DNA from: an uncultured Acidobacteriota bacterium
GTDB lineage: Bacteria; Acidobacteriota; Vicinamibacteria; Fen-336
Length of the DNA stretch: 64,000 bases
Reading direction: 5' to 3'
Assembly: GCA_963697835.1 (NCBI GenBank)
Contig: CAVOPG010000001.1
Location: 772,764-836,763 of the forward strand
Made by a program: the position numbers and the translations under genes. The notes under the pieces are model-generated. The model was not told where the DNA came from. It was given only the letters and a program-made list of their open reading frames with translations, and did no database searches. How positions within the stretch are numbered: the first letter of the stretch is position 1; the number at the start of each line of letters is the position of its first letter. Of this stretch, positions 1-64,000 are shown in pieces.

Positions 1-2
1 TC

Positions 3-3000
3 AACTTCGCCGACCTGCCCGCCGGTGTCTACAGCCTCAAGGCCAGCCAGTCGGGCTTCAAGGCGTTCGAGCAGAAGGCGGTCACGGTGACCATCAACAG
101 CGTCACCCGCGTCGACGTCGCCCTCGAGATCGGCTCCATGGGCGACACCGTCACCATCACCGCCGAGCCGCCGAAGCTGCAGACCGAGACCGCCGAGGTC
201 CACGTCAACCTGATGGGCGCGGAGCTGACCAACCTGCCGGTGCCTCTGGGCCGGAACTACCAGCAGGTGTACCGGATGCTGCCCGGCATCGCGCCACCCA
301 GCAACTCGCACTCGATCCCCACGAACCCGGCGCGGTCGCTGGAGTTCACGGTCAACGGGACGAGCGACGACCAGAACAACACCCGCATCGACGGCGTCAG
401 CACCACCCACATCCAGCTGCCGCACGTCACCTCCTACATCCCGACCCTCGAGTCGATCGACGAGGTCAACGTCGTCACCAACAGCATGGACGCGGAGCAG
501 GGCCTCGCCGGCGGGGCTGCCGTGAACGTGCAGACCCGGAGCGGAGCCAACACCTTCCACGGATCGGCGTTCGAGTACTTCACCGACCAGCACCTGAAGG
601 CGTGGCCGATGAGGTTCGGCGACGTCGCCCTGAACACCGGCGACAAGCCGCAGGCGAGCTACAACCAGTTCGGAGCCAGCATCGGAGGCCCCATCAAGAA
701 GAACAAGGCCTTCTTCTTCGTCAGCTACGAGTCCACCCGGGACCACCGGACCGTCGACAACACAGTGTCGGTACCGACGCAGACGATGCTGCGGGGCGAC
801 CTGTCCGGGTCTCCCACCCCGATCTACGACCCCCTCTCGGGCAACCCCGACGGCTCGGGCCGCACCCAGTTCCAGGTGCTCCCGGGCGACCCGAACTACG
901 CGCTGTGCGACACCGCCACCAACCCGCAATGCCTCAACATCATTCCGGCGGCCCGGTTGGACCCGATCGCGATGAGGATCGCCAGCTTCATCCCGGCCAA
1001 CAACATCGACCGGGAGCGGGACAACTACTTCGTCTCCGGTCCGTTCGCGTTCGACCGCCAGCAGGTCGACTCGAGGTTCGACTACAGAGTGAGCTCCAAG
1101 CTCAACCTGGCAGGGACCTTCGGCATGCTGCACTATCGGACGAACGTGCCGACCGTCTTCGGCGACGTGGCCGTGGGCGAGCCCATCGGCGGAAGCAGCA
1201 ACCCGGGGCACGGGAATGGCAACACCTACCGGCTCACGGTGATGGGCACCTACGTCTTCAGCCCCAGCTTCCTCATGGACGCCCACTACGGGTGGGCCAA
1301 GCAGGGAACGGCCTCGGAACAGCCCGGCCTCGGCACGAACGTCGGGCTGGACGTGCTGGGGATCCCGGGCACCAACGGCCCGCGCTTCTTCGAGAGCGGC
1401 TGGCCGACCTTCGAGTTCGAGGACTTCGCCACAGTGGGGCTCAACGAGAACTTCATGCCGTACTACCGCCACGATCCGCAGTCGCAGTTCGTGGTGAACT
1501 TCAACCTGATCAAGGGGAAGCACAACATCCGGTTCGGCGGCGACTTCTACCGCATGGCGCTGAACCAGGCGCAGGCCGAGTTCATCACCGGCGGCTTCGG
1601 CGCGCAGGGAGGCTTCGGGTTCGACCGGGGCGTCACGCTCCGCTGCGAGGCGGTCGATCCGGCGACGGGCAACTGCGAGGAGACGTCCGACAGCTCCCTG
1701 TACAACAGCGTCGCGGGCTTCCTGGTCGGCCAGGCCAGCCGCGCGGGCAGGACGCTCCAGGACCCGGACGAGTACCACGTCCGGGCCAGGCTCTTCAGCG
1801 CCTATGCCCGCGACCGCTGGAGCCCGACCGACAGGCTCACCATCGATTTCGGCCTTCGCTGGGAGTACTTCCCCATCCCCACGCGTCCCGATCGCGGGAT
1901 CGAACGCTACGACGTGGAGACCGGGCAGGTGTTGCTCTGCGGGGTGGGATCGGTCCCCGAGGACTGCGGCTTCGAGACGAGCAAGACCGGCTTCGCGCCC
2001 CGGATCGGTCTCGCCTACCGGCTCCGCGACAAGTCCGTCATCCGCGCCGGCTACGGCCTCACCCGCGATCCTTACCACGCCATGGAGCTGATTCGGGCGG
2101 CCTACCCGATACTGTCGCAGGTGAAGATCGAGTCACCCGACGGCCTCACGCCGGCTCGGTCTCTGTCCCAGGGGATACCCGCGCTGGCGGTGCCTCCGCC
2201 GGGGAACGGCATCCTGGACATCCCGAGCGACTACGCGTGGACGGGGTACCCGAAGAAGCTGGACCGGGGATACATCCAGTCGTGGAACATCACGTTCCAG
2301 CAGGAGCTCCCCTGGCGCTTCACGGGCCAGATCGGCTACGTGGCCACGCGCTCGATCCGCCAGCTCGGGCTCGTCGACATCAACGCCGGCCAGGTCATCG
2401 GCGCCGGTGACGAGGGCAAGCCCCTGCAGGCGGAGTTCGGCAGGACCGCTTCGACCGTGCTGCTGCAGCCCGTCGGTACCGGCAAGTACGACTCGTTACA
2501 GGTGCAGCTGCAGCGGCGCTTCACCGCCGGCCTGAGCCTGAGCGCGAGCTATACCTGGGGCAAGGCCATCAGCCCCAACGAGAACAGCTCGTTCACCCCG
2601 AACGTCCAGGCCGTGGGCTACATGAGCCGCAATCGCGCCCTCACCGGCACGGATCGCACCCACAACCTGGGCATCACCAGCGTGTGGGAGATCCCGCTCG
2701 GGAAGGGCCGGCGCTGGCTGAACGAGGGCGGCGTGCTCTCGGCCATCCTCGGCGGCTGGCAGGTGAACAACATGATCAGCATCATGAGCGGCGTCCCCTT
2801 CAGCGTGTTCGCCGACGGCACCTCGCTGAACCTGCCGGGGAGCAACCAGACGGCGGACCAGGTCAAGCCGGCGGTGAAGCTCGGCGGGGTCGGGAGGGGA
2901 ACGCCGTACTACGATCCGACCGCCTTCGCCGACGTCACCGAGGCCCGCTTCGGCAACACCGGCTACAACTTCCTGCGCGGGCCGGGCCTGTTCAACTGGG

Positions 3001-3215
3001 ACTTCGGGTTGACACGGGAGTTCACCGTCACCAGGGACGTCAAGCTGCAGTTCCGGCTGGAGGCGTTCAACTTCACGAACACCCCCCATCTCGCGACGCC
3101 GGACAACAACGTCGGAGACGGCGAGGACTTCATGACGATCACCAGTGTGCAGGATCTCAGCCGCGAGGGGATCGACGAGCGGCAGTTCCGTCTGGGCCTG
3201 CGCCTCGTCTTCTAG
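3..3215 (+). CDS. TonB-dependent receptor, Oar-like/acidobacterial type (5'-truncated by window edge)
   Basis: Frame is open from position 3 (NFADLPAGVYSLKASQSGF, carboxypeptidase-regulatory-like domain). Also GRNYQQ, NNTRIDG, TRSGANTFHGS, NQFGASIGGPI, FAPRIGLAY and C-terminal RQFRLGLRLVF. Confidence 0.93.
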   Translation, partial: NFADLPAGVYSLKASQSGFKAFEQKAVTVTINSVTRVDVALEIGSMGDTVTITAEPPKLQTETAEVHVNLMGAELTNLPVPLGRNYQQVYRMLPGIAPPSNSHSIPTNPARSLEFTVNGTSDDQNNTRIDGVSTTHIQLPHVTSYIPTLESIDEVNVVTNSMDAEQGLAGGAAVNVQTRSGANTFHGSAFEYFTDQHLKAWPMRFGDVALNTGDKPQASYNQFGASIGGPIKKNKAFFFVSYESTRDHRTVDNTVSVPTQTMLRGDLSGSPTPIYDPLSGNPDGSGRTQFQVLPGDPNYALCDTATNPQCLNIIPAARLDPIAMRIASFIPANNIDRERDNYFVSGPFAFDRQQVDSRFDYRVSSKLNLAGTFGMLHYRTNVPTVFGDVAVGEPIGGSSNPGHGNGNTYRLTVMGTYVFSPSFLMDAHYGWAKQGTASEQPGLGTNVGLDVLGIPGTNGPRFFESGWPTFEFEDFATVGLNENFMPYYRHDPQSQFVVNFNLIKGKHNIRFGGDFYRMALNQAQAEFITGGFGAQGGFGFDRGVTLRCEAVDPATGNCEETSDSSLYNSVAGFLVGQASRAGRTLQDPDEYHVRARLFSAYARDRWSPTDRLTIDFGLRWEYFPIPTRPDRGIERYDVETGQVLLCGVGSVPEDCGFETSKTGFAPRIGLAYRLRDKSVIRAGYGLTRDPYHAMELIRAAYPILSQVKIESPDGLTPARSLSQGIPALAVPPPGNGILDIPSDYAWTGYPKKLDRGYIQSWNITFQQELPWRFTGQIGYVATRSIRQLGLVDINAGQVIGAGDEGKPLQAEFGRTASTVLLQPVGTGKYDSLQVQLQRRFTAGLSLSASYTWGKAISPNENSSFTPNVQAVGYMSRNRALTGTDRTHNLGITSVWEIPLGKGRRWLNEGGVLSAILGGWQVNNMISIMSGVPFSVFADGTSLNLPGSNQTADQVKPAVKLGGVGRGTPYYDPTAFADVTEARFGNTGYNFLRGPGLFNWDFGLTREFTVTRDVKLQFRLEAFNFTNTPHLATPDNNVGDGEDFMTITSVQDLSREGIDERQFRLGLRLVF

Positions 3216-4591
3216 GTGGGCGGCACCGAGGGGGCCGCCTTCGGCTGAGCCCGGCCGAGCCCGAGCCGGAGGACGGTCGTGGCGGCGAGGGCCATGGACG
3301 CAGCGAGGAAGTAGAGGCCCCCTTCGAAGGACCCCGTCAGCGCCTCCACGCTGCCGATCACCCAGGGCCCCATGAAGCCCCCGAGGTTGCCGACCGAGTT
3401 GATGAGGCCGATGCTGCCCGCGGCCGCCGATTCGGTGAGGAAGAGGCTCGGCATCGCCCAGAACGCGGGCAGGTAGGACTTGAAGCCGGCGTAGGCGACC
3501 ATGAAGCACGCGACGGTGAGCGGGAGATGGCCGCGGCTCTGCGTGGACACGAGGATGGCGACGGCGGCGGCGGCCATCGGGACGGCCGCGTGCAGCCGCC
3601 GCTCCTTCGCCCGATCCGAGCTCCAGCCCACGAACAGCTGGCCGGCGAGGGCGAGGAGCGGCGGCAGGAGGATGAGCGAGGTGAGGGTGTCGTACTTGAG
3701 GGAGTACCACCGCTCGAGGATGCTGGGCAGGAAGAACTCGACGCCGTAGCTGCCCGTGACCGACAGGAAGTACACGAGCGCGAGCAGCAGCACCTTGGGG
3801 TGGCGCAGGGCCTCGGCCAACGTCATCCGGTGTTTCGCGAACCCGGCCGCCTTCTCCCGCTCGAGCTCGGCCACGAGGGCTGCCCGCTCGTCGGGCGACA
3901 GCCACCGTGCCTGCCAGGGCCGGTCGGTGAGGGCGAAGAGCACGACGACACCCATCACGACCGCCGGAATGCCCCAGCCGACGTAGATCCACTGCCAGCC
4001 CGAAAGGCCGAGCACCTTCGGGTGATGGACGAGAACCCCCGCCACCACCTCGTCGGTGCCGATGCGCAGGAGGAGGTTCGAGATCTTCGGGCTCAAGAGC
4101 TGTGCGACCGGAGTCGCCACGAAGAAGAAGGCGAGGGCGCGGGCCCGGTCGCGGCTCGGGAACCAGTGGGTGAGGTAGACGATCACCCCGGGAAAGAAGC
4201 CGGCCTCCGCCAGCCCCAGCAGGAACCGCACGAGGTAGAAGTCGAACGGCGTCCGAACCGTGGCGGTGAGCGCGGCCATGACGCCCCACGTGATCATGAT
4301 GCGGGAGATCCAGAGGCGGGCGCTCCACTTCTCGACGATGAGCGTGCCCGGGATCTCGAGGAGGAAGTAGCCCAGGAAGAAGATGCCGGCGCCGAAGCCG
4401 ATGACCGCGTTGTCGAAGCCGGGCAGCTCGCGGCTCATGGTGAGCTTGGCGATGGCCACGTTCGCGCGGTCGACGAACGCGATGACGTAGGAGATGAAGA
4501 GGATCGGGAGGAGACGCAGGTAGGCCTTCCGCCGGGCGCGGTCGAGGGGGCTCACCGGGACGACGGCCGGCGGTCCGGCCGGGGGAGACAT
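3212..4591 (-). CDS. MFS transporter, ACS (tartrate/phthalate permease-like) family
   Basis: AFVDRANVA, FFLGYFLLEIP, RFLLGLAEAGFFPG, INSVGNLGGF; start set at MSPPAG. Confidence 0.9.
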   Translation of the reverse strand: MSPPAGPPAVVPVSPLDRARRKAYLRLLPILFISYVIAFVDRANVAIAKLTMSRELPGFDNAVIGFGAGIFFLGYFLLEIPGTLIVEKWSARLWISRIMITWGVMAALTATVRTPFDFYLVRFLLGLAEAGFFPGVIVYLTHWFPSRDRARALAFFFVATPVAQLLSPKISNLLLRIGTDEVVAGVLVHHPKVLGLSGWQWIYVGWGIPAVVMGVVVLFALTDRPWQARWLSPDERAALVAELEREKAAGFAKHRMTLAEALRHPKVLLLALVYFLSVTGSYGVEFFLPSILERWYSLKYDTLTSLILLPPLLALAGQLFVGWSSDRAKERRLHAAVPMAAAAVAILVSTQSRGHLPLTVACFMVAYAGFKSYLPAFWAMPSLFLTESAAAGSIGLINSVGNLGGFMGPWVIGSVEALTGSFEGGLYFLAASMALAATTVLRLGLGRAQPKAAPSVPPT

Positions 4592-4697
4592 GCCGCCCTT
4601 CGTATCACAACTGTCGGGGCGTCGGGCGTCGGCCCCGTCTCCGCCCGCCTTCGAGGTATCCTCTGGCATCCCGCGCCCGGAGGAGGTTCTGGCCACG

Positions 4698-5630
4698 ATG
4701 TCGAGCGACCCGGTGACCCCTGAGGATCTCCGAGGGGTCTTCGCCGTTCCGCCGCTGCCCCGGAGGCCCGACACCCGGCGCACGCTGGACCTCGACGAGG
4801 CGGAGCGCGTGGCCGCACATATCGCGCGGGGCGGGATCACCCGCCTGCTCTACGGCGGAAACGCGTTCCTCTATCACGTCACGCTCGCCGAGTACGCGAC
4901 GCTCGTCGACTGGCTGGCCGGCTTCCCGAAGGAGCGCTGGGCGATCCCGAGCCTGGGCCCGTCGTTCGGCCGGGCGATCGACCAGGCGCGGCTCCTGCGG
5001 CGGCATTCCTTCCGGGCCGCGATGATGCTGCCGTGCAGCGATCCGCGCGACGCGGCGGGACTGGAGGCGGGCCTGCGCGAGATCGCGGAAGCGGCCGGGC
5101 TGCCCCTCATCGTCTACCTCAAGTCCGAGGACGGCTTCGGGGCGGATCGGGAGCGAGGCCAGGACGCCATCGGCCGGCTCGTGAGCGACGGCGTGTGCGT
5201 CGCCGTCAAGTACGCGGTCGTGCGGCCCGACCCCGGTCAGGACGCGTACCTCGACGGGCTGCTCCGGCGCGTGGACCGGGGGAGGGTCGTGAGCGGGATC
5301 GGGGAACGGCCCGCCGTCGTTCACGGGCAGAAGTTCGGGCTGGCCGGCTTCACCACCGGCTCGGGCTGCCTCGCTCCGCGCCTCAGCAACGCACTGCTCG
5401 CCGCCATGGCCAAAGGCGACTGGGCCCGGGCCGCGGCGCTTCGCTCCCGGTTCCTGCCGCTCGAGGATCTGCGCGACGCGTGGGGCCCCGCCCGCGTCCT
5501 CCACCACGCCACCGAGCTCGCAGGGGTCGCTCGGACCGGGCCCATCCCGCCGTACGTCTCCGCTCTCGAGGCGGAGAAGCTCGAGCGCCTCGCGCCCGTG
5601 GCGCGCGCCCTGCGGGAGGGTGACGCGTGA
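4698..5630 (+). CDS. Dihydrodipicolinate synthase-family protein (probable 2-keto-3-deoxy sugar acid dehydratase/aldolase)
   Basis: YGGNA, LIVYLK, Schiff-base [21 protein letters not shown]; GGAGGAGG precedes the ATG at 4698. Confidence 0.82.
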
Positions 5631-7357
5631 GCCGCCCCCGCAAGTCGCCGGAGGACCTGCGCAGCCACCGCTGGTTCGGCCGAGACGACGTGCGGTCCTT
5701 CGGGCACCGCTCGCGCGCCAAGCAGTCGGGCTTCGACTCCGAGGATGTCCAGGGCAAGCCGGTCATCGCCATCCTCAACACCTGGAGCGACGCCAACCCC
5801 TGCCACGCCCACTTCCGCCTGCGCGCCGAGGAGGTCAAGCGGGGGATCTGGCAGGCGGGAGGCTTCCCGATGGAGATCCCGCTCCTCACCCTGGGCGAGA
5901 CGTTCATGAAGCCCACCACCATGCTCTACCGGAACCTCCTCGCCATGGAGGCGGAGGAGGCGCTGCGGTCCTATCCCGCCGACGGGGCGGTCCTCCTCGG
6001 CGGGTGCGACAAGACCGTTCCCGCCCTGCTGATGGGGGCCACGAGCATGAACCTGCCCGCGCTCTTCGTGCCCGCCGGCCCCATGCTGCGCGGCAACTGG
6101 CGCGGCCAGACGCTCGGCAGCGGCAGCGACGTGTGGAAGTACTGGGCCGAGCGGCGGGCGGGGGCGCTCGACGAGTGCGCGTGGCGCGAGATGGAGGACG
6201 GCATCGCGCGCTCCTTCGGGACCTGCATGACGATGGGGACCGCCTCCACCATGGCCGCCGCCGCCGAGGCGCTCGGCATGACGCTGCCGGGGGCCTCGTC
6301 GATTCCCGCCGCCGACTCCGCCCACTCGCGGATGGCCGCCGCCGCGGGGCGGAGGATCGTGGAGATGGTCTACGAGGACCTCACGCCGCGGGAGATCCTC
6401 ACCACCGACGCGTTCGAGAACGCGGTCGTGGCGACGATGGCCCTCGGGGGATCGACGAACGCCATCATCCACCTGATCGCGATGGCGGGCCGGGCGGGGG
6501 CGAGCCTCGACCTCGACCGCTTCGACACCCTTTCTCGCCGCACCCCCTTCCTCGCGAACATCCGCCCCTCGGGCCGCTACCTGATGGAGGACTTCTTCTA
6601 CGCGGGCGGCCTCCGCGGCCTCCTCGCCCGCCTCGAAGGTCTCCTCCACGCCGACTGCCTCACCGCGAACGGCCGCAGCCTCGGCGAGAACGTGAAGGGA
6701 GCCGACGTCTTCGACGACGACGTGATCGCGACGCGCGAGAGTCCCGTCGGCCCCGAGGGCGGGGTGGCCGTCCTGCGCGGCAACCTCGCCCCCGACGGCG
6801 CAGTCATCAAGCACACCGCGGCCGAGCGGCGGCTCCTCACCCACGCGGGCCCGGCCGTCGTCTTCCGGAACTACGCCGACCTCGAGGCCCGCATCGACGA
6901 TCCCGCCCTGCCCGTCACCGCCGACTCCGTCCTCGTCCTCCAGGACGCCGGTCCCCTCGGGGCGCCGGGGATGCCCGAGTGGGGCATGCTGCCCATCCCG
7001 AAGAAGCTCCTCGCCCAGGGCGTGCGGGACATGGTGCGGATCTCCGACGCCCGCATGAGCGGGACCGCGTACGGGGCCTGCGTCCTGCACGTGGCCCCCG
7101 AGTCGTTCGTGGGAGGGCCGCTCGCATTCGTGCGCGACGGCGACGTCGTCGAGCTGGACGTACCGGGGCGGCGGCTCTCCCTGCGCGTGCCGGACGAGGA
7201 GCTCGGCCGGCGCCGGCAGGACTGGAAGCAGCGCGAGGTGGACTACCCGCGCGGCTTCGGCCGGCTCTACGCGCGCCACGTGACGCAGGCCGACAAGGGC
7301 TGCGACTTCGACTTCCTGGAGGGCACGGCTCGAGTCCCCGAGCCGGAGATCCACTGA
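5627..7357 (+). CDS. IlvD/Edd-family dehydratase, probable L-arabinonate dehydratase
   Basis: [57 protein letters not shown]. Confidence 0.9.
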
Positions 7358-8132
7358 TGGAGATCCCGAAGAACGCGTTCAAGCGGGCCCTCGCGGAGGG
7401 AGGGCGGCCTATCGGCTTCTGGCTGTCGCTCGGCAGCCCGGCGGTGGCCGAGCTCGTGGCCGGGGCCGGATACGACTGGGTGCTCGTCGACACCGAGCAC
7501 GCCCCCAACGAGGTGCCCGACGTGATCCACCAGCTCCGGGCCCTCGAGGGCGGCACGGCGTCTCCGGTCGTGCGCCCGGCGTGGAACGATCCCGTGCTCA
7601 TCAAGCGCCTGCTCGACGCCGGGGCCCAGAGCCTGCTCGTGCCGTTCGTGCGCAACGCCGAAGAGGCGGCGCGCGCCGTAGCGGCCACGCGCTACCCGCC
7701 GACAGGGATCCGGGGCGTGGCGACGATCACCCGGGCCAGCCGCTACGGCCGGGTGACCGACTACGTCCACGCGGCCGAGGCCGAGCTCTGCGTGGTCGTC
7801 CAGCTCGAGACGCGCGGGTCCCTCGTCGAGCTCGAAGCCATCGCGGCCGTACCCGGTGTGGACGCGCTCTTCGTCGGCCCGTCCGACCTCGCCGCCGACC
7901 TCGGCCACCCGGCGACCCGCGCCACTCGGAAGTGCAGGCCGCGATCGTGGACGCCTGCGCCCGGTGCTCGCGGCTCGGGAAGCCGCTCGGCACCTTCGCG
8001 CCGATCGAGGACGACGCCCGCCGCTACCTCGAGATGGGCGTCCGGTTCGCCGCGGTGGGGGCCGACGCGGTCGTGCTCCGGCGGGGCGCCGACGCGCTCC
8101 GCGAGGCCTTCCGCAATCCCGCCCACCCATGA
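7357..8132 (+). CDS. HpcH/HpaI-family aldolase (one frameshift near 7910-7920)
   Basis: [43 protein letters not shown]; continues in another frame as [10 protein letters not shown]...FAAVGAD. Confidence 0.85.
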
Positions 8133-9514
8133 CCACGGAGGGCCGGTCGGCCGGCGGGCCTCGCGCCGGCGATCGTGACGCGGCCCCCTCGACCGCTACG
8201 CGGAAGAGCGCGAGGCCCGGGCTGGGAGCCGAGCCCACCCGGGCGCGTTACGGGGTCGTGGGTTTCGCCGTCGCATTGGCGGTGATCCAGTACATCGACC
8301 GGGTGTGTATCTCGCAGGCGGCGCCGCTCGTCTCGGAGGACCTCGGGCTGTCGCCCCGCCAGATGGGTTACGTATTCTCCGCCTTCACGCTGGCGTACGC
8401 CCTCTTCGAGATTCCCGCCGGCTATCTCGGAGACCGCATCGGCCCGCGCAAGGTGCTCCTTCGGATCGTCCTGTGGTGGTCGTTCTTCACCGTGGCCACC
8501 GGCTGGGCGTGGAGCTGGCTGTCGCTGGTGACGACGCGGTTCCTGTTCGGCGCGGGCGAGGCCGGCTGCTTCCCGAACCTCGCCAAGGCCCTGCACCGCT
8601 GGCTGCCGTCGCACGAGCGGACGCGGGCGCAGGGCCTGCTCTGGATGAGCGCCCGCTGGGGGGGCGCGGCGACGCCGCTCCTCGTCTACTTCTGCCTCCA
8701 GCACGTGCAATGGCGCACCGCGTTCCTCCTGTTCGGCCTGATTGGCATCGCGTGGGCCGCCGCCTTTTTCGTCTGGTTCCGCGACGACCCCCGCGCACAC
8801 CCGGCCGTCAACGCCGCCGAGGCGGCGCTCGTCCCGGCGGCCGCCCTCCGGTCCCCCGGCCATCTCGGCGTGCCGTGGCGCCAGTGGCTGCGATCGCGAA
8901 CCGTGTGGTGCCTGTGCGGGCAGTACGCCGCCCTGAGCTACGTCTGGTACTTCTTCATCACCTGGTTCCCGACCTACCTGCTGAAGGCACGGGGCTTCGA
9001 CATGAAGCAGAGCGCCTGGCTGGCCGGGACTCCGCTCCTCCTCGGAGGCTTCGGGTCCCTGGCCGCGGGCTGGCTTTCCCCCTGGCTCGCCGCCAGGCTC
9101 GGCGGGATGCGCCCGGTGCGGTGCGGGCTGGGCGCCTCCGGCTACCTCGTCGGCGCGTCGCTCCTGGTCGTCTCCACGCTCCTCGCGAACCCCTACCTCG
9201 CGGTGGCGGCGATCGCGCTCGTGAGCTTCTTCAACGACCTCGCCCTGCCCGGCTCGTGGGCGACGTGCATGGACGTCGGCGGGCGCTGCGTGGCGACGCT
9301 GGGAGGCGCCATGAACATGATGGGCAACTTCGGCGGCTTCCTGTCGCCGATCGTGACCGGCTACGTCGTCGAACGGACGGGGAGCTGGACGGGGTCGTTC
9401 TACGTCGCGGCCACCGTCTACGTCGCGGGCGCTCTCTGTTGGCTCGCCCTCGACCCGGTGACGCCGCTCGAGAAGCCGGCGGGAGAGCGACTAGCGGTGG
9501 AGGAGGCATGGTAG
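8129..9514 (+). CDS. MFS transporter, ACS (glucarate/galactonate-like) family
   Basis: [36 protein letters not shown]; ATGA overlap with the upstream stop. Confidence 0.9.
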
Positions 9515-9516
9515 GA

Positions 9517-9693
9517 ATGGAGCCGGAGATCCACGACGAGCTCGAGCGCCGGATCTACGAGACGATCATCTCGTTTCCGGGGCGGCTCGACGAGATGGAG
9601 ACGCGCAGCGAGGACAACTGCCGTCTGCTCGCGAGTCGTATCGCAGACCTCGTGCGGCAGCACGGAGGCTCGGGGACCGCAGGCCCCGCCTGA
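9517..9693 (+). CDS. Small hypothetical protein (58 aa)
   Basis: MEPEIHDELERRIYETII...; ATG 2 nt after the MFS stop, GGAGG upstream, GC3-rich codons. Confidence 0.45.
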   Translation: MEPEIHDELERRIYETIISFPGRLDEMETRSEDNCRLLASRIADLVRQHGGSGTAGPA

Positions 9694-9714
9694 AGGAACA
9701 GGCGGCGGCGAGCT

Positions 9715-9960
9715 TCATCTCCGGCCCTCCGGATCGTTCCTCGCGAGCAGCCAGCCCACGACGAAGAACACGGCCCCCACCCCCGTCAGCGCGACCATGA
9801 CCCGCAGTTGGCTGCCCGAGGACATGAACACGGCCCGCGTGACGAGTATCAGGCCGAAGAGCTGGAGACCGCGCCCGACGAAGTAGAGAGTCCAGCCGGT
9901 CCGGTTGGCGTTCTTTCGCCTCACGGTCGCAAGTCCCTTCGATGGGGGCGCCGACGGCAT
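9715..9960 (-). CDS. Small two-TM membrane protein
   Basis: [15 protein letters not shown] and [19 protein letters not shown] hydrophobic segments; start uncertain. Confidence 0.5.
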
Positions 9961-10169
9961 CCTGGCATTCTCCGGCGAGTCGCACCCGCGAATCTAGCCG
10001 CCTTGGCACTCGAGTGGCAACCTCCTGGCCAACGCCGGATGGCGCAGGCGCAGGGCGAATCCCGCCGTGGCCTGCCCGACTTTCGCGATATTCTGGAGCC
10101 GCGCGGGCCCTGGAAGGTGGGACGCACGAGTCGGGTCCTGCCAATCACGCCCGCCTGGGGAGGCCCATA

Positions 10170-11648
10170 GTGCTCACTCCGCTGAAGAAATCCGAGGTCT
10201 GGTTCGTGACCGGAAGCCAGCATCTCTACGGCCCCGAGACCCTGCGCCAGGTGGCCGAGAACTCCCGGACGATCGCAGAGGCCCTCGACCACTCCCCCCG
10301 GATCCCCTGCCGGGTCGAGTTCAAGCCGGTGGTCAAGACACCGGAGGAGGTGCTCGCCTTGCTCTCCGAGGCCAACACGGCGCCGGCCTGCGTCGGCCTC
10401 GTCTTCTGGATGCACACGTTCTCGCCCGCCAAGATGTGGATCGCCGGGCTCACCGCGCTCCGAAAGCCCTACGCCCACCTCCACACCCAGTTCAACCGCG
10501 ATCTGCCCTGGGGCACGATCGACATGGACTTCATGAACCTGAACCAGGCCGCCCATGGCGACCGGGAGTTCGGGCACATCTGCACGAGGATGCGGCACGA
10601 CCGCAAGGTCGTGGTCGGCCACTGGCAGGAAGAAGGCGTCCACGAGCGCCTCGACGTCTGGATGCGGGCGGCGTGTGCCTGGGCCGACAGCCGGCGGCTC
10701 AAGCTCGCCCGCTTCGGCGACAACATGCGCGAAGTGGCGGTCACCGAGGGGGACAAGGTCGCTGCCCAGGTGCAGTTCGGGTACTCCGTGAACGGATACG
10801 GGGTCGGCGATCTCGTCGCTCGGGTCAAGCAGGCGACGGATGCCGAGGTGGACCGCCTGGTGAAGGAGTACTCCGAGCTCTACGAGGTCAAGGTCTCGAG
10901 TGAGCAGAGGGGAGCAGTCCGGGGACAGGCCCGCATCGAGCTGGGACTGCGGGCCTTCCTTGCCGACGGGGGCTTCTCCGCCTTCACCGACACCTTCGAG
11001 GACCTCCACGGCCTCGAGCAGCTTCCGGGGCTGGCCGTGCAGCGCCTGATGGCCGAGGGCTACGGCTTCGGGGCCGAGGGCGACTGGAAGACGGCGGCTC
11101 TCGTGCGGGCGGTGAAGGTGATGGGGACCGGTCTCCCCCGCGGCACCTCCTTCATGGAGGACTACACCTACCACCTCGACCCGAAGGGAGCGAAGGTCCT
11201 CGGTGCCCACATGCTCGAGGTCTGCCCCACCATCGCCCAGGGCCGGCCCACGCTCGAGGTGCATCCCCTCAGCATCGGCGGCAAGGCCGATCCCGCGCGC
11301 CTCGTGTTCCAGGCGGCCCCCGGACCCGCCCTCAACGCCGCGGTCATCGATCTCGGCAACCGCTTCCGTCTTGTCGTCAACGCCGTGGACGTGGTGGCGC
11401 CGGACGCGCCCCTGCCGAAGCTCCCCGTGGCCCGGGCGCTGTGGGTCCCGCGGCCGAACCTCGAGGTGGCGGCGGCGGCGTGGATCCACGCCGGCAGCTC
11501 CCACCACACCGCTTTCAGCCTCGCGGTCACCCCGGAGCATCTCCGGGACTTCACCGGAATGGCCGACGTCGAGTTCGTGCTGATCGACGAGCACACCCGG
11601 CTTCCCGAGCTCCAGAAGGAGCTGCGCTGGAACGACGCCTGCTACTGA
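10170..11648 (+). CDS. araA: L-arabinose isomerase
   Basis: [58 protein letters not shown]; GTG start at 10170. Confidence 0.97.
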
Positions 11649-11857
11649 TGGCGCCGGCGCTTCAGGCGCAGGACATGACGTCTCGCGTGCAGACGCTCGC
11701 GCCGGTCATGACCGGAATCGTGCCTCTCGCAGCCTTCTACCCGGCCGAGGAGTCTCACCAGGACTACTACATCAAGAACGTCCGCCAGTACTGGGCCTAC
11801 CGCTCGGGCTGCGGGCGCGATCAGCGGCTGCGGGAGCTGTGGGGCTCCGACCACTGA
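11648..11857 (+). pseudogene. msrA: C-terminal remnant of peptide-methionine sulfoxide reductase MsrA
   Basis: FYPAEESHQDYYIKN...YRSGCGRDQRLRELWG matches the MsrA C-terminus; the GCFW catalytic N-terminus is absent. Confidence 0.75.
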
Positions 11858-11876
11858 GCCCCGTTCGCGGCTGCGC

Positions 11877-14330
11877 TCAACGCACCTTCCACTCCTGGAT
11901 ACCCGCCGACCGCTCCGGCTGCAGGACCACCTCGAGGCGCAGGCCGCTCGTCGTCAACGGCTCGAACGTGACCTTGTTGTACCGGTCCGGCTCGACGCCG
12001 AGAGGTCCCGAGGTCTCCACCGGCTTCCAGGCCTCGCCGTCCTTGTAGAGGATTCGCCAGGCCGCCGGCACACGGCACTCCCCGGTGTCGTCGAACCAGT
12101 ACACCTCCACCTCCGACACCGCGCTCGGCTTCTCGAAGGCGTACTCGACCCACTCCGTGGTGCCCTTCTCGGGCCACCAGTGGAAGAAGGAGCTGGTGGC
12201 GTCCCGGGAGCTGCGCGGCTCGTTCTGGTCGTTGGCCGCCCGGGGGTCGTGGCCCCCCCGCGAGGAGCTCACCGCGGCTCGGGAGGCCAGGGTCGGCAGG
12301 GGTTGGGGCCGCGCGCTCATCTCACGGTTGGGGATGAAGACCAGCATCTCCCCCGGTCCGCGGTTCGCCCAGGCGTAGTAGGGGATGGCCGTGAAGTCCT
12401 GCTCGTGTCGCGTCACCTTCCCCTTCGCGTCGTAGGCGAGGGCGACGGCGCGTCCGGTGACGACCTGGACGCCGTTCAGGACGTCGGGCCGGAACTGGCT
12501 CGAGAGCGTCGCGTCGTCGGGCAGGAGGAGGTTGCGCACCTTGCCGCCGGCGTTGTCCGGCCACTCGGCCGCGTACACGAGGGGACCGCGCTGCAGCGCC
12601 ACCCGCCCCTGGTCGGCCTCGACCGAGGGATGCGCCACGACGCGGCGGACCGGCATCGGCAGGCCCAGCTCGATCACGTCACCCGTCTTCCAGCGGCGAT
12701 CGAGCCTCGCGTAGCCCTTCTCGAGAGTGGGGACGAGCGCCTGCCCATTGACCCGAAGCGTCGCCTTCGCGTCGGACGCATCGGCGTAGCGGTAGAGGTC
12801 GCTCGGCACCGCCTCGCCGCGGGCCCACCCCGGGACCCGGACCCGGATCGACAAGGGGCCCTCGCGGTCGGGGCGCACCGTGATCCGGACCGCGCCGTCC
12901 CAGGGATAGCGCGTCTCCTGGACGAGCTTCACCTTGCGCCCGCCGTCCATCTCGATCTCGGCCGTGCTCGCCACGAAGAGGTTCACGTAGATGGCGTCGC
13001 CCTCCTTGGCGTAGACGTAGCCGGGGACCGAGGCGAGGAAGCGGGTCATGTTGCCGGGGCAGCACGCGACGCCGAACCAGGGGCTGCGCTGGTGCTGGCC
13101 GGCCGACTCGAGGGGGTTCGGGTAGAAGAACGAACGGCCGTCGAGAGAGACGCCGGAGAGGAGGCCGTTGTAGAGCGTCCGCTCCATCACGTCCACGTAC
13201 CGGGCGTCGGCGTGCAGCAGGAACAGCCGGTGGTTCCAGAAGTCGTTGCCGATGGCGGCGCAGGTCTCGTTGTAGGCACTCATGTTGGGCAGCTCGTAGT
13301 CCCTCCCGAACGCCTCCCCGGAGCCGGTCGACCCGATGCCCCCGGTGAGGTAGAGCTTGCGGTCCACCACGTTCTGCCAGATTCGGCCCATGGCGTCCAC
13401 GTAGGCCTGCTCCCCGGTGAGCGCCGCCACGTCCGCCATGCCCGAGTACATGTACGTGGCGCGCACGGCGTGGCCGACGGCCTCGCTCTGCTCCACCACT
13501 TTCTGGTGCGACTGGTTGTACGTGCGGCCGGCCCCTTCCGTGCCGTCGGGGCCGCGCTCGTCCAGCAGGAACTTCGCGAGCGCGAGGTAACGCGCGTCAC
13601 CCGTGACACGGTAGAGCTTGACGAGGCCCATCTCGGTGATCTGGTGCCCGGGCCAGATCGACCGCTTTCCCGGCCCGAAGGTCCGGTCCAGCAGCTCGGC
13701 CGTCCGAATGGCCACGTCCAGAAGCGTCCGCTTGCCGGTGGCCTGGTAGTGAGCCACCGCCGCCTCGTACAGGTGCCCCAGGTCGTACAGCTCGTGGCTG
13801 TCCACCTTCTCCCGGCTCCAGCGCTCCTTCCCCGCCCAGCGGTGCGGGTTCTCGGGGTCGATGGTCCGGGTCGTGTAGAGGTAACCGTCCTTCTCCTGGG
13901 CCGCGGCGATCTTCTCGATGAGACCGTCCAGGTACGCTTCCAGCTTCGGATCGGGCTTGACGCTCAGCGTGTAGGCGGCGCCCTCGATCACCTTGTAGAC
14001 GTCGGTGTCGTCGAAGGGGTACCCGGGGGGCGACTTGTCCTCGAGCGTTTCGCCCCGGAGGACGGCGGCCGCCCGCTCGAAGTGATAGATGCGTTTCGTC
14101 TCCTCGCACTTCTCGAAGGCGAAGGGAATCGTCACCGTCCGATTGACCTCGATGCGCGGCAGCCAGAAGGCGTCGTTGAAGTGCACCGCGGTGAAGGGCA
14201 CGGGCTGGACGGGGTAGTCGCGGGGTGGCTTTCCGACGGCGTCTCCGGCTTCCGCTCGAACGGGACCGGCCGGGCAGAGGGCGGCGCCGAGGGCCAGCGT
14301 GATCGCGATCCGGAGTGCGTCGTTCTTCAT
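11877..14330 (-). CDS. GH127 beta-L-arabinofuranosidase with C-terminal galactose-binding-like domain, secreted
   Basis: Signal peptide; DTDVYKVIEGAAY, HELY, GHAVRA, YNETCA, ACCPGN, QRGPLVY, IPYYAWANRG. Confidence 0.93.
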   Translation of the reverse strand: MKNDALRIAITLALGAALCPAGPVRAEAGDAVGKPPRDYPVQPVPFTAVHFNDAFWLPRIEVNRTVTIPFAFEKCEETKRIYHFERAAAVLRGETLEDKSPPGYPFDDTDVYKVIEGAAYTLSVKPDPKLEAYLDGLIEKIAAAQEKDGYLYTTRTIDPENPHRWAGKERWSREKVDSHELYDLGHLYEAAVAHYQATGKRTLLDVAIRTAELLDRTFGPGKRSIWPGHQITEMGLVKLYRVTGDARYLALAKFLLDERGPDGTEGAGRTYNQSHQKVVEQSEAVGHAVRATYMYSGMADVAALTGEQAYVDAMGRIWQNVVDRKLYLTGGIGSTGSGEAFGRDYELPNMSAYNETCAAIGNDFWNHRLFLLHADARYVDVMERTLYNGLLSGVSLDGRSFFYPNPLESAGQHQRSPWFGVACCPGNMTRFLASVPGYVYAKEGDAIYVNLFVASTAEIEMDGGRKVKLVQETRYPWDGAVRITVRPDREGPLSIRVRVPGWARGEAVPSDLYRYADASDAKATLRVNGQALVPTLEKGYARLDRRWKTGDVIELGLPMPVRRVVAHPSVEADQGRVALQRGPLVYAAEWPDNAGGKVRNLLLPDDATLSSQFRPDVLNGVQVVTGRAVALAYDAKGKVTRHEQDFTAIPYYAWANRGPGEMLVFIPNREMSARPQPLPTLASRAAVSSSRGGHDPRAANDQNEPRSSRDATSSFFHWWPEKGTTEWVEYAFEKPSAVSEVEVYWFDDTGECRVPAAWRILYKDGEAWKPVETSGPLGVEPDRYNKVTFEPLTTSGLRLEVVLQPERSAGIQEWKVR

Positions 14331-16435
14331 GGGCGGGCCTCCCCCGAGCGGTTGACTCGCAGGATGATGACGGACACGGAGCGCGGGGGCAACGACACCT
14401 GGAAGCTGCCGCCCGCGGGGATGACTTCGCGACGCGGGCGAATCGCATCAGGCGTGGCGAAGCTGTTGCGCGTCTCCAGGCTGTCCGCCGTGATCAGGTG
14501 CCAGGTCGCTTGCGGACCGACGTCGACGCCGCGCAGGTCGACCCGGGTGGTGACGGCGCTCGTCGGCCCGGTATTGACCACCTTGACGTAGATCTCGCGG
14601 CCGCCTTCGGACCGGCTGACCACCGCGTCGAGGACCGGCACGCGCGTGCCCTCGCGGCTGGCGTCGAACGTCGGTCCCTCGACCGTGGTCTTGAGCCGGT
14701 CCCGCCCGAGGTGCTGGCCGTAGAGGAGGTTGACGTAGTAGGGCGGGGAGACGAAGACGCCGTCGCGGCTGGCTTGAATGATGCCGCCGGGCCATCCGTT
14801 GACCAGGTCGGATTCGGCGCTCAGGGCCACGAGCGGGCTCGTGCGCTCGAACACGTTCATCAGCCGCGCCCCGTAGAGCGCGGCCTCCATCGAGTACAGG
14901 CGGGACTCGGGCAGGTCCAGCCCCCACTCGTTGATGTTGAGCAGGATCCGGCGGCCCGGCGCCTCCGCCTGGATGAGCTTCTCGACGTCCTTGTAGAAGC
15001 GCTCGTAGTGGAGCGGCCGGGCCATCAGGTTGCGCGCGTCGCCGGCCATCTCCTTCCGCCCGTAGTAGTGGTGAATCGCCAGCTGGTCGATCTTGTCGCC
15101 GGCGATCCGGAGCACGGTGCGGTTCCACTCCATGTCGTTGTCGCCGACCGCGATGAACTCGATGGTGGAGTCGACGGCGTGCATGGCCTGGTGGTACCGG
15201 AGGTAGTTGCGGGCGTAGGTCAGGGCGTCGGAGTGCCCGCGTACCCAGTCGCCCCAGATCTCGTTGCCCAGCTCCCAGTACTTGACGTGGTAGGGCTCGG
15301 GATGCCCGTTGGCGGCGCGCATGGCCCCGAGCCGCGAGGTGGCGGGGCCGTTGCAGTACTCGACCCACGCGGCGGCTTCCTCTGCCGTCGCGCCCCGTCC
15401 TTCCACGTTGACCGTGATCGACGGCTCCGCTCCCACGCGGCGGCAGAAGGCGACGAACTCGTCCGTGCCGATGTCGCCGGGCTCCGGCTCGCGGCTCCAG
15501 GACAGATTGACCCAGACGGGACGGCGGTCCCGGGGGCCGACGCCCCACATCCAGTGGTAGTCCTGCGCGACGTTGCCGCCGGGCCAGCGAACGAACGCAG
15601 GGCGCAGCGCCGCCACGCGCGCCTCGACATCGGCCCGGATTCCACCGACGGCATCCCCCGGCATGAGCGACACCCGATCGACCCACACGCGCCCGCGCCC
15701 CTCGAAGAGAATGGCCAGCCGGGCGTGGGAATCGGCCCGGTCCGGAATGAGCGTGAACGGGTACTGCCTCCAGTCGGCCTCGAAGTGCCCGATCTCCGCC
15801 TCGGCATACGTCCGCCCGCCGGATACGTCCTCCTCCAGGGCCACGAGGATGCGCCCCTCGTAGTCGGTCGTCTTCAGCCAGAGATACCCGCGGTAGGCGA
15901 CCCCCGCCCGGACCGGGATGCGCGGCTGGTAGACCCCGTGCCGCTCGACCGTGCCCTCGCCCAGGTCCACGCGGAGTGAATGCTGCACCGGCTTCTCGTC
16001 GAGGAGGTCGAGCGCGACGGGACAGGCGACCGAGTCGTCCCAGAGGAGGCTCATGCCGTAGTCGTGGATGCGGTCGTCCGGATAGCGTTCCCAGTAGCGC
16101 GACAGGCCGAAGTTGTTCGCCGCCTCGTCGAAGCCGCGGTTGCGCACCAGCTCGGCGGACAACCCCCCTTTGACGCCTTCGTACATGAACTCGGCGAACT
16201 GCCCGTAGAGCCGGCTGTCGATCTGGCCCTCGACCTGCGCGGCGTCGACGATGATGCGGGCCTCCTGCACCGCGGCAGCGGAGGCGAGGGAGGGCGAGTC
16301 TCTGGTCGGAGGCGCCGCCGCTGCCGCGGAACGCGGTCCGGTGGCTCCTCCCCAGAGCATCAGTCCGAGGAGGACACCCCCCAGGCAGAATTCCCCTGAT
16401 CCACTGCGCTGGCGACAGAGCACGAGGTCCCGCAT
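14327..16435 (-). CDS. GH51 alpha-L-arabinofuranosidase with N-terminal CBM-like domain
   Basis: YGQFAE, RWPGGN, GTDEF, YWELGNE, INEW. Confidence 0.88.
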   Translation of the reverse strand: MRDLVLCRQRSGSGEFCLGGVLLGLMLWGGATGPRSAAAAAPPTRDSPSLASAAAVQEARIIVDAAQVEGQIDSRLYGQFAEFMYEGVKGGLSAELVRNRGFDEAANNFGLSRYWERYPDDRIHDYGMSLLWDDSVACPVALDLLDEKPVQHSLRVDLGEGTVERHGVYQPRIPVRAGVAYRGYLWLKTTDYEGRILVALEEDVSGGRTYAEAEIGHFEADWRQYPFTLIPDRADSHARLAILFEGRGRVWVDRVSLMPGDAVGGIRADVEARVAALRPAFVRWPGGNVAQDYHWMWGVGPRDRRPVWVNLSWSREPEPGDIGTDEFVAFCRRVGAEPSITVNVEGRGATAEEAAAWVEYCNGPATSRLGAMRAANGHPEPYHVKYWELGNEIWGDWVRGHSDALTYARNYLRYHQAMHAVDSTIEFIAVGDNDMEWNRTVLRIAGDKIDQLAIHHYYGRKEMAGDARNLMARPLHYERFYKDVEKLIQAEAPGRRILLNINEWGLDLPESRLYSMEAALYGARLMNVFERTSPLVALSAESDLVNGWPGGIIQASRDGVFVSPPYYVNLLYGQHLGRDRLKTTVEGPTFDASREGTRVPVLDAVVSRSEGGREIYVKVVNTGPTSAVTTRVDLRGVDVGPQATWHLITADSLETRNSFATPDAIRPRREVIPAGGSFQVSLPPRSVSVIILRVNRSGEARP

Positions 16436-16441
16436 CGCTCG

Positions 16442-18034
16442 TCAGCTCGACGCCGCGGCCAACGTCAGCACGACGACCGACCGTGGCGGAAGCCGTGCCT
16501 CGAGCGCGGAACCCTGGAGCGTGGCGCCCGTGAAGGCCGCCGGCTGCACGCGGTTCGGGGCGTCCACGGTGTTGTGCGCGTCGAGGGTGTCGCCGGTGAG
16601 GACGCGGCCGGTCACGGAGGCGAGCTTGGGCCCCTGGATGGTCGCCGCCACCGCCACCGCCGCCTTCGGATCGAGGTTGACGAGGCTCACGTGCACGCGC
16701 CCCTGCGCGTCCTTCGAAGCCGACGCGCTGACCGCGGGGATCTTCTCGCTGCCCTGCGTGTAGTCGTCCGTCTCGAGGTCGAGGGGCACGAAGGTCGCGT
16801 CGTGATGCACCTGGTACATGTCGAAGACGTGATAGGTCGGCGTCAGCACCATCTTCTCACCGTCGGTCAGGATGAGCGCCTGGAGCACGTTGACGAGCTG
16901 GGCGATGTTGGCCATCTTCACGCGCCGGGCGTGGGCGTGGAAGATGTTGAAGGTCGCGCCCGCGACGACCGCGTCTCGAATCGAGTTCTGCTGGACGAGA
17001 AACGCCGGGTTGCTGCCCGGGAGGGGAGAGTACCAGGTCCCCCACTCGTCGACGAAGAGCCCGATCCGGCCTTCGGGATCGTGCTTCGCCATGATCTCCT
17101 CGGCCTCGACCAGCAGGCCGTCCATCTTGAGGGCGTCGCGGAGGATGGCGAACCACTGGTCCTCGCCGAAACCGATCGAGGGAAGCTTGTCCTCCCACCG
17201 GGCGCTTCCGGTCGTGTAGTAGTGCATGGAGATGCCTTCGATCCCGCGACGAACGCGCCCGGCCAGCACGTCCAGCCACTCGAGCCGCGTCCCGCCGGGG
17301 CCGGCGGCGACGCGGGTGAGCTCGTTGGGGGCCCAGTTCCGCGCGTAGACGCTGAAGCGCCGATACAGGTCGGAGTAGTACTCGGGCGTCATCTCGCCGC
17401 CGCAGCCCCAGTTCTCGTTGCCGATCCCCAGGAAGGGGACCTTCCACGGCTCCTTCCGGCCGTTGGCGGCGCGGCGCTTGGCGAGCTCGCTGTCGCCGCC
17501 GAAGGTCATGTACTCGACCCAGTCGGCCATCTCCTGCGGGGTCCCGCTGCCCACGTTGGCGGCAATGTAGGGCTCGGCCCCGATCTGCTCGCAGAGGTCG
17601 AGAAACTCGTGCGTGCCGAAGCGGTTGTCTTCAACCACGCCGCCCCAGTGGATGTTGACCCGACGGGGCCGCTTCTCCGTCGGTCCGACGCCGTCCGCCC
17701 AGTGGTATTGGTCGGCAAAGCAGCCGCCGGGCCAGCGCAGGTTGGGGATCTTGATGCGGCGCAGGGCCTGGACGATGTCGTTGCGGACGCCGCGGGTGTT
17801 GGGAATCTTCGACTCGGGAGAGACCCAGAGACCGTCGTAGATGCAGCGGCCGAGGTGCTCGGCGAAGTGGCCGTAGATGTGCCGGCTGATCCTCGGCCCG
17901 GACTCGTTGGCGCGGATCGTCAGCGAGGCGTGCTTCATTTCCTGCGCCGACACGACCTCGCTCGCCGCCTGCAGGAGGAAGAGGCCTCCGAGGCCCAGCC
18001 AGAGACTCGAAATGGTCGGGAACCTCCGCATCAT
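16442..18034 (-). CDS. GH51 alpha-L-arabinofuranosidase
   Basis: YGHFAEHLGRCIY, LRWPGGCFAD, GIGNENWGCGG, VDEWGTW, MANIAQLVNVLQ; signal peptide. Confidence 0.95.
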   Translation of the reverse strand: MMRRFPTISSLWLGLGGLFLLQAASEVVSAQEMKHASLTIRANESGPRISRHIYGHFAEHLGRCIYDGLWVSPESKIPNTRGVRNDIVQALRRIKIPNLRWPGGCFADQYHWADGVGPTEKRPRRVNIHWGGVVEDNRFGTHEFLDLCEQIGAEPYIAANVGSGTPQEMADWVEYMTFGGDSELAKRRAANGRKEPWKVPFLGIGNENWGCGGEMTPEYYSDLYRRFSVYARNWAPNELTRVAAGPGGTRLEWLDVLAGRVRRGIEGISMHYYTTGSARWEDKLPSIGFGEDQWFAILRDALKMDGLLVEAEEIMAKHDPEGRIGLFVDEWGTWYSPLPGSNPAFLVQQNSIRDAVVAGATFNIFHAHARRVKMANIAQLVNVLQALILTDGEKMVLTPTYHVFDMYQVHHDATFVPLDLETDDYTQGSEKIPAVSASASKDAQGRVHVSLVNLDPKAAVAVAATIQGPKLASVTGRVLTGDTLDAHNTVDAPNRVQPAAFTGATLQGSALEARLPPRSVVVLTLAAASS

Positions 18035-18077
18035 CGTCGGCCTCCTCGGTTTCTCCTCGACGGTTGAAGGGTCCGTC

Positions 18078-19682
18078 TCAGGCGACTTGCAGCTCCAGGG
18101 CGACGACGGCCTGCTTGGGAACGGTCACGTGGGCCGCGTCGCCGCGGACCTTCACGGTCAGGTCCTTCAGGGTCACGTTGTCGGGGTCGTCGAAGGTGTT
18201 CGTGGCCGTCATCTTCTCGTGGGTCAGGACGCTCCCGCGCCCCTCGGCCACTCGGCCGCCCCCGCCCAGGCGGATGCGGGCGGAGACCGCGGCATCCAGG
18301 GACGGATTGGTCAGCGTGACCGCGAGCCGCCGGTCGCGGATAGAGGCCGAGCCGGAGAGCCCGGCGAGCCTCGCCGACCCTTCCAGGACGGGCACCGTCA
18401 GCTCGGGGATCCCGATCTGCATCGGGATGGCACGAGCTCCCATGTGAGGACGATACATCTCGAACGCGTAGTACGCCGGTGTCCGCGTGTACTTGTCCTC
18501 GACGGCGGCGAAGAGGGAATGCAGGCAGTTGATCGTCTGCGCCACGTTGGCCATCTCGATCTTCTCCGCGTGCCGGTTGAAGACGTCGAACGTCATCGCC
18601 GCGTGCAGCGCGTCCCGCAAGGTGATCGTCTGGCTGAGAAGGTAGGCGGGCCCGAGCTCGGTCCCCCCGCTGTACCAGTTGCCCCACTCGTCGATGACGA
18701 GCCGGGTGCGGTGCTCGGGATCGTACCTCTCCATCAGGCGCCAGTGATCTTCGATGATCCCTTCGATGCGCACGCCCTTGTGAAGGACGCCGTACCAGCC
18801 CCTCTCGTCGAACGTGGCGCCGTTCTCCGAGGTCTGGCGGAAGTCCGTGTAGTAGTGCAGCGCGAAGCCGTCCACGCGCGAGCGGTGACCCCGCAAGCCC
18901 TCGAAGAAGCCCTCCGTCCAGCCCAGGTCCTTGTCGGCGGAGTGGCCTCGAGGACCGGCGGCGACGAAGTAGGGCTCCGTGTACATGGGGAACTGCGTCA
19001 CGAACTTGCGGTACAGGGTGGCGTACTCGCCGCCCGTCATGTCTCCGCCGCAGCCCCAGGACTCGTTCCCCACGCCCCAGTACCTGATGGCGAACGGCTC
19101 CGCGGCGCCGTTCTTCGCCCGCTCGTCGGCCAGTGAGACCGTGCCGAGAGGAGCGTTGCAGTACAGCACCCAGTCGTGGAACTCCCTGGGAGTTCCCGAG
19201 CCGACGTTCGCCGCGACGTAGGGCTCGGCCCCGACCAGCCGGCAGAGGCGCATGAACTCGTGGATGCCGAAGTGGTTCGTTTCCGTCGCGCGCACGCCTG
19301 CGGGCATGCGGGGCTCCCAGAAGTTGTAGGTGCGGGGACGCTTGTCGGCGGGGCCGATGCCGTCGCGCCAGTGGTAGGAGTCGGCGAAGCAGCCCCCCGG
19401 CCAGCGCAGGTTCGGCGCGCCGATGCGCTTCATGTCCTCGACGAACTGCTTTCGGATGCCGTCGACGTTCGGGATCTTCGAATCGCGGCCGACCCAGATG
19501 CCGTCGTAGATGACACCCCCGAGGTGCTCGACGAAGTGCCCGTAGAAATGCGGGTTGATCACGGGGCCGGGCGTGGCGGGCGTCAGCACGATCTCGGCGT
19601 CGGCGGCGAGAGAGGCCCGGGAGGCGGCGAGCGCGCTGATCCCGGCGCCGGCCGCGGTCCTGAGGAATGCGCGTCGCTGCAC
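18078..19682 (-). CDS. GH51 alpha-L-arabinofuranosidase, Tat-exported
   Basis: QRRAFL Tat motif; GHFVEHLG, RWPGGCFAD, GVGNESWGCGG, IDEWG. Confidence 0.94.
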   Translation of the reverse strand: MQRRAFLRTAAGAGISALAASRASLAADAEIVLTPATPGPVINPHFYGHFVEHLGGVIYDGIWVGRDSKIPNVDGIRKQFVEDMKRIGAPNLRWPGGCFADSYHWRDGIGPADKRPRTYNFWEPRMPAGVRATETNHFGIHEFMRLCRLVGAEPYVAANVGSGTPREFHDWVLYCNAPLGTVSLADERAKNGAAEPFAIRYWGVGNESWGCGGDMTGGEYATLYRKFVTQFPMYTEPYFVAAGPRGHSADKDLGWTEGFFEGLRGHRSRVDGFALHYYTDFRQTSENGATFDERGWYGVLHKGVRIEGIIEDHWRLMERYDPEHRTRLVIDEWGNWYSGGTELGPAYLLSQTITLRDALHAAMTFDVFNRHAEKIEMANVAQTINCLHSLFAAVEDKYTRTPAYYAFEMYRPHMGARAIPMQIGIPELTVPVLEGSARLAGLSGSASIRDRRLAVTLTNPSLDAAVSARIRLGGGGRVAEGRGSVLTHEKMTATNTFDDPDNVTLKDLTVKVRGDAAHVTVPKQAVVALELQVA

Positions 19683-19715
19683 GGAGACACACCTCCAATC
19701 ACCACCGGGATGACG

Positions 19716-21716
19716 TCACGCCGGTTTGACCCGCCAATAGACGGCAAAGCGCTGCCCGAAAAGGCGGTTCAAGGGAACGAGCGACAGGGGGCGGGGCTGC
19801 CCGGTGATGCGGAAGGCGAGCCCGCCTTCCGCGGCCGCTCTCGTCCAGTCGCCCGGGCTTCCGGCCACGACCTCGACGTCGCGCCGATCCAACGAGGAAT
19901 CGGCGGCCGGCCGGATCCAGTCGCCGGGATGGGTGGAGGGCGCGATCAGATCGGGCGCCGGGACGGGCCGGCCGCGCATCCCCTCCCCGCGCCGCGCGTT
20001 CACCGGGTCCGCGTACATCTTCTCGTAGGTGAGCCCCTCGTTGCCCAGCGTGCCGGCCAGCACCAAGGGGCCGTACATGAAGGCCTGCACCGTCGGGTCG
20101 TCGGGCATCGGGTGCGCGTGCACCTCCATGGGCACGCTCACCTCCAGGCGGTCGCCGCTCTTCCAGGTCCGCTCGATCGTCCAGTAGCTGGACGGCTTCG
20201 CCGAGGCGTCCTGCGTCTCGCCGTTGAGCCTCACCGCGATGCCCCGCGTCGCCCAGTAGGGAACGCGGACGCGGAGGCTCAACGTCACCGGCTTCTCGCA
20301 CTGGAACTCGAGGTGGATCCGGTCGTCGTCGGGGAATCGCGTCTCCTGGCGGATGAAGAGCCCCTTCTCGGGCCAGTGCAGCCGGGCGGGAACGAAGAGG
20401 TTGACGTACAGGCTGCGGTCGTCGTGGAAGAAGATGCTGTCGGCCAGCTTGGCGAAGCTCTCCACGCCGGTGCCCGTGCAGCACCAGAAGGAATCGAACG
20501 GCAGGCTGAACAGCTTCCAGTAGCCGGACTCGAGCGGCACGTAGAAGGTCGTCATGGCGTCGGTGGGATTCAGGGTGCCGATGATCCCGTTGAGGAAGGC
20601 GCGCTCGTAGAAGTCGGCGGTGCGGGCCTCGGGGTTCCAGGCGAAGACGTGCCGGGTGAGCTTGAGCATGTTGTAGGTGCAGCAGCACTCCTGGGTGGTG
20701 GCGCTCAGCTCGCCGGCCAGGATCCCGGGCTCGGTGCGCCAGCGCTGCCCGTTGCTGGTGCCGCCGGTGCAGTAGGAGCGGTGGAAGGCGACCTGCTGCC
20801 AGAGGAACTCCACGATGCGGCGATACCGCTCTTCGCCGAAGAGCTCGTAGCGGCGGGCGGCGCCAAGGAGCTTGGCCAGCTGGGTGTTGGCGTGCAGCCC
20901 CATGAGCTCGTCGCGCCCCGCGGCCAGGGGATCGAAGATCCGGGCGTGGTCGAAGCGGTGCGCGAGATCGGCGTGGTCCCGGTTTCCGGTCACCGCGTGG
21001 AGGTTGTAGAGGAGCTCGTTCATCCCGCCGTACTCGACTTCCAGGATGCGGTCCATCTGGTCATCGCCGAGCTGGTCGGCCCACCTCTTGGCCCAGGCGA
21101 CCATGCCGAGAGCGACGTCCAGGGCCCGCTCGTCACCACAGTGCTCGTACATGTCCAGCAGGCCGGCCATGATCTTGTGCAGGGTGTACCAGGGCGCCCA
21201 CACCGGCAGGCGCTCCTTCAGCCGCTGCATGAACTCGGGGGGAAAGGCCGAGAGCCATCCACCGCCGTTGGCCTTCTGGCATTCCCAAAGCTCAGCGACG
21301 ATGGCGCTGGCCTTGCCCTTCAGCAGCTCGTCGCCGGTGCTGCTGTACATCAGGCCACAGGCCGAGAGGTAGTGGCCCACGAAATGGCCGCGCAGCTCGA
21401 TGTCGGGCCGCTCCCACCCGCCGAGCTGCTGGGCCTTCGAGGGAAGTCCGGCGGTCAACCGGAAGGCGTGGAGCAGGCGGTCCGAATCGAGGGTATGCAG
21501 ATAGGCGCGGTTGCGATCCTGGAGCGTGTAGCAGCTTCCGCTCAGCAGGCGGACCTGGCTCAAGGGAAACGGGCGAGCCTTGATGGGCGCGGCCTCCTTG
21601 ACCGCCCGTCCGGGTCGAGGTTCGAGGCTCTCGTCCGCCAGCGCGCGGGCAGCCAGGGGCGAGGCGGCCAGCAAGGCTCCAAACTGACGTCGGCTGAGCT
21701 TGTTCTCGGTGTCCAT
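19716..21716 (-). CDS. GH146/GH127-like (DUF1680) beta-L-arabinofuranosidase, Tat-exported
   Basis: SRRQF; GGWE, ELRGHFVGHYLSA, WAPWYTLHK, EYGGMNE, HANTQ, ECCCTYNMLKL, FWCCTGTG; start MDTENK. Confidence 0.9.
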   Translation of the reverse strand: MDTENKLSRRQFGALLAASPLAARALADESLEPRPGRAVKEAAPIKARPFPLSQVRLLSGSCYTLQDRNRAYLHTLDSDRLLHAFRLTAGLPSKAQQLGGWERPDIELRGHFVGHYLSACGLMYSSTGDELLKGKASAIVAELWECQKANGGGWLSAFPPEFMQRLKERLPVWAPWYTLHKIMAGLLDMYEHCGDERALDVALGMVAWAKRWADQLGDDQMDRILEVEYGGMNELLYNLHAVTGNRDHADLAHRFDHARIFDPLAAGRDELMGLHANTQLAKLLGAARRYELFGEERYRRIVEFLWQQVAFHRSYCTGGTSNGQRWRTEPGILAGELSATTQECCCTYNMLKLTRHVFAWNPEARTADFYERAFLNGIIGTLNPTDAMTTFYVPLESGYWKLFSLPFDSFWCCTGTGVESFAKLADSIFFHDDRSLYVNLFVPARLHWPEKGLFIRQETRFPDDDRIHLEFQCEKPVTLSLRVRVPYWATRGIAVRLNGETQDASAKPSSYWTIERTWKSGDRLEVSVPMEVHAHPMPDDPTVQAFMYGPLVLAGTLGNEGLTYEKMYADPVNARRGEGMRGRPVPAPDLIAPSTHPGDWIRPAADSSLDRRDVEVVAGSPGDWTRAAAEGGLAFRITGQPRPLSLVPLNRLFGQRFAVYWRVKPA

Positions 21717-21777
21717 GGCTCGATGGAGGTGCTTATATGATACGCGGCACTCGTCGACGTCCGCGAGGTGAGCCACC

Positions 21778-23427
21778 ATGAACGCCGTGATCGCCGCCGT
21801 CCTGATCGGCCTGGCCGCAGCGCACCCGGCGACGACCCAGACCGAGTCGTTTGCGGTGACGGTCCGCGTCGACGCCGGCCGGACTCGCGGCGGGCTCGCC
21901 CCGATCTGGCGCTTCTTCGGCGCGGACGAGCCGAACTACGCCCATATGAAGGACGGACGGAAGCTCCTCCGCACCCTGGGAGAGCTCAAGCCGAAGGCGG
22001 TCTACTTCCGCACCCACAACCTCCTGACCACCGGCGACGGCACGCCCGCCCTCAAATGGGGGAGCACCAACGCCTACACGGAGGACGCCGAGGGCCGGCC
22101 CATCTACGACTGGACCGTCCTCGACCGCATCTTCGACGCCTACATCGAGCGCGGCGTGCGGCCCTATGTCGAGATCGGCTTCATGCCCAGGGCGCTGTCG
22201 ACGAAGCCCGACCCGTACCAGCACGAATGGAGGCCGGGCCTTCCCTACGGCGACGTCTACACGGGCTGGGCCTACCCACCCACCGATTACTCGAAGTGGG
22301 CCGCTCTCGTCTACCAATGGGTGAGTCACTGCGTCCTGAGGTACGGCAAGGCCGAGGTCGCGACCTGGTACTGGGAGACCTGGAACGAGGCCAACATCGG
22401 CTACTGGCAGGGCACGCGGGAGGAGTTCCTGAAGCTCCACGACCACACGATCGCGGCCGTCCGCCGCGCGCTTCCCGAAGCCAGGGTCGGGGGGCCCGAC
22501 ATGGCCGGCTCCGACCCGACGTTCCTCAGGGCCTTCCTCCGGCACTGCCTCGCCGAGGGCACGCCCCTCGACTTCGTCGCCTTCCACGCCAAGGGCGGAC
22601 CCCGCTACGTTGACGGCCACGTGCAGATGGGGATCGCCGCCCAGCTCGCGACGATCGACCAGGGGTTTGCGACGATCGCGTCGTTCCCGGAGCTGAAGCG
22701 GACGCCGATCGTCATCGGCGAGTCCGACCCCGAGGGCTGCGCCGCCTGCCAGGGGCCGCAGCTCGCCTACCGCAACGGGACGATGTACTCGAGCTACACC
22801 GCCGCGGCCTTCGCCCGCAAGCACGAGCTGGCCGAGAGGCACGGCGTGATCCTCGAAGGCGCGCTCACGTGGGCGTTCGAGTTCGAGGACCAGGCCTACT
22901 TCGCGGGCTTTCGGGCCCTGGCCAGCAACGGCATCCCGCTGCCCGTCCTCAGCGTCTTCCGCATGTTCTCGAAGATGGGCGGACGGCGAGTGGCGGCGGA
23001 GAGCTCGGCCCAGGTGCCGCTCGAAACCATGCTCGCGGAGGGCGTGCGCGGCGCGGCCGATGTGGCGGCCCTCGCGAGCGCCGAGCCGAACCGCCTGGCC
23101 GTCATGGTCTGGCACTACCACGACGACGACGTGCCCGGGCCCGACGCCGCCGTGGATCTCGCCGTGGCCGGCCTGCCCGCCGCCATCAGCCAGGCGAAAC
23201 TCGCTCACTACCGCATCGACGAGCACCACAGCAACGCCTATGCCGCGTGGAGGCGAATGGGCTCGCCGATCGCCCCCGATCGCGATCAGTACGCGGAGCT
23301 GGAGGTGGCCTCGAGGCTGGCTCTCCTGGACGCTCCGGCGAAGGTGCGCGTCGAGCGTGGCGCCGTGACGCTGCGTTTCACGCTGCCGCGCCAGGCCGTG
23401 TCGCTCGTGACGATCGAGTGGCCGTAG
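21778..23427 (+). CDS. GH39 beta-xylosidase
   Basis: Signal peptide; GADEPNY, RTHNLL, WETWNEA, FHAKG, IGESDP, TWAFEFE. Confidence 0.9.
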   Translation: MNAVIAAVLIGLAAAHPATTQTESFAVTVRVDAGRTRGGLAPIWRFFGADEPNYAHMKDGRKLLRTLGELKPKAVYFRTHNLLTTGDGTPALKWGSTNAYTEDAEGRPIYDWTVLDRIFDAYIERGVRPYVEIGFMPRALSTKPDPYQHEWRPGLPYGDVYTGWAYPPTDYSKWAALVYQWVSHCVLRYGKAEVATWYWETWNEANIGYWQGTREEFLKLHDHTIAAVRRALPEARVGGPDMAGSDPTFLRAFLRHCLAEGTPLDFVAFHAKGGPRYVDGHVQMGIAAQLATIDQGFATIASFPELKRTPIVIGESDPEGCAACQGPQLAYRNGTMYSSYTAAAFARKHELAERHGVILEGALTWAFEFEDQAYFAGFRALASNGIPLPVLSVFRMFSKMGGRRVAAESSAQVPLETMLAEGVRGAADVAALASAEPNRLAVMVWHYHDDDVPGPDAAVDLAVAGLPAAISQAKLAHYRIDEHHSNAYAAWRRMGSPIAPDRDQYAELEVASRLALLDAPAKVRVERGAVTLRFTLPRQAVSLVTIEWP

Positions 23428-23471
23428 TCGACCGGCTCTGCCGGAGATCGGTCGGGAGTAGACTCGCCCCC

Positions 23472-25124
23472 ATGGTGCACCTCATGCTACTCACGATGAC
23501 GATCGGAGCGGCGTCGCCCGAAAGGACGTTCAAGCTCGCCGACGGGGTCGAGATGGCCTACCTCGACGAGGGCCAGGGCGAGCCGGCCCTCGTCCTCGTC
23601 CACTGCGGCAACTGCCGGAAGGAGGTCTGGACGGAGACGATCGCAGCGTTCCGGGGAAAGCACCGGGTCGTGGCGATGGACATGCCCGGGCACGGCCGGT
23701 CGGGCGCCCAGCGGCAGAAGTGGTCGATGCCCCTCCTCGGCGCGGACGTGGCGGCGCTCGTCGACCATCTGAAGCTCGGCCAGGTCATCCTCGTCGGAAA
23801 CTCGATGGGGGGGCCGGTCTCTCTCGAGGCGGCGCGCCGCCTGGGCAAGGATCGCGTCCTCGGGGTGGTGGCGGTGGACACCCTCCAGAACGTCGAGGCG
23901 AAGTGGCCGGACGAGAGCGGGCGCCAACTGCGCGACGCCTATGTCGCCGACTTCCAGAAAGGCTGCAACGGCCTGATGCTCGGGCTGCTCCTGCCCAAGG
24001 ACGCCCCGGCCGCCGTCCGCGAGCGCGTCGACGCGGAGACGTGCGGCAACGACCCGAAGGCCGCGATCGCGCTCCTCGAGAGCTTCCGCGAGTACGACCA
24101 GGCGGCGGCGATGCGCGACGCGGGAGTGCCCATCTGGGCCATCAACGCCACCCTCGTCCCCACCGCCCTCGAGGCCAACCGGAAGTACGCCCCGTCGTAC
24201 GACCTCGTCCTGATGGAAGGCGTTGGGCACTATCCGCAGATGGAGCGGCCCGCGGAATTCCAGCAGAACCTGCGCCGCGCGGTCCGGGCGCTCGTCGGGA
24301 AGCGCGCCGACGACTCCTACGTCCTCGGACCCGACTCCCTTCCCCAGCCCGACGTCCCCAAGGGCCGCGTGGAGGGGCCGTTCGTCCTCCGGAGCAAGGT
24401 GTTCAGCGACACCGTCCGCCAGTACTGGATCTACGTTCCCGCCGCGTACGACGCGTCGCGACCCCACGCGCTGATGGTCTTCCAGGACGGCCACGCCTAC
24501 TTGAACCCGGAAGGGAGCTACCGCGTCCCGGTCGTATTCGACAACCTCATCGGCCGGGGCGACATGCCGGCCACGATCGGAATCTTCGTGAACCCCGGGA
24601 ACCAGGGCGACGAGCTTCCCCAGGATCCCTGGAAGTCGACGAACCGCAGCATGGAGTACGACTCGCTCGGGGAGCGCTACGCGACGTTCCTGCTCGACGA
24701 GCTCCTGCCCGATGTCGCGGCCCGGTACAACCTCACGAAGGACCCGGACGGCCGGGCGATCGCGGGCGCGAGCTCCGGCGGCATCTGCTCCTTCACCGTG
24801 GCCTGGGAGCGGCCCGACGCCTTCCGCAAGGTCATGAGCCAGATCGGGAGCTTCACGAACATCCGGGGCGGCCACGTCTACCCGGCCCTGATCCGCAGCA
24901 GCGCCGTGCGTCCCCTGCGGGTCTTCCTCCAGGACGGCGCGAACGACCTCGACAACCCCTTCGGGAACTGGTGGCTGGCCAACCAGGAGATGGCGGCCGC
25001 CCTCGAGTTCCGCGGCTACGACCATCGCTTCGAGGGGGGGTTGGGCGGCCACAACGGGAAGCACGGAGGATCGATCCTTTCCGACTCGCTGCGCTGGCTC
25101 TGGCGAGGCTATCCCGTCCCGTGA
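23472..25124 (+). CDS. Two-domain hydrolase: alpha/beta hydrolase fused to an enterochelin-esterase-like esterase
   Basis: N-domain DMPGHGRS, GNSMGG, GVGHYP; C-domain MVFQDG, NRSMEYD, GASSGG, GSFTNIRGG, GGHNGKHGG. Confidence 0.85.
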   Translation: MVHLMLLTMTIGAASPERTFKLADGVEMAYLDEGQGEPALVLVHCGNCRKEVWTETIAAFRGKHRVVAMDMPGHGRSGAQRQKWSMPLLGADVAALVDHLKLGQVILVGNSMGGPVSLEAARRLGKDRVLGVVAVDTLQNVEAKWPDESGRQLRDAYVADFQKGCNGLMLGLLLPKDAPAAVRERVDAETCGNDPKAAIALLESFREYDQAAAMRDAGVPIWAINATLVPTALEANRKYAPSYDLVLMEGVGHYPQMERPAEFQQNLRRAVRALVGKRADDSYVLGPDSLPQPDVPKGRVEGPFVLRSKVFSDTVRQYWIYVPAAYDASRPHALMVFQDGHAYLNPEGSYRVPVVFDNLIGRGDMPATIGIFVNPGNQGDELPQDPWKSTNRSMEYDSLGERYATFLLDELLPDVAARYNLTKDPDGRAIAGASSGGICSFTVAWERPDAFRKVMSQIGSFTNIRGGHVYPALIRSSAVRPLRVFLQDGANDLDNPFGNWWLANQEMAAALEFRGYDHRFEGGLGGHNGKHGGSILSDSLRWLWRGYPVP

Positions 25125-25249
25125 GCGTTCGGCGCGTCGCTGGCCGCTTCGTCAGGTCGCGCCGTGCCCGTGGAGTACCAGCCCTCGGCTCGGTCGCCGA
25201 CCGGGGGCCGAGCGCGGGCCGGAGCCGGTCGGCGAGAATCAGACGAAAG

Positions 25250-26095
25250 TCAATCCTGGTGTTTCTGCCCGCCGCCCGTGGAGCTCCTCGGCGGCGGGGG
25301 CGGGGGCGTCGCCGGCTTCGGAGTGGGGCGGGTCGGCGCGATGCCGGAAGCGGGCGTCGACGGTGGCGGGTCGGGACGAGGGGTCGGCTCGGTGATGTAC
25401 ACCTCGGTGGGGCGTCGCGTGGGCGAGGAAGGCGAGACATCGCCGCCCGCGTCCCACCCGCCGCCGTCGCCCGATTGCGCGGTGGCTTCGGCGTCACGGG
25501 CGCGTGACTCGGCCTCGCGGGCACGCGCCTCGGCCTCGCGCACCCTGTCGTTGGACTCGCGCACCCCTTGTTCCCTGGCCTCCTCGTCGGCGCGCTCGCG
25601 GAGCAGGGCCCTGCGCTCGGCCCGCGTGACCCAGCGCCCTTCGAACTCCTCGTAGCCCTGGGCGCGGTATTCGTCCTCCGTGGCCTTCCACGTGCGGTCC
25701 GGTTGGGCCTGCCCGACGGCGGCCTGCGCCTCGGGGTGGAAGGGATCCGCGACCAGCACCTTCTTCCAGGCTTCGCGCGACTGGGTTACCAGGTCCTGCT
25801 CGGCGGCCCAGCGGGCGAGCGCGGCCCAGCCATCGACGTCGCGCGGCTTGAGTGCGGCGGCACGCTCCCGGTAGGTCTCGATCGCCGAGTCGGGGTCGAC
25901 GATCTTCAGGACCCGACTCATGGGCACGGAGATCCGCCCGGATGCCGCCTCGAGGACGACGACGTCCCTCGTCTTCTCGACGATCACGCCGGTGATCTTC
26001 CCACCCCCCCGGAGGAGGACCTCGTCGGCCGCGGCCGGCAAGGCCGAGAGGACGGTCACGACGGCTATGGCCATCCGGCTGTTCACCAAATCCAT
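25250..26095 (-). CDS. Hypothetical exported protein with Pro-rich tail
   Basis: Signal peptide ending AAA-DEVLLRGGGKITG; TPR-like helix; coiled coil. Confidence 0.7.
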   Translation of the reverse strand: MDLVNSRMAIAVVTVLSALPAAADEVLLRGGGKITGVIVEKTRDVVVLEAASGRISVPMSRVLKIVDPDSAIETYRERAAALKPRDVDGWAALARWAAEQDLVTQSREAWKKVLVADPFHPEAQAAVGQAQPDRTWKATEDEYRAQGYEEFEGRWVTRAERRALLRERADEEAREQGVRESNDRVREAEARAREAESRARDAEATAQSGDGGGWDAGGDVSPSSPTRRPTEVYITEPTPRPDPPPSTPASGIAPTRPTPKPATPPPPPPRSSTGGGQKHQD

Positions 26096-26365
26096 GGTCG
26101 CCCTCCGCGAAGAGGCCAAATGAAGACCGCCTCGACCGGTCAAACGGTGCAAAGTCCGTTCCAGGTCGCGAGCCCGCAAGTCGTTCCAGGCCCGAGGGGT
26201 GTCCGTCCAGGGAGTCCCCGGGAAGTGTCAGGGGTGGCCGAAAACGTGATCACCAGGGTCTGCACGGTCCTGGGCGGCGGCCATATTCGTGCTCCTGCAG
26301 GATAGCCATTCCGGCCCTCCTCGCCGCGTGCGGGGCCGCGGCCCGCCCAGGTGCAGCCGGGCTCT

Positions 26366-27019
26366 TCAATCGCGAAGCACAACAGAGAGAAGGCCGCTAT
26401 GGACCTGCAGGCCGCCGTTGTAGTGAATGAAACCCATCTTCCTGAACCGATTCATGAAGTGGCTTACCCTCGAACGCGTCGTGCCGACCATCGCGGCAAG
26501 CGTCTCCTGGCTCACCTTCGGGATCACGATCTCCGGCCTCGGTTCCTTGCCGAAGTGAGCGAGCAGCAGGAGAATCCGGGCGAGTCGCTTCTCGCTGGAG
26601 TTGAAGAGCTGGTCCACCAGGTCCTCTTCGATCCGAACGTTGCGAGACAGCAGATACGCGGTGAAGAGCTCCGCGAACTCCGGGTCTTGATGGAGCACGC
26701 GGACCATGGTGCTCTTGCCCACCCGGACGACGTTGGACGCCTGAATCGCGCTTGCGGTGGACATGCGGAGGGGTTGGCCCGCCAGGCAGCCCTCTCCAAA
26801 GAAGCTCCCTCGCTCCAGAACGCCGACGACTGCTTCCCTTCCTCGCGTGGAGACGACCGTGAGCTTGACCTTGCCGCTCCGTATGAAGAACACGGCATCG
26901 GCTGCGTCCCCTTGGGAAAAGACGACCTCCTTGTTCCGATACTCCCGCGTCGTCTTTCCCTGCTCGATCCTCGTGAGGAAAGCCTTGGGATTGAAGGCGA
27001 GAACCGCGTCGTTCTGCAT
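26366..27019 (-). CDS. Crp/Fnr-family transcriptional regulator
   Basis: FSQGD, FFGEGCL, SEKRLAR, HTH SQETLAAMVGTTRSRVS. Confidence 0.93.
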   Translation of the reverse strand: MQNDAVLAFNPKAFLTRIEQGKTTREYRNKEVVFSQGDAADAVFFIRSGKVKLTVVSTRGREAVVGVLERGSFFGEGCLAGQPLRMSTASAIQASNVVRVGKSTMVRVLHQDPEFAELFTAYLLSRNVRIEEDLVDQLFNSSEKRLARILLLLAHFGKEPRPEIVIPKVSQETLAAMVGTTRSRVSHFMNRFRKMGFIHYNGGLQVHSGLLSVVLRD

Positions 27020-27190
27020 GATCCCCCGGTCGGGCCGCGATTCTCACGTGTCAGAGAACAGCTCCCTGCCGCCTGCCCAGGTTCATTCTAGCTCCAACCC
27101 TCGGAAAGCAAGGGGGCGCCGACGCCCAAAGTCCCGGGTCGGCGAAAAGTCCGCGATGCGCCGGCACGAGGCGCCGAGGATCACGCGGCG

Positions 27191-27685
27191 CTAGCGCATG
27201 TCCACCGGCAGGCCCACGGCCAGCCTGGCCGCGACATCTGCCTGGTCGCGATACTTCCTCGCGCGGTCGAGCGCCATTGCCGCGCTCACCACTGCCTGGC
27301 GCGCCCGCGTCGCGGCGGCGAACTGGCTCGCTTCGCTGGCGGCGAGAAAGCTCTCCTCCGCCGCCCGCACGCGCTCCTCGCATCGCGTCAAGTAGAACTC
27401 GGCCGAGGCCGCATGGCGCCTGTAGGCGTCCTGCCTCTGGGCCTCGCCGTCAGGGAGCCAGTCGCGGGCGGCCGGCTGCTGGTCGGACAGGAGTTGGCTC
27501 GCCGCCTCGGGAAGCCTGAGCCCGACGTATCTACCGAGGTCCTTGTCGGTAAGGACTTTGGAGGCGCTGGCGACCGCGGTCTCTCGGCGTTCCCGTTCTC
27601 GGCCCGCCGCCTGGCCCAGGCTCTGGGCCGAGAGCGGCAGGGACGACGACAGCAGCACTACGACGGTGAGCGCTCTTCGCAGCAT
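27191..27685 (-). CDS. Hypothetical exported protein
   Basis: Signal peptide, AQSLGQAAGRERERR...LTDKDL; GGAGG upstream. Confidence 0.7.
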   Translation of the reverse strand: MLRRALTVVVLLSSSLPLSAQSLGQAAGRERERRETAVASASKVLTDKDLGRYVGLRLPEAASQLLSDQQPAARDWLPDGEAQRQDAYRRHAASAEFYLTRCEERVRAAEESFLAASEASQFAAATRARQAVVSAAMALDRARKYRDQADVAARLAVGLPVDMR

Positions 27686-27698
27686 TGTCTTCCTCCGT

Positions 27699-29710
27699 TC
27701 AATCGCCGATGCTGGCGACGGATGTTGCGTCCCTGGGGACCGCCTCCAGGGTCGCTTGCAGGGCGAGATACTCGTCGATGCCTTGCTCGATCTCGCGAGG
27801 AAACGGCGGCGCCGGCCCTACCAGCCCGTCCTTGTAGATGCGGAGCATGATCTCGCGGAAGATCGGCAGCGCCGTGCGGCCCCCGGTCTCGTTTGCTCCC
27901 AGTTCGCGGTTGTCGTCGAAGCCGATGCGCACCGCCACGGTGATGCCCGGCGGCCCGTAGGTCGATCCCACGAACAGGGCGTCGCGGAAGTCGCTCGTGG
28001 TGCCGGTCTTGCCCATGACCGGGATGCCGAAGTCGCGGCTGTCGAGGCTGTGGGCCGTCCCGCTCGGGAGGCGGACGACGCCCCGCAGCCCCTCCTGGAT
28101 CAGGCTCAGCTCGGCGGAGCTCAGCCCCGCGGAGCCCATGTCGCGGGCGGCCTTGGCGGCCTGGTACAGCACCCGGCCCGAATTGTCGGTCACGCGCTCG
28201 ATGACGTGGGGCTCGGCCAGGAGGCCGGAGGCCATTACCCGGTACGCGTCCGCCAGCTCGAGCAGCCGTACTTCGGACGCCCCGAGCGCCGTCGCGAGAT
28301 AGGGCTTGAGCGGTGTGCGGATCCCCAGCTCCCGGGCCGTCCGGACCACCTTGTCGGGGCCGATCTCGCGCGCGACCCAGACGGTGGCTGCGTTGCGGGA
28401 CTCCGCCAGCGCCTGGCGAATCGGCATCGGGCCCCTGAACTGGTTGTCGTAGTTGGCGATCTGCTTCACCGGCCGGCCGGCTCCAGTCGACGCCTCGATG
28501 GGTTCGTCGGGCACGATGGTGTCGAGGTCCAGGCCCATCCGGAACGCGGCCAGGTAGACGATGGGCTTGATGGCCGAGCCGGGCTGCCGCAACGAGCCCG
28601 TGGCGCGATTCAGATCGGAATAGCGGGTGAGCCGGTCGTTGTAGACCTGCCGTCCTCCCGTCTCGGCCAGGATCGCCCCGTCCGAGTTGCGCAGCACAAC
28701 CACCGAGCCCTGGACCAGCCCCTTCGTCTGCGGGCGGCGCTTCTCGTAGAGGGCGAGGCCGTTTTCCAGGGCTTCGTTCACGATCGTCTGTACCCGCTCG
28801 TCCACCGTGGACAGCACGGAGACGCGGCCCTGGAAGAGGTCCTCCACGCCGAAGCGGCCCTCTCCATGCCGGACCAGCTCGTCGAGCACGCTCTCGATGG
28901 CGGCGGGAGCCTGGATCTTGGCCGGGCTCCGGGCCACCACCCGGATGGGCTCCGCCTGCGCCCGTTTCGAAACGTCCTCGGGGATGTATCCGTTGCGCGC
29001 CATCAGGGCCAGGATCTGGTTGCGCCGGTGCAGCGGTCGCGGGTCGCCGGGTCTCGGCGCGTAGTCCCGGGGGACTTGCTGATGCCCGCCAGCAGCGCGG
29101 CCTCTCCGGCGTCGGCCATCGTGTAGCTCGAGAGGGTCTTGCCGAAGTAGTACTCGGAGGCGGCGGCGAAGCCGTAGCGGCCGTTGCCGAGGTAGATGAA
29201 GCTGGCGTATCGGGCGAAGATCTCGCGCTTGGCCTGCTCGTGCGATCCGTAGCGCCGGCGCATCTCGTTCTCGAGCCAGAGCGTCAGGCGCACCTCCTCC
29301 AGCTTCCGGGCAGCTTGTTGGTGGCGGAGACGCCCAGGACGCGGACAGAGCCGCAGAGCCAGGCTGTCGCGAACGAGCGACGTCGCTGTTCTCGACTGCG
29401 CGTCAGGTCCCGGAGGAAGTAGCCTCGCACGAGCTGCTGGGTGAGGGTCGAGCCACCGTGGGGAAGCAGCAGCCGGAATCCGAAGCCACCCTTCCGCCAC
29501 GGCCCAGCGAGCTCGCCGCCGTTTTCTGCACGACCCGCGGCAGCGCGCTGTAGTCGACGCCCGAGTGGGAGAGGAAGTTCTTGTCCTCCGCCGCGAGGAT
29601 GGCGTCGCGCAAATTTGAGGCATCTGGTTGTACGACACCATCCGCCGGTATTCCCGGGCCAACTCGATCAACACGTTTCCACGAGCGTCATAGACCTCCC
29701 CGATCGTCAC
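27699..29710 (-). pseudogene. Class A penicillin-binding protein (transglycosylase/transpeptidase), frameshifted, with no N-terminal anchor
   Basis: TG motifs AEDKNF, GGSTLTQQL, RKLEE, IYLGNGRYG lie across several frames; TP motifs RQPGSAIK, SRN, KTG are intact in 27699-29003. Confidence 0.8.
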
Positions 29711-29729
29711 CCTCGTCCCCCTCCCGGCG

Positions 29730-30468
29730 GCTGTCGGCGAGGACGGGGTCGAGACCCGGAACGCGGCGATTTCCGGCACTTCGAACCTGTGGACGACCGT
29801 CGCCACCCGGCCCGAGCGCACGTCTCGCACCACGATCTTCGCCTGGTAGCCTCCCGGCTGCAGGTCGAACTCGCGCCGGACGGGGAACCAGGTCTTGCGC
29901 AGCCGATCCCGGGTGGCCGGGAGGAGCTTCATCTCGACCTTCTGGTCGTAGCGAAAGGACTCCCCGGTCTCGCGGTGGGCGGTCACCAGCAGGAACTCGA
30001 AGCCTCCCAGGTAGCGCCCTTCCCTCGGCTCGAGGTCCAGGCCGCGCAGGTCCACCTCGGTGACCACCTCCACGTGGGCCTTGCCGAGAGTCGTCTCGTC
30101 CCCCACGAAGTGGGTCATCCGGAGGGGGATCGTCCCGATCTCGTAGGGCGAGTCGAGGGCCTCCTGCAGGGCCGAATCGACACCTGGCCTACGGTGGCCG
30201 GCGTCCCCATCGTCGCTCGGCGCGTAGTAGCCCTTGCGGGCCCGAACGTCGACGCTCTTCCTTCCCGGGACCGCGGCCTGCGCCACCCGCTTGAACTCGT
30301 CGAGGTTCGGGTCCCAGATGAAGCCCGCCGTCCGGCCCTGGACGTTCTCCCCCTGCTGGTTCGTGGAGACCCTCGGGAGCGGCTTGGGGACGGCGGAGGG
30401 GGCGCCTCCTGGGCCAGCAGGAGCGAGGCCCCGAGCGGGAGAGCGAGAGAGAAGGTTCTCCTGAGCAT
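29730..30468 (-). pseudogene. Internally deleted acidobacterial VWFA-related protein remnant
   Basis: Signal peptide MLRRTFSLAL..., then GFIWDPNLDEFKRV directly followed by VRARKGYYAP...LQPGGYQAKIVVRD; most of the VWA core is missing. Confidence 0.6.
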
Positions 30469-30720
30469 GGCTACTCCACCATCACGAAGAGCGCAGTTGT
30501 GCCAGGGGAGCGGACGGAGCCCAGTATAGCAGCCGCACGTGAGTCGACGATCTCTCCGGCGCGAAGCCCGCGTGGCCGACAGCCGTTTTCGTTGACAGGC
30601 ACGGCGCGGCTGGGATAGATAGCCCCTCATCGCCTCGGATGAACCCCCGTTGAGCTTCCCGCGATCGGTGCGAGACACGTCGAAGACGTGTGTGCCTCGG
30701 GCCTGGAGAGGAGTGGAATC

Positions 30721-32294
<1,574 letters not shown>

Positions 32295-32307
32295 AGGAGG
32301 CCGCCTC

Positions 32308-33673
32308 ATGGACCCCGCGCTGCACCGCCGCACGTTCCTGGAAGGGCTGGGGAAGTCGGGGGCCGCGCTGGCGGCCGGATCCTGGCTGGGGCGCCTCGGA
32401 TACGCGGAAGCGGCGAAGGGAGCCGCGCGGGCGGTCGTCAACCAGGCGCGATACCGTGCCGAGCTCGACCGGCGCCTCCTTGGCGCGTTCCTGGAGCACC
32501 TCGGCCGTGCGATCTACACCGGCGTCTACGAGCCGGATTCCCGGCTCGCCGACAGCCGCGGGTTCCGCACGGACGTCGTCGCGGAGATGAAGGAGCTCGG
32601 CGTGCCGATCATGCGCTACCCCGGCGGGAACTTCGTCTCCGGGTACAACTGGCTCGACGGCGTCGGCCCCAGGGACAAGCGGCCGACCGTGCTGGAGCGG
32701 GCCTGGAACTCCATCGAGACCAACCAGTTCGGCACGAACGAGTTCATCGAGTGGTGCAGGCTGGTCGGCACCGAGCCGCTGCTCGCCTCCAACCTGGGTA
32801 CCGGCACGCCCGAGCAGGCGGTGGCGTACGTCGAGTACTGCAACGTCGCCGAAGGGCACGAGGTGGAGCGACCTGCGACGGGAGCACGGCTACGAGCAGC
32901 CCCACGACGTGCGGTACTGGTGCCTCGGCAACGAGATGGACGGCCCGTGGCAGATGGGCCACATGCCGGCTCGGGAGTACGGCCGCAAGGCGCGCGACAC
33001 GGCGCGGCAGATCCGCGTGATCGACCGCGACCTCTCATCTCGTCGCCTGCGGCTCGAGCAACACCATCATGCCCACCTACCTGGTCTGGGACCGCGAGGT
33101 CCTCGAGGAATGCTACGACCAGGTGGACGCGATCTCGCTGCACAACTACTACGGGAACACTCCCGCGCTGACCGGCAACGACACCTCGCGATACCTGGCC
33201 ATGAACCTGGACATGGAGAGGCAGATCCTGGAGATCGCCGCGGTCTGCGACTACGTGCAGGGAGTCCTGCGGCGCTCAAGCACGCCCACGGGAGGGTCCT
33301 CGACCTGGAGGTGGAGTCCGAGACGTACCCGATCAAGGCCGAGGGCCTCCGGCCGGACTTCGCCCGGGACGACCGCGTCCCCTACCTCGACGTCGCCGCG
33401 ACACTCGACCCCCGGACCGGGCAGGCGTGCGTGCTGATGCTGAACCGCGACCTCGAGGCCGAGCGCGATCTGACCCTGGACTGGCGCGACAAAGCACCCT
33501 CCCGCGTGCTGGCCTGCGAGACCCTGACGGGCTCGGACCTGAAAGCCGCCAACACGTTCGAGCAGCCGAAGCGGGTCGTGCCCCGCCCGCTCGACGCGCC
33601 GCGGGCGGGCTCGACGATGACGTTCAAGCTGCCGCCACGCTCCTACAGCGTCGCCCTCCTCGCCACTTCGTAG
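32308..33673 (+). pseudogene. Tat-exported GH51, frameshifted and internally deleted (DEW nucleophile segment missing)
   Basis: HRRTFL; FLEHLGR, RYPGGNF, CLGNEMDGPWQ; jumps from DYVQGVLR to LKHAHGRVLDL near 33270. Confidence 0.8.
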
Positions 33674-33816
33674 GGCGATCGCTGACGTCCGGCCTCGACG
33701 CGGCAGGGCCTCGAACGCACGCGGGAAGTCGTCTCGTTGGATCCAGGATCTTGGGGTTGGATTGGGCGTTTTGGTACCATGGTGTCGGCAAGAAACGATC
33801 ACATCGCCCAAACGAG

Positions 33817-34269
33817 ATGTCACCCTCGCGCTTCTCTGGTACCGGCTATCCACGAGGCGGGCTGCACGGCCAGATCGTCCACACGATCGGGCGCGAGATC
33901 CTGAGCGGCAAGATCCGCCCAGGCGAGCTGCTGCCGACCTTGCCGGCTCTGCCCGCGAGCCGCACCGTGCTGCGCGAGGTCATCGAGGTCCTTCTCGTCG
34001 GCGTGAAGTCGAACCGCAGCGCGATCGGCGCGCGCGTGGTCGCGCGCTACGGGGGTCGCGCCCAGGCGCAGGAAGTGACGGCGCAGTCGAGCTTCTACTC
34101 CGCCAACGATCGGCGCCTGCACTTCGGCCTGGGTGCTTCCACGTCCGCGGATCTCACGATCAGGTGGCCCAACGGCGCCACGGAGAAGATCCCTGACGTC
34201 GAGGCCGACCAGCTCGTCGTCGTGCGCGAAGGAGCGGGGATTGCCCGCAGAGAGAGACTCGGTCGCTAG
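33817..34269 (+). pseudogene. Chimera: FadR/GntR N-terminal HTH fused to the ASPIC/UnbV C-terminus of a CRTAC1-like protein
   Basis: GLHGQIVHTIGREILSG...SRTVLREVI, then LVGVKSNRSAIGARV...LHFGLG...IRWPNG. Confidence 0.72.
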
Positions 34270-34282
34270 ACCCGTACCATCC

Positions 34283-35548
34283 ATGACCACGGAAGGCCTG
34301 TCGGCCGGGGAAGGCGGGACCCGCCGCGTCTTCGGGCTGGAGTGGCCGGCGCAGGTGAGCCCCGCCCAGAAGCGCGCGCTGGTCGCCGGCGGGCTCGGCT
34401 GGGCGCTCGACGCCATGGACGTGATGCTCTACTCCATGGTGCTGGCCGACCTCATGCTCCACCTCGGGATCAGCAAGCCCCAGGCGGGCTTCCTGAACTC
34501 CCTCACCCTCGCCGCCTCCGCCGTGGGCGGGATGGCGTTCGGGATGATCGCCGACCGGGTGGGCCGCACGCGTGCCCTCATGGCCTCGATCCTCGTGTAC
34601 TCGGTGGCGAGCTTCGCCTGCGGTCTCTCGCAGACGCTCACCCAGCTCGCGGCCGGCCGGCTCGTGCTCGGTCTGGGGATGGGCGGCGAGTGGACGACCG
34701 GGGCTGCCCTCATCGCCGAGACCTGGCCGCCCGCTCACCGGGGCAAGGCGCTCGGCCTCATGCAGTCGTCGTGGGCGATCGGCGAGGCGATCGCCGCCGC
34801 CGTGACCCTCGTCGTCCTTCCCCGGTTCGGGTGGAGGGCGGTCTTCTTCGTGGGTGTCCTCCCGGCCCTCGTCGTGTTCTGGATCCGGCGCGAGGTCAAG
34901 GAGTCGCCGATCTGGCTCGCGCGGGGCCGCGCGCGCGGCGCCTCGCTCGCCGCGATGTGGCGGCGGGACATCCGCTGGAACGGCGTCGTGGCCACCGTGA
35001 TGAACGCGTGCGGAATGTTCGGCTACTGGGGCCTCTTCACCTGGATCCCGGGCTACCTCGCTCTGCCCGAGGCGCAAGGCGGCCGCGGCCTCGGGATCGT
35101 CGCCTCCCTCACGTGGGTCCTCTTCATGGCTCCGGGCAAGTGGCTCGGCTACACCCTCTTCGGGTTCGCCTCCGACGCCTTCGGCCGGCGCAAGAGCTAC
35201 GTCGCCTACCTCCTGGTGGCCGCGGTCCTCGTGCCCGTGTTCGGCTCGACGCGGAGCCTCGTCCTCTTGCTCGTCCTCGGGCCGTTCGTGGGCTTCTTCG
35301 GCACCGGCTTCTTCTCGGGCTTCAGCGCGATCGCCTCGGAGCTCTTCCCGACCGAGGTCCGCGCCACCGCCATGGGATTGACCTACAACATCGGCCGGGG
35401 CTTCTCCGCCCTCGCTCCTTTCGCGGTGGGCTGGGTGGCGATGCACCACTCGTTCTTCGCCGCGTTCCTGCTCCTGGCCGCCGCGTTCTTCCTCGCGGCC
35501 GGTCTCGCCCTTCTCCTGCCCGAGACGATGGGCAAGCAGCTCGAGTGA
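34283..35548 (+). CDS. MFS transporter (SHS/AAHS-like)
   Basis: GWALDAMD, ADRVGR, LGLGMGGEW, ELFPTEVRATA. Confidence 0.9.
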   Translation: MTTEGLSAGEGGTRRVFGLEWPAQVSPAQKRALVAGGLGWALDAMDVMLYSMVLADLMLHLGISKPQAGFLNSLTLAASAVGGMAFGMIADRVGRTRALMASILVYSVASFACGLSQTLTQLAAGRLVLGLGMGGEWTTGAALIAETWPPAHRGKALGLMQSSWAIGEAIAAAVTLVVLPRFGWRAVFFVGVLPALVVFWIRREVKESPIWLARGRARGASLAAMWRRDIRWNGVVATVMNACGMFGYWGLFTWIPGYLALPEAQGGRGLGIVASLTWVLFMAPGKWLGYTLFGFASDAFGRRKSYVAYLLVAAVLVPVFGSTRSLVLLLVLGPFVGFFGTGFFSGFSAIASELFPTEVRATAMGLTYNIGRGFSALAPFAVGWVAMHHSFFAAFLLLAAAFFLAAGLALLLPETMGKQLE

Positions 35549-35561
35549 TGAGGAGGTTCGA

Positions 35562-35936
35562 ATGACGACGACGGGCGGTCCGACGGTGGGGGCGCACTTC
35601 GACGGGAGAGCCGCGAGCGTGGCGGCAACCTACGCCGCCGTCCTGGCGGCGGCCCGGCGCTTCGGCCGAGTCCGGGAGGAACCCAGGAAGACGTCGATAC
35701 ACCTCGTGCGGGAGACGGCGTTCGCCGGGGTCGCGACGCAGAAGGCGGCGCTCGTCCTGACGATCAAGTCGGATCGCGACGTCCGCAGCCCGCGCGTCCG
35801 GAAGCACGAGCGCGCGTCGGCGAACCGCTGGCATCTCGAGGTGCGGCTGACGCGCCCCGAAGACGTGGACGGCGAGCTCCGCGGCTGGCTCGAGCGGGCG
35901 TACTCCCTGGCCGGGGGCCGGCCCCCCCGACGCTGA
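35562..35936 (+). CDS. DUF5655-like domain protein
   Basis: EEPRKTSIHL...AFAGV...RWHLEVRL...DVDGELRGWLERAY. Confidence 0.65.
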   Translation: MTTTGGPTVGAHFDGRAASVAATYAAVLAAARRFGRVREEPRKTSIHLVRETAFAGVATQKAALVLTIKSDRDVRSPRVRKHERASANRWHLEVRLTRPEDVDGELRGWLERAYSLAGGRPPRR

Positions 35937-36958
35937 TGCGTGGCGCAGCCGCCGTCACCGCGCTGCTGGTGAGTCTCGGCGGGGCTTTGGCGGCCGGTAC
36001 CGGGCCCGAGAGCCAGGCGCCTCCGCGAATGGGCGCCACGGATCGCGTGCGGCTCGCCGAAGCGCTCGCAGTGATCGCCGCCGTTCAGGAGAAGGCGTGG
36101 CCGAGGTGGAGCGAGGCGCCGTCGAGCCTCGTGCTCGTGGAGCGGGACTTCGAGTACCTGCTGCGTTCCCTCGACCGCCCCGAGGGCTTCGCGGCCTCGG
36201 AGGACGACCCCCGCCTCGGCGGCGCCGTTCTCGTGCGCCCGCGGACGTTCTCCCGGGAGCTCCTGGCGACGTTTCCGGCATTCAACCCGACCCCCACGAT
36301 CGTCGTCGGAACCGCGGAGGCCACGGGCAAGCACTCGACGGGCTGGGTCCTCGCCGTCGCCCACGAGCACTTCCATCAGCTGCAGTACGCGGATCCGGGG
36401 TACTGGAGCGAGAGCGAGGCGCTCGGCCTGGCCGGGAACGACCGAACGGGCATGTGGATGCTCAACTACCCGTTCCCGTACGCGTCGACGAGCTCGGCGT
36501 TCGCGTCTCTGTCGCGAGAGCTCGGCCGTCTCGTCGACGGCAAGGCTCCGGGACGGGAGGAGCGGGAGGCGTTCTGGCGACGCTACGGTGAGCTCCGCGG
36601 GAAGCTCAAGCCCCAGGACTACCGGTACCTCTCCTTCCAGCTCTGGCAGGAGGGCATCGCGCGCTACGCGGAGCTGAAGGTGGCCGAGATCGCGGGGAAG
36701 GAGCACCCGGTCTCGGCGGAGTTCGCCGGCCTCGGCGACTACCGGCCCTTCGCCGCCGCTGCCGCCGCGCTGCGCAGCGAGACGATCCACGAGCTCCAGA
36801 CCGACACCATGGCGAAGGACGGGCGCACGGTCTTCTACGCCTTCGGGGCGGGGCTCGGCCTCCTTCTCGACCAGGAGGGCAAGGCCTGGCAGGATCGCTA
36901 CCTGGCCGAGAAGTTCTACCTCGAGACGTACCGTGCGCCGGCGCCGCGTCTGCCCTAG
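35936..36958 (+). CDS. Exported hypothetical protein, putative gluzincin metallopeptidase
   Basis: Signal peptide; HEHFH (HExxH) and downstream QEGIARY. Confidence 0.65.
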   Translation: MRGAAAVTALLVSLGGALAAGTGPESQAPPRMGATDRVRLAEALAVIAAVQEKAWPRWSEAPSSLVLVERDFEYLLRSLDRPEGFAASEDDPRLGGAVLVRPRTFSRELLATFPAFNPTPTIVVGTAEATGKHSTGWVLAVAHEHFHQLQYADPGYWSESEALGLAGNDRTGMWMLNYPFPYASTSSAFASLSRELGRLVDGKAPGREEREAFWRRYGELRGKLKPQDYRYLSFQLWQEGIARYAELKVAEIAGKEHPVSAEFAGLGDYRPFAAAAAALRSETIHELQTDTMAKDGRTVFYAFGAGLGLLLDQEGKAWQDRYLAEKFYLETYRAPAPRLP

Positions 36959-37062
36959 GGCGCCGGGATTCCCGCCCGGCGAGCGGCGGACTCCTCGGCC
37001 GGCACGCTGTCCTTCGTGCGACGCGCGGACGTGGGCCCCGGCGCCTGAGCGCGCGAAGTGCC

Positions 37063-38417
<1,355 letters not shown>

Positions 38418-38421
<4 letters not shown>

Positions 38422-38983
38422 GAGCGAACTCCTTCCGTTCTCGCGCGGACGAGGCGCATCTCACGGCTCCCTGCGAGGCGCTCTCGCAGGACGGGCAGGG
38501 GGTGGCCGTCTTGCCGTCCAGGTCGACGAGGTCGATCGAGAGCGACATCGGGCAGCGCCGGTCGAGGCAGTGCACGAGCCCGAAGGTGTGCCCCATCTCG
38601 TGGACGGCCTCGGTGGCGGCGCGACGCGCGAGGACCCCGGGCGCCTGTGGAAGGCCGTGGAACTCGGGCCGCAGCCGCGCGAGCGAGACGACCGCCACCC
38701 GGCCTCCGAGCTGCGCCTGGCCGTACACGAAGCTCAGGACGGGCACGAAGAGGTCGCGCTCGGTGACCCCCAGGAGCCGCACGGCGCCTGTCGGCACCCG
38801 GCCGAGCAGCGCCTCGAGGAACGCCGTCGAGCTCCACTGCGCCCGCGCCGGGGTGAAGGCGAGGGCCGGCTCCTCGATCGGGTCCCGGCGGACGACCGGG
38901 AGGGAGAACGCGTCGCCGAGAGCCGCCTCCATGGCCGCGAGGACGCCGCCGGGGGCGGGGCCGAAAGGCGCCACGACCAGCAC
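38418..38983 (-). CDS. Archaemetzincin-family (M54) zinc metalloprotease (probable frameshift near 38480)
   Basis: [40 protein letters not shown]. Confidence 0.88.
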
Positions 38984-38985
38984 GC

Positions 38986-40633
38986 TCAGGCCTCCGGGCC
39001 GGCATGCGCGGCGGCCTCGTCGTCGTGGTTGGCCGCTTCGGGCACGAGCGGCAGCGTGACCTCGAACGTCGTTCCCTGGCCCGGGGCGGTCCGCACCTCG
39101 ATGCGTCCGCCGTGGGACTCGACGATCCCGTAGACCACGGCCAGCCCGAGCCCCACGCCCTTGCCGTCGTCCTTGGTCGTGAAGAACGGGTCGAAGATCC
39201 GGTCGAGCGTCTCCCTGGCGATGCCCTCGCCGTCGTCCGTCACCTCGAGCACGGCGCTCTCCCCGTCTCCTCCCCGGCGGGTGCGCACGGACACCCGGCC
39301 CGAGCCGTGGGGACGCGTGGCTTCCGCTCCGTTCATCACGAGGTTGAGGACGACCTGCTGCACCTGGGAGGCGTCGCACGGCAGGAGGGGCAGCGTCTCG
39401 TCGAGCCGCAGCGTCGCCTCGACGCCCAGGAGCTTCAGCTTGTGCGACACGAGGTCGACCGTCGCGCGCACGATGGCGTTGAGGTCGGACGGGGCGCGGT
39501 GGGGCTTCGCGCGGCGCGAGAAGGCGAGGAGGTCGGAGACGATGCGCCCGGCCCGCGCGGTCTGCTCGGTGACCCGCGTCGAGGTAGCCGCGGAACTCGG
39601 GCACGCGCTCCCGCGGGACGCCGTCGTCCTTCAGGATCCGGCTCATGAGGGCGGAGAAGTTGAGGACGCCCGAGAGCGGGTTGTTGATCTCGTGGGCGAC
39701 GCTGGCCGCGAGCTGGCCGAGCGAGGCGAGGCGGTCGGCCTGGAGGAGGCGCCGCTGCGCCTGCTGGAGCTGGGCGGTGCGCTCGGCGACCTTGGCCTCG
39801 AGCTCCTGCGCGGCGCGGTTGATCTCGCCGAGGGCCTCGCGCAGGCGGTCCCGCATGAGGTTGAAGGAGCCGGCGAGGCTCCACAGCTCGCGGCTCGAGG
39901 TGATCTCGATCGGGTGCTCGAGGTCCATGCGGCCGAGGGCGGCGTTGGCCTCGATGAGGCGGTGGATGGGACGGGTCACGAAGAAGCTGACGAAGAGGAC
40001 GAGGAAGGCCGAGATGAGCACCGCCTCGATGGCCATGGTGACGAACACCCGGCGCCGCGCGTCGGCGATCAGGCGGTCGGCCGGCCCGAGGTCGAGCGCG
40101 ACGTCGAGCACCCCGAGGACGCTCTGCCGCGCGGGGTGGGCGTGGCAGGCGGCGGTGCTGCACGAGGGCTCGTTGTAGATCGGGGTGATCATGGCGAGGC
40201 GGCGCCCGCCGTCCGGCGGCGGTGAAGACCCGGGCGCGGGAGGGCGTCTCCACGCGGACGAGAGGCTGGGCGCTCGCGTGGCAGAGGACGCACGCCTCGG
40301 CGTTCTTGTCCACGAGCCGCCCCGCCTCGGGGCGACGGTCGAGAACATGATCCGCCCCTCCTTGTTGAAGATGCGGATGCGGCTGATGCCCTGCTGCCGC
40401 GCCACGACCTGCATCGTGTCGTAGGCCGCCTGGCGGTCGTCGGCCAGCATGGCGTGCCAGGTGGCGGAGGCGAGGCTGCGGGAGAGCTGGTCGGCGCCCA
40501 CGATCATCGTCTCGTGGTAGCCGCGCTCGACGGCGCCGATGCGGACGATCCCGGACACGACCGCGATCAGCACCACGAGGGCGACGAGGGGGACGATCAG
40601 CTTCTGGCTCAGCGGCCGGGGAGGCGTCGGCAT
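38986..40633 (-). CDS. Membrane sensor histidine kinase with periplasmic heme-c-type motifs, HAMP, HisKA and HATPase (frameshifted)
   Basis: CVLCH and CSTAACH; AHEINNPL, NLVMNG, DDGEGI, FDPFFTTK, GVGLGL. Confidence 0.88.
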
Positions 40634-40726
40634 CGGCGTTCGGGTGTCGCCGGCCCCGAGACCGGGCCGGACCACCCCCGCCAGCATGGTAGCCGGTGGG
40701 GGCGCGTCCGGACAGAGTCAAACGAC

Positions 40727-41880
40727 TCAGGGGCGCTCGAGGTCCGGGAGCGGCGGGGCGGCCTTCGGCGACGCCGTGCGGAAGTCCTCGCCCAGGAGCG
40801 CGGCGACGGTGGCGGCGAGCTGCGACTGCGTGGCTATCTCGGCCTCGCGCACGCCCAGGGCCGGAGTGCCGGGGCCCATCACCGCCATCCAGATGCGCTC
40901 GGCGGCGGGCACCTTCTCGCCGTGGTCGGTCCAGTCGCGCGGCGAGGCGCCGCGGCCGTGGTCCGTGGCGAGGACGAGCGCCGTCCTCCCGCGGTAGGCG
41001 GGGAGGGACTGGGCGGTCTCCCACAGCCGGCGCACGAAGCGGTCGGAGCGCCAGGCGGCGTCGAGGTAGAGGTCGTAGCGCCGCTCGTGCGCCCACTCGT
41101 CCGTCTCGCCGAGCATGACGTAGAGGACGCGGGGCTGCGCGCGTCCTCAGGTGCTCGAGCGCTCCCTGCATGGTCGGGGCGTCGAAGCGGGAGCCCGACC
41201 AGTAGTCGGGCAGGTCGGCGGTGAACTCGTTGAGGAGGCGCTCGCGGTCGCTGGCGGGAAGGAGCACGGCGGGGCCGTCGCCGTTCGCGTGCAGCCCCGA
41301 GCGCTCCGCCGCGACGATGAACGGCAGCACGTCCCAGCTTCCGAACGCGGCCACCCGGCCTTCGAAGCCCGGGCGGCGATTCAGCCACTCCAGCACGGTG
41401 AGGTTGGGGTTCACCTTCTTGTCGTTGCTGTCCACGCGCGGGTCGGCGAGGCCCGAGAGCATCTCGTTGTAGCCCGGGTAGGAGAACCACAGCCCGTTCG
41501 TGACGCGGACGAGGCTGCCCTTCGCCGGGTCGCCCACCACCTGCCCGTCCCGCGCCACGACCGTCCAGAAGAACGGCAGCAGCGCCTCGCGTCGGCCCTC
41601 GGGAGTCGGTCGGTCGAACCGCGCGGCCAGGGGCTCCGGTTTCGCGACGCCGCCGTCGGTCTCGGTGTTCAGCGTCGCGTCGAAGCCCGAGAACACCTCC
41701 TGCCAGCGCAGGCCGTCGAGGGTCACGATCAGCACGTTCTCGACGCGCGAGGGAGCGGGCCCGGCGAGCGAAGAAGGGGGCGGCGCGCACAGCAGGGTGG
41801 GGAGGGAGAGGAGGACGAGACGGCGGATCCCTCGGGCGAGGGCCCCGACGGGCGCCCTCGGGATGACCGGCGACGCTCAT
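40727..41880 (-). CDS. Alkaline-phosphatase-superfamily exported protein (frameshifted)
   Basis: [37 protein letters not shown]. Confidence 0.82.
41825..41867 (-). repeat. REP-like element (GTCATCCCGAG...CGAGGGATCC type)
   Basis: Minus strand reads GTCATCCCGAGGGCGCCCGTCGGGGCCCTCGCCCGAGGGATCC; single copy in the window. Confidence 0.4.
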
Positions 41881-43668
41881 GAGAGTCGAAGCTCCTTCGT
41901 GAAGGCGCTCTTCAGCGCCTGGCCGTCGGCCTCCAGGCGCGCGCGCGCCGGAGCGACCTCGGCCCGTTCCCGCGCCTGGCCCACCAGCTCCAGGTAGAAC
42001 TTGATCTTCGGCTCGGTGCCGCTCGGGCGCACGGTGAGCCGCGCGCCGTCCTCCGACTGGAAGGCGAGCACGTCCGCGCGCGGCAGCCCCGAGGGGCGCC
42101 GCTCGCCGCGGACGCGCTCCTCGCCCTCCCCGGCGTCGAGGACGCGGACGACGGGGCTCGCCCCGATTCGCGCGGGCGGGCTCGCGCGCAGCTGCGCCAT
42201 CGCCGCGTCGATGCGGGCGCGGCCCTCGGCCCCGGGCAGCACCACCGACCACTGCACCTGGTGCGAGAGGCCGTGGGCCACGAGCAGGTCGTCGAGGCGG
42301 TCGAGGAGGGTGCGCCCGCTCGCTCTTGAGGAACCGCGCCAGTCTCGGCGAGCCGCAGGGCGGCGCCGATGCCGTCCTTGTCGCGGACGAGCGGGCCCAC
42401 CGTGTAGCCGAGCGCCTCCTCGTAGCCGAACACGAACGCGAGGCCCTCCGCTCCGCCGCGGAGCGCCGCGTCGGCGATCCACTTGAAGCCGGTGAGCGTC
42501 TCGCGGTACGCGACGCCGCGGTCGCGCGCCATCCGCGAGAGGAGGCTCGAGGACACGACCGTGGTGACGACGAGCTTCTGCCTCCCGCCGGTGTCGGCGT
42601 GCTCGATCGCGTCGTCGGCGAGCAGCGACGCCGACCTCGTTGCCGGACAGCATCCGGTAGCCCGCGGCCCGACGGGTCGGGCACGGCGGCGGCCAGGCGG
42701 TCGGCGTCGGGGTCGTTGGCGAGGACCAGCTCGGCCCGGGTCTCCGCGGCCAGGGCGAGGACGCGGTCCATCGCCCCGGGCTCCTCGGGGTTCGGGAAGG
42801 AGACGGTGCGGAAGGCGCCGTCGGGGTCGGCCTGCGACCGGCTCGACCGCGACGCCGTCGAAGCCCGCTCGGGCGAGGGCACGGACGGCGAGCCGGTGGC
42901 CGACGCCGTGCATCGCCGTGTACGCGATCCGGAGGGGCATCGCGTCGCGCGCCGTGGAGGGCGCCCGCGGGCGAGGCCCCCGAGGTAGGCCTCCTCGACC
43001 GCCGCGTCCTCGACGTCCACGAGGAGGCGCAGGCCGCTGCGCCGCGGCGTCGGCCGGGGCGGGCCGTGCGATCGCGCCCGCGCGGCGGGGCGCCGGCGAT
43101 GCGCGCCGCGATCGCGGCGTCGACGGGGGCGACGATCTGGGCGCCGCTCGCGAGGTAGACCTTGTAGCCGTTGTCGCGCGGGCGGGTTGTGGCTGACGCG
43201 GTGACCGTGACGCCGGCCGCAGCGCCGAGGTGGGGGACGGCGAAGGCGAGGAGCGGCGTCGGGATCGGGTCGGGGAAGAGGCGCACGGGAATGCCGAGGC
43301 CGGCGAGGACCGACGCGGCGTCCTCGGCGAAGCCGCGGCTCGAGTGGCGGCCGTCGAAGCCGACGACGACCCCCCGGGACCGCGGGTCGGGGCCCCCGCG
43401 CGACGCCTCGTCGAGGAGGTGCGCGCCGAGGCCCCAGGTGGCCTTCACGACCGCGAGCCGGTTCATCCGCGCGAGCCCCGCCTCGACCCGCCCGCGCAGG
43501 CCCGCGGTGCCGAACTCGAGCGGGCCCGACATGCGGTCGGCGAGGTCCGCCGTTCGCCGCTTCGTCCCCGCCCTCGGCCCGGCGCACGAGCGCCTCGAGC
43601 TCGGCGCGCGTCTCGGGGTCGGGGTCCTCGGACAGGAGCTCGCGGGCGGCGGCGACGGGGTCGCTCAT
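41877..43668 (-). CDS. Phospho-sugar mutase (PGM/PMM family), frameshifted
   Basis: [14 protein letters not shown] across a shift, [30 protein letters not shown]. Confidence 0.9.
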
Positions 43669-43701
43669 GCCGCCCATTCTACGGCGGGGTTACGATCGGG
43701 C

Positions 43702-44773
43702 ATGCTCGCCACCGCGCTCCTTCCCGCTCTCCTCGCCGCCGCGCCCGCGCCCGTCGACCCCGCCCTCGCCGAGCGCTTCGCCCGCCTCGCCCTCGCCTGC
43801 GTCCACCAGGAGTACCCGAACAAGATCGCCCACGTCATGAGCGGCGACGCGGACGCGCGGCCCCCGCGCGAGCTGACCCCGGCCTTCTTCGGCTGCTACG
43901 ACTGGCACTCTTCCGTCCACGGCCACTGGCTGCTCGCGCGCGTCGCGCGCCTGCTGCCGGAGGCGCCCTTCGCCGCCGACGCCCGCCACGCGCTCGGGCG
44001 GAGCCTGACGCCGACGAACGTCGCCGCCGAGGTCGCCTACCTCGAGGGGAAGGGCCGGGTGAGCTTCGAGCGGCCGTACGGCCTCGCGTGGCTGCTGCAG
44101 CTCGCCGCCGAGCTGCGGGAGTGGGGCTCGCCCGAGGCGCGCGGGTGGACGGCCGCGCTCGCGCCGCTCGAGAAGGCGTCGGCCGCGCGGCTCCGCGACT
44201 GGCTGCCGAAGCTGACGCGGCCCATCCGGGTCGGCGAGCACTCGCAGACGGCCTTCGCCCTCGGCCTCGTGCTCGACTGGGCCCGCGTGGCGGGCGACGC
44301 GGAGACGGAAGCGCTCGTCGTCTCGCGCAGCCGGGACTTCTACGGCGCGCGACCGCGACTGCCCGCTCGCCTACGAGCCCTCCGGCGAGGACTTCCTCTC
44401 GCCCTGCCTCGGCGAGGCCGACCTGATGCGGCGCGTGCTGCCGCCGCCGGAGTACGCGCGCTGGCTCTCCGGCTTCCTGCCGCGCCTGCCGAAGGACGGC
44501 TCGTCCGGCTGGCTCGCAGCCGGGGATCGTGACCGACCCCACCGACCCCAAGCTCGCGCACCTCGACGGCCTCAACCTGAGCCGGGCGTGGATGCTCGAG
44601 GGCATGGCCGCGGGCCTGCCGGAGGGCGACGCGCGCGTCTCCGGCTCTCCGCGCCGCGGCGGCCGTCCACCGCGGCGAAGGGCGTCGCCGCGGTGACCGG
44701 CGAGCACTACGAGGGCGGCCACTGGCTCGGGACGTTCGCCGTCTACCTCGTCACCGGCCGCGGGCTTCGCTGA
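43702..44773 (+). CDS. DUF2891-family protein (frameshifted)
   Basis: EYPNK, FFGCYDWHSSVHGHW, FERPYGLAW, GEHSQTAF, HLDGLNLSRAW, YEGGHWL. Confidence 0.85.
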
Positions 44774-44776
44774 CCC

Positions 44777-46052
44777 TCAGCCCTTCCACGGGTGAACCCA
44801 CGGGCCGCGGTAGTCGCGCTTGAGGAGCGCCGCCGCCGCCGGGTTGCCGCGCACCTCGTCGCTCGCGGCGTCCCAGTCCACGCGTCCGCCCGCCTTGAGC
44901 GCGATCATCGCGAGCTGGACCGCGGCCGTCGAGCGGTACGCGTCCTCCGGCGGGCAGGACACCGTGCCCCGCGTGCGCACCGCGTCGAGCCACTCGGCCA
45001 CGTGAGCCGTCTGCTGGTCGTTCTTCGCCTCGACCGCACGCCGCTCGGCGCCCTTCGCGGCCGGGATCACCTCGTAGCGGGCGTCGGTCAGGAAGACGGT
45101 CTCCTTCTCGCCGTAGAAGAACATGCCAATCGTCGTCTCGGGCGTGTACTCGGCCTGACCGAAGATGCGGTGGCTCCAGACGACCGGGCACGGGTCGAAC
45201 TCGAAGTGGGCGGTGAGGACGTCGGGCGTCGTGATGCGGCCCTTCAGCCCGTAGAGGCCGCCCGCGGACTGGATCGAGCGCGGCATGCCAAGGCCGAGGA
45301 CGGTGCGGATGGCGTCGATCCAGTGGATGCCCCAGTCCACGAGGTGGCCGTTGCCGTAGGCCTCCTCGAGGCGCCAGTGGAAGTGGCCGACCTGCGGGCT
45401 GTAGGGCAGCTTCGGAGCCGGGCCGCACCAGAGGTCCCAGTCGAGCGTCGGCGGCGGGTCGACCGGGCGTCGGGTCCACGAGCTCGGCCGGGTAGTGGAT
45501 CTGGGCGGCGACGGTCACGATCCTCCCGGCGTGACCCTCGGCGATGTACTTCGCGGCCTGGCGGATGGCCTCGCTCTGGCGGCGCTGGAAGCCGATCTGG
45601 ACGACCCGGCCGCTGGCCTTGGCGGCCTCGACCATCGCCCGCCCCTCGCGCACGTCGTAGGCCAGCGGCTTCTCGCAGTAGACGTCCAGGCCCCGGCGGC
45701 AGGCCTCGATGAACGGCAGCGCGTGCCAGTGGGGCGGGGTGGCGATGACCACCGCCTGCAGCCCCGGGACGTCGAGGAGCTCCCGCCAGTCCTTGAACGC
45801 GCGAGGCGACGCGGCCTTGCCAGCCCCGGATCCGCTCCGCCGCCTGCGAGGAGGTGCGCGTTGTCCACGTCGCAGATGCCGACCACCTCGACGCCGCCGG
45901 CCTTGAACGCCGCCTCCGTCACCACGAGGCCGTACCAGCCGCAGCCGATCACGCCGAGCCGGAGCGTCTCCTTCGTCTTCCTCCGCGGCGCCCGGACGGC
46001 CGAGGGCCGTGGCGCCGGCCGCGAGCGTGCCCAGGAACACCCGACGTTCCAT
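44777..46052 (-). CDS. Gfo/Idh/MocA oxidoreductase, Tat-exported (frameshifted)
   Basis: ERRVFL; GVIGCGWYG, IATPPHWH, YCEKP, QIGFQRR, DWGIH. Confidence 0.88.
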
Positions 46053-46147
46053 GGCCTGCCTCCCGTGCGTGGATCATAGTCCCGACTTCCCCGTGCTAGC
46101 ATCGCCGCGAGCGCGGCCCCGTCGGGCGGCGCCCCTCGGAGGCCCTC

Positions 46148-47304
46148 ATGAAAGCAGTGCTCTTCTCCCTCGGCGCGATCCTGGCGTGCGCCTTCGCTCA
46201 CCCCGGCGCCGGCGGCAGCGGCCGAGGGGCCGACGGTCCCGACCCTCGCGATCGGGGCGAAGGCCCCGGACTTCGACCTGCCCGGCGTCGACGGCAAGCG
46301 CTACACGCTCGCGAGCTTCGCCGCGGCCAAGGTGCTCGTGCTCGTCTTCACCGCGAACCACTGCCCGACCGCCCAGGCCTACGAGGAGCGGATCGAGAAG
46401 CTCGCACGCCGACTTCCGGGGCCGCGGCGTCCAGGTCGTCCTCGTCTCTCCGAACGACCCGCTCGCCCTGCGCCTCGACGAGCAGGGCTACTCGGACCTC
46501 GGCGACACGCTCGAGGAGATGAAGATCCGGGCGAAGGACCGGGGCTGGACCTTCCCCTACCTCTACGACGGCGAGACGGAGGCGATGTCGCGGCAGTACG
46601 GGCCGGTGGCGACGCCGCACGTCTTCGTCTTCGACGCCGAGCGGAAGCTGCGCTTCGCCGGGCGCGTCGACGACAACGAGAACCCGGCGAAGGCCACGAC
46701 GCACGACGCCCGCGACGCCATCGAGGCGGTGCTCGCCGGGAAGCCGGTGCCGGTCGAGACGACCAAGGTCTTCGGCTGCTCGGTGAAGTGGTCGGACAAG
46801 CGCGCCTGGGTGAAGGAGCGGGTACGAGAAGTGGGCGAAGGAGCCGGTCACCCTCGAGACGATCGACGAGGCGGGGGTCCGGGCCCAGGCGAGGAACGAG
46901 GGCGGGAAGAAGCTCCGGCTGATCAACGTCTGGGCGACGTGGTGCGGGCCGTGCGTGATCGAGTTCCCCGACCTCGTCTCCGTCCACCGGATCTACCGGG
47001 GCCGCGACTTCGAGGTGGTGACGGTCAACGCCGACGACCCCGGGCAAGCGCGAGAAGGCCCTCGAGTTCCTGAAGAAGCAGCAGGCCTCGACGCGCAACT
47101 ACGCCTTCGACAAGGGCGACCCCTACGCGCTCATCGAGGCGGTGGACCCGAAGTGGCAGGGGGCCCTGCCGCACACGATCGTCGTTGCCCCGGGCGGCGA
47201 GGTGATCTACCGGAGCGAGGGGGCCTTCGACACCCTGAAGCTGCGCAAGGCGATCGTCGGGTGGCTCGGACGGTACTACCACTCGATCGCCAGGAGGGAA
47301 GTGA
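46148..47304 (+). CDS. Exported double redoxin (AhpC/TSA plus TlpA-like) protein (frameshifted)
   Basis: APDFDLPG, NHCPTAQ, ATPHVF, FGCSVKW, NVWATWCGPC, GALPHT; end approximate. Confidence 0.82.
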
Positions 47305-47305
47305 G

Positions 47306-48146
47306 ATGCGCACGACACGGCTTTTCCCCGCGGTCATCCTCGCCTTGGCACCGCTGGCGTCCGCGCAGACGCCGCCGACCGGCGGGGCGGACCCCCGGGC
47401 CGGCCGGGGGTTCATCGCGACGCCGGTGTTCTCCGCGGAGGCGGACCAGCAGCTCCTCGCTCTCTTCGAGGGCCTGCGCGTCGCCGACGTGACCGACGGC
47501 ATGGACGCGGTGGGCCTGCCGAACGTGGGTCTCATGGACCCCGAGGTGCGGCCCGCTCTGGAAGGACACGCAGGACTTCACCCACCGCTTCATCGGGATC
47601 GCGGTCACCGCGCGCTACGTGCCGACGCAGCGCGCGCAGGCGGGGAAGCGGCCCGGTCGAGGAATACGACAAGTGGTCGGGAGAGTGGTACGACGCGCTC
47701 TCGCCCGAGCCGTTCCAGGACCTCCTCCGGCCCGGCACCGCCCTCGTCATCGACGACGCGGAGCGGGCCGACGTCGGCTCCATCGGCTCGAACAACATCC
47801 TGGCCTGGAAGAGCCGCGGGATGGTCGGCGTCGTCACGAACGCCACCGCCCGCGACACGGACGAGATCGTCACCGAGAAGGTGCCGCTCTACTTCCGCCG
47901 GCCGGGCCGCGGGATCCGGCCCGGCCGGAACGAGATCGAGTCGGTGAACCGCCCGATCGTCTGCGGCGGGGTGCTCGTCGTCCCGGGCGACGTGATCGTG
48001 GCCGACGGCGACGGCGTCCTCGTCGTCCCCCGCGCCGTCGCCGCCGAGGTGGCCCGCTACGCGAAGCGCATCCTCGAGACGACAAGGACGGCCGGCGCCA
48101 GCTCTACGAGAAGCTGGGCCTGCCCCCCGATCCTTCCATCAAGTAG
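47306..48146 (+). CDS. RraA/HMG-aldolase-family protein with signal peptide (frameshifted)
   Basis: LRVADVTDGMD, IGIAVT, IGSNN, ARDTDE, PGDVIVADGDGVLVVPR. Confidence 0.82.
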
Positions 48147-50265
48147 ACGAGAGGCCGGCCGTAGCCCCGCCTCCGGCTCCTCCCCGTCGGAGCAGGAGGA
48201 AGACGGCGAGGTAGAAGAGCAGGGCGACGGCGAGCAGGAAGCGGAAGCCGAGGATGAGCGAGAGGTACTCCGCCGTCCCCCCGAGGACTGCGCCGAGGAC
48301 GTTCGAGCCGTAGGCCTCGTAGAGGCGGGTCTCGTTCTCGATGAGCCGCGCGAAGATCAGGCCGCCGAAGTAGACCGGTCCCAGGAAGAGAGCCACGGCG
48401 GCGATCGCCCGCGCCCCGGGGGAGAGCCCGAGGAGCGCGTCGGCGGGCAGGATCGACGCGGCCAGGATGAGGCCGGCGAGGAGCGCCACGCAGGCGCCGA
48501 TGGGCACCCGCCACCGGGCGGCGGTGAGGTTGCCCAGCAGGACGAGGACGAGGATCCCGGCGAACACCACGGTGTTGACCCACCACGTGGAGCCGTAGAG
48601 GAGCGCCATGCGCACCACGTTGCTCGTCTCCAGCAGGAAGAATGCGGCGCCGAGGAAGAAGTAGGGCAGGCGGACCCGGCGCTCGCCGCGGGGGAGCACG
48701 AGGAGGGAGGCGGCGCTCATCGCCACCGCCACGAGCAGGAAGAAGACGTTGTGGCCGGGAATGCCCCGCTCGCGCAGGTACAGGAACGGCCAGTCGTCGG
48801 TCGGCACGAGGGCACGGCGGCGGGGGATCTCGGCGGGAAGGGAGCGCTCGTTAAGGTAGAGGACGCCGTTGGCGTAGCCCTTCCGGTCGGTCGTGAACAG
48901 GGTGGGGCGGGAGAAGCTGCGATCGAGGAGGGCGAGGAGCCGCTCGTGGATCCACGCCTCGTTGCTCGCGAAGCTCAAGGCGACGCGCCCGCCCGGGGCG
49001 AGGAGCCGCCGCACCTCGGCCATCGCCTCCTGCGTGTAGATGAAGTTGTCGAGGCGCACCGAGGAGAAGGCGGACAGCAGGCGGTGGCTGTCCAGGAAGC
49101 CGAAGACCACGAGCGCGTACCGGCCGCTCGGGGCCCGATGGAAGTAGGACCGCGCGTCGTCGATCACGAGGGTGACGCGGGGGTCCTCGTAGGGCCGCTC
49201 GGCATGGAGCCTCCGCCCGAGGGCGGCGATGGCGGGGTCGATCTCCACCGCGGTCACCGGCCTGTCCGTCCGGCGCAACGCCGCCGCCACGTCGTTCCCG
49301 GTGCCGGCTCCCACCACCAGCACGTCGCCCGGGGGCAACGCCCCCATCCCCGCGTAGTCCGCGTACGGTGCGTCGTAGAACGACCGCCACCCGGACAGGA
49401 AGGCGTGCTCCCGCGGGCGCGGCCGGAGGTCGAGCATCATCTGGTGGTAGTCGCTGTTCACCGTCACCACGTGGCCCACCGTCCCTCCGAGCTCGACGAA
49501 GCCGTGGCTGTCGGCATCCAGGACCCGGGTGAGCGGCGCGACCGAGATGCGGTAGTAGGGGGACCAGACGTAGCGCTGCGACTCCGTGTGGGTGGCCGCC
49601 ACGAGGGCCACCCCGAGGAGCGCGGCGAGGGCTCCGTCCGGCAGGGGCCGGGGCAGCATGAGCACCAGGAGGAGCGTGCCGACGGCAAACCACGCGGCGG
49701 GCGAGGTCTGCCACCAGGACAGGAGCGCGAAGAGGCCGATCCCCGCCAGGCTGCCCGCGACCTCCATGCTGTAGGCGCGCAGCGGCGGGTGCGTGCGGAA
49801 GAGCCGGCCCAGGTACTGGCCGAACGCGGCGAAGACGGCGGCGGTGGCGCCGTAGACGAGGACGAGGACGAGGCCGACGGAGACGATCCGGCTCGCCTCC
49901 GCTCCCGGCGAGGCGATGCCCAGCGGCGCCCCGATCCAGATGTACTCGTCGCGACCGGACGGGTTCGGGTGCCACAGCCGGCCGAGCCAGACGCCGAGCA
50001 TGGTCACGAGAGCGGCGAGCGGCGCGATCAGCCGCTCGAGGCGTACCGGGTAGCGCGTGGCGAGGGCCCCGACGCCGAGGCCGAAGAAGGCGGAGATCAG
50101 GACCAGGTTCGAGAAGTAGGCCACGATCCGGATCGACGCCCCCAGCCAGCGGATGAGGACGAGCTCCCAGAAGAGCGCCGCCATCCCGCAGAGGAACAAT
50201 CGGCTCGCGTTCGCGTCCCACCCGCGGCGCGGCGGCACGGTGTCGGCGTCGGGATCGCTGGTCAT
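48139..50265 (-). CDS. Multi-TM spermidine-synthase-like SAM-dependent methyltransferase
   Basis: WELVLIRW, WSPYYRI, VLVVGAGTGNDV, VEIDP, DDAR, PTDDWPFLY, YGSNVLGA. Confidence 0.85.
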   Translation of the reverse strand: MTSDPDADTVPPRRGWDANASRLFLCGMAALFWELVLIRWLGASIRIVAYFSNLVLISAFFGLGVGALATRYPVRLERLIAPLAALVTMLGVWLGRLWHPNPSGRDEYIWIGAPLGIASPGAEASRIVSVGLVLVLVYGATAAVFAAFGQYLGRLFRTHPPLRAYSMEVAGSLAGIGLFALLSWWQTSPAAWFAVGTLLLVLMLPRPLPDGALAALLGVALVAATHTESQRYVWSPYYRISVAPLTRVLDADSHGFVELGGTVGHVVTVNSDYHQMMLDLRPRPREHAFLSGWRSFYDAPYADYAGMGALPPGDVLVVGAGTGNDVAAALRRTDRPVTAVEIDPAIAALGRRLHAERPYEDPRVTLVIDDARSYFHRAPSGRYALVVFGFLDSHRLLSAFSSVRLDNFIYTQEAMAEVRRLLAPGGRVALSFASNEAWIHERLLALLDRSFSRPTLFTTDRKGYANGVLYLNERSLPAEIPRRRALVPTDDWPFLYLRERGIPGHNVFFLLVAVAMSAASLLVLPRGERRVRLPYFFLGAAFFLLETSNVVRMALLYGSTWWVNTVVFAGILVLVLLGNLTAARWRVPIGACVALLAGLILAASILPADALLGLSPGARAIAAVALFLGPVYFGGLIFARLIENETRLYEAYGSNVLGAVLGGTAEYLSLILGFRFLLAVALLFYLAVFLLLRRGGAGGGATAGLSST

Positions 50266-50428
50266 GCGGCCCAGGATAGCCGACCGAGCCCCCGGATCGG
50301 ACAAGCCGGGGTCAGCGACAGGCCGGGCCGCAGCGGGACGCCCGCTCCGGGACGTGTTGAGCGCCCGAACTCGTTCTTAATCTAGTCATCCAGCGCGCGG
50401 TGTGGCGCGTCCAATACGCGTCCATCCC

Positions 50429-50459
50429 TTGACTTGGTGGCGGATGCCGGGGCTAGGCT
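50429..50459 (+). promoter_or_regulatory. Putative sigma-70 promoter of leader 1
   Basis: TTGACT-N19-TAGGCT, 14 nt before the ATG at 50474. Confidence 0.5.
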
Positions 50460-50473
50460 GTTGTCAACATCCC

Positions 50474-50761
50474 ATGTTGTGCTTGAAGCGCAAGGCGAGC
50501 CTCGCCCTCGTCGCGGCGGTCCTGCTGGCAGCCCTCGCCGGCGGGTTCGTCGGCGACTTCCTCCACACGGACGACGGCTGCACGTTGGAGACGCACTGCC
50601 TCGCGTGTCAACGGGCAGTCGGGTCGCTGGCCGTCGTCGTCGCGAACCTCGGGGTCCCGGCGACGCTCCAGCCCCTCGGACGCGTCAGCGACCCGCCCAC
50701 CGTCGCCCTCGCCCCCGCCGCGATCCGCACCGGGGTCCCCCGGGGTCCTCCTCAGGCCTAG
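50474..50761 (+). CDS. Leader ORF 1: DUF2946/CruR-like putative metal-sensing arrest peptide (95 aa)
   Basis: Hydrophobic N-terminus, HTDDGCTLETHCLAC, 44-aa spacer, C-terminal RGPPQA; lies upstream of a TBDR. Confidence 0.8.
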   Translation: MLCLKRKASLALVAAVLLAALAGGFVGDFLHTDDGCTLETHCLACQRAVGSLAVVVANLGVPATLQPLGRVSDPPTVALAPAAIRTGVPRGPPQA

Positions 50762-50849
50762 CTCCCGAAGAGAGCGGCTGGCTCCGCCAGCCAGGGGCGC
50801 TCTTCCCGAAGAGGGGAGCGCACGGCCTTTTTCGTCGCTAGCTGAGGAG
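50748..50849 (+). promoter_or_regulatory. Putative SD-sequestering RNA structure
   Basis: CTCCTCAG (50748-55) is the reverse complement of CTGAGGAG (50842-49). Nested stems GCTCCC/GGGAGC and GGCTGGC/GCCAGCC lie between them. Confidence 0.65.
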
Positions 50850-50859
50850 TTGTCCAACC

Positions 50860-53309
50860 ATGCGGTCCATTCCCACGCGTTTCGTCGCATTCGCCCTCGC
50901 CCTGCTGTTCCCGGCGCTGGCCGCTCGCGAAGCCCATGCCGCCGCCGGCTCCATCCGCGGACACGTTCTCGGTCCCGACGGGCGCGCCGTGTCCGGTGCG
51001 ATCGTCGAGCCTTCGAAACGACATCACCGGCTTCAAGACCGAGACCACGACCGACGCCGCCGGCGCGTACCAGTTCTTCAACGTGCCCTTCAACCCGTAC
51101 GAGATCCACGTCGAGGTCCAGGGCTTCGCGCCCGTCCACCGGCCGGTCGACGTGAGGTCGCCCGTTCCACTCGATGTCCCGATCTCGCTCAAGCTCGCCG
51201 GCGTCAAGGAGGCGGTGACCGTGACCGCCGAGAAGACCGCGGCGCAGCTCGAGACGGACACGTCGATGTCGCACGTGGACATCGACAAGTCCTACATCGC
51301 CCGCGCCCCGGCGAGCGTCGCCTCGCGGGCCATGGAGGAGCTGATCACCGCCACCCCCGGCTTCGCCAAGGACGAGAACGGACGCTACCACTTCCAGGGC
51401 TTCCACAGCCAGGGCCAGTTCGTGATCGACGGGCAGACGATCTCGGACCAGACGGGCGTCACGTTCTCGAACTCGATCGACCCCGGCATCGCCCAGTCGA
51501 TGGAGGTCATCTACGGGAACGTCCCCGCCGAGTACGGCGAGAAGGTCGGCACCGTCGTCAACCTGGCCACGAAGTCCGGCCTCGGCACTCCCTTCCACGG
51601 CGATGTCTACGGCGGCGCCGCCCGCTACGCCACCTACGAGGGCGGCCTCGCCCTCGGGGGCGGATCGCGGAACCTGGCGGCCTTCGCCTCGCTCAACGGC
51701 TCGTGGTCCGACCGCTTCCTGGATCCGGTGAACTTCGACAGCCTGCACAACACCGGCGACACCCAGCGCGGCTTCCTGCGCCTCGACTACGCCTCCGACG
51801 ACCTCCGGGACCAGGTGCGCTTCACCGTGCTCGCCGGCCGGACGAACCGCGACGTGCCGAACACCTTCACGCAGGAGGACGCCGGCCAGGACCAGCAGGT
51901 GAGGAGCCGGGACCAGAACTACAACCTGGGCTGGACGCACCTCGTGTCGACCAAGGCCACGCCTCGACGCGAGCGCCTTCGGCCGGGTGTCCACCTTCGA
52001 GCTCCTGCCCTCGGCCGGCGACACGCCGGTCACCGCGACCTCGGACCGCAGCCTCGACAACTACGGCCTGAACGCGGCGGTGACCTGGGTTCCGAACCCG
52101 CACCACGAGGTGAAGGTGGGAGGCGTCGTCAAGCGGTTCCCGATCGACGAGACGTTCAGCTTCGGCCTGACCGACCCCGGCTTCAACGATCCCGAGGCCG
52201 ACGGCTACAACCCCGACCTGGCGCCCTACGATCTCACCCGCGGCGGCCAGCCGCTCTTCTTCCAGGACAAGAGGACCGGCACGTACGCGGCCGGCTTCGT
52301 CCAGGACAACGTCCACTACGGCGGGCTCACCGCCAACCTCGGCCTACGCTACGACCACAACAACCTGCCGACGACCGAGGACCAGCTCCAGCCGCGCGTC
52401 GGCCTGGCCTACTACGTCAAGGCGAGCGGGACGGTGCTGCGGGCGTCGTACAACCGGATCTTCGTCACCCCCGAGTACGAGAACATCCTCTTCGGCTCGT
52501 CGGAGCTGGCCGCTTCCGTCGTCCCTCCCGAGGTCAAGGACTCGCGCGAGCTGGGCGGAGGGGTGCTGCTCAACCGCTCGGAGCGCCAGAACGCCTACCT
52601 GGTGGGCGTGCAGCAGGCGATCGGGCCGAGGCTCCGTCTCGACGCCGACTTCTGGTGGCGCCGGGCGACGTACCCGGCCGACCAGGACCAGTTCCTGAAC
52701 ACCGGGATCGTCTTCCCGATCACGTTCACCGAAGGCCGCCACAACGGCTGGGACGTCCGTCTCGACCTCGCACCGACGCACGGCGTCCGCGGCTTCGTGT
52801 CCCTCGGCCACACCCACGCCGTCTACGTGCCGCCGCCGGTGGGCGGGCTCTTCCTGGACGTGGAGGCGATCGACGCCATCACCGGCGGGCCGTTCCTGAT
52901 CGACCACGACCAGAAGCTCCAGGCCCAGGGCCAGCTCTTCTGGGACCTCGGGAGAAGCGGGGCCTGGCTCGGCGCCAACGTGCGCTACGACTCCGGCCTC
53001 GTGACCGACGCCGACCCCGAGGAGCTGCGGCAGAACCCCGACGACTTCTTCGCCGCGCCCTACGTCGTGGTCCACACCGGCGGCGATCTCGATCCGAACC
53101 GGATCAAGGAGCGGACGATCGCGAGCTTCTCCGCCGGCCTCGACCTCGCCCGGCACGGCGTGCCGCTGTCGCTCCAGGCCGACCTGCTGAACGCCTTCGA
53201 CACCCAGGGCGTCTACAACATCCAGTCGGTCTTCGGCGGCACGCACGTGATCCCGCCGCGGACGCTGGCCGTGCGGCTGCGCTACCGCTTCGGCGGCAAG
53301 CGGAGCTGA
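50860..53309 (+). CDS. TonB-dependent receptor (frameshifts near 51010 and 51960)
   Basis: Signal peptide, carboxypeptidase-regulatory-like domain, DENGRYHFQGFH, IDGQTISDQ, NLGLRYD, PRVGLAY, GGTHVIPPR. Confidence 0.9.
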
Positions 53310-53325
53310 AGCGATATCGCTGCCT

Positions 53326-53353
53326 GCAGGGGGCGGCTTGTTCCGCCCCCTGC
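53326..53353. terminator. Hairpin between convergent units
   Basis: GCAGGGGGCGG-CTTGTT-CCGCCCCCTGC, 11-bp perfect stem; no clear U-tract. Confidence 0.55.
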
Positions 53354-53381
53354 CGCCGGCAAAAAGTCGCGGAGCGGCGGC

Positions 53382-54253
53382 TCAACGCCCGGTGGTGACC
53401 GCGTCGGTCGCGGCCCCGCCGGCCTGAGCCTTGGCGTAGTCGAGCTGGCTGCCCCGCAGGCTGTGGGGGACGAGGTAGACCGCGATCATCACGAGCGCGG
53501 CGGCGACGGTCGTCCACCGAGCGACGCGGTCGGTCGGATCCTGGCGCCGCCCCAGCACGACGACGGCCGCCACCCAGGCCAGCCACATCCCGAGCGTCTT
53601 GTTGTCGGTCAGGTCGGTGCCGAACGGCCAGCCCGTCCAGAAGGCCCCGAAGGCGTACTTCTGGACGATCGGGCCCAGGACGAGCCCGCCGATCGCGATT
53701 CCCACGACCGCGACCCACGCGTATCGCCGGGACTCGGGCCGGCCGAGGACCGCGGCGAGAGCGGCCCGGACCCCGATCATCATCGACACGAACATCGTCA
53801 CCACGTGCGGGATCAGCACGAGGGCCGGCACGTCGCCCTTGAAGCGCATGACGACGGGCTCGCCTTCCGGGCACCCGGACCGGCCCGGTGGGCGTCGCGA
53901 GCGTGACGAAGTACTCGACCTTCCCGGCCGGCGGCTGGGTCGGCAGGAGGGCCGCGAGCGTTCCGCCCTCGCGGCTCATCGCCACGTCGCGGAACGGCTC
54001 GCCGGTGCGGGTAGCGCCGGTAGTGCACGACGCCCGCGACGCCGTCGGGCGCCGAGATCGCCACCATGAACGGCTCGCCCGAGACCGACGAGCGCAGGAG
54101 GCGCCACCGCACGTCCTGCCCGGCGATCTCGGTCCGACCGCGACGCGGGTGGGTGGGCCCGGTGAGGCGCTGCCAGACGGCGGCGGCCACCATGAGAGCG
54201 AGCGCGGCGAGCCAGAGGAGGGCGGCCGATCGGTGGCTTCGCGGGTCAGGCAC
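53382..54253 (-). CDS. Conserved hypothetical membrane protein (frameshifted)
   Basis: WQRLTGPTHP, LPTQPPAGKVEY, RFKGDVP, LIPH, GPIVQKYAFGAFWTGWPFGTDLTDNK, PHS. Confidence 0.75.
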
Positions 54254-54290
54254 CGGCGAAAAGTAGCACGGCTTCGATCGTCGGGGAAGG

Positions 54291-55139
54291 TCAGGCCGGC
54301 TGCGCGGCGCCTCGCCGGAGGAGCGGCCTCACCGCCGCCATGAGGATCAGGACGAGGCCGAAGGTGCAGACCATGGCCGCCCCGGTGGGCAGGTCCAGCT
54401 TCACCGAGAGGTAGATGCCGAGGGCGGAGACGACCGTTCCCATCGTCCAGCCGATCGCGAGGCGCGGGCCGATGCGGTCGGCGTAGAGCATGGCCGCCAC
54501 CGAGGGCACGATCAGGTAGCAGAAGACGAGCAGCACCCCGGCGATGAGCACCGACGAGGTCACCACGAAGCCGAAGGAGGCGTAGAAGAGGAAGTCCCAG
54601 AACTTGACGGAGATCCCGTCGCGCTCGGCCTTCTCGTGGTCCATGGAGATGGCCAGGAACTGCCGGCGGAAGACGTAGTGGAAGGCCCCGATGACCGCGT
54701 AGAGGGCCGCGGTCTTGGCCACCTCCCACCACGAGACGGCCAGGATGTTGCCGACCAGCATGTCCTTGAGGTGCTCGCTCTCCGAGGTGGCCTTGCTCAT
54801 CGCCAGGATCGTGGCGGCGGAGGCCACCGCGTAGGCGATGCCGATGATGGCCTCCTGGGGGATGCGGGCCCGGCGGATCCTGATCGTCGAGAAGATGGCC
54901 GCCCCGATGAAGGTGAAGACGAGGCCCGTCCAGTAGACCCAGGGCCCGTGGGGGTCCTGCCCGGTGAAGGGAAGCAGGATCGCGATGGTCGAGCCGAGGG
55001 CCGCGATCTGGGCGAGGGAGAGGTCGACGAAGATGACGCCGCGCTCGACCACGTGCACGCCGAGGTAGGCGTGGATGCCGGTGAGGATCAGGCTGGCCAC
55101 GAAGGGAGCGGCCAGGAACTTCAGGATTTCGAGGTCCAT
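54291..55139 (-). CDS. Metal ABC-3-type permease (ZnuB/MntB-like)
   Basis: HAYLGVHVVERGVIFVDLSLAQIAALG, QEAIIG, GVLLVFCYLIVP, DLPTG. Confidence 0.9.
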   Translation of the reverse strand: MDLEILKFLAAPFVASLILTGIHAYLGVHVVERGVIFVDLSLAQIAALGSTIAILLPFTGQDPHGPWVYWTGLVFTFIGAAIFSTIRIRRARIPQEAIIGIAYAVASAATILAMSKATSESEHLKDMLVGNILAVSWWEVAKTAALYAVIGAFHYVFRRQFLAISMDHEKAERDGISVKFWDFLFYASFGFVVTSSVLIAGVLLVFCYLIVPSVAAMLYADRIGPRLAIGWTMGTVVSALGIYLSVKLDLPTGAAMVCTFGLVLILMAAVRPLLRRGAAQPA

Positions 55140-56058
55140 CTACTTCGCCCCCGTTTCCTTGATCACCGCGACGAGCAGCTTGAGGTCGTAGTCGAAGAGC
55201 GCGATGTAGTCCGTGATCTCCTTCTCGCCCCCGACCGAGGGCGGCATCACGAGCACCTTGGCGCCGGTCTCGCGGCCGATCGACTGCGGCGTCTTGAGGT
55301 CGAAGTAGGGCTCGACGAGCAGGATCTTCACGTTCTGCCGCTTCATCTCGCCGATCAGCTCGATCGTGTGGCCGGGCGAGGGCGGGATGCCGGGCCGCGG
55401 CTCGACGTAGCCGATCACGTCCAGGCCGAAGCGATCGGCGAAGTTGGGCCAGGAGCGGTGGTAGGTCACGACCTTCAGGCCCTTGTAGGGGGCCATCATG
55501 CGCGTCCCACCGCTTCTCGGCTTCGGCCAGCCGCTTGTCGAAGTCGGCGTAGCGGGTCGCGAAGTAGGCCGCGTCGGCGGGCGCCATGCGGGCGAGCTTG
55601 TCCGCGATCGCCTTCGCGATGCGCCGGCCGTTGTCCGGGTCGAGCCAGTAGTGCGGGTTCCCGAGGGGGTGGACGTCGCCCATCGCGCGGGTGATCTGGC
55701 CGGTGGGGATCTCGAGGATCTTCGCGGTGAGCGAGGCGTCGAGGTAGCCGTCCGCCCCCACCTGGATCTTCGCGTTGCGGCTCTGCTGGATGAGCGGCGG
55801 CAGCCAGCCGATCTCCAGCTCCCGGCCCACGGCCACGAGGAGGTCGGCCTTGGCGAGCTTCAGGATGAAGCTGGGCTTGGCCTCGACGAAGTGCGGGTCC
55901 TGGTAGCCGCGGGCGATCGTCTCCACCTTGACCCGGTCGCCGCCCACCTGGCGGGTGAGGTCGGCCAGGTCCTCGGTGCTGGCGATGACGTTGACGGCGG
56001 CGCCGGCCGGCGGCACGACGGCCAGGGCGGCGAGAGTGGCGATGCTCAGGAGTCTCAT
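55140..56058 (-). CDS. Metal ABC substrate-binding protein (ZnuA/TroA cluster A-I-like); frameshift near 55500
   Basis: QDPHF, GDVHPLGNPHYWLDP, TYHRSW, EPRPGIPPSPGH. Confidence 0.9.
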
Positions 56059-56070
56059 GGCGACCTCGAT

Positions 56071-57390
56071 CTAGAAGGGATGGGCGCCGTGGGCGCCGAT
56101 CGCGAAGAGGAACTGGAAGAGAAGCTCGTCGGCCGGGCTGTCGTTCGGCGAAGCTCGTGCGGCGGTACTGGGCGCGGACCAGGCTGAACTCGCTCGGCCA
56201 GTAGGTCAGGATGAACGAGCCGCCCGTGTCCCGGAGCCCGGGCGCGTCGGCCCGCTCCGAGTTGTCGTAGCGAAGGCCGGCGGTCCAGCGCCTCCCGAAC
56301 TGGTACTCGAGGAAGCCATAGCCGCCGACGGCGTCGACCGCCTCCGGCTGCTCCCGGCGGCTCCACGTCACCTCGCCGCGCGCGAGGAAGTGCGTGTAGA
56401 TCGAGCGTCGCAGGGGCTTCCACCGCAGCGTGGCGTCGACGCCGAGGAGGCGCGTCGTGGTGTCGTCGGTGACGCCGTTGTGGCCGTACGCGATCGAGCC
56501 GCCGAGGTCGACGTTGGTCGACTCGCCGAGGTCCTGGTAGGCGCGCAGGTGGCCGACGTAGGCGAGGTCGCCTCGCGTCGGGGCCTTGAACACCTCGGAG
56601 TTGCCCTGGTAGACCTGACCGGTCGCCTCCAGGAAGAGCCACGGGTTCGGGATGAGGCGGGCGACCGAGATCCCGGCGTCCGCGAGGCCGTCCTCGCCGC
56701 CGAGTGAGGTTCGTCGACACGAGAGGCCGGTCGAGCGAACGGGAGCGTGTGCGGGTGCTGCCCGTTCACCTTGCCGAAGGCGTCGCGCATCTTCCCGACC
56801 TTCGTGAGGAAGCCGCCGGGGAGGGTCGGGAACGTGATGTAGCCCTCCTCGAGCGCCACCTCGTCCGGCGCCAAGGTGACGAAGAAGTCGGCCCGCGCGT
56901 ACGGATCGACGACGGCCTGGAAGGCGAGCTCCGCCTCCTGCATGTTGAGCGACGGCTCCCCGCCTCCCGGCGACTGGCCGGCGGCTCCGACGAAGTTGCC
57001 GATGGCCGCGATGTCGGGGTTGAAGACCTTCGAGGCGGCGGCTCCGCCCCCGTAGACGGGAAGCGCGCCCGGGGTGCCCTCGCCCGCGGCACCCGGCGGG
57101 ACGGCCGCCGTCGCCGGTTGCGACGTCGGCTCAGGAGGCGGCGGGGCCGGCGGGGCGGCGGGGGTTCCCTCGAGCGCCGCGATCCGGGACTCGATCGCCG
57201 CCATGCGGCTGCCGTACTCCTGGCGCAGGGCCTCGAGATCGTGCCTCAGCTGGGAGATCTCCTCGCCGGCGGGGGGCGCGGCGCTCTGTGCCGGCGGGCT
57301 CTCGGCGGCACCGCCGGAGCGGGGGGCAACGACCGTCAGGACGCTGCCGGCCAGGGTGAAGGCCGTGACGACGCGAGGCCATCGACGCAT
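56071..57390 (-). CDS. Outer-membrane beta-barrel protein with His-containing C-terminus (frameshifted)
   Basis: Signal peptide, coiled coil, FNPDIAAIG, EAELAFQAVVDPY, EEGY, FGKVNGQHPH, PSEFS, C-terminal IGAHGAHPF. Confidence 0.82.
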
Positions 57391-57486
57391 GTGTCCCTCG
57401 AGCACGGAACCGGATCCCATCGATGCCCGATCCCGGCCGCGCTGTGAAGAGCGGCGGCCGGGTCCGGCCGGAGCGGACTGGAACGG

Positions 57487-57763
57487 TCAGGCGCGGGGGC
57501 GGCCCGCGCGACGAGACGCTGCGGGGGGCTTCGTCTTCGAGCGATGGCGGGAGCACGGGGGCGACCCGGTCCACGGCGGCCACGACCCGCGGCAGGGAGA
57601 ACGCCTCCGTCACGACGCCGGGGGTTCCGAGCCTGAGGAGACAGGCGTTGCAGTGCGTCTCGACGACGCAGCCGTCGTCCGAGTGGACGAGCGACTCTTC
57701 GAGAATCGCTACGGCCACGCCGAGCAGGACGAGCGCGACGACGACCAGTCTCCTGGGCTGCAT
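57487..57763 (-). CDS. Leader ORF 2: paralogue of leader 1 (RGPPRA-stop if one G of the run at 57495-99 is removed)
   Basis: Hydrophobic N-terminus, HSDDGCVVETHCNAC, 44-aa spacer, RGPP. Confidence 0.78.
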
Positions 57764-57776
57764 TCGGGACCAGTCA

Positions 57777-57806
57777 ACTCTAGCCGACGGCACTCCGGCC
57801 GGTCAA
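57777..57806 (-). promoter_or_regulatory. Putative sigma-70 promoter of leader 2
   Basis: TTGACC-N18-TAGAGT, 13 nt before the ATG at 57763. Confidence 0.55.
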
Positions 57807-57882
57807 TCGACACCCCGATCCCATCATCGAGGCAGTCGCTGGTCGGCAGGCGAGCCCGATCCGTCGTCGTCGTCGGCCACGG

Positions 57883-57912
57883 TTGACGGGCGAAAAAGCG
57901 GGCCGGTATACT
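57883..57912 (+). promoter_or_regulatory. Sigma-70 promoter of padR
   Basis: TTGACG-N18-TATACT, followed by the inverted repeat CTCG-N10-CGAG (possible PadR operator). Confidence 0.6.
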
Positions 57913-57936
57913 CGTGTAGGTAACCGAGGGGAGCTG

Positions 57937-58266
57937 ATGAGCAAGCCGACCGATCTCGTCCAGGGCACGCTGGACCTCCTGATCCTGAGGGTGATCGCCG
58001 TCGAGCCGATGCACGGCTGGGCCATTGCTCAGCGGATCCGGCAGATGTCCAGGGACGAGCTGCGGGTGGGGCAGGGCTCCCTGTACCCCGCCCTGCACAA
58101 GCTCGAGCAGCAGGGCTGGATCGAGGCCGAATGGGCGGCCAGCGAGAACAACCGGCGGGCGAAGTACTACACGCTGACGAGAGCCGGCCGCAAGGCGCTG
58201 GAAAGCGAGACGGCGCAGTGGGAAAGGCTGTCGGCAGCCATCTCGCTCGTCGTGCGTCGAGCCTGA
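57937..58266 (+). CDS. PadR-family regulator, acidobacterial type
   Basis: QGTLDLLIL, HGWAI, GSLYPALHKLE, SENNRRAKYY. Confidence 0.95.
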   Translation: MSKPTDLVQGTLDLLILRVIAVEPMHGWAIAQRIRQMSRDELRVGQGSLYPALHKLEQQGWIEAEWAASENNRRAKYYTLTRAGRKALESETAQWERLSAAISLVVRRA

Positions 58267-58278
58267 GGACGCGACGCA

Positions 58279-60909
58279 ATGCGGTGGACCACGAAGCTCC
58301 GTCTCCGTTCTCGCTCGCTTCTCCAGGCATCCCGCGTCGAGGAGGAGCTCGACGAAGAGCTGGGTTTTCATCTCGAGCGTCTCACCGACGAGAACATCGC
58401 GAACGGGATGACGCCGGCGGATGCCCGCTACGCCGCCCTTCGCGAAATGGGCGGGCTCGACCAGCGGAAGGAAGAGGGCCGCGACGCGCGGGGCCTGGCG
58501 GCCTTCGACAACGTCCGTCAGGACCTCAGATACGCGGTCCGGGGGCTTCGGAAGAGCCCGGGATTCACAGGCGTCGCCGTACTGTCCCTCGCGCTCGGCA
58601 TCGGCGCGAACACGACGATCTTCACCTTCGTCAATGCCGTCCTGCTCCGCCCCCTGCCGTATCCCGCTTCGGACCGGCTGGTCATCCTGCGTGAGCAGCC
58701 GGCTGGCTCCGCCGGCACCGTCGCCGTCCATCCGCTGAACTTTCTCGAGTGGAGCGCTCGCGCGAGATCCTTCGAGGCGCTCGCGCTGGTACAGACTCCT
58801 CCGCTCAACGTGATGGGGGCGAGCGGCGCCGAACAGGTCACCCGGGTCCAGACGACATCGGAGCTGTTTCGCGTCTTCGCCGTTCAACCGATCCTGGGGC
58901 GAGTGTTCACCCGGGAAGAGACACGGCCTGGGGATGGCGCCGTCGTGATCCTCGGCCACGGCTTGTGGCAGCGTTGGTTCGGCGGCGATCCGACGGTGCT
59001 CGGGCAGAGACTCGCCGTGCGCGAGGGTTCGCTCACGATCGTCGGCGTGGCCCCCCCCGGACTTCGAATCGGCCCGTTCGAGCCCGACGCGTACACACCC
59101 TTGCCGATCGATCCAGCGAGGCCGGACTCGATCGGCTCGCGCTCGTTCCAGTGCTACGGCCGGCTGAAGGGAGGGGTCGGCGTCGAGGCCGCCCGCGCGG
59201 AAATGGCCGTCATCGCTTCCTCCCTCGCTCGTCAGTACCCGCTGGACGAAGGATTCGGCGTGTTCGTGGCCGGGCTGCACGAGTATCTCGTCCGGGAGGG
59301 GCGTCCGGCCTTGCGCCTCCTGATGGCGGTCGTCGCGATCGTGCTCGTGATCGCGTGCGTGAATCTCGCCGGTCTGCTCATGGCCCGCGGCATTCGCCGT
59401 CGCGGTGAGTTCGCCGTGCGCGCGGCGCTCGGTGCCAGCCGCGCGCGTCTCGTCGCACAGCTGGTCATCGAGAGCCTCGTGCTGTCCTCACTCGGCGGCG
59501 CGGTCGGACTCGCCCTCGCGTACTGGGCGACGCGGGCGCTGGAGACGCTCACCGGCGGAGCGCTCACCGTCGGCAGCGCGGAGCCGATCCGCCTGGAATC
59601 CACCTGTCTGGTCTTCACGCTCCTGGTCGCCACCCTGACCGCGCTCTCGTTCGGGCTCGTTCCCGCCTGGCACGCGAGCCGCGCCGAGCCGCAGACCGCG
59701 CTCGGAGAGCGGACCCGGGGAGGCACCCTCGATCGCCGGCAACATCGGCTGAGGAGCGCGCTGGTGGTGAGCGAGGTCGCCCTGGCCGTCGTGCTGCTCG
59801 TGGGCGCCAGCCTGCTGCTGCGCACTTTCGGGCACCTCGTCCGCGTCGATCTCGGCTTTCAGCCCGCCGACACGATCACCATGGGGCTCTTCCTCGGCGA
59901 GCGTCCGGCCGAAGCTCGAATCGCACTCGTGGACCAGATCCTCGAACGCGTCGAGGCGTTGCCCGGAGTCGAGGCCGCGAGCACGATCCAGTTCCTGCCC
60001 CTGTCGGGGATGGACTGCGGAACCGGCTTCTGGCCCGAGGGACAGGCGCCGGGGGATCCGTCGGGCGCGTTGCCGACGGGATGCTCGTTGGTCAGCCGTG
60101 GGTACTTCGCCGCCATGGGGATTCCCGTCCTGGACGGGCGCCCCTTCGAGCGCCGCGACCGCCTGGGCAGCCCGCGCGTGCTGGTGGTGAACCAGTCGTT
60201 CGCGAAGCGGTACTTTCCTGGAGGTCGTGCGCGGGGACGCCGCATCCTCGTGGAGTCGTCGAACCAGGCGCTCGCGGAGATCGTCGGAGTCGTCGGCGAC
60301 GTTCGCCACAACGGATTGACGTCCGAGCCGCTGCCGACGGTGTTCCTTCTGCACGCGCAGACGCCCGGCTACATCACGAACCTCGTCGTCCGGACCTCCG
60401 GGGACACTGGCGCGCAGGCGGCCGCCATCCGGCAGGCCATCCGCGAGGTGGATCCGAGCCAGGCCGTGTCGGCGGCGAGGACCATGGAGCACTACGTCGG
60501 AGACGAGCTCCGGAGGCCCCGCATGTACGCCGCGCTGGTGGCGTGCTTCGCGGTGCTCGCGGTGATCCTGGCGGGCGTCGGAATCTACGGCCTCGTGGCC
60601 TACGACGTCACCCAGCGGACGCACGAGATCGGCATCCGAATGGCACTCGGCGCCTCGCGTCGCCACGTCTTCCGCGCGACGTTCTCCCAGGGCGTGCGGC
60701 TCACCTTCACTGGCCTCGCCCTCGGCGTCGTGGCGGCGGCAGGGCTTCGGGGAGTGGTCTCGGCCCTGCTCTTCGGGGTCACACCCGGCGATCCGGTCAG
60801 CTACCTGCTCGGCGCCGTCGTGTTTGCCGCGGTCGCCCTCGTGGTGGCGGCGCTGCCTGCCCGCCGGGCGTCCCGCGTGGATCCGGCTACGGCGTTGCGA
60901 TACGAGTGA
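58279..60909 (+). CDS. ADOP-family duplicated MacB/FtsX-like ABC permease
   Basis: [60 protein letters not shown]. Confidence 0.93.
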
Positions 60910-61001
60910 AGGTGGGATCGCGGCAAGCATGAGCTGATCGGAGATGCCGGCGGACGCTGCGGCCATGCCGAGCTCTGCGCGGGCGGCCGCCCACCGTCGC
61001 T

Positions 61002-63215
61002 TCAGGCGATGACGCGGATCCGGCCGACGCCCGCCCCGGTGAAGCGCCCGATCCTGCGGCATCCCTCGACGCCGTGCGCCCCCAGCGCGTCGAGGAGCGA
61101 CTCGGTCCGCTCCGGCGGGACCGCGATGAGGAGGCCGCCGGAGGTCTGCGCGTCCGCGAGAAGGAGCCGGTCGACGCGGGAGAGGCCAGGGGACCAGTCG
61201 ACGAAGGGAGAGACGTGCTCGAGGTTGTCGAGCGTGCCCCCGGGCACGACGTCGGCGGCGGCGAGCTCCCGCGCCGGCTGCAGCACGGGGACGGCGCCCG
61301 CCTCGACCTCGGCGTCCAGACCGGAGAAAGCCGCCATCTCCCGCAGGTGGCCGAGCAGGCCGAAACCGGTCACGTCGGTGCACGCGTGGGCGCCCGTCTC
61401 CTCCACCGCCTCGGCCGCGGCCTTGTTGAGACGGCGCATGGTGGCCACGAGGTGGCGCGCGACCGCTTCGTCGGCCAGACCCCGCTTGACCGCCGTCGCG
61501 AGGATGCCCGTCCCGATGGGTTTGGTGAGGACGAGCTCGTCGCCCGCGCGCGCCGTGGAGTTCCTCATCACGCGGTCCGGGTGCACCGCGCCCGTCACCG
61601 CCAGCCCGAACTTCGGCTCCGTGTCGTCCACGGTGTGCCCGCCCACGATGAAGATCCCGGCCTCGCGCGCCACCTCGGCCGCCCCCTCGAGGATGCGCTC
61701 GAGGACCCGCAGCGGCAGCCGCCGGGAAGGGAAGCCCACGACGCTCAGGGCGAAGAGGGGCTTCGCTCCCATCGCGTACACGTCGCTCAGGGAGTTGGCG
61801 GCGCTGATAGCGCCGAAGTCGAAAGGGTCGTCCGCGATCGGCGTGAAGAAGTCGACGGTCTCCACGATGGCGAGGTCCGGGCCCAGCCGGTAGACGGCGG
61901 CGTCGTCCGACGTTCCGGCGTCGACGAGCACGGCGGGGTCGGTGACCTTCGGCAGCTTCCGCAGCACCTGCTCGAGGTCCTGCGGGCGCAGCTTGCACGC
62001 GCACCCCATGCCGTGGGTGAAGCGGGTCAGCCGGATCTCCTCGTCCGCCGTCGCCAGGACCGGCGGTGCTTTGGCTGGCCGGAGCCGCCGGACCGCCTCC
62101 GCCACGATCTGGACCGCTTCGTCGACCTCGCCTTCCGTCGTGCCGCGCCCCACCGAGAAGCGCACGGTGCCCATCGCGTAGCGCATCGGCACGCGCATCG
62201 CCTCGAGCACGGTCGACAGCTCGACCCCCGCCGCGTGGCAGGCGGCGCCGGCGGAGGCGGCGAGCTCGTCCCCGATCTCGGCCAGGAGCGTGCTCGCCTC
62301 GACGCCCCCGATGCCGACGCTGAGCGTGTTGGGGAGCCCCCCCTCGCTGCTGCCGTTGCGCCGCAGGTCCGCGATCTCCCGCGACAGCCCCGCCCACAGG
62401 CGATCGCGCATCGCCGCGAAGTGGCGGCGGTTCGACTCGAGGTCGCGGGCCGCGATCTCGCACGCCTCGCCGAGGCCCACGATCTCGAGCACGTTCTCGG
62501 TGCCCGCCCGCCGCCCCGACTCGTGGGAGGCGCCGTGCACGAAGCGGGGCACCTCGACGCCGGAGCGGACGTAGAGCGCGCCGACGCCCTTCGGCGCGTA
62601 GAGCTTGTGGCCGGCGAGGCTCAGGAAGTCGACGCCGAGCGCGCCCACGTCGACCGGGATCTTGCCGACCGACTGCGCGGCGTCGGTGTGGACGAAAATC
62701 CCACGCTCGCGAGCGAGGCGGGCGATCTCGGCCACGGGCTCGATCGTGCCCACTTCGTTGTTGGCGTGCATGATGCTGACGAGCACGGTCTCCGGCGAGA
62801 GGGCTTTGGCCACCTCGGCCGGGCTCACCCGCCCGGTTTCGTCCACGGGAACGCGGGTGACCCGGAACCCTTCGGCGGCGAGGACCGCGCAGGGCTCGAG
62901 CACGGCCGGGTGCTCGACGGCCGAGGTCACGACGTGCCGGCCCCGCGAGCGCAGGAGACGGGCCACGCCGAGGATCGCCGTGTTGTTGGCCTCCGAGCCG
63001 CCGCTCGTGAAGACGATCTCCTCTGGCCGGGCGCCGAGGAGGGAGGCGACCTGCCGGCGGGCCTTGTCCACGGCCTTGCGAGCCACGGTCCCGTACGCAT
63101 GGCTGCTCGAGGGGTTGCCGAAGTGCGCGTAGAGGAACGGGAGCATCGCCTCGGCCACCGCGGGGTCGATGGGCGTCGTCGCGTTGTAGTCGAAGTAGAG
63201 GGGGCGGTCGCTCAC
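61002..63215 (-). CDS. selD: Cysteine desulfurase/selenocysteine lyase fused to selenophosphate synthetase
   Basis: YFDYNATTP, FTSGGSE, HTDAAQ, AGHK, SAGAACH; then HGMGCACK, DDAAVY, TVDFFTP, ANSLSDVYAMG, GGHT, TDVTGFGL, DAQTSGGLL; single intact ORF. Confidence 0.95.
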   Translation of the reverse strand: MSDRPLYFDYNATTPIDPAVAEAMLPFLYAHFGNPSSSHAYGTVARKAVDKARRQVASLLGARPEEIVFTSGGSEANNTAILGVARLLRSRGRHVVTSAVEHPAVLEPCAVLAAEGFRVTRVPVDETGRVSPAEVAKALSPETVLVSIMHANNEVGTIEPVAEIARLARERGIFVHTDAAQSVGKIPVDVGALGVDFLSLAGHKLYAPKGVGALYVRSGVEVPRFVHGASHESGRRAGTENVLEIVGLGEACEIAARDLESNRRHFAAMRDRLWAGLSREIADLRRNGSSEGGLPNTLSVGIGGVEASTLLAEIGDELAASAGAACHAAGVELSTVLEAMRVPMRYAMGTVRFSVGRGTTEGEVDEAVQIVAEAVRRLRPAKAPPVLATADEEIRLTRFTHGMGCACKLRPQDLEQVLRKLPKVTDPAVLVDAGTSDDAAVYRLGPDLAIVETVDFFTPIADDPFDFGAISAANSLSDVYAMGAKPLFALSVVGFPSRRLPLRVLERILEGAAEVAREAGIFIVGGHTVDDTEPKFGLAVTGAVHPDRVMRNSTARAGDELVLTKPIGTGILATAVKRGLADEAVARHLVATMRRLNKAAAEAVEETGAHACTDVTGFGLLGHLREMAAFSGLDAEVEAGAVPVLQPARELAAADVVPGGTLDNLEHVSPFVDWSPGLSRVDRLLLADAQTSGGLLIAVPPERTESLLDALGAHGVEGCRRIGRFTGAGVGRIRVIA

Positions 63216-63358
63216 GGGTTCATTATGGCCTCCGGTCGCCCGCGGGACATCTCCTTCGCGGTGATTCGCGATTCCAGGAGGGCTTGCGGGTGAGTTTCAC
63301 GGGCTTCAGTCTGTTCAGCAGCTTGACTCGTTCATTACTAGTAAACAGGAAGAAGCAA

Positions 63359-63370
63359 TGTAGCGCTACA
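63359..63370. promoter_or_regulatory. Palindromic operator-like site overlapping a TACAAT -10 box
   Basis: Perfect 12-bp palindrome TGTAGCGCTACA; a second palindrome TTACTAGTAA lies at 63335-63344. Confidence 0.55.
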
Positions 63371-63409
63371 ATCCGCCATCGTCTTCCGACCCGACAAAAG
63401 GAGCGACCC

Positions 63410-64000
63410 ATGCCCCGCACCGTGCGCTGCGGTCTCATCCAGGCGCGCAACGTCCTGGGCCCCGAGGCCGGCCTCCCCGCGATCAAGAAGGCCATGCTCG
63501 ACAAGCACCTGAGGCTCATCGCCGAGGCGGCCGCGAAGAAGACCCAGATCCTCTGCCTCCAGGAGCTCTTCTACGGGCCCTACTTCTGCGCCGAGCAGGA
63601 GACCAAGTGGTACCGGCTGACCGAGCGGGTGCCCGAGGGGCCGACCACCGTCCTCATGCAGAAGCTCGCGAAGAAGCACCGCATGGTCATGGTCGTTCCC
63701 GTCTACGAGGAGGAGCAGGCCGGGATCTACTACAACACCGCGGCGGTGATCGACGCCGACGGCAAGTACCTCGGCAAGTACAGGAAGACCCACATCCCGC
63801 ACGCCAAGCCCGGCTTCTGGGAGAAGTTCTACTTCCGCCCCGGCAACCTCGGCTACCCCGTCTTCGAGACCGCGTACGCGAAGATCGGCGTCTACATCTG
63901 CTACGACCGGCACTTCCCGGAGGGCGCGCGGGCGCTGGGGCTCGCCGGGGCCGAGATCGTCTTCAACCCCTCGGCCACCGTGGCGGGCCTCTCGGAGTAC
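63410..64000 (+). CDS. Nitrilase-superfamily carbon-nitrogen hydrolase, beta-ureidopropionase-like (3'-truncated; absent from the ORF track)
   Basis: Hand-translated: MPRTVRCGLIQ...CLQELFYGPYFC...KYRKTHIP...FWEKFYF...ICYDRHFPE (Glu-Lys-Cys triad); AAGGAG upstream. Confidence 0.9.
   Translation, partial: MPRTVRCGLIQARNVLGPEAGLPAIKKAMLDKHLRLIAEAAAKKTQILCLQELFYGPYFCAEQETKWYRLTERVPEGPTTVLMQKLAKKHRMVMVVPVYEEEQAGIYYNTAAVIDADGKYLGKYRKTHIPHAKPGFWEKFYFRPGNLGYPVFETAYAKIGVYICYDRHFPEGARALGLAGAEIVFNPSATVAGLSEY

Follow-up and report, generated by a model that had tools for sequence, protein, structure and literature searches.

Known arrest leaders of the DUF2946 class

The closest described counterpart of the leaders reported here is CruR (Bp2923) of Bordetella pertussis, a DUF2946 protein that heads a TonB-dependent transporter operon, carries a CXXC motif followed by 45 residues and an RAPP motif three residues before its end, and undergoes an arrest that, its authors state, is relieved by copper (PMC9426467). 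In vitro, the two proline codons occupy the P and A sites when CruR arrests, and the study that reports this describes RAPP and RGPP as robust arrest motifs (PMC12992588). CutF of Rhodobacter capsulatus, also of DUF2946, resembles the present leaders as an exported nascent-chain metal sensor with a C-terminal proline motif that stalls the ribosome, but it combines CXXXC with PPP and is sensitive to EF-P, its metal induces rather than relieves stalling, and copper switches a detoxifying oxidase on (PMC9973294; bioRxiv 10.1101/2025.02.05.636593). CzcI of Cupriavidus metallidurans, again DUF2946, lies ahead of a Zn/Co/Cd system, which shows that copper is not the only metal served by the class; unlike the present leaders, it heads an efflux pump and is without a C-terminal proline motif (PMC9973294).

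Beyond this class, a 2025 survey reports that, in many phyla, small ORFs with RAPP or RGPP are enriched upstream of metal genes and of TonB-dependent receptors, and that those of Streptomyces carry conserved Cys and His residues, as the present leaders do; Acidobacteriota figure in it solely as a set of proteomes, and its main text uses none of the terms zinc, ABC transporter, porin and Shine-Dalgarno (PMC12992588). ApdA, ApdP and other arrest peptides are likewise small secreted or membrane proteins with a C-terminal RAPP or RGPP; however, ApdA, ApdP and SecM serve as monitors of Sec/YidC and stand ahead of sec genes, unlike the leaders described below. With CruR published in 2022, CutF in 2023 and 2025 and the RAPP/RGPP survey in 2025, the original prediction for this locus overstated the novelty of the principle.

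Two related candidate leaders in an acidobacterial genome

The window analyzed is a 64,000-nt stretch of an uncultured soil Acidobacteriota bacterium (GCA_963697835.1, contig CAVOPG010000001.1, positions 772,764-836,763, forward strand), and coordinates below are positions within it. The original prediction described two paralogous small ORFs, each with a hydrophobic N-terminus, a metal motif, 44 dissimilar residues and RGPP. The sequence confirms this observation, and the interpretation built on it is partly supported. The two peptides share 39% identity over 67 residues (BLASTP E 3e-10), and are the only copies in the host genome. Both ORFs are best explained as leader peptides that regulate in cis, in the manner of CruR and CutF.

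Leader 1 (50474-50761, + strand) encodes 95 aa: a transmembrane or signal helix at the N-terminus is followed by a metal motif, then by a spacer of 44 residues, and finally by RGPP-Q-A-stop, which places RGPP two codons before the TAG at 50759-50761, as had been claimed. The putative metal site (50564-50608, + strand) comprises the codons of H31-T-D-D-G-C36-T-L-E39-T-H41-C42-L-A-C45, and the putative arrest motif R90-G-P-P93 (50741-50752, + strand) reads CGG GGT CCT CCT. The AF2 model consists of a transmembrane helix at residues 2-29, a helix at 37-50 carrying H41, C42, and C45, and a coil from 51 to 95, with a mean pLDDT of 79.9 that is fairly high even across the coil. H31, D33, D34, G35, C36, E39, H41, C42, and C45 are invariant in an unfiltered alignment of 39 sequences (A1), and R90, G91, P92, and P93 are at least 90% conserved in it.

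Leader 2, the paralogue on the opposite strand, runs from 57763 to 57487 (- strand) after a one-base correction and would then end RGPP-R-A-TGA. Its putative metal site (57641-57685, - strand) comprises the codons of H27-S-D-D-G-C32-V-V-E35-T-H37-C38-N-A-C41, followed after 44 residues by R86-G-P-P89 (57497-57508, - strand; CGC GGG CCG CCC). As printed, the frame continues as RGPPPRL and stays open to 57131 for 210 aa, with no early stop, so that the claimed position of RGPP two codons before the stop holds only once one C is dropped from the run of five at 57495-57499, which brings the stop to 57487. Measured from DDGC through the stop codon, 17 intact leaders (those of related loci L001-L015 plus leader 1) span 192 nt in 13 cases, 195 in three, and 198 in one, and the corrected leader 2 has the commonest length, 192 nt. 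Single-base frame breaks also interrupt the neighboring conserved receptor, porin-like, and ZnuA-like genes, and the 6.96-Mb host genome, in nine contigs, is nevertheless only 65% complete by marker genes. The fixed family length, the neighboring breaks, and an assembly prone to indels together fit an RGPP-R-A-TGA end obscured by an indel in the C run. Public reads gave no coverage of this run, so the support for the correction is indirect.

A family read as a divergent branch of the CruR/CutF class

Among 1.84 billion representative sequences, a profile search returned 210 proteins with E ≤ 1e-3, of which 146 reached E ≤ 1e-10; their length is nearly always 88-100 aa, and sequence comparison indicates a real family rather than a chance resemblance. 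Both motifs are present in 168 of 183 family proteins. Within these 168, the spacer measures 44 residues in 132, 45 in 31, 43 in two, and 46 in three, so the fixed spacing first noted in the two window peptides extends to nearly all of the family; the C-terminal motif is RGPP in 131, RAPP, the motif of CruR, in 36, and RSPP in one; and the tail after it has two residues in 123 and three in 32. The spacer keeps its length and not its sequence, and we interpret it as a ruler. At the arrest motif, arginine is encoded by CGC (47), CGG (40), CGT (5), CGA (4), or AGG (1), and glycine about equally by GGC, GGT, and GGA; such synonymous variation argues that selection acts on the peptide.

The likeness to CruR proposed earlier is borne out at the level of architecture: both have a small first ORF with an export signal, cysteines followed by a fixed spacer (45 residues in CruR, 44 here), Arg-x-Pro-Pro shortly before the stop (three residues in CruR, two here), and a long intergenic region (PMC9426467). 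The present family differs in its shorter chain (92-96 aa, against 145 for CruR), its extended motif H-x-D-D-G-C-x-x-E-x-H-C-x-x-C, its mostly RGPP ending, and its occurrence in Acidobacteriota, whereas the CruR report names Proteobacteria and a few Planctomycetes, Firmicutes, and Deinococcus (PMC9426467). The window peptides score 9.9 and 8.2 bits against Pfam DUF2946, far below the cut-off of 23.7, and when a classical DUF2946-like peptide of the same genus is compared by hhalign the probability is 31%; the demonstrated likeness to CruR and CutF is therefore one of architecture only, not homology. PF11162 nevertheless matches 47 of 139 family members at E ≤ 1 and is assigned to 54% of the members of one Atlas cluster. 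The distinct 3-Cys/2-His subfamily that had been proposed is real, with its extended motif, but it grades into DUF2946, and in our reading it represents an acidobacterial offshoot, divergent in sequence, of a class already described, and not a new principle or a separate invention.

Genes downstream of the leaders

Domain matches agree with the earlier description of both downstream units. Leader 1 precedes a TonB-dependent receptor gene (50860-53309, + strand; CarboxypepD_reg, Plug, and barrel), which two frame breaks split over three frames in the window; an intact orthologue of 797 aa lies at 6305-8698 of related locus L003. Leader 2 heads an operon on the - strand that begins with a porin-like outer-membrane beta-barrel gene (56060-57390), delimited by tblastn to intact orthologues, with its ATG at 57390, frame breaks, and an approximate 3′ end. 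The encoded protein has an N-terminal coiled coil and matched no Pfam or NCBIfam family; its AF2 model, of moderate confidence (pLDDT 61), is closest in Foldseek to OprP (2o4v, E 4.7e-6), a match to OprP/OprO-type porins. There follow genes for a ZnuA/AztC-like metal-binding protein (55140-56058; PF01297 in two pieces around a frame break near 55495-55500), an ABC-3 permease of ZnuB/AztB type (54291-55139; PF00950, E 5e-35), and a conserved hypothetical membrane protein (53382-54253), last in the operon and split here into 146 and 155 aa, which is a single 297-aa ORF in locus L005. No ATPase gene occurs in the operon or after its last gene.

One leader design thus stands before an outer-membrane receptor and, unlike CruR, also before a porin and an ABC-3 importer. 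The predicted link to transport genes extends across the family: wherever 600 nt or more could be read past a leader (73 cases), that leader heads a transport gene, the 73 comprising 35 type-1 TonB-dependent receptors, 15 ZnuD-like receptors, 22 porin-like operons, and one ArsP permease. The leader is always the first gene, separated from the transport gene by a structured gap of about 100 nt. A convergent pair of leaders about 7 kb apart is also found in one other genome of the same genus (G013). Thioredoxin/TlpA-like genes occur near some loci, including the window (46009-47500) and L005 (10501-11985).

Promoter-like sequences, intergenic regions, and a possible RNA step

Upstream of leader 1, a promoter-like TTGACT-19 nt-TAGGCT (50429-50459, + strand), read from the sequence, ends 14 nt before the ATG, implying a very short 5′ UTR; the consensus scan missed it because of its 19-nt spacer. 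Leader 2 has TTGACC-18 nt-TAGAGT (57777-57806, - strand) ending 13 nt before its ATG, with nine of 12 consensus matches, where shuffled sequences averaged 0.0 sites. Most related loci have TTGAC...TAnnnT ending about 10-14 nt before the ATG, and their upstream conservation is limited to this -35/-10-like promoter. Consistent with the earlier remark that no Fur or Zur box was visible, inspection by eye found no AT-rich palindrome upstream of the leaders.

The intergenic regions measure 98 nt after leader 1 (50762-50859, + strand), with GC-rich hairpins, and 96 nt after leader 2 (57391-57486, - strand), with a Shine-Dalgarno (SD) GAGGGA before the ATG; across loci the median is 96 nt (range 56-141), and one conserved hairpin has compensatory changes at four of seven pairs. 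CCUCCU of the leader 1 RGPP codons is complementary to the downstream SD, and the last 15 nt of leader 1 are the best complement of the receptor gene's SD. In both the MFE and centroid folds, GCUAG-CUGAGGAG (50837-50849; SD GAGGAG at 50844-50849) pairs with the leader end at 50748-50763, an extended pairing that is not general among loci. The leader-end/SD duplex reaches -25.6 kcal/mol for leader 1 (cross-locus median -17.6) and -22.5 for leader 2 (-17.7). Over 39 representatives below 75% identity, leader ends pair better with their own SD region than with those of others (-22.17 versus -18.60 kcal/mol; 0 of 10000 permutations), whereas three controls were not significant (1098, 1203, and 2027 of 10000).

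Codon choice follows the same direction. CCT encodes 101 of 194 arrest-site prolines, compared with 34 of 531 in spacers and 165 of 2191 (7.5%) in downstream ORFs, and CCT CCT encodes the pair in 30 of 85 unique leaders, whereas elsewhere only five of 178 PP pairs are so encoded. The two proline wobble positions are T across 28 type-1 sequences (one invariant, one at least 90%) while the glycine wobble varies, and CUCCUC:GAGGAG is preserved in 25-28 of the 28; since this 6-bp core never varies, it offers no covariation. Leader 2 and its closest kin use CCG or CCC instead, the PP window is the single best anti-SD segment in just 13 of 83 loci, and the CCU bias could instead serve slow decoding. 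Arrest-site proline codons strongly biased to CCU and complementary to the downstream SD may be new. In CutF, too, an anti-SD/SD structure masks the following gene's ribosome-binding site, but there the anti-SD lies in a downstream stem-loop, and here it would lie within the arrest codons.

Folding lends the RNA switch weak support. The SD is largely paired, its unpaired probability averaging 0.21, and masking the footprint of the arrested ribosome raises this only to 0.26, with a gain of at least 0.2 in five of 41 cases (control, one of 41); the value is unchanged for leader 1 (0.12 to 0.13) and drops slightly for leader 2 (0.15 to 0.11). Sequestration of the SD by the arrest-site region is offered only tentatively as the main output. 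It is somewhat doubtful, though possible, that the same leaders act through Rho-dependent termination in the intergenic region and that the complementarity is incidental. This mechanism is the one reported for CruR, also ahead of a TonB-dependent transporter (PMC9426467), and it agrees with the small masking effect, with a C-rich spacer coding region (C 0.43, G 0.32), and with long intergenic regions in which scans at both leaders found no intrinsic terminators. The intergenic regions are, however, neither C-rich nor G-poor (C 0.35, G 0.33) and form stable hairpins, unlike typical rut sites, and the codon bias and own-versus-cross complementarity point to selected RNA pairing. The two routes are not mutually exclusive.

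The metal probably sensed

The case for zinc comes from the cargo. The best NCBIfam matches are AztC for the ZnuA-like orthologue (E 2e-30, below cut-off) and AztB for the permease orthologue; all zinc-family matches fall below curated cut-offs, and MntC scores nearly as high as AztC. Aligned with Synechocystis ZnuA, the binding protein has three His at the ligand positions (DPH, PHxW, and HxSW), the third being His where a Mn protein has Glu. The porin-like protein carries invariant His residues, and the type-2 sister receptors match ZnuD best in structure (4rdr, E 8e-47). The cargo therefore looks zinc-type, which may be new, and we give zinc an even chance of being the metal sensed.

Copper sensing by the same arrest leaders, with the receptor and ABC system serving copper or a copper chelate, is rather unlikely. 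Every characterized member of the class responds to copper, CXXC is a recognized Cu(I) motif, Cys/His sites bind copper well, and the window's own type-1 receptor has no informative match and none specific to zinc; among the structure matches of the type-2 receptor, OprC, a copper receptor, ranks second. That match is far poorer than ZnuD (7e-15 against 8e-47), the three-His pattern typical of zinc proteins is present in the binding protein, the leader site combines Cys3/His2 with invariant Asp and Glu, unlike the CXXC of CruR, and ZnuA/ABC-3 systems are not known to import copper.

Two further readings concern the peptide itself. The small ORFs might encode functional metal-binding proteins, exported or membrane-anchored, that act for instance as a chaperone or as an accessory subunit of the uptake systems, with no regulatory role for RGPP; the export signal, the well-conserved metal motif, and the fairly high model confidence, coil included, would suit this, and small periplasmic metal proteins are common in operons. 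It is nonetheless improbable: the 44-residue stretch behind the motif, constant in length but not in sequence, looks more like a ruler than like a folded domain, RGPP and RAPP are described as avoided in ordinary proteins (PMC12992588) and are fixed here two to three codons before the stop, the tail length is conserved although tail residues would be unmade at arrest, and the leader always comes first, ahead of a structured gap. Least probable of all is that the cysteines report periplasmic redox state, with disulfide-driven folding pulling the chain from arrest, since, for all that the CutF model proposes disulfide formation as the relieving force and thioredoxin/TlpA-like genes lie near some loci, the invariant cysteines are odd in number (three), and the invariant His, Asp, and Glu around them and the metal-transport cargo favor a metal.

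Proposed mechanism and significance

That an arrest leader controls the downstream genes is quite probable, and that such leaders tie the uptake genes to a metal is still reasonably likely. In the mechanism proposed, the leader would be translated from a near-leaderless transcript, its hydrophobic N-terminal segment would engage the membrane or export machinery, and arrest would leave the P and A sites of the ribosome occupied by the two RGPP proline codons. The spacer would then hold the metal motif at or beyond the tunnel exit, where it could bind metal while the nascent chain is still on the ribosome. A stalled ribosome would cover the 15 nt that run from the PP codons through the stop at the leader's end, and, since in leader 1 these best complement the SD, the downstream gene would stay translatable; arrest would probably also shield the transcript from Rho. 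On release, termination two codons on would allow the SD to be closed off and the gene to be silenced. Judging from CruR and from what uptake genes require, we slightly favor release over induction of arrest by the metal, the opposite sign to CutF, as expected where the cargo serves uptake.

If both leaders answer the same signal, outer- and inner-membrane import would be co-regulated, as we propose. A design known from copper sensors would here be placed ahead of genes that probably import zinc.

The leader peptides and their family

The reported pair of leaders is real, and the family to which it belongs is strongly conserved. Leader 1 (50474-50761, + strand) encodes 95 residues that begin with MLCLKRK and run through a hydrophobic stretch, HTDDGCTLETHCLAC, 44 further residues, and RGPP to Q, A, and a TAG stop. 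Leader 2 (start 57763, - strand) follows the same plan with HSDDGCVVETHCNAC, 44 residues, and RGPP; the two share 39% identity over 67 residues (E 3e-10) and are the only copies in the 6.96-Mb host genome. Reading of both ORFs thus bore out the original prediction of paralogous small ORFs with a hydrophobic N-terminus, a Cys/His motif, a 44-residue spacer, and RGPP. Both begin with basic residues followed by about 20 hydrophobic residues, as expected of an export signal or transmembrane segment, and the distance of 44 residues from CXXC to RGPP in both lies within the spacing of about 45 ± 2 typical of CruR and CutF, the published copper-sensing arrest leaders of the DUF2946 family (PF11162).

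In an AF2 model of leader 1, a transmembrane helix at residues 2-29 (pLDDT 91-96) is followed by a loop with H31-C36, a short helix at residues 37-50 bearing E39, H41, C42, and C45, and coil beyond. Nine residues, H31, D33, D34, G35, C36, E39, H41, C42, and C45, are invariant in the unfiltered family alignment A1 (n = 39), among them the C42-x-x-C45 pair that matches the CXXC of the CruR/CutF class, and R90, G91, P92, and P93 are conserved at 90% or above.

A word-indexed search returned 38 matches, nearly all 92-96 amino acids long; one carries the name of a Vicinamibacteria MAG. When 1.84 billion representatives were searched exhaustively with a profile, 210 proteins matched at E ≤ 1e-3, including 146 at ≤ 1e-10. 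Both motifs are present in 168 of 183 family proteins; the other 15 are truncated, frame-shifted, or carry variant motifs. The original prediction had the spacer fixed at exactly 44 residues, and a profile-based survey of these 168 gave 44 in 132, 45 in 31, 46 in three, and 43 in two. The residues following RxPP number two in 123 proteins and three in 32, and the arrest motif itself is RGPP in 131, RAPP in 36, and RSPP in one. Spacer sequence is poorly conserved (mean column identity of 23% in alignment A2), and synonymous variation at the motif's Arg and Gly codons argues that the peptide is under selection. Family matches occurred in 8 of 401 genomes sampled across the phylum and in 41 of 61 relatives, eight of those 41 with two copies; G013, one other genome of the same genus, has the same convergent leader pair about 7 kb apart.

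Leader 1 ends in RGPP plus two residues, and leader 2 does so only if one base is dropped. As printed, its frame reads RGPPPRL and stays open to 57131; removal of one C from the run at 57495-57499, as the original prediction proposed, ends it in RGPP-R-A-TGA at 57487. Measured from the first D of DDGC through the final base of the stop, 13 of 17 intact leaders (leader 1 and those of 15 loci from species-representative genomes) span 192 nt, three span 195, and one spans 198; corrected leader 2 also spans 192 nt. Compared with intact orthologs, four conserved genes of the window are interrupted by single-base frame shifts (50860-53309, 57390 to about 56060, 56058-55140, and 54253-53382), the receptor, porin-like, and ZnuA-like genes among them. 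The host genome comprises 9 contigs, yet is 65% complete by marker genes. These features suggest an indel-prone long-read assembly with many such errors, so ORF calls elsewhere in the window need care. In a comparison at 85% likeness, no public-read contig covered the run of five C residues or the end of leader 2 with useful identity, and the 17 public runs sharing sequence words with the region did so in small shares (best 0.16), with no RNA run among them. The one-base correction is likely.

In most loci, a promoter-like TTGAC...TAnnnT pair ends 10-14 nt before the leader ATG, so close that the leaders are probably translated from near-leaderless transcripts. As to Zur/Fur control, inspection of the upstream regions of about 85 leaders showed this pair as the only common element, and no AT-rich operator was seen. 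A permissive Rfam scan of 49500-58500 gave a chance snoRNA match (E 0.85) and no known riboswitch or leader. In L003, L007, L012, and many metagenome loci, where the porin operon is divergent and lacks its own leader, the element CAGTATAT is conserved in the shared region, about 20 nt upstream of the leader's -35. Its other strand reads TATACT, perhaps the -10 of a divergent promoter. Beside leader 2, the divergent stretch 57883-60909 (+) holds what we take to be a PadR-family regulator gene and a large FtsX/MacB-like permease gene; a strong promoter-like site lies there at 57883-57912, and no link to the leaders was seen.

Relation to CruR and CutF

CruR of Bordetella pertussis is described as a DUF2946 protein with an export signal, a CXXC, and a RAPP three residues before its end; it heads a TonB-dependent transporter operon, and copper relieves its arrest and permits Rho termination (PMC9426467). 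Homologs are reported there from beta-, gamma-, and alpha-proteobacteria and a few Planctomycetes, Firmicutes, and Deinococcus, and the main text of that paper lacks the words zinc, ZnuA, and Acidobacteria. CutF of Rhodobacter capsulatus is likewise presented as an exported DUF2946 protein, in which copper-induced stalling melts a stem-loop masking the following gene's ribosome-binding site (PMC9973294; bioRxiv 10.1101/2025.02.05.636593). Fujiwara et al. (2025) rank RAPP and RGPP as especially robust arrest motifs, report across phyla an excess of small ORFs with these endings upstream of TonB-dependent receptors and copper-related genes, and place the two Pro codons of CruR in the P and A sites during in vitro arrest (PMC12992588).

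The present family shares with CruR an export signal, a CXXC, and a position as first gene of a metal operon, often with a TonB-dependent transporter; with spacers of 44 or 45 residues, tails of two or three, and RAPP variants included, the architecture is the same. The comparison with DUF2946 raised by the original prediction therefore stands for architecture but not for profile scores, since against PF11162, with its gathering cut-off of 23.7 bits, leader 1 reaches 9.9 (E 1.6) and leader 2 reaches 8.2 (E 5.4), and 47 of 139 family members match at E ≤ 1 (best 2.1e-4). Both leaders align to profile positions 61-117, from the CXXC to the end, and one Atlas cluster of 95-amino-acid acidobacterial proteins carries PF11162 on 54% of its members. 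An hhalign comparison of A2 with P0185, a single classical-type peptide from a genome of the same genus (CSAC, 45 residues, RAPP, and three residues; 19.6 bits in Pfam), gave 31% probability over 18 columns around H..C..C. Given the sub-cut-off scores and this probability, the window leaders are best described as CruR/CutF-like, on the fringe of the DUF2946 family and probably working as those leaders do; strict membership would go beyond the evidence.

A classical-type DUF2946-like ORF with the P0185 pattern, a stop, and 19.6 bits in Pfam lies upstream of an FG-GAP repeat protein gene in the same-genus genome G014 (L020:1489-1827, -), so the genus carries both classical and HTDDGC-type leaders. 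A search seeded with this peptide returned only itself. A six-frame PF11162 search of 31 related genomes gave mostly low-complexity noise and one match over the cut-off; L018, L019, and L024 are not leaders, and L020 holds the classical-type peptide.

Downstream genes

Behind leader 1, across a gap of 98 nt, lies the gene of a TonB-dependent receptor that has CarboxypepD_reg, Plug, and barrel domains. A gap of 96 nt separates leader 2 from four genes, which encode a porin-like protein, a binding protein of the ZnuA family, an ABC-3 permease, and a conserved hypothetical membrane protein. Domains and gene order thus agree with the original assignment of one leader to a receptor and the other to a porin/ZnuA-like/ABC-3 operon. 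The survey was extended to 80 metagenome loci and to 15 from genomes that represent their species, every one a MAG of Acidobacteriota or Vicinamibacteria; with the two window leaders, these gave 97 leaders with an arrest motif, 73 of them with at least 600 nt downstream. The linkage of homologs to transport genes, on which the prediction depended, held throughout: the next gene is a same-strand transport gene in 73 of 73 scorable leaders (both window leaders included), a figure that measures consistency rather than independent events because many contigs are close relatives. This gene encodes a receptor of the window's type in 35, a second receptor type in 15, a porin-like protein in 22, and an ArsP-type permease in one. 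ZnuA and ABC-3 genes lie behind the 22 porin-like genes wherever the contig reached that far.

The single exception to receptors and porins is L064:494-1566, where a family leader precedes an ArsP_1-type permease (PF03773). In L011, two tandem leaders lie on one strand (6063-6264 and 9579-9777), the first heading a porin/ZnuA/ABC-3 set and the second, directly after the permease, heading a ZnuD-like receptor. In one MAG, L010:6238-6342 and L014:6193-6297 are nearly identical from the end of the leader across the intergenic region into the opening codons of the gene behind it, after which one continues as a TonB-dependent receptor gene and the other as a porin-like gene. This suggests a leader cassette that was duplicated and recombined before different cargo.

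The porin-like protein has no Pfam or NCBIfam family. A model of an intact ortholog (pLDDT 61, moderate confidence) has an N-terminal coiled coil and a beta-barrel, with OprP and OprO as best structure matches (E about 5e-6, TM about 0.4); PDB sequence searches with the porin and with the window-type (type-1) receptor gave nothing useful. An alignment of L013:6299-7516 with 14 orthologs (A4) shows an invariant C-terminal IGAHGAHPF and further invariant histidines at H179 and H181, which may serve metal selectivity in a porin family that is unclassified. Although an ABC-3 permease is present, the pairing of permease and ATPase typical of ZnuABC or AztABCD importers is absent at the operon level: Pfam and NCBIfam scans found no ABC ATPase gene in the window operon (53382-57390, -) or in those of L005:6325-10499 and L013:6299-10390. 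In its place, the last gene of the operon encodes a conserved 297-amino-acid membrane protein of no Pfam family, with look-alike Atlas clusters in Planctomycetota, Bacteroidota, and Gemmatimonadota.

Metal specificity

The evidence leans to zinc as the metal that the leaders would sense. Three histidine ligands in a binding protein of this kind indicate zinc, and the ZnuA-family protein (PF01297) has them in DPH, PHYW, and YHRSW, aligned with the His positions of Synechocystis ZnuA (1pq4/2ov1), whereas the manganese protein MntA has Glu at the third. Its NCBIfam matches were best to AztC (2e-30), followed by MntC (9e-28) and ZnuA, and that of the permease was best to AztB, all below curated cut-offs. 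The second receptor type, found behind sister leaders, matches Neisseria ZnuD (4rdr) at 8e-47 versus copper OprC at 7e-15. The invariant histidines of the porin-like protein, its C-terminal IGAHGAHPF included, point to zinc as well. Copper, the main alternative, is sensed by all characterized relatives, and the window's own receptor type, uninformative on the metal, and the lack of an ATPase gene in the operon also speak against zinc. No zinc-responsive DUF2946/RAPP leader was found in the literature searched. On balance, the downstream proteins make zinc the probable metal.

The leader end and its possible output

Codon usage at the arrest site points to a possible role in RNA pairing. CCT makes up 101 of its 194 Pro codons, compared with 34 of 531 for prolines elsewhere in these leaders and 7.5% in 75 ORFs downstream, and CCT CCT occurs at the arrest site of 30 of 85 unique leaders versus 5 of 178 Pro-Pro pairs elsewhere. 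Among 28 unique type-1 sequences, T fills both Pro wobble positions, invariantly at one and in at least 90% at the other, while the adjacent Gly wobble varies freely; against such a role, the clade of leader 2 uses CCG/CCC codons. CCUCCU is complementary to the GAGGAG Shine-Dalgarno sequence of the receptor gene, and in both the MFE and centroid folds of leader 1, 50748-50763 pairs with 50837-50849. RNAalifold kept UCCUC:GAGGA in 25-28 of 28 sequences. Counting against the pairing, the 6-bp core is without variation, and hence without covariation, and conservation of its extension in register was not found.

In 39 representatives with identities below 75%, the stretch that runs from the Pro-Pro codons to 12 nt past the stop paired at -22.17 kcal/mol with its own pre-start region versus -18.60 kcal/mol with those of others (0 of 10000 permutations). 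Three controls, an upstream coding segment and two with reversed sequence, showed no difference (1098, 1203, and 2027 of 10000). Duplex energies are -25.6 kcal/mol for leader 1 and -22.5 kcal/mol for leader 2, against cross-locus medians near -17.7 kcal/mol. Against the pairing, when 15-nt windows were ranked by duplex energy with the Shine-Dalgarno region, a method too noisy in GC-rich sequence, the Pro-Pro window was the single best anti-Shine-Dalgarno segment in only 13 of 83 loci. Partition-function folding with a stalled-ribosome footprint masked raised Shine-Dalgarno accessibility only from 0.21 to 0.26, with a rise of at least 0.2 in 5 of 41 cases and in neither of the window's own leaders. 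With its P site on the first Pro codon, an arrested ribosome would hide about 15 nt downstream, exactly to the stop; a footprint reaching the stop codon could explain why the length of a tail still unmade at arrest is conserved.

An alternative output, a Rho step like that of CruR, is possible. The intergenic regions of about 96 nt are not C-rich and have neither intrinsic terminators nor a rut-like bias of C over G. One hairpin within them has good support, being 95% paired with 4 of its 7 pairs compensatory. Monitoring of Sec or YidC, as by SecM, ApdA, and ApdP, was rejected because the genes downstream encode receptors, porin-like proteins, ZnuA/ABC-3 proteins, and a permease rather than sec or yidC products.

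Implications

Most likely, this putative CruR/CutF-type pair makes the expression of an outer-membrane receptor and of a porin-plus-ABC importer depend on a metal, probably zinc. A bolder and rather doubtful proposal is that these are the first zinc-sensing arrest peptides. A Cys3/His2 mini zinc-finger would form 44 residues away from the peptidyl-transferase center, on a nascent chain tethered to the membrane, and pull that chain out of RGPP arrest, and the CCU CCU of the arrest site would double as the anti-Shine-Dalgarno of the next gene. One leader of about 290 nt would thereby hold sensor, brake, and RNA switch together, and two copies would stand in place of a Zur-type repressor to co-regulate outer- and inner-membrane zinc import in Vicinamibacteria.

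The leaders were originally put forward as a distinct 3-Cys/2-His subfamily. The principle of a metal-sensing arrest leader is already published, but the ligand set, phylum, importer cargo, likely metal, and an anti-Shine-Dalgarno built from arrest codons may be new. Metal-sensing nascent peptides are a recent subject (CruR in 2022, CutF in 2023 and 2025), so far concerning copper and Proteobacteria. Some 200 small, unannotated genes that escape standard Pfam annotation are flagged here. A zinc finger reportedly relieved SecM arrest in engineered constructs, and the leaders would be a clean natural system in which to ask whether arrest is released when a metal site folds outside the tunnel. 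They would also let a simple experiment tell peptide from RNA effects, since synonymous changes at the two Pro codons alter the RNA only. As a compact family with an enlarged set of ligands, from a poorly studied soil phylum and ahead of zinc-type importers, they would further extend the design to another metal and to ABC importers.

Follow-up and report, generated by a model that had tools for sequence, protein, structure and literature searches.

[quoted passage not shown] A ribosome stalled at leader 1 probably switches on the transporter gene. We consider it rather likely that leader 1 is a metal-sensing arrest uORF whose stalled ribosome would unmask the receptor SD, an explanation founded in silico on the pairing, its conservation, the codon bias and the footprint geometry.

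Leader 1 (50474..50761, plus strand, from the ORF list and its translation) has a basic N-terminus, a hydrophobic segment that may serve in export or anchoring, a metal-ligand motif and a C-terminal RGPPQA followed directly by the stop codon. The first two elements are conserved in the leader alignment, where inspection by eye found a K/R-rich N-terminus followed by approximately 19 hydrophobic residues (MLCLKRKASLALVAAVLLAALAGGFVG). The putative metal-binding site, HTDDGCxxExHCxxC (H31–C45), is encoded at 50564..50608 on the plus strand and corresponds to invariant alignment columns; its CxxC is C42xxC45, and 44 residues lie between C45 and R90. The RGPP codons CGG GGT CCT CCT occupy 50741..50752 (plus strand) and were recognized from the sequence and from family conservation, the complete 3′ end (50741–50761) reading CGG GGT CCT CCT CAG GCC TAG, i.e. 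R G P P Q A stop. By analogy with RAPP motifs, for which the P- and A-site assignment was taken from PMC12992588, the stall is expected with 50747–50749 in the P site and 50750–50752 in the A site. In total, 38 homologues were found, each of approximately 95 amino acids, and the source genome contains only two copies of the family. We propose that leader 1 is a regulatory uORF of the CruR/CutF kind, encoding a small exported peptide with a putative Cys/His/Asp/Glu metal site.

In the Vicinamibacteria leader family, HTDDGCxxExHCxxC is invariant and R[GA]PP stands two or three residues ahead of the stop codon. Of 108 loci, 104 carry R[GA]PP near the stop with a fixed metal-to-arrest spacing, and the motif is kept in 143 of the best 150 representatives. 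Among these 104 loci, exactly two residues follow PP in 90, the distance from the H of the metal motif to the arrest R is 59 residues in 92, and the metal-to-arrest spacing is invariant within one residue in 102. Sequence comparison relates the family, below threshold, to DUF2946 (PF11162), to which CruR and CutF belong. The window leader matched PF11162 with an E value of 1.6 and 9.9 bits, below the gathering score of 23.7; matches at E values up to 10 were found in 25 of the 38 members (best E value 0.0033), all sub-threshold, and there was no match over the cut-off in the source genome. Comparison of A1 by hhalign with three canonical acidobacterial DUF2946 proteins gave a probability of 89% (E value 2.3e-6) with a template of these three sequences only, and the match comprised 58 columns over the TM segment and HCxxC. 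Canonical DUF2946 matches (E value up to 0.001) were present in 4 of the 201 genomes searched within the phylum, too few for a good bridging profile. In 10 of 26 genome loci, the leader has a Zn/Mn-type ABC importer in its vicinity, which hints that such leaders sense non-copper metals. The substrate-binding protein (SBP) and permease match AztC/AztB, MntC and ZnuA models, all far below the cut-offs, so that zinc and manganese are not separable by these matches.

The receptor gene (50860..53309, plus strand; CarboxypepD_reg, Plug and barrel, from Pfam matches and ORFs) lies in three frames in the assembly, which result from single extra bases near 51010 and 51960. Contigs from relatives, used only as an indel check, are one base shorter at 51010 (X6) and at 51960/51961 (X1, X3 and X6). 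The 22 sequencing runs listed for this DNA included no RNA run, and they cover small shares of the window (maximum 0.19). The SD core AGGAG (50845–50849) belongs to the strand GCUAG-CUGAGGAG (50837..50849, plus strand, from sequence and fold), which ends 10 nt before the start codon ATG 50860; the 16S 3′ tail of the source genome is GATCACCTCCTTTCT. The anti-SD strand (50747..50762, plus strand), delineated from the minimum free energy (MFE) fold and pairing probabilities, consists of CCUCCUCAG (50747–50755) and CUAGC (50758–50762), the latter including the stop codon UAG (50759–50761).

A sequence-only reading of this DNA had claimed that the Pro-Pro-Gln codons are CCT CCT CAG and contain the exact complement of a sequence that holds the SD, and that flanking CTAG sequences can extend the pairing around nested stems. 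The codons are present, CTCCTCAG (50748–50755) is the exact reverse complement of CTGAGGAG (50842–50849), and the MFE fold of 50720–50880 contains the helices 50747–50755:50842–50852 and, as the CTAG extension, 50758–50762:50837–50841, with nested intergenic stem-loops inside the long-range helix (50766..50834, plus strand, from the folds). The check that the same reading had named, a fold of 50720–50880, bears out these claims: without a ribosome footprint the SD is paired rather than left free, each of the eight SD bases pairing within 50744–50762 with a probability of 0.98 or more. Single-sequence folds of the window locus, L034 and L050 each contain a CUCCUC:GAGGAG helix that closes the inner hairpins, and in silico replacement of CCU by CCG at both Pro codons lowered the arrest-window pairing to 0.16 or less for seven of the eight SD bases. 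Single-locus statistics are weak (fold z-score −1.41, with 23 of 200 shuffles folding at least equally well; four occurrences of the SD-complement 8-mer in the window versus 3.62 expected), and significance comes only from comparison across relatives. A search for intrinsic terminators and promoters in 50200–51000 returned 0 terminator-like and 0 promoter-like sites. The U-run at 50824–50828 was considered as part of a terminator and rejected; no stem directly precedes it and it is not conserved in L001. The Rfam scan gave no family match in the spacer and two unrelated sub-threshold matches outside it.

Of 81 distinct loci, 49 had a predicted probability above 0.5 for pairing between the SD and the arrest window (mean 0.54 over all loci), as did 42 of the 57 TonB-receptor-linked loci, the mean probability of the SD being paired over the 81 loci being 0.86; these family statistics are only partly corrected for phylogeny, and fold predictions are noisy in RNA of 70% GC. 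Random synonymous recoding reduced the mean pairing from 0.55 to 0.15, and the native sequence exceeded the recoded ones in 63 of 80 loci and, after clustering at 60% identity, in 21 of 27 clusters. At least six contiguous Watson–Crick pairs with the SD segment were found in 36 of 81 arrest windows versus 4–14 of 81 control windows, i.e. upstream control windows also attain 6 bp in up to 14 loci. Cognate arrest/SD duplexes from 28 loci had a mean energy of −14.75 kcal/mol, compared with −12.73 ± 0.49 kcal/mol for permuted pairs (p = 5e-5). In the RNAalifold consensus of 29 clade members, the CUCCU:AGGAG helix is kept in 27–29 sequences and shows no compensatory covariation (0.12 kcal/mol), because both strands are almost invariant. 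The flanks outside the 6-bp core are variable and frequently mismatched. Apparent covariation in the flanks (A-U in the window locus, G-C in L003 and U-A in L007 and L010) extends the helix in approximately half of the loci, comparable to two random flanks, and was therefore not counted as evidence. Pairing was not predicted in 32 of the 81 loci, in 9 of the 29 members of the window locus's own clade or in the closest genome relative, L001 (probability 0.04).

CCT accounts for 6.7% of the 52,789 Pro codons in the source genome, in agreement with the earlier remark that it is unusual here. It makes up 13.6% of first codons in Pro-Pro pairs, CCTCCT represents 1.5% of the 3,897 Pro-Pro dicodons, and gene ends do not stand out, CCT accounting for 7.5% of the 1,591 Pro codons within the last eight codons. 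Among 92 distinct leaders, the first Pro codon of the arrest motif is CCT in 48 and CCC in 4 and the second is CCT in 45, both being CCU in about half of the leaders versus a background of 7–14%. At other invariant residues, ACT is used for Thr32 in none of the 92 and GGT for Gly35 in 5 of the 92. The Gly91 codons are GGT (22), GGA (17), GGC (17) and GGG (5), so that here, too, the third base departs from its usual bias. Where a clade has another form of the SD, its codons differ and are again complementary to that SD; for example, RAPPLA leaders have CCN CCC CUC GCC opposite CGAGG(U), with pairing probabilities of 0.5–0.8 in most, and arrest would therefore not need CCU. Across the family, the sequence comparison supports an arrest-motif codon choice that favours the SD complement.

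With its P site at 50747 and a footprint of −15/+15, a ribosome would cover 50732–50762, overlapping both 5′ arms (50747–55 and 50758–62). At the window locus, the energy needed to open the ribosome binding site (RBS) was 14.9 kcal/mol in the free RNA, 9.8 kcal/mol with the ribosome at the arrest site and 15.4 kcal/mol with a control ribosome 45 nt upstream; the corresponding means over 81 loci were 12.67, 10.30 and 12.39 kcal/mol. With the footprint imposed, the SD re-pairs with 50870–50877 as a weak local hairpin, its paired probability being 0.78 at the window locus and 0.76 as the family average. The stalled ribosome had been expected to cover the anti-SD and free the SD: the modelled footprint does cover the anti-SD, but the SD re-pairs and still costs 9.8 kcal/mol to open.

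In the mechanism that we favour, the arrest codons and stop region of the free mRNA (CCUCCUCAG..CUAGC) would pair as the 5′ strand of a long-range helix of 13 bp, which would close the structured 98-nt spacer and bury the SD of the receptor gene. With Pro92 in its P site, an arrested ribosome would sit on the anti-SD strand, leaving the receptor SD held by the weak local hairpin only and the receptor translatable. By analogy with CruR, binding of metal by the nascent peptide would relieve the arrest, upon which the ribosome would terminate, the helix would re-form and the receptor would be switched off. The metal is likely the one, of Zn/Mn type, that the neighbouring ABC importer takes up, although this is uncertain. 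We infer four of these points, namely the RGPP stall at this locus, its release by metal, the direction of the regulation and which metal is sensed. Rho-dependent polarity may operate alongside SD unmasking.

The second copy in the source genome, leader 2 (HSDDGCVVETHCNAC ... SSRGPP; about 57480..57763, minus strand; tblastn E value 1.3e-6), is located upstream of a porin-like outer-membrane protein gene (ATG 57390) and a cluster A-I ABC importer. Its frame continues past RGPP in the assembly, whereas its orthologues in L009, L013, L014 and L025 end with RGPP, two residues and a stop; this frameshift, like those in the receptor and SBP genes, is probably an assembly error. The pairing of leader 2 had been described as weak by eye; strong pairing is indeed absent, but folding predicts no pairing of its SD with the arrest window at all (probability 0.01). 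The porin-linked clade that includes leader 2 keeps the arrest motif and shows pairing in 7 of 24 loci (mean 0.27), so that SD masking cannot be the universal output of the family.

This clade needs some other output, which could come from a CruR-like mechanism, in which RGPP arrest shields a C-rich, rut-like stretch from Rho and release leads to termination in the spacer, the SD pairing being at most an auxiliary lock or the mere closure of a structured spacer. We regard this explanation as possible but somewhat improbable for leader 1. It agrees with the remote DUF2946 similarity of the family (sub-threshold PF11162 matches; hhalign probability of 89%), with the CxxC-to-arrest spacing of 44 residues versus 45 ± 2 in CruR (PMC9426467), with the presence of long structured spacers similar to those of cruR, and with a Rho encoded in the genome, whose RNA-binding domain was matched three times over the cut-off. 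The last ~60 nt of the leaders contain 45–52% C versus 27–30% G (−60 to +15 of the Arg codon, 84 loci), but this may just reflect the Pro/Ala-rich peptide, and no terminator or rut site was callable computationally. The use of CCU at both Pro codons in about half of the leaders and the destruction of SD pairing by synonymous recoding are left unexplained by termination, which, however, is not mutually exclusive with SD unmasking.

It is unlikely that the CCU codons were selected for other reasons, such as a codon- or tRNA-specific effect on how strongly the ribosome arrests, mRNA stability or the need to avoid long C/G runs, with SD complementarity as a by-product. CCUCC is the complement of an SD by definition, the SD here is the canonical GAGGAG and the helix core is the universal SD/anti-SD sequence with neither side variable; moreover, the third-base shift at Gly91 is not explained by pairing, and the nine clade members without predicted pairing are compatible with a by-product. 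CCU and CCC are usually read by one tRNA under the wobble rules, yet the first Pro codon is CCU in 48 leaders and CCC in only 4. Clades such as the RAPPLA leaders, with codons complementary to their own different SD, also argue against a by-product, as do the frequent codons that encode RAPP in CruR (PMC9426467). It is very improbable that the ORF simply encodes a small metal-binding protein of the periplasm or membrane, e.g. a chaperone, with RGPP acting at the protein level and chance RNA pairing. Conservation as a normal ~95-aa ORF, a stall that is only predicted in the family and weak single-locus statistics speak for such a protein. Against it stand the avoidance of RGPP/RAPP in proteomes and their enrichment in exported uORFs (PMC12992588), the constant position of the motif in 104 of 108 loci, 2–3 residues ahead of the stop and with a fixed metal-to-arrest spacing, and synonymous-site selection indicating an RNA-level function.

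Returning to SD unmasking by the arrested ribosome, the observations can be joined in a wider reading that is possible but less likely than not: a Zn/Mn rather than copper nascent-peptide switch with a dual-coded arrest motif and two clade-dependent outputs. If true, this would be the first nascent-peptide switch for zinc or manganese; the same nine bases would encode the stalling residues and the anti-SD, and the output would be translational unmasking in the TonB-receptor-linked clades and transcriptional attenuation in the porin/ABC-operon clades that lack the pairing. Two outputs have been published for metal leaders of the DUF2946 kind, namely Rho-dependent termination for CruR and melting of an SD-shielding stem-loop for CutF, and the leader family would put a CutF/SecM-type output ahead of an importer. 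The arrest codons of most TonB-receptor-linked members appear to have been chosen as an anti-SD, a clean example of a short sequence apparently selected at both the protein and RNA levels. Sister clades that carry the arrest motif but lack the pairing make the family naturally suited to separating the two outputs. In a soil phylum that has received little study, the family is also a first candidate for metal regulation at the post-transcriptional level, although the general principle is already known and the advance is thus incremental.

In secM-secA and mifM-yidC2, arrest near the C-terminus of an exported leader puts the ribosome on the 5′ arm of an SD-sequestering helix, and ApdA and ApdP share the RAPP/RGPP core with leader 1. 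SecM, MifM, ApdA and ApdP act as monitors of the Sec/YidC machinery, and the pulling force of export releases their arrest; unlike SecM and MifM, the leader family has a metal-ligand motif and outer-membrane uptake genes downstream. PMC12992588 describes a strong avoidance of RGPP and RAPP in proteomes and an enrichment of both close to the C-terminal end of small exported uORFs that precede TonB receptors. The leader family fits this class, being small and putatively exported with a C-terminal RGPP/RAPP and a TonB receptor downstream. In the part of the text considered here, the class is described without an RNA-level mechanism or codon analysis, and SD sequences and secondary structure are not mentioned.

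CruR (Bp2923, DUF2946/PF11162), encoded upstream of BfrG in Bordetella pertussis, is likewise a uORF before a TonB-dependent receptor (PMC9426467), and its arrest was demonstrated in vitro (PMC12992588). CruR and leader 1 share a long structured spacer and an HCxxC-type motif ~45 residues before R-A/G-P-P (in CruR, 45 residues separate CXXC from RAPP; PMC9426467), and the export signal of CruR has a putative counterpart in leader 1. Arrest of CruR is needed for downstream expression under metal scarcity, and the same logic is assumed, by analogy, for leader 1. The demonstrated output of CruR is, however, Rho-dependent termination and not SD unmasking, and the text of PMC9426467 contains no mention of SD sequestration or the RBS. 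The two also differ in that RAPP in CruR is encoded by frequent codons whereas the Pro codons of leader 1 are the rare CCT, in their genomic context (copper genes versus a Zn/Mn-type ABC importer), and in that the window leader falls below the Pfam threshold of the CruR family (9.9 versus 23.7 bits).

CutF-cutO of Rhodobacter capsulatus resembles leader 1 in that a small upstream peptide, exported in CutF and putatively so in leader 1, combines a Cys metal motif with a Pro-rich stalling motif at its C-terminus, and CutF-like genes are reported to adjoin TonB-like genes frequently (PMC9973294; bioRxiv 10.1101/2025.02.05.636593). The anti-SD of CutF (CTTC) resides in an intergenic stem-loop, whereas that of leader 1 consists of the arrest codons and the stop-codon region and, unlike that of CutF, is one strand of a long-range helix spanning a 98-nt spacer. 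The metal motifs (CxxxC versus HTDDGCxxExHCxxC) and lineages (Alphaproteobacteria versus Vicinamibacteria for the leader family) differ as well. The target of CutF is a detoxifying oxidase and copper increases stalling, whereas the target of leader 1 is an importer and metal would be expected to relieve the stall. In its design, leader 1 matches the known switches CutF-cutO and secM-secA.

Leader 1 is an upstream ORF of 95 residues (50474–50761, plus strand) in a window with a G+C content of 70%, and the start codon (ATG 50860) of a gene for a TonB-dependent receptor with CarboxypepD_reg, Plug, and barrel domains lies 98 bases past its end on the same strand. The predicted protein consists of MLCLKRK, a hydrophobic stretch of ~19 residues, HTDDGCTLETHCLAC, a Pro/Ala-rich linker, and PRGPPQA, the last being encoded, with the stop codon, by a segment ending in CGG GGT CCT CCT CAG GCC TAG (50741–50761, plus strand). 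Within these codons, CTCCTCAG (50748–50755) is the exact complement of the 8-mer CTGAGGAG (50842–50849, plus strand), which contains the receptor gene's Shine–Dalgarno (SD) sequence. In the minimum-energy fold of 50720–50880 (−74.0 kcal/mol), 50747–50755 pairs with 50842–50852, and a second helix is formed between CUAGC (50758–50762, containing the stop codon) and GCUAG (50837–50841); the two helices enclose nested hairpins at 50766–50834. Each of the eight SD bases is predicted to be paired within 50744–50762 with a probability of at least 0.98. The sequence-only reading, which had described the complementarity, its extension by flanking CTAG sequences, and the enclosed stems, was correct in every detail of the pairing. 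Leader 1 itself lacks an SD sequence before ATG 50474 (region 50429–50476). TTGACT (50429–50434) and TAGGCT (50454–50459), 19 nt apart by eye, would imply a very short 5′ UTR, and no promoter upstream of leader 1 was called by a promoter scan of 50200–51000. The gene directly upstream, on the opposite strand (48139–50304, minus), encodes a multi-pass membrane protein of 721 aa that contains a spermidine-synthase/methyltransferase-like domain.

Thirty-eight homologous proteins, nearly all of 92–96 aa and one named in its source as a Vicinamibacteria hypothetical protein, were identified by a word-indexed search. In their alignment, H31, T32, D33, D34, G35, C36, E39, H41, C42, and C45 are invariant and R90, G91, P92, and P93 nearly so. 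An exhaustive profile search (E up to 1e-3) yielded 209 representatives of 50% clusters; among the best 150, 143 have an R[GA]PP C-terminal end, and 130 contain both this arrest motif and the putative metal site HTDDGCxxExHCxxC. The DNA-level set comprised 26 species-genome loci, the best 80 of 211 metagenome loci, and the window's two copies. All 26 genome loci come from MAGs, which carry the label Acidobacteriota or Vicinamibacteria in every case but one (Patescibacteria group). The metal motif is followed by R[GA]PP in 104 of these 108 loci (RGPP in 72 and RAPP in 32), with a His-to-Arg spacing of 59, 60, and 58 residues in 92, 10, and 2 loci, respectively, and two residues after PP in 90 of the 104. 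The four exceptions are L035 (no motif match), L087 (the contig ends), L102 (an ARPPPIS end), and L068, which lacks R[GA]PP at any distance up to 70 residues from the metal motif and is possibly out of frame. The genome under study contains just two copies, leader 1 and leader 2 (~57763–57480, minus strand).

Taken alone, the pairing at leader 1 is not more than expected by chance: the window contains 4 copies of the 8-mer (3.62 expected), and the fold of 50720–50880 is no better than those of shuffled sequences (z = −1.41; 23 of 200 shuffles equally or more stable). The case therefore rests on relatives. A downstream start could be assigned in 81 distinct loci, most of which have a spacer of 65–134 nt. 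Of 79 downstream proteins scanned, 54 are CarboxypepD_reg TonB receptors; with leader 1 and two short fragments of its clade, these form a receptor class of 57 loci, and most products encoded downstream in the other 24 loci are either porin-like or secreted proteins without an assignment. In one metagenome locus (L071), the leader lies 161 nt upstream of a gene for an ArsP-type permease, not an outer-membrane protein.

Pairing was scored between the six-base SD core and an arrest window running from the Arg codon to 12 nt past the stop, i.e. about one-sixth of the folded RNA. The mean probability was 0.54, exceeding 0.5 in 49 of the 81 loci: 42 of 57 receptor-linked loci (mean 0.66) and 7 of the remaining 24 (mean 0.27). 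When every sense codon from the Arg codon onwards was re-drawn according to genome codon usage (8 draws per locus), mean pairing fell from 0.55 to 0.15. The native sequence outscored its recoded versions in 63 of 80 loci (Wilcoxon p = 1.7e-11) and, after clustering at 60% protein identity, in 21 of 27 clusters. At least six contiguous Watson–Crick pairs with the 11-nt SD segment were found in 36 of 81 arrest windows vs 14, 4, 14, and 4 in four equal-sized upstream control windows, and at least seven in 19 vs 5, 2, 1, and 0. Leader ends match their own SD sequences, with CCU CCU C.. or GCU CCU CC opposite GAGGAG and, in other clades, CCN CCC CUC GCC opposite CGAGG(U). Among the first 28 loci, cognate duplexes averaged −14.75 kcal/mol vs −12.73 ± 0.49 for permuted ones (p = 5e-5, a value that ignores phylogeny). 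The predicted pairing of arrest codons with the SD is judged a real feature.

Its distribution is uneven. Pairing beyond the 6-bp core is irregular among loci. In a 29-sequence alignment of the leader 1 clade, the helix is kept in 27–29 sequences (RNAalifold), and no compensatory covariation was detected (covariation term 0.12) because both strands are nearly invariant. Pairing is not predicted for nine of the 29 members, among them L001, the closest genome relative (P = 0.04). Single-sequence folds of leader 1, L034, and L050 seem to form about three hairpins in the spacer (50766–50834 in the window), the sequences differing between sub-clades and the folding being kept; these hairpins may serve in spacing, RNAP pausing, or protection from RNases. 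The equivalent pairing at leader 2, previously suspected to be weak, is essentially absent from its clade (leader 2, L009, L014, L083, L104, and L106), so SD masking cannot be the peptide family's only output.

In the arrangement known from secM and mifM, the stalled ribosome sits on the 5′ strand of a helix that would otherwise sequester the SD. When a 28-nt footprint was forced at the arrest site, the mean energy of opening the ribosome-binding site (−16 to +5) decreased from 12.67 to 10.30 kcal/mol, vs 12.39 kcal/mol with the footprint 45 nt upstream (p = 3e-8). The values for leader 1 were 14.9 (free), 9.8 (arrest site), and 15.4 kcal/mol (upstream). In the model, the proposed freeing of the SD by stalling shows as easier opening but not as single-strandedness: under the footprint the SD of the leader 1 locus moves into a weak, non-conserved hairpin with 50870–50877, which is modelled as 'paired' (P 0.78; family average 0.76). 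The proposed anti-SD mechanism is supported as an in silico prediction.

Rho-dependent attenuation of the type described for CruR is also plausible at these leaders. Their last ~60 nt are C-rich and G-poor (C 45–52% vs G 27–30%), Rho is encoded in the genome, and the porin-linked leaders need some output. No intrinsic terminator was found in a scan of 50200–51000, and no Rfam family matched the spacer RNA. Attenuation by Rho and SD masking would be compatible, because untranslated receptor mRNA would presumably face Rho anyway.

Codon choice at the arrest motif is consistent with SD masking. In 92 distinct leaders, the first Pro codon is CCT in 48, CCG in 38, CCC in 4, and CCA in 2, and the second is CCT in 45, CCC in 36, and CCG in 11, whereas CCT, rightly called unusual in the sequence-only reading, accounts for 6.7% of the genome's 52,789 Pro codons and 13.6% of Pro-Pro first codons; CCTCCT makes up 1.5% of Pro-Pro dicodons. 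Gene ends are similar to this background (within the last 8 codons, CCT accounts for 7.5% of Pro codons and 12% of Pro-Pro first codons), and T-ending codons occur in 0 of 92 leaders at invariant Thr32 and 5 of 92 at invariant Gly35. In the 29-sequence alignment, the third position varies freely in the Arg and Gly codons, and in the two Pro codons it is T in 28 and 27 sequences, respectively. It is unlikely that CCU is chosen purely for a codon-level effect on arrest, since CCU is preferred over CCC at the first position (48 to 4) and whole clades encode the motif with CCG and CCC. The Gly codon of RGPP (50744–50746 in the window) also departs from the GC3 bias across the family (GGT 22, GGA 17, GGC 17, and GGG 5; at Gly35, GGC 62, GGG 17, GGA 8, and GGT 5), a shift not accounted for by SD pairing.

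Leader 1 and its receptor gene are convergent with a minus-strand operon (53382–57763) headed by leader 2. This operon also encodes a porin-like protein of the outer membrane that has a coiled coil at its N-terminus (ATG 57390), a substrate-binding protein of cluster A-I (from 56058), an ABC-3 permease (54291–55139), and two small membrane proteins without a family match (53813–54253 and 53382–53849). The binding protein and permease match zinc (AztC/AztB and ZnuA) and manganese (MntC) models, all far below cut-offs, and each has a homologue no more than 3.5 kb from the leader in 10 of the 26 genome loci. The putative ligand set contains His, Asp, Cys, and Glu but no Met; together with the gene context, it suggests Zn or Mn rather than Cu. 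Several genes are broken: the receptor gene (50860–53309) across three frames, with close relatives' contigs one base shorter at 51010 (X6) and 51960/51961 (X1, X3, and X6); the binding-protein gene (55489–56058, minus) by a frame shift after ~190 aa; and leader 2 (57480–57763, minus) at a run of five C, where it loses the stop that in orthologues lies two codons past RGPP. These breaks most likely reflect errors of single bases in the assembly rather than a decaying system; the assembly (6.96 Mb, 9 contigs, completeness score 65%) seems to carry many single-base indels. Beyond leader 2 lie genes for a PadR-family regulator (57883–58266, plus) and a duplicated MacB_PCD/FtsX permease (58279–60909, plus), a pair typical of Acidobacteriota.

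No Pfam or NCBIfam model exceeded its threshold for the leader 1 protein, but 25 of the 38 members matched DUF2946 (PF11162) below threshold (best E 0.0033), the leader 1 protein scoring 9.9 bits (cut-off 23.7); the aligned region extends from HCxxC to the model's RAPP end. Few genomes of the phylum carry canonical DUF2946 (4 of 201 searched); three of the proteins contain HCVxC[HQ] followed, ~45 aa on, by RAPP and 2–4 further residues, and a profile–profile comparison with these three only gave a probability of 89% (E 2.3e-6). In CruR, a DUF2946 protein of Bordetella pertussis whose ORF precedes the gene for the TonB-dependent transporter BfrG, CXXC lies 45 residues before RAPP; when the nascent chain senses copper, arrest is relieved and Rho-dependent termination can occur (PMC9426467). 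CutF of Rhodobacter capsulatus was likewise placed in DUF2946 by its authors (PMC9973294, bioRxiv 10.1101/2025.02.05.636593). Leader 1 fails the Pfam cut-off but has the architectural features, with 44 residues between C45 and R90 vs 45 in CruR; this similarity and architecture identify it, at the sequence level, as a putative divergent CruR/CutF-like arrest uORF.

The association of RGPP/RAPP uORFs with TonB receptors is already in print: Fujiwara et al. (PMC12992588) showed that proteomes avoid these motifs and that small exported uORFs preceding TonB receptor genes are enriched in them at their C-terminal ends. For CutF, it has also been published that the stalled ribosome occupies the 5′ strand of a helix sequestering the SD (PMC9973294, bioRxiv 10.1101/2025.02.05.636593). 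SD sequestration is not mentioned in the CruR paper (PMC9426467) or in Fujiwara 2025 (PMC12992588), neither of which contains the word 'Shine', and no paper uniting 'arrest peptide', 'anti-Shine-Dalgarno', and 'TonB-dependent' was among the matches listed by a search that excluded supplements. What is added to these known systems is a Vicinamibacteria subfamily that has an extended putative metal motif and is linked to uptake genes of the Zn/Mn type, together with quantitative evidence for selection of arrest codons as an anti-SD as well and the existence of sister clades without the dual-coded anti-SD.
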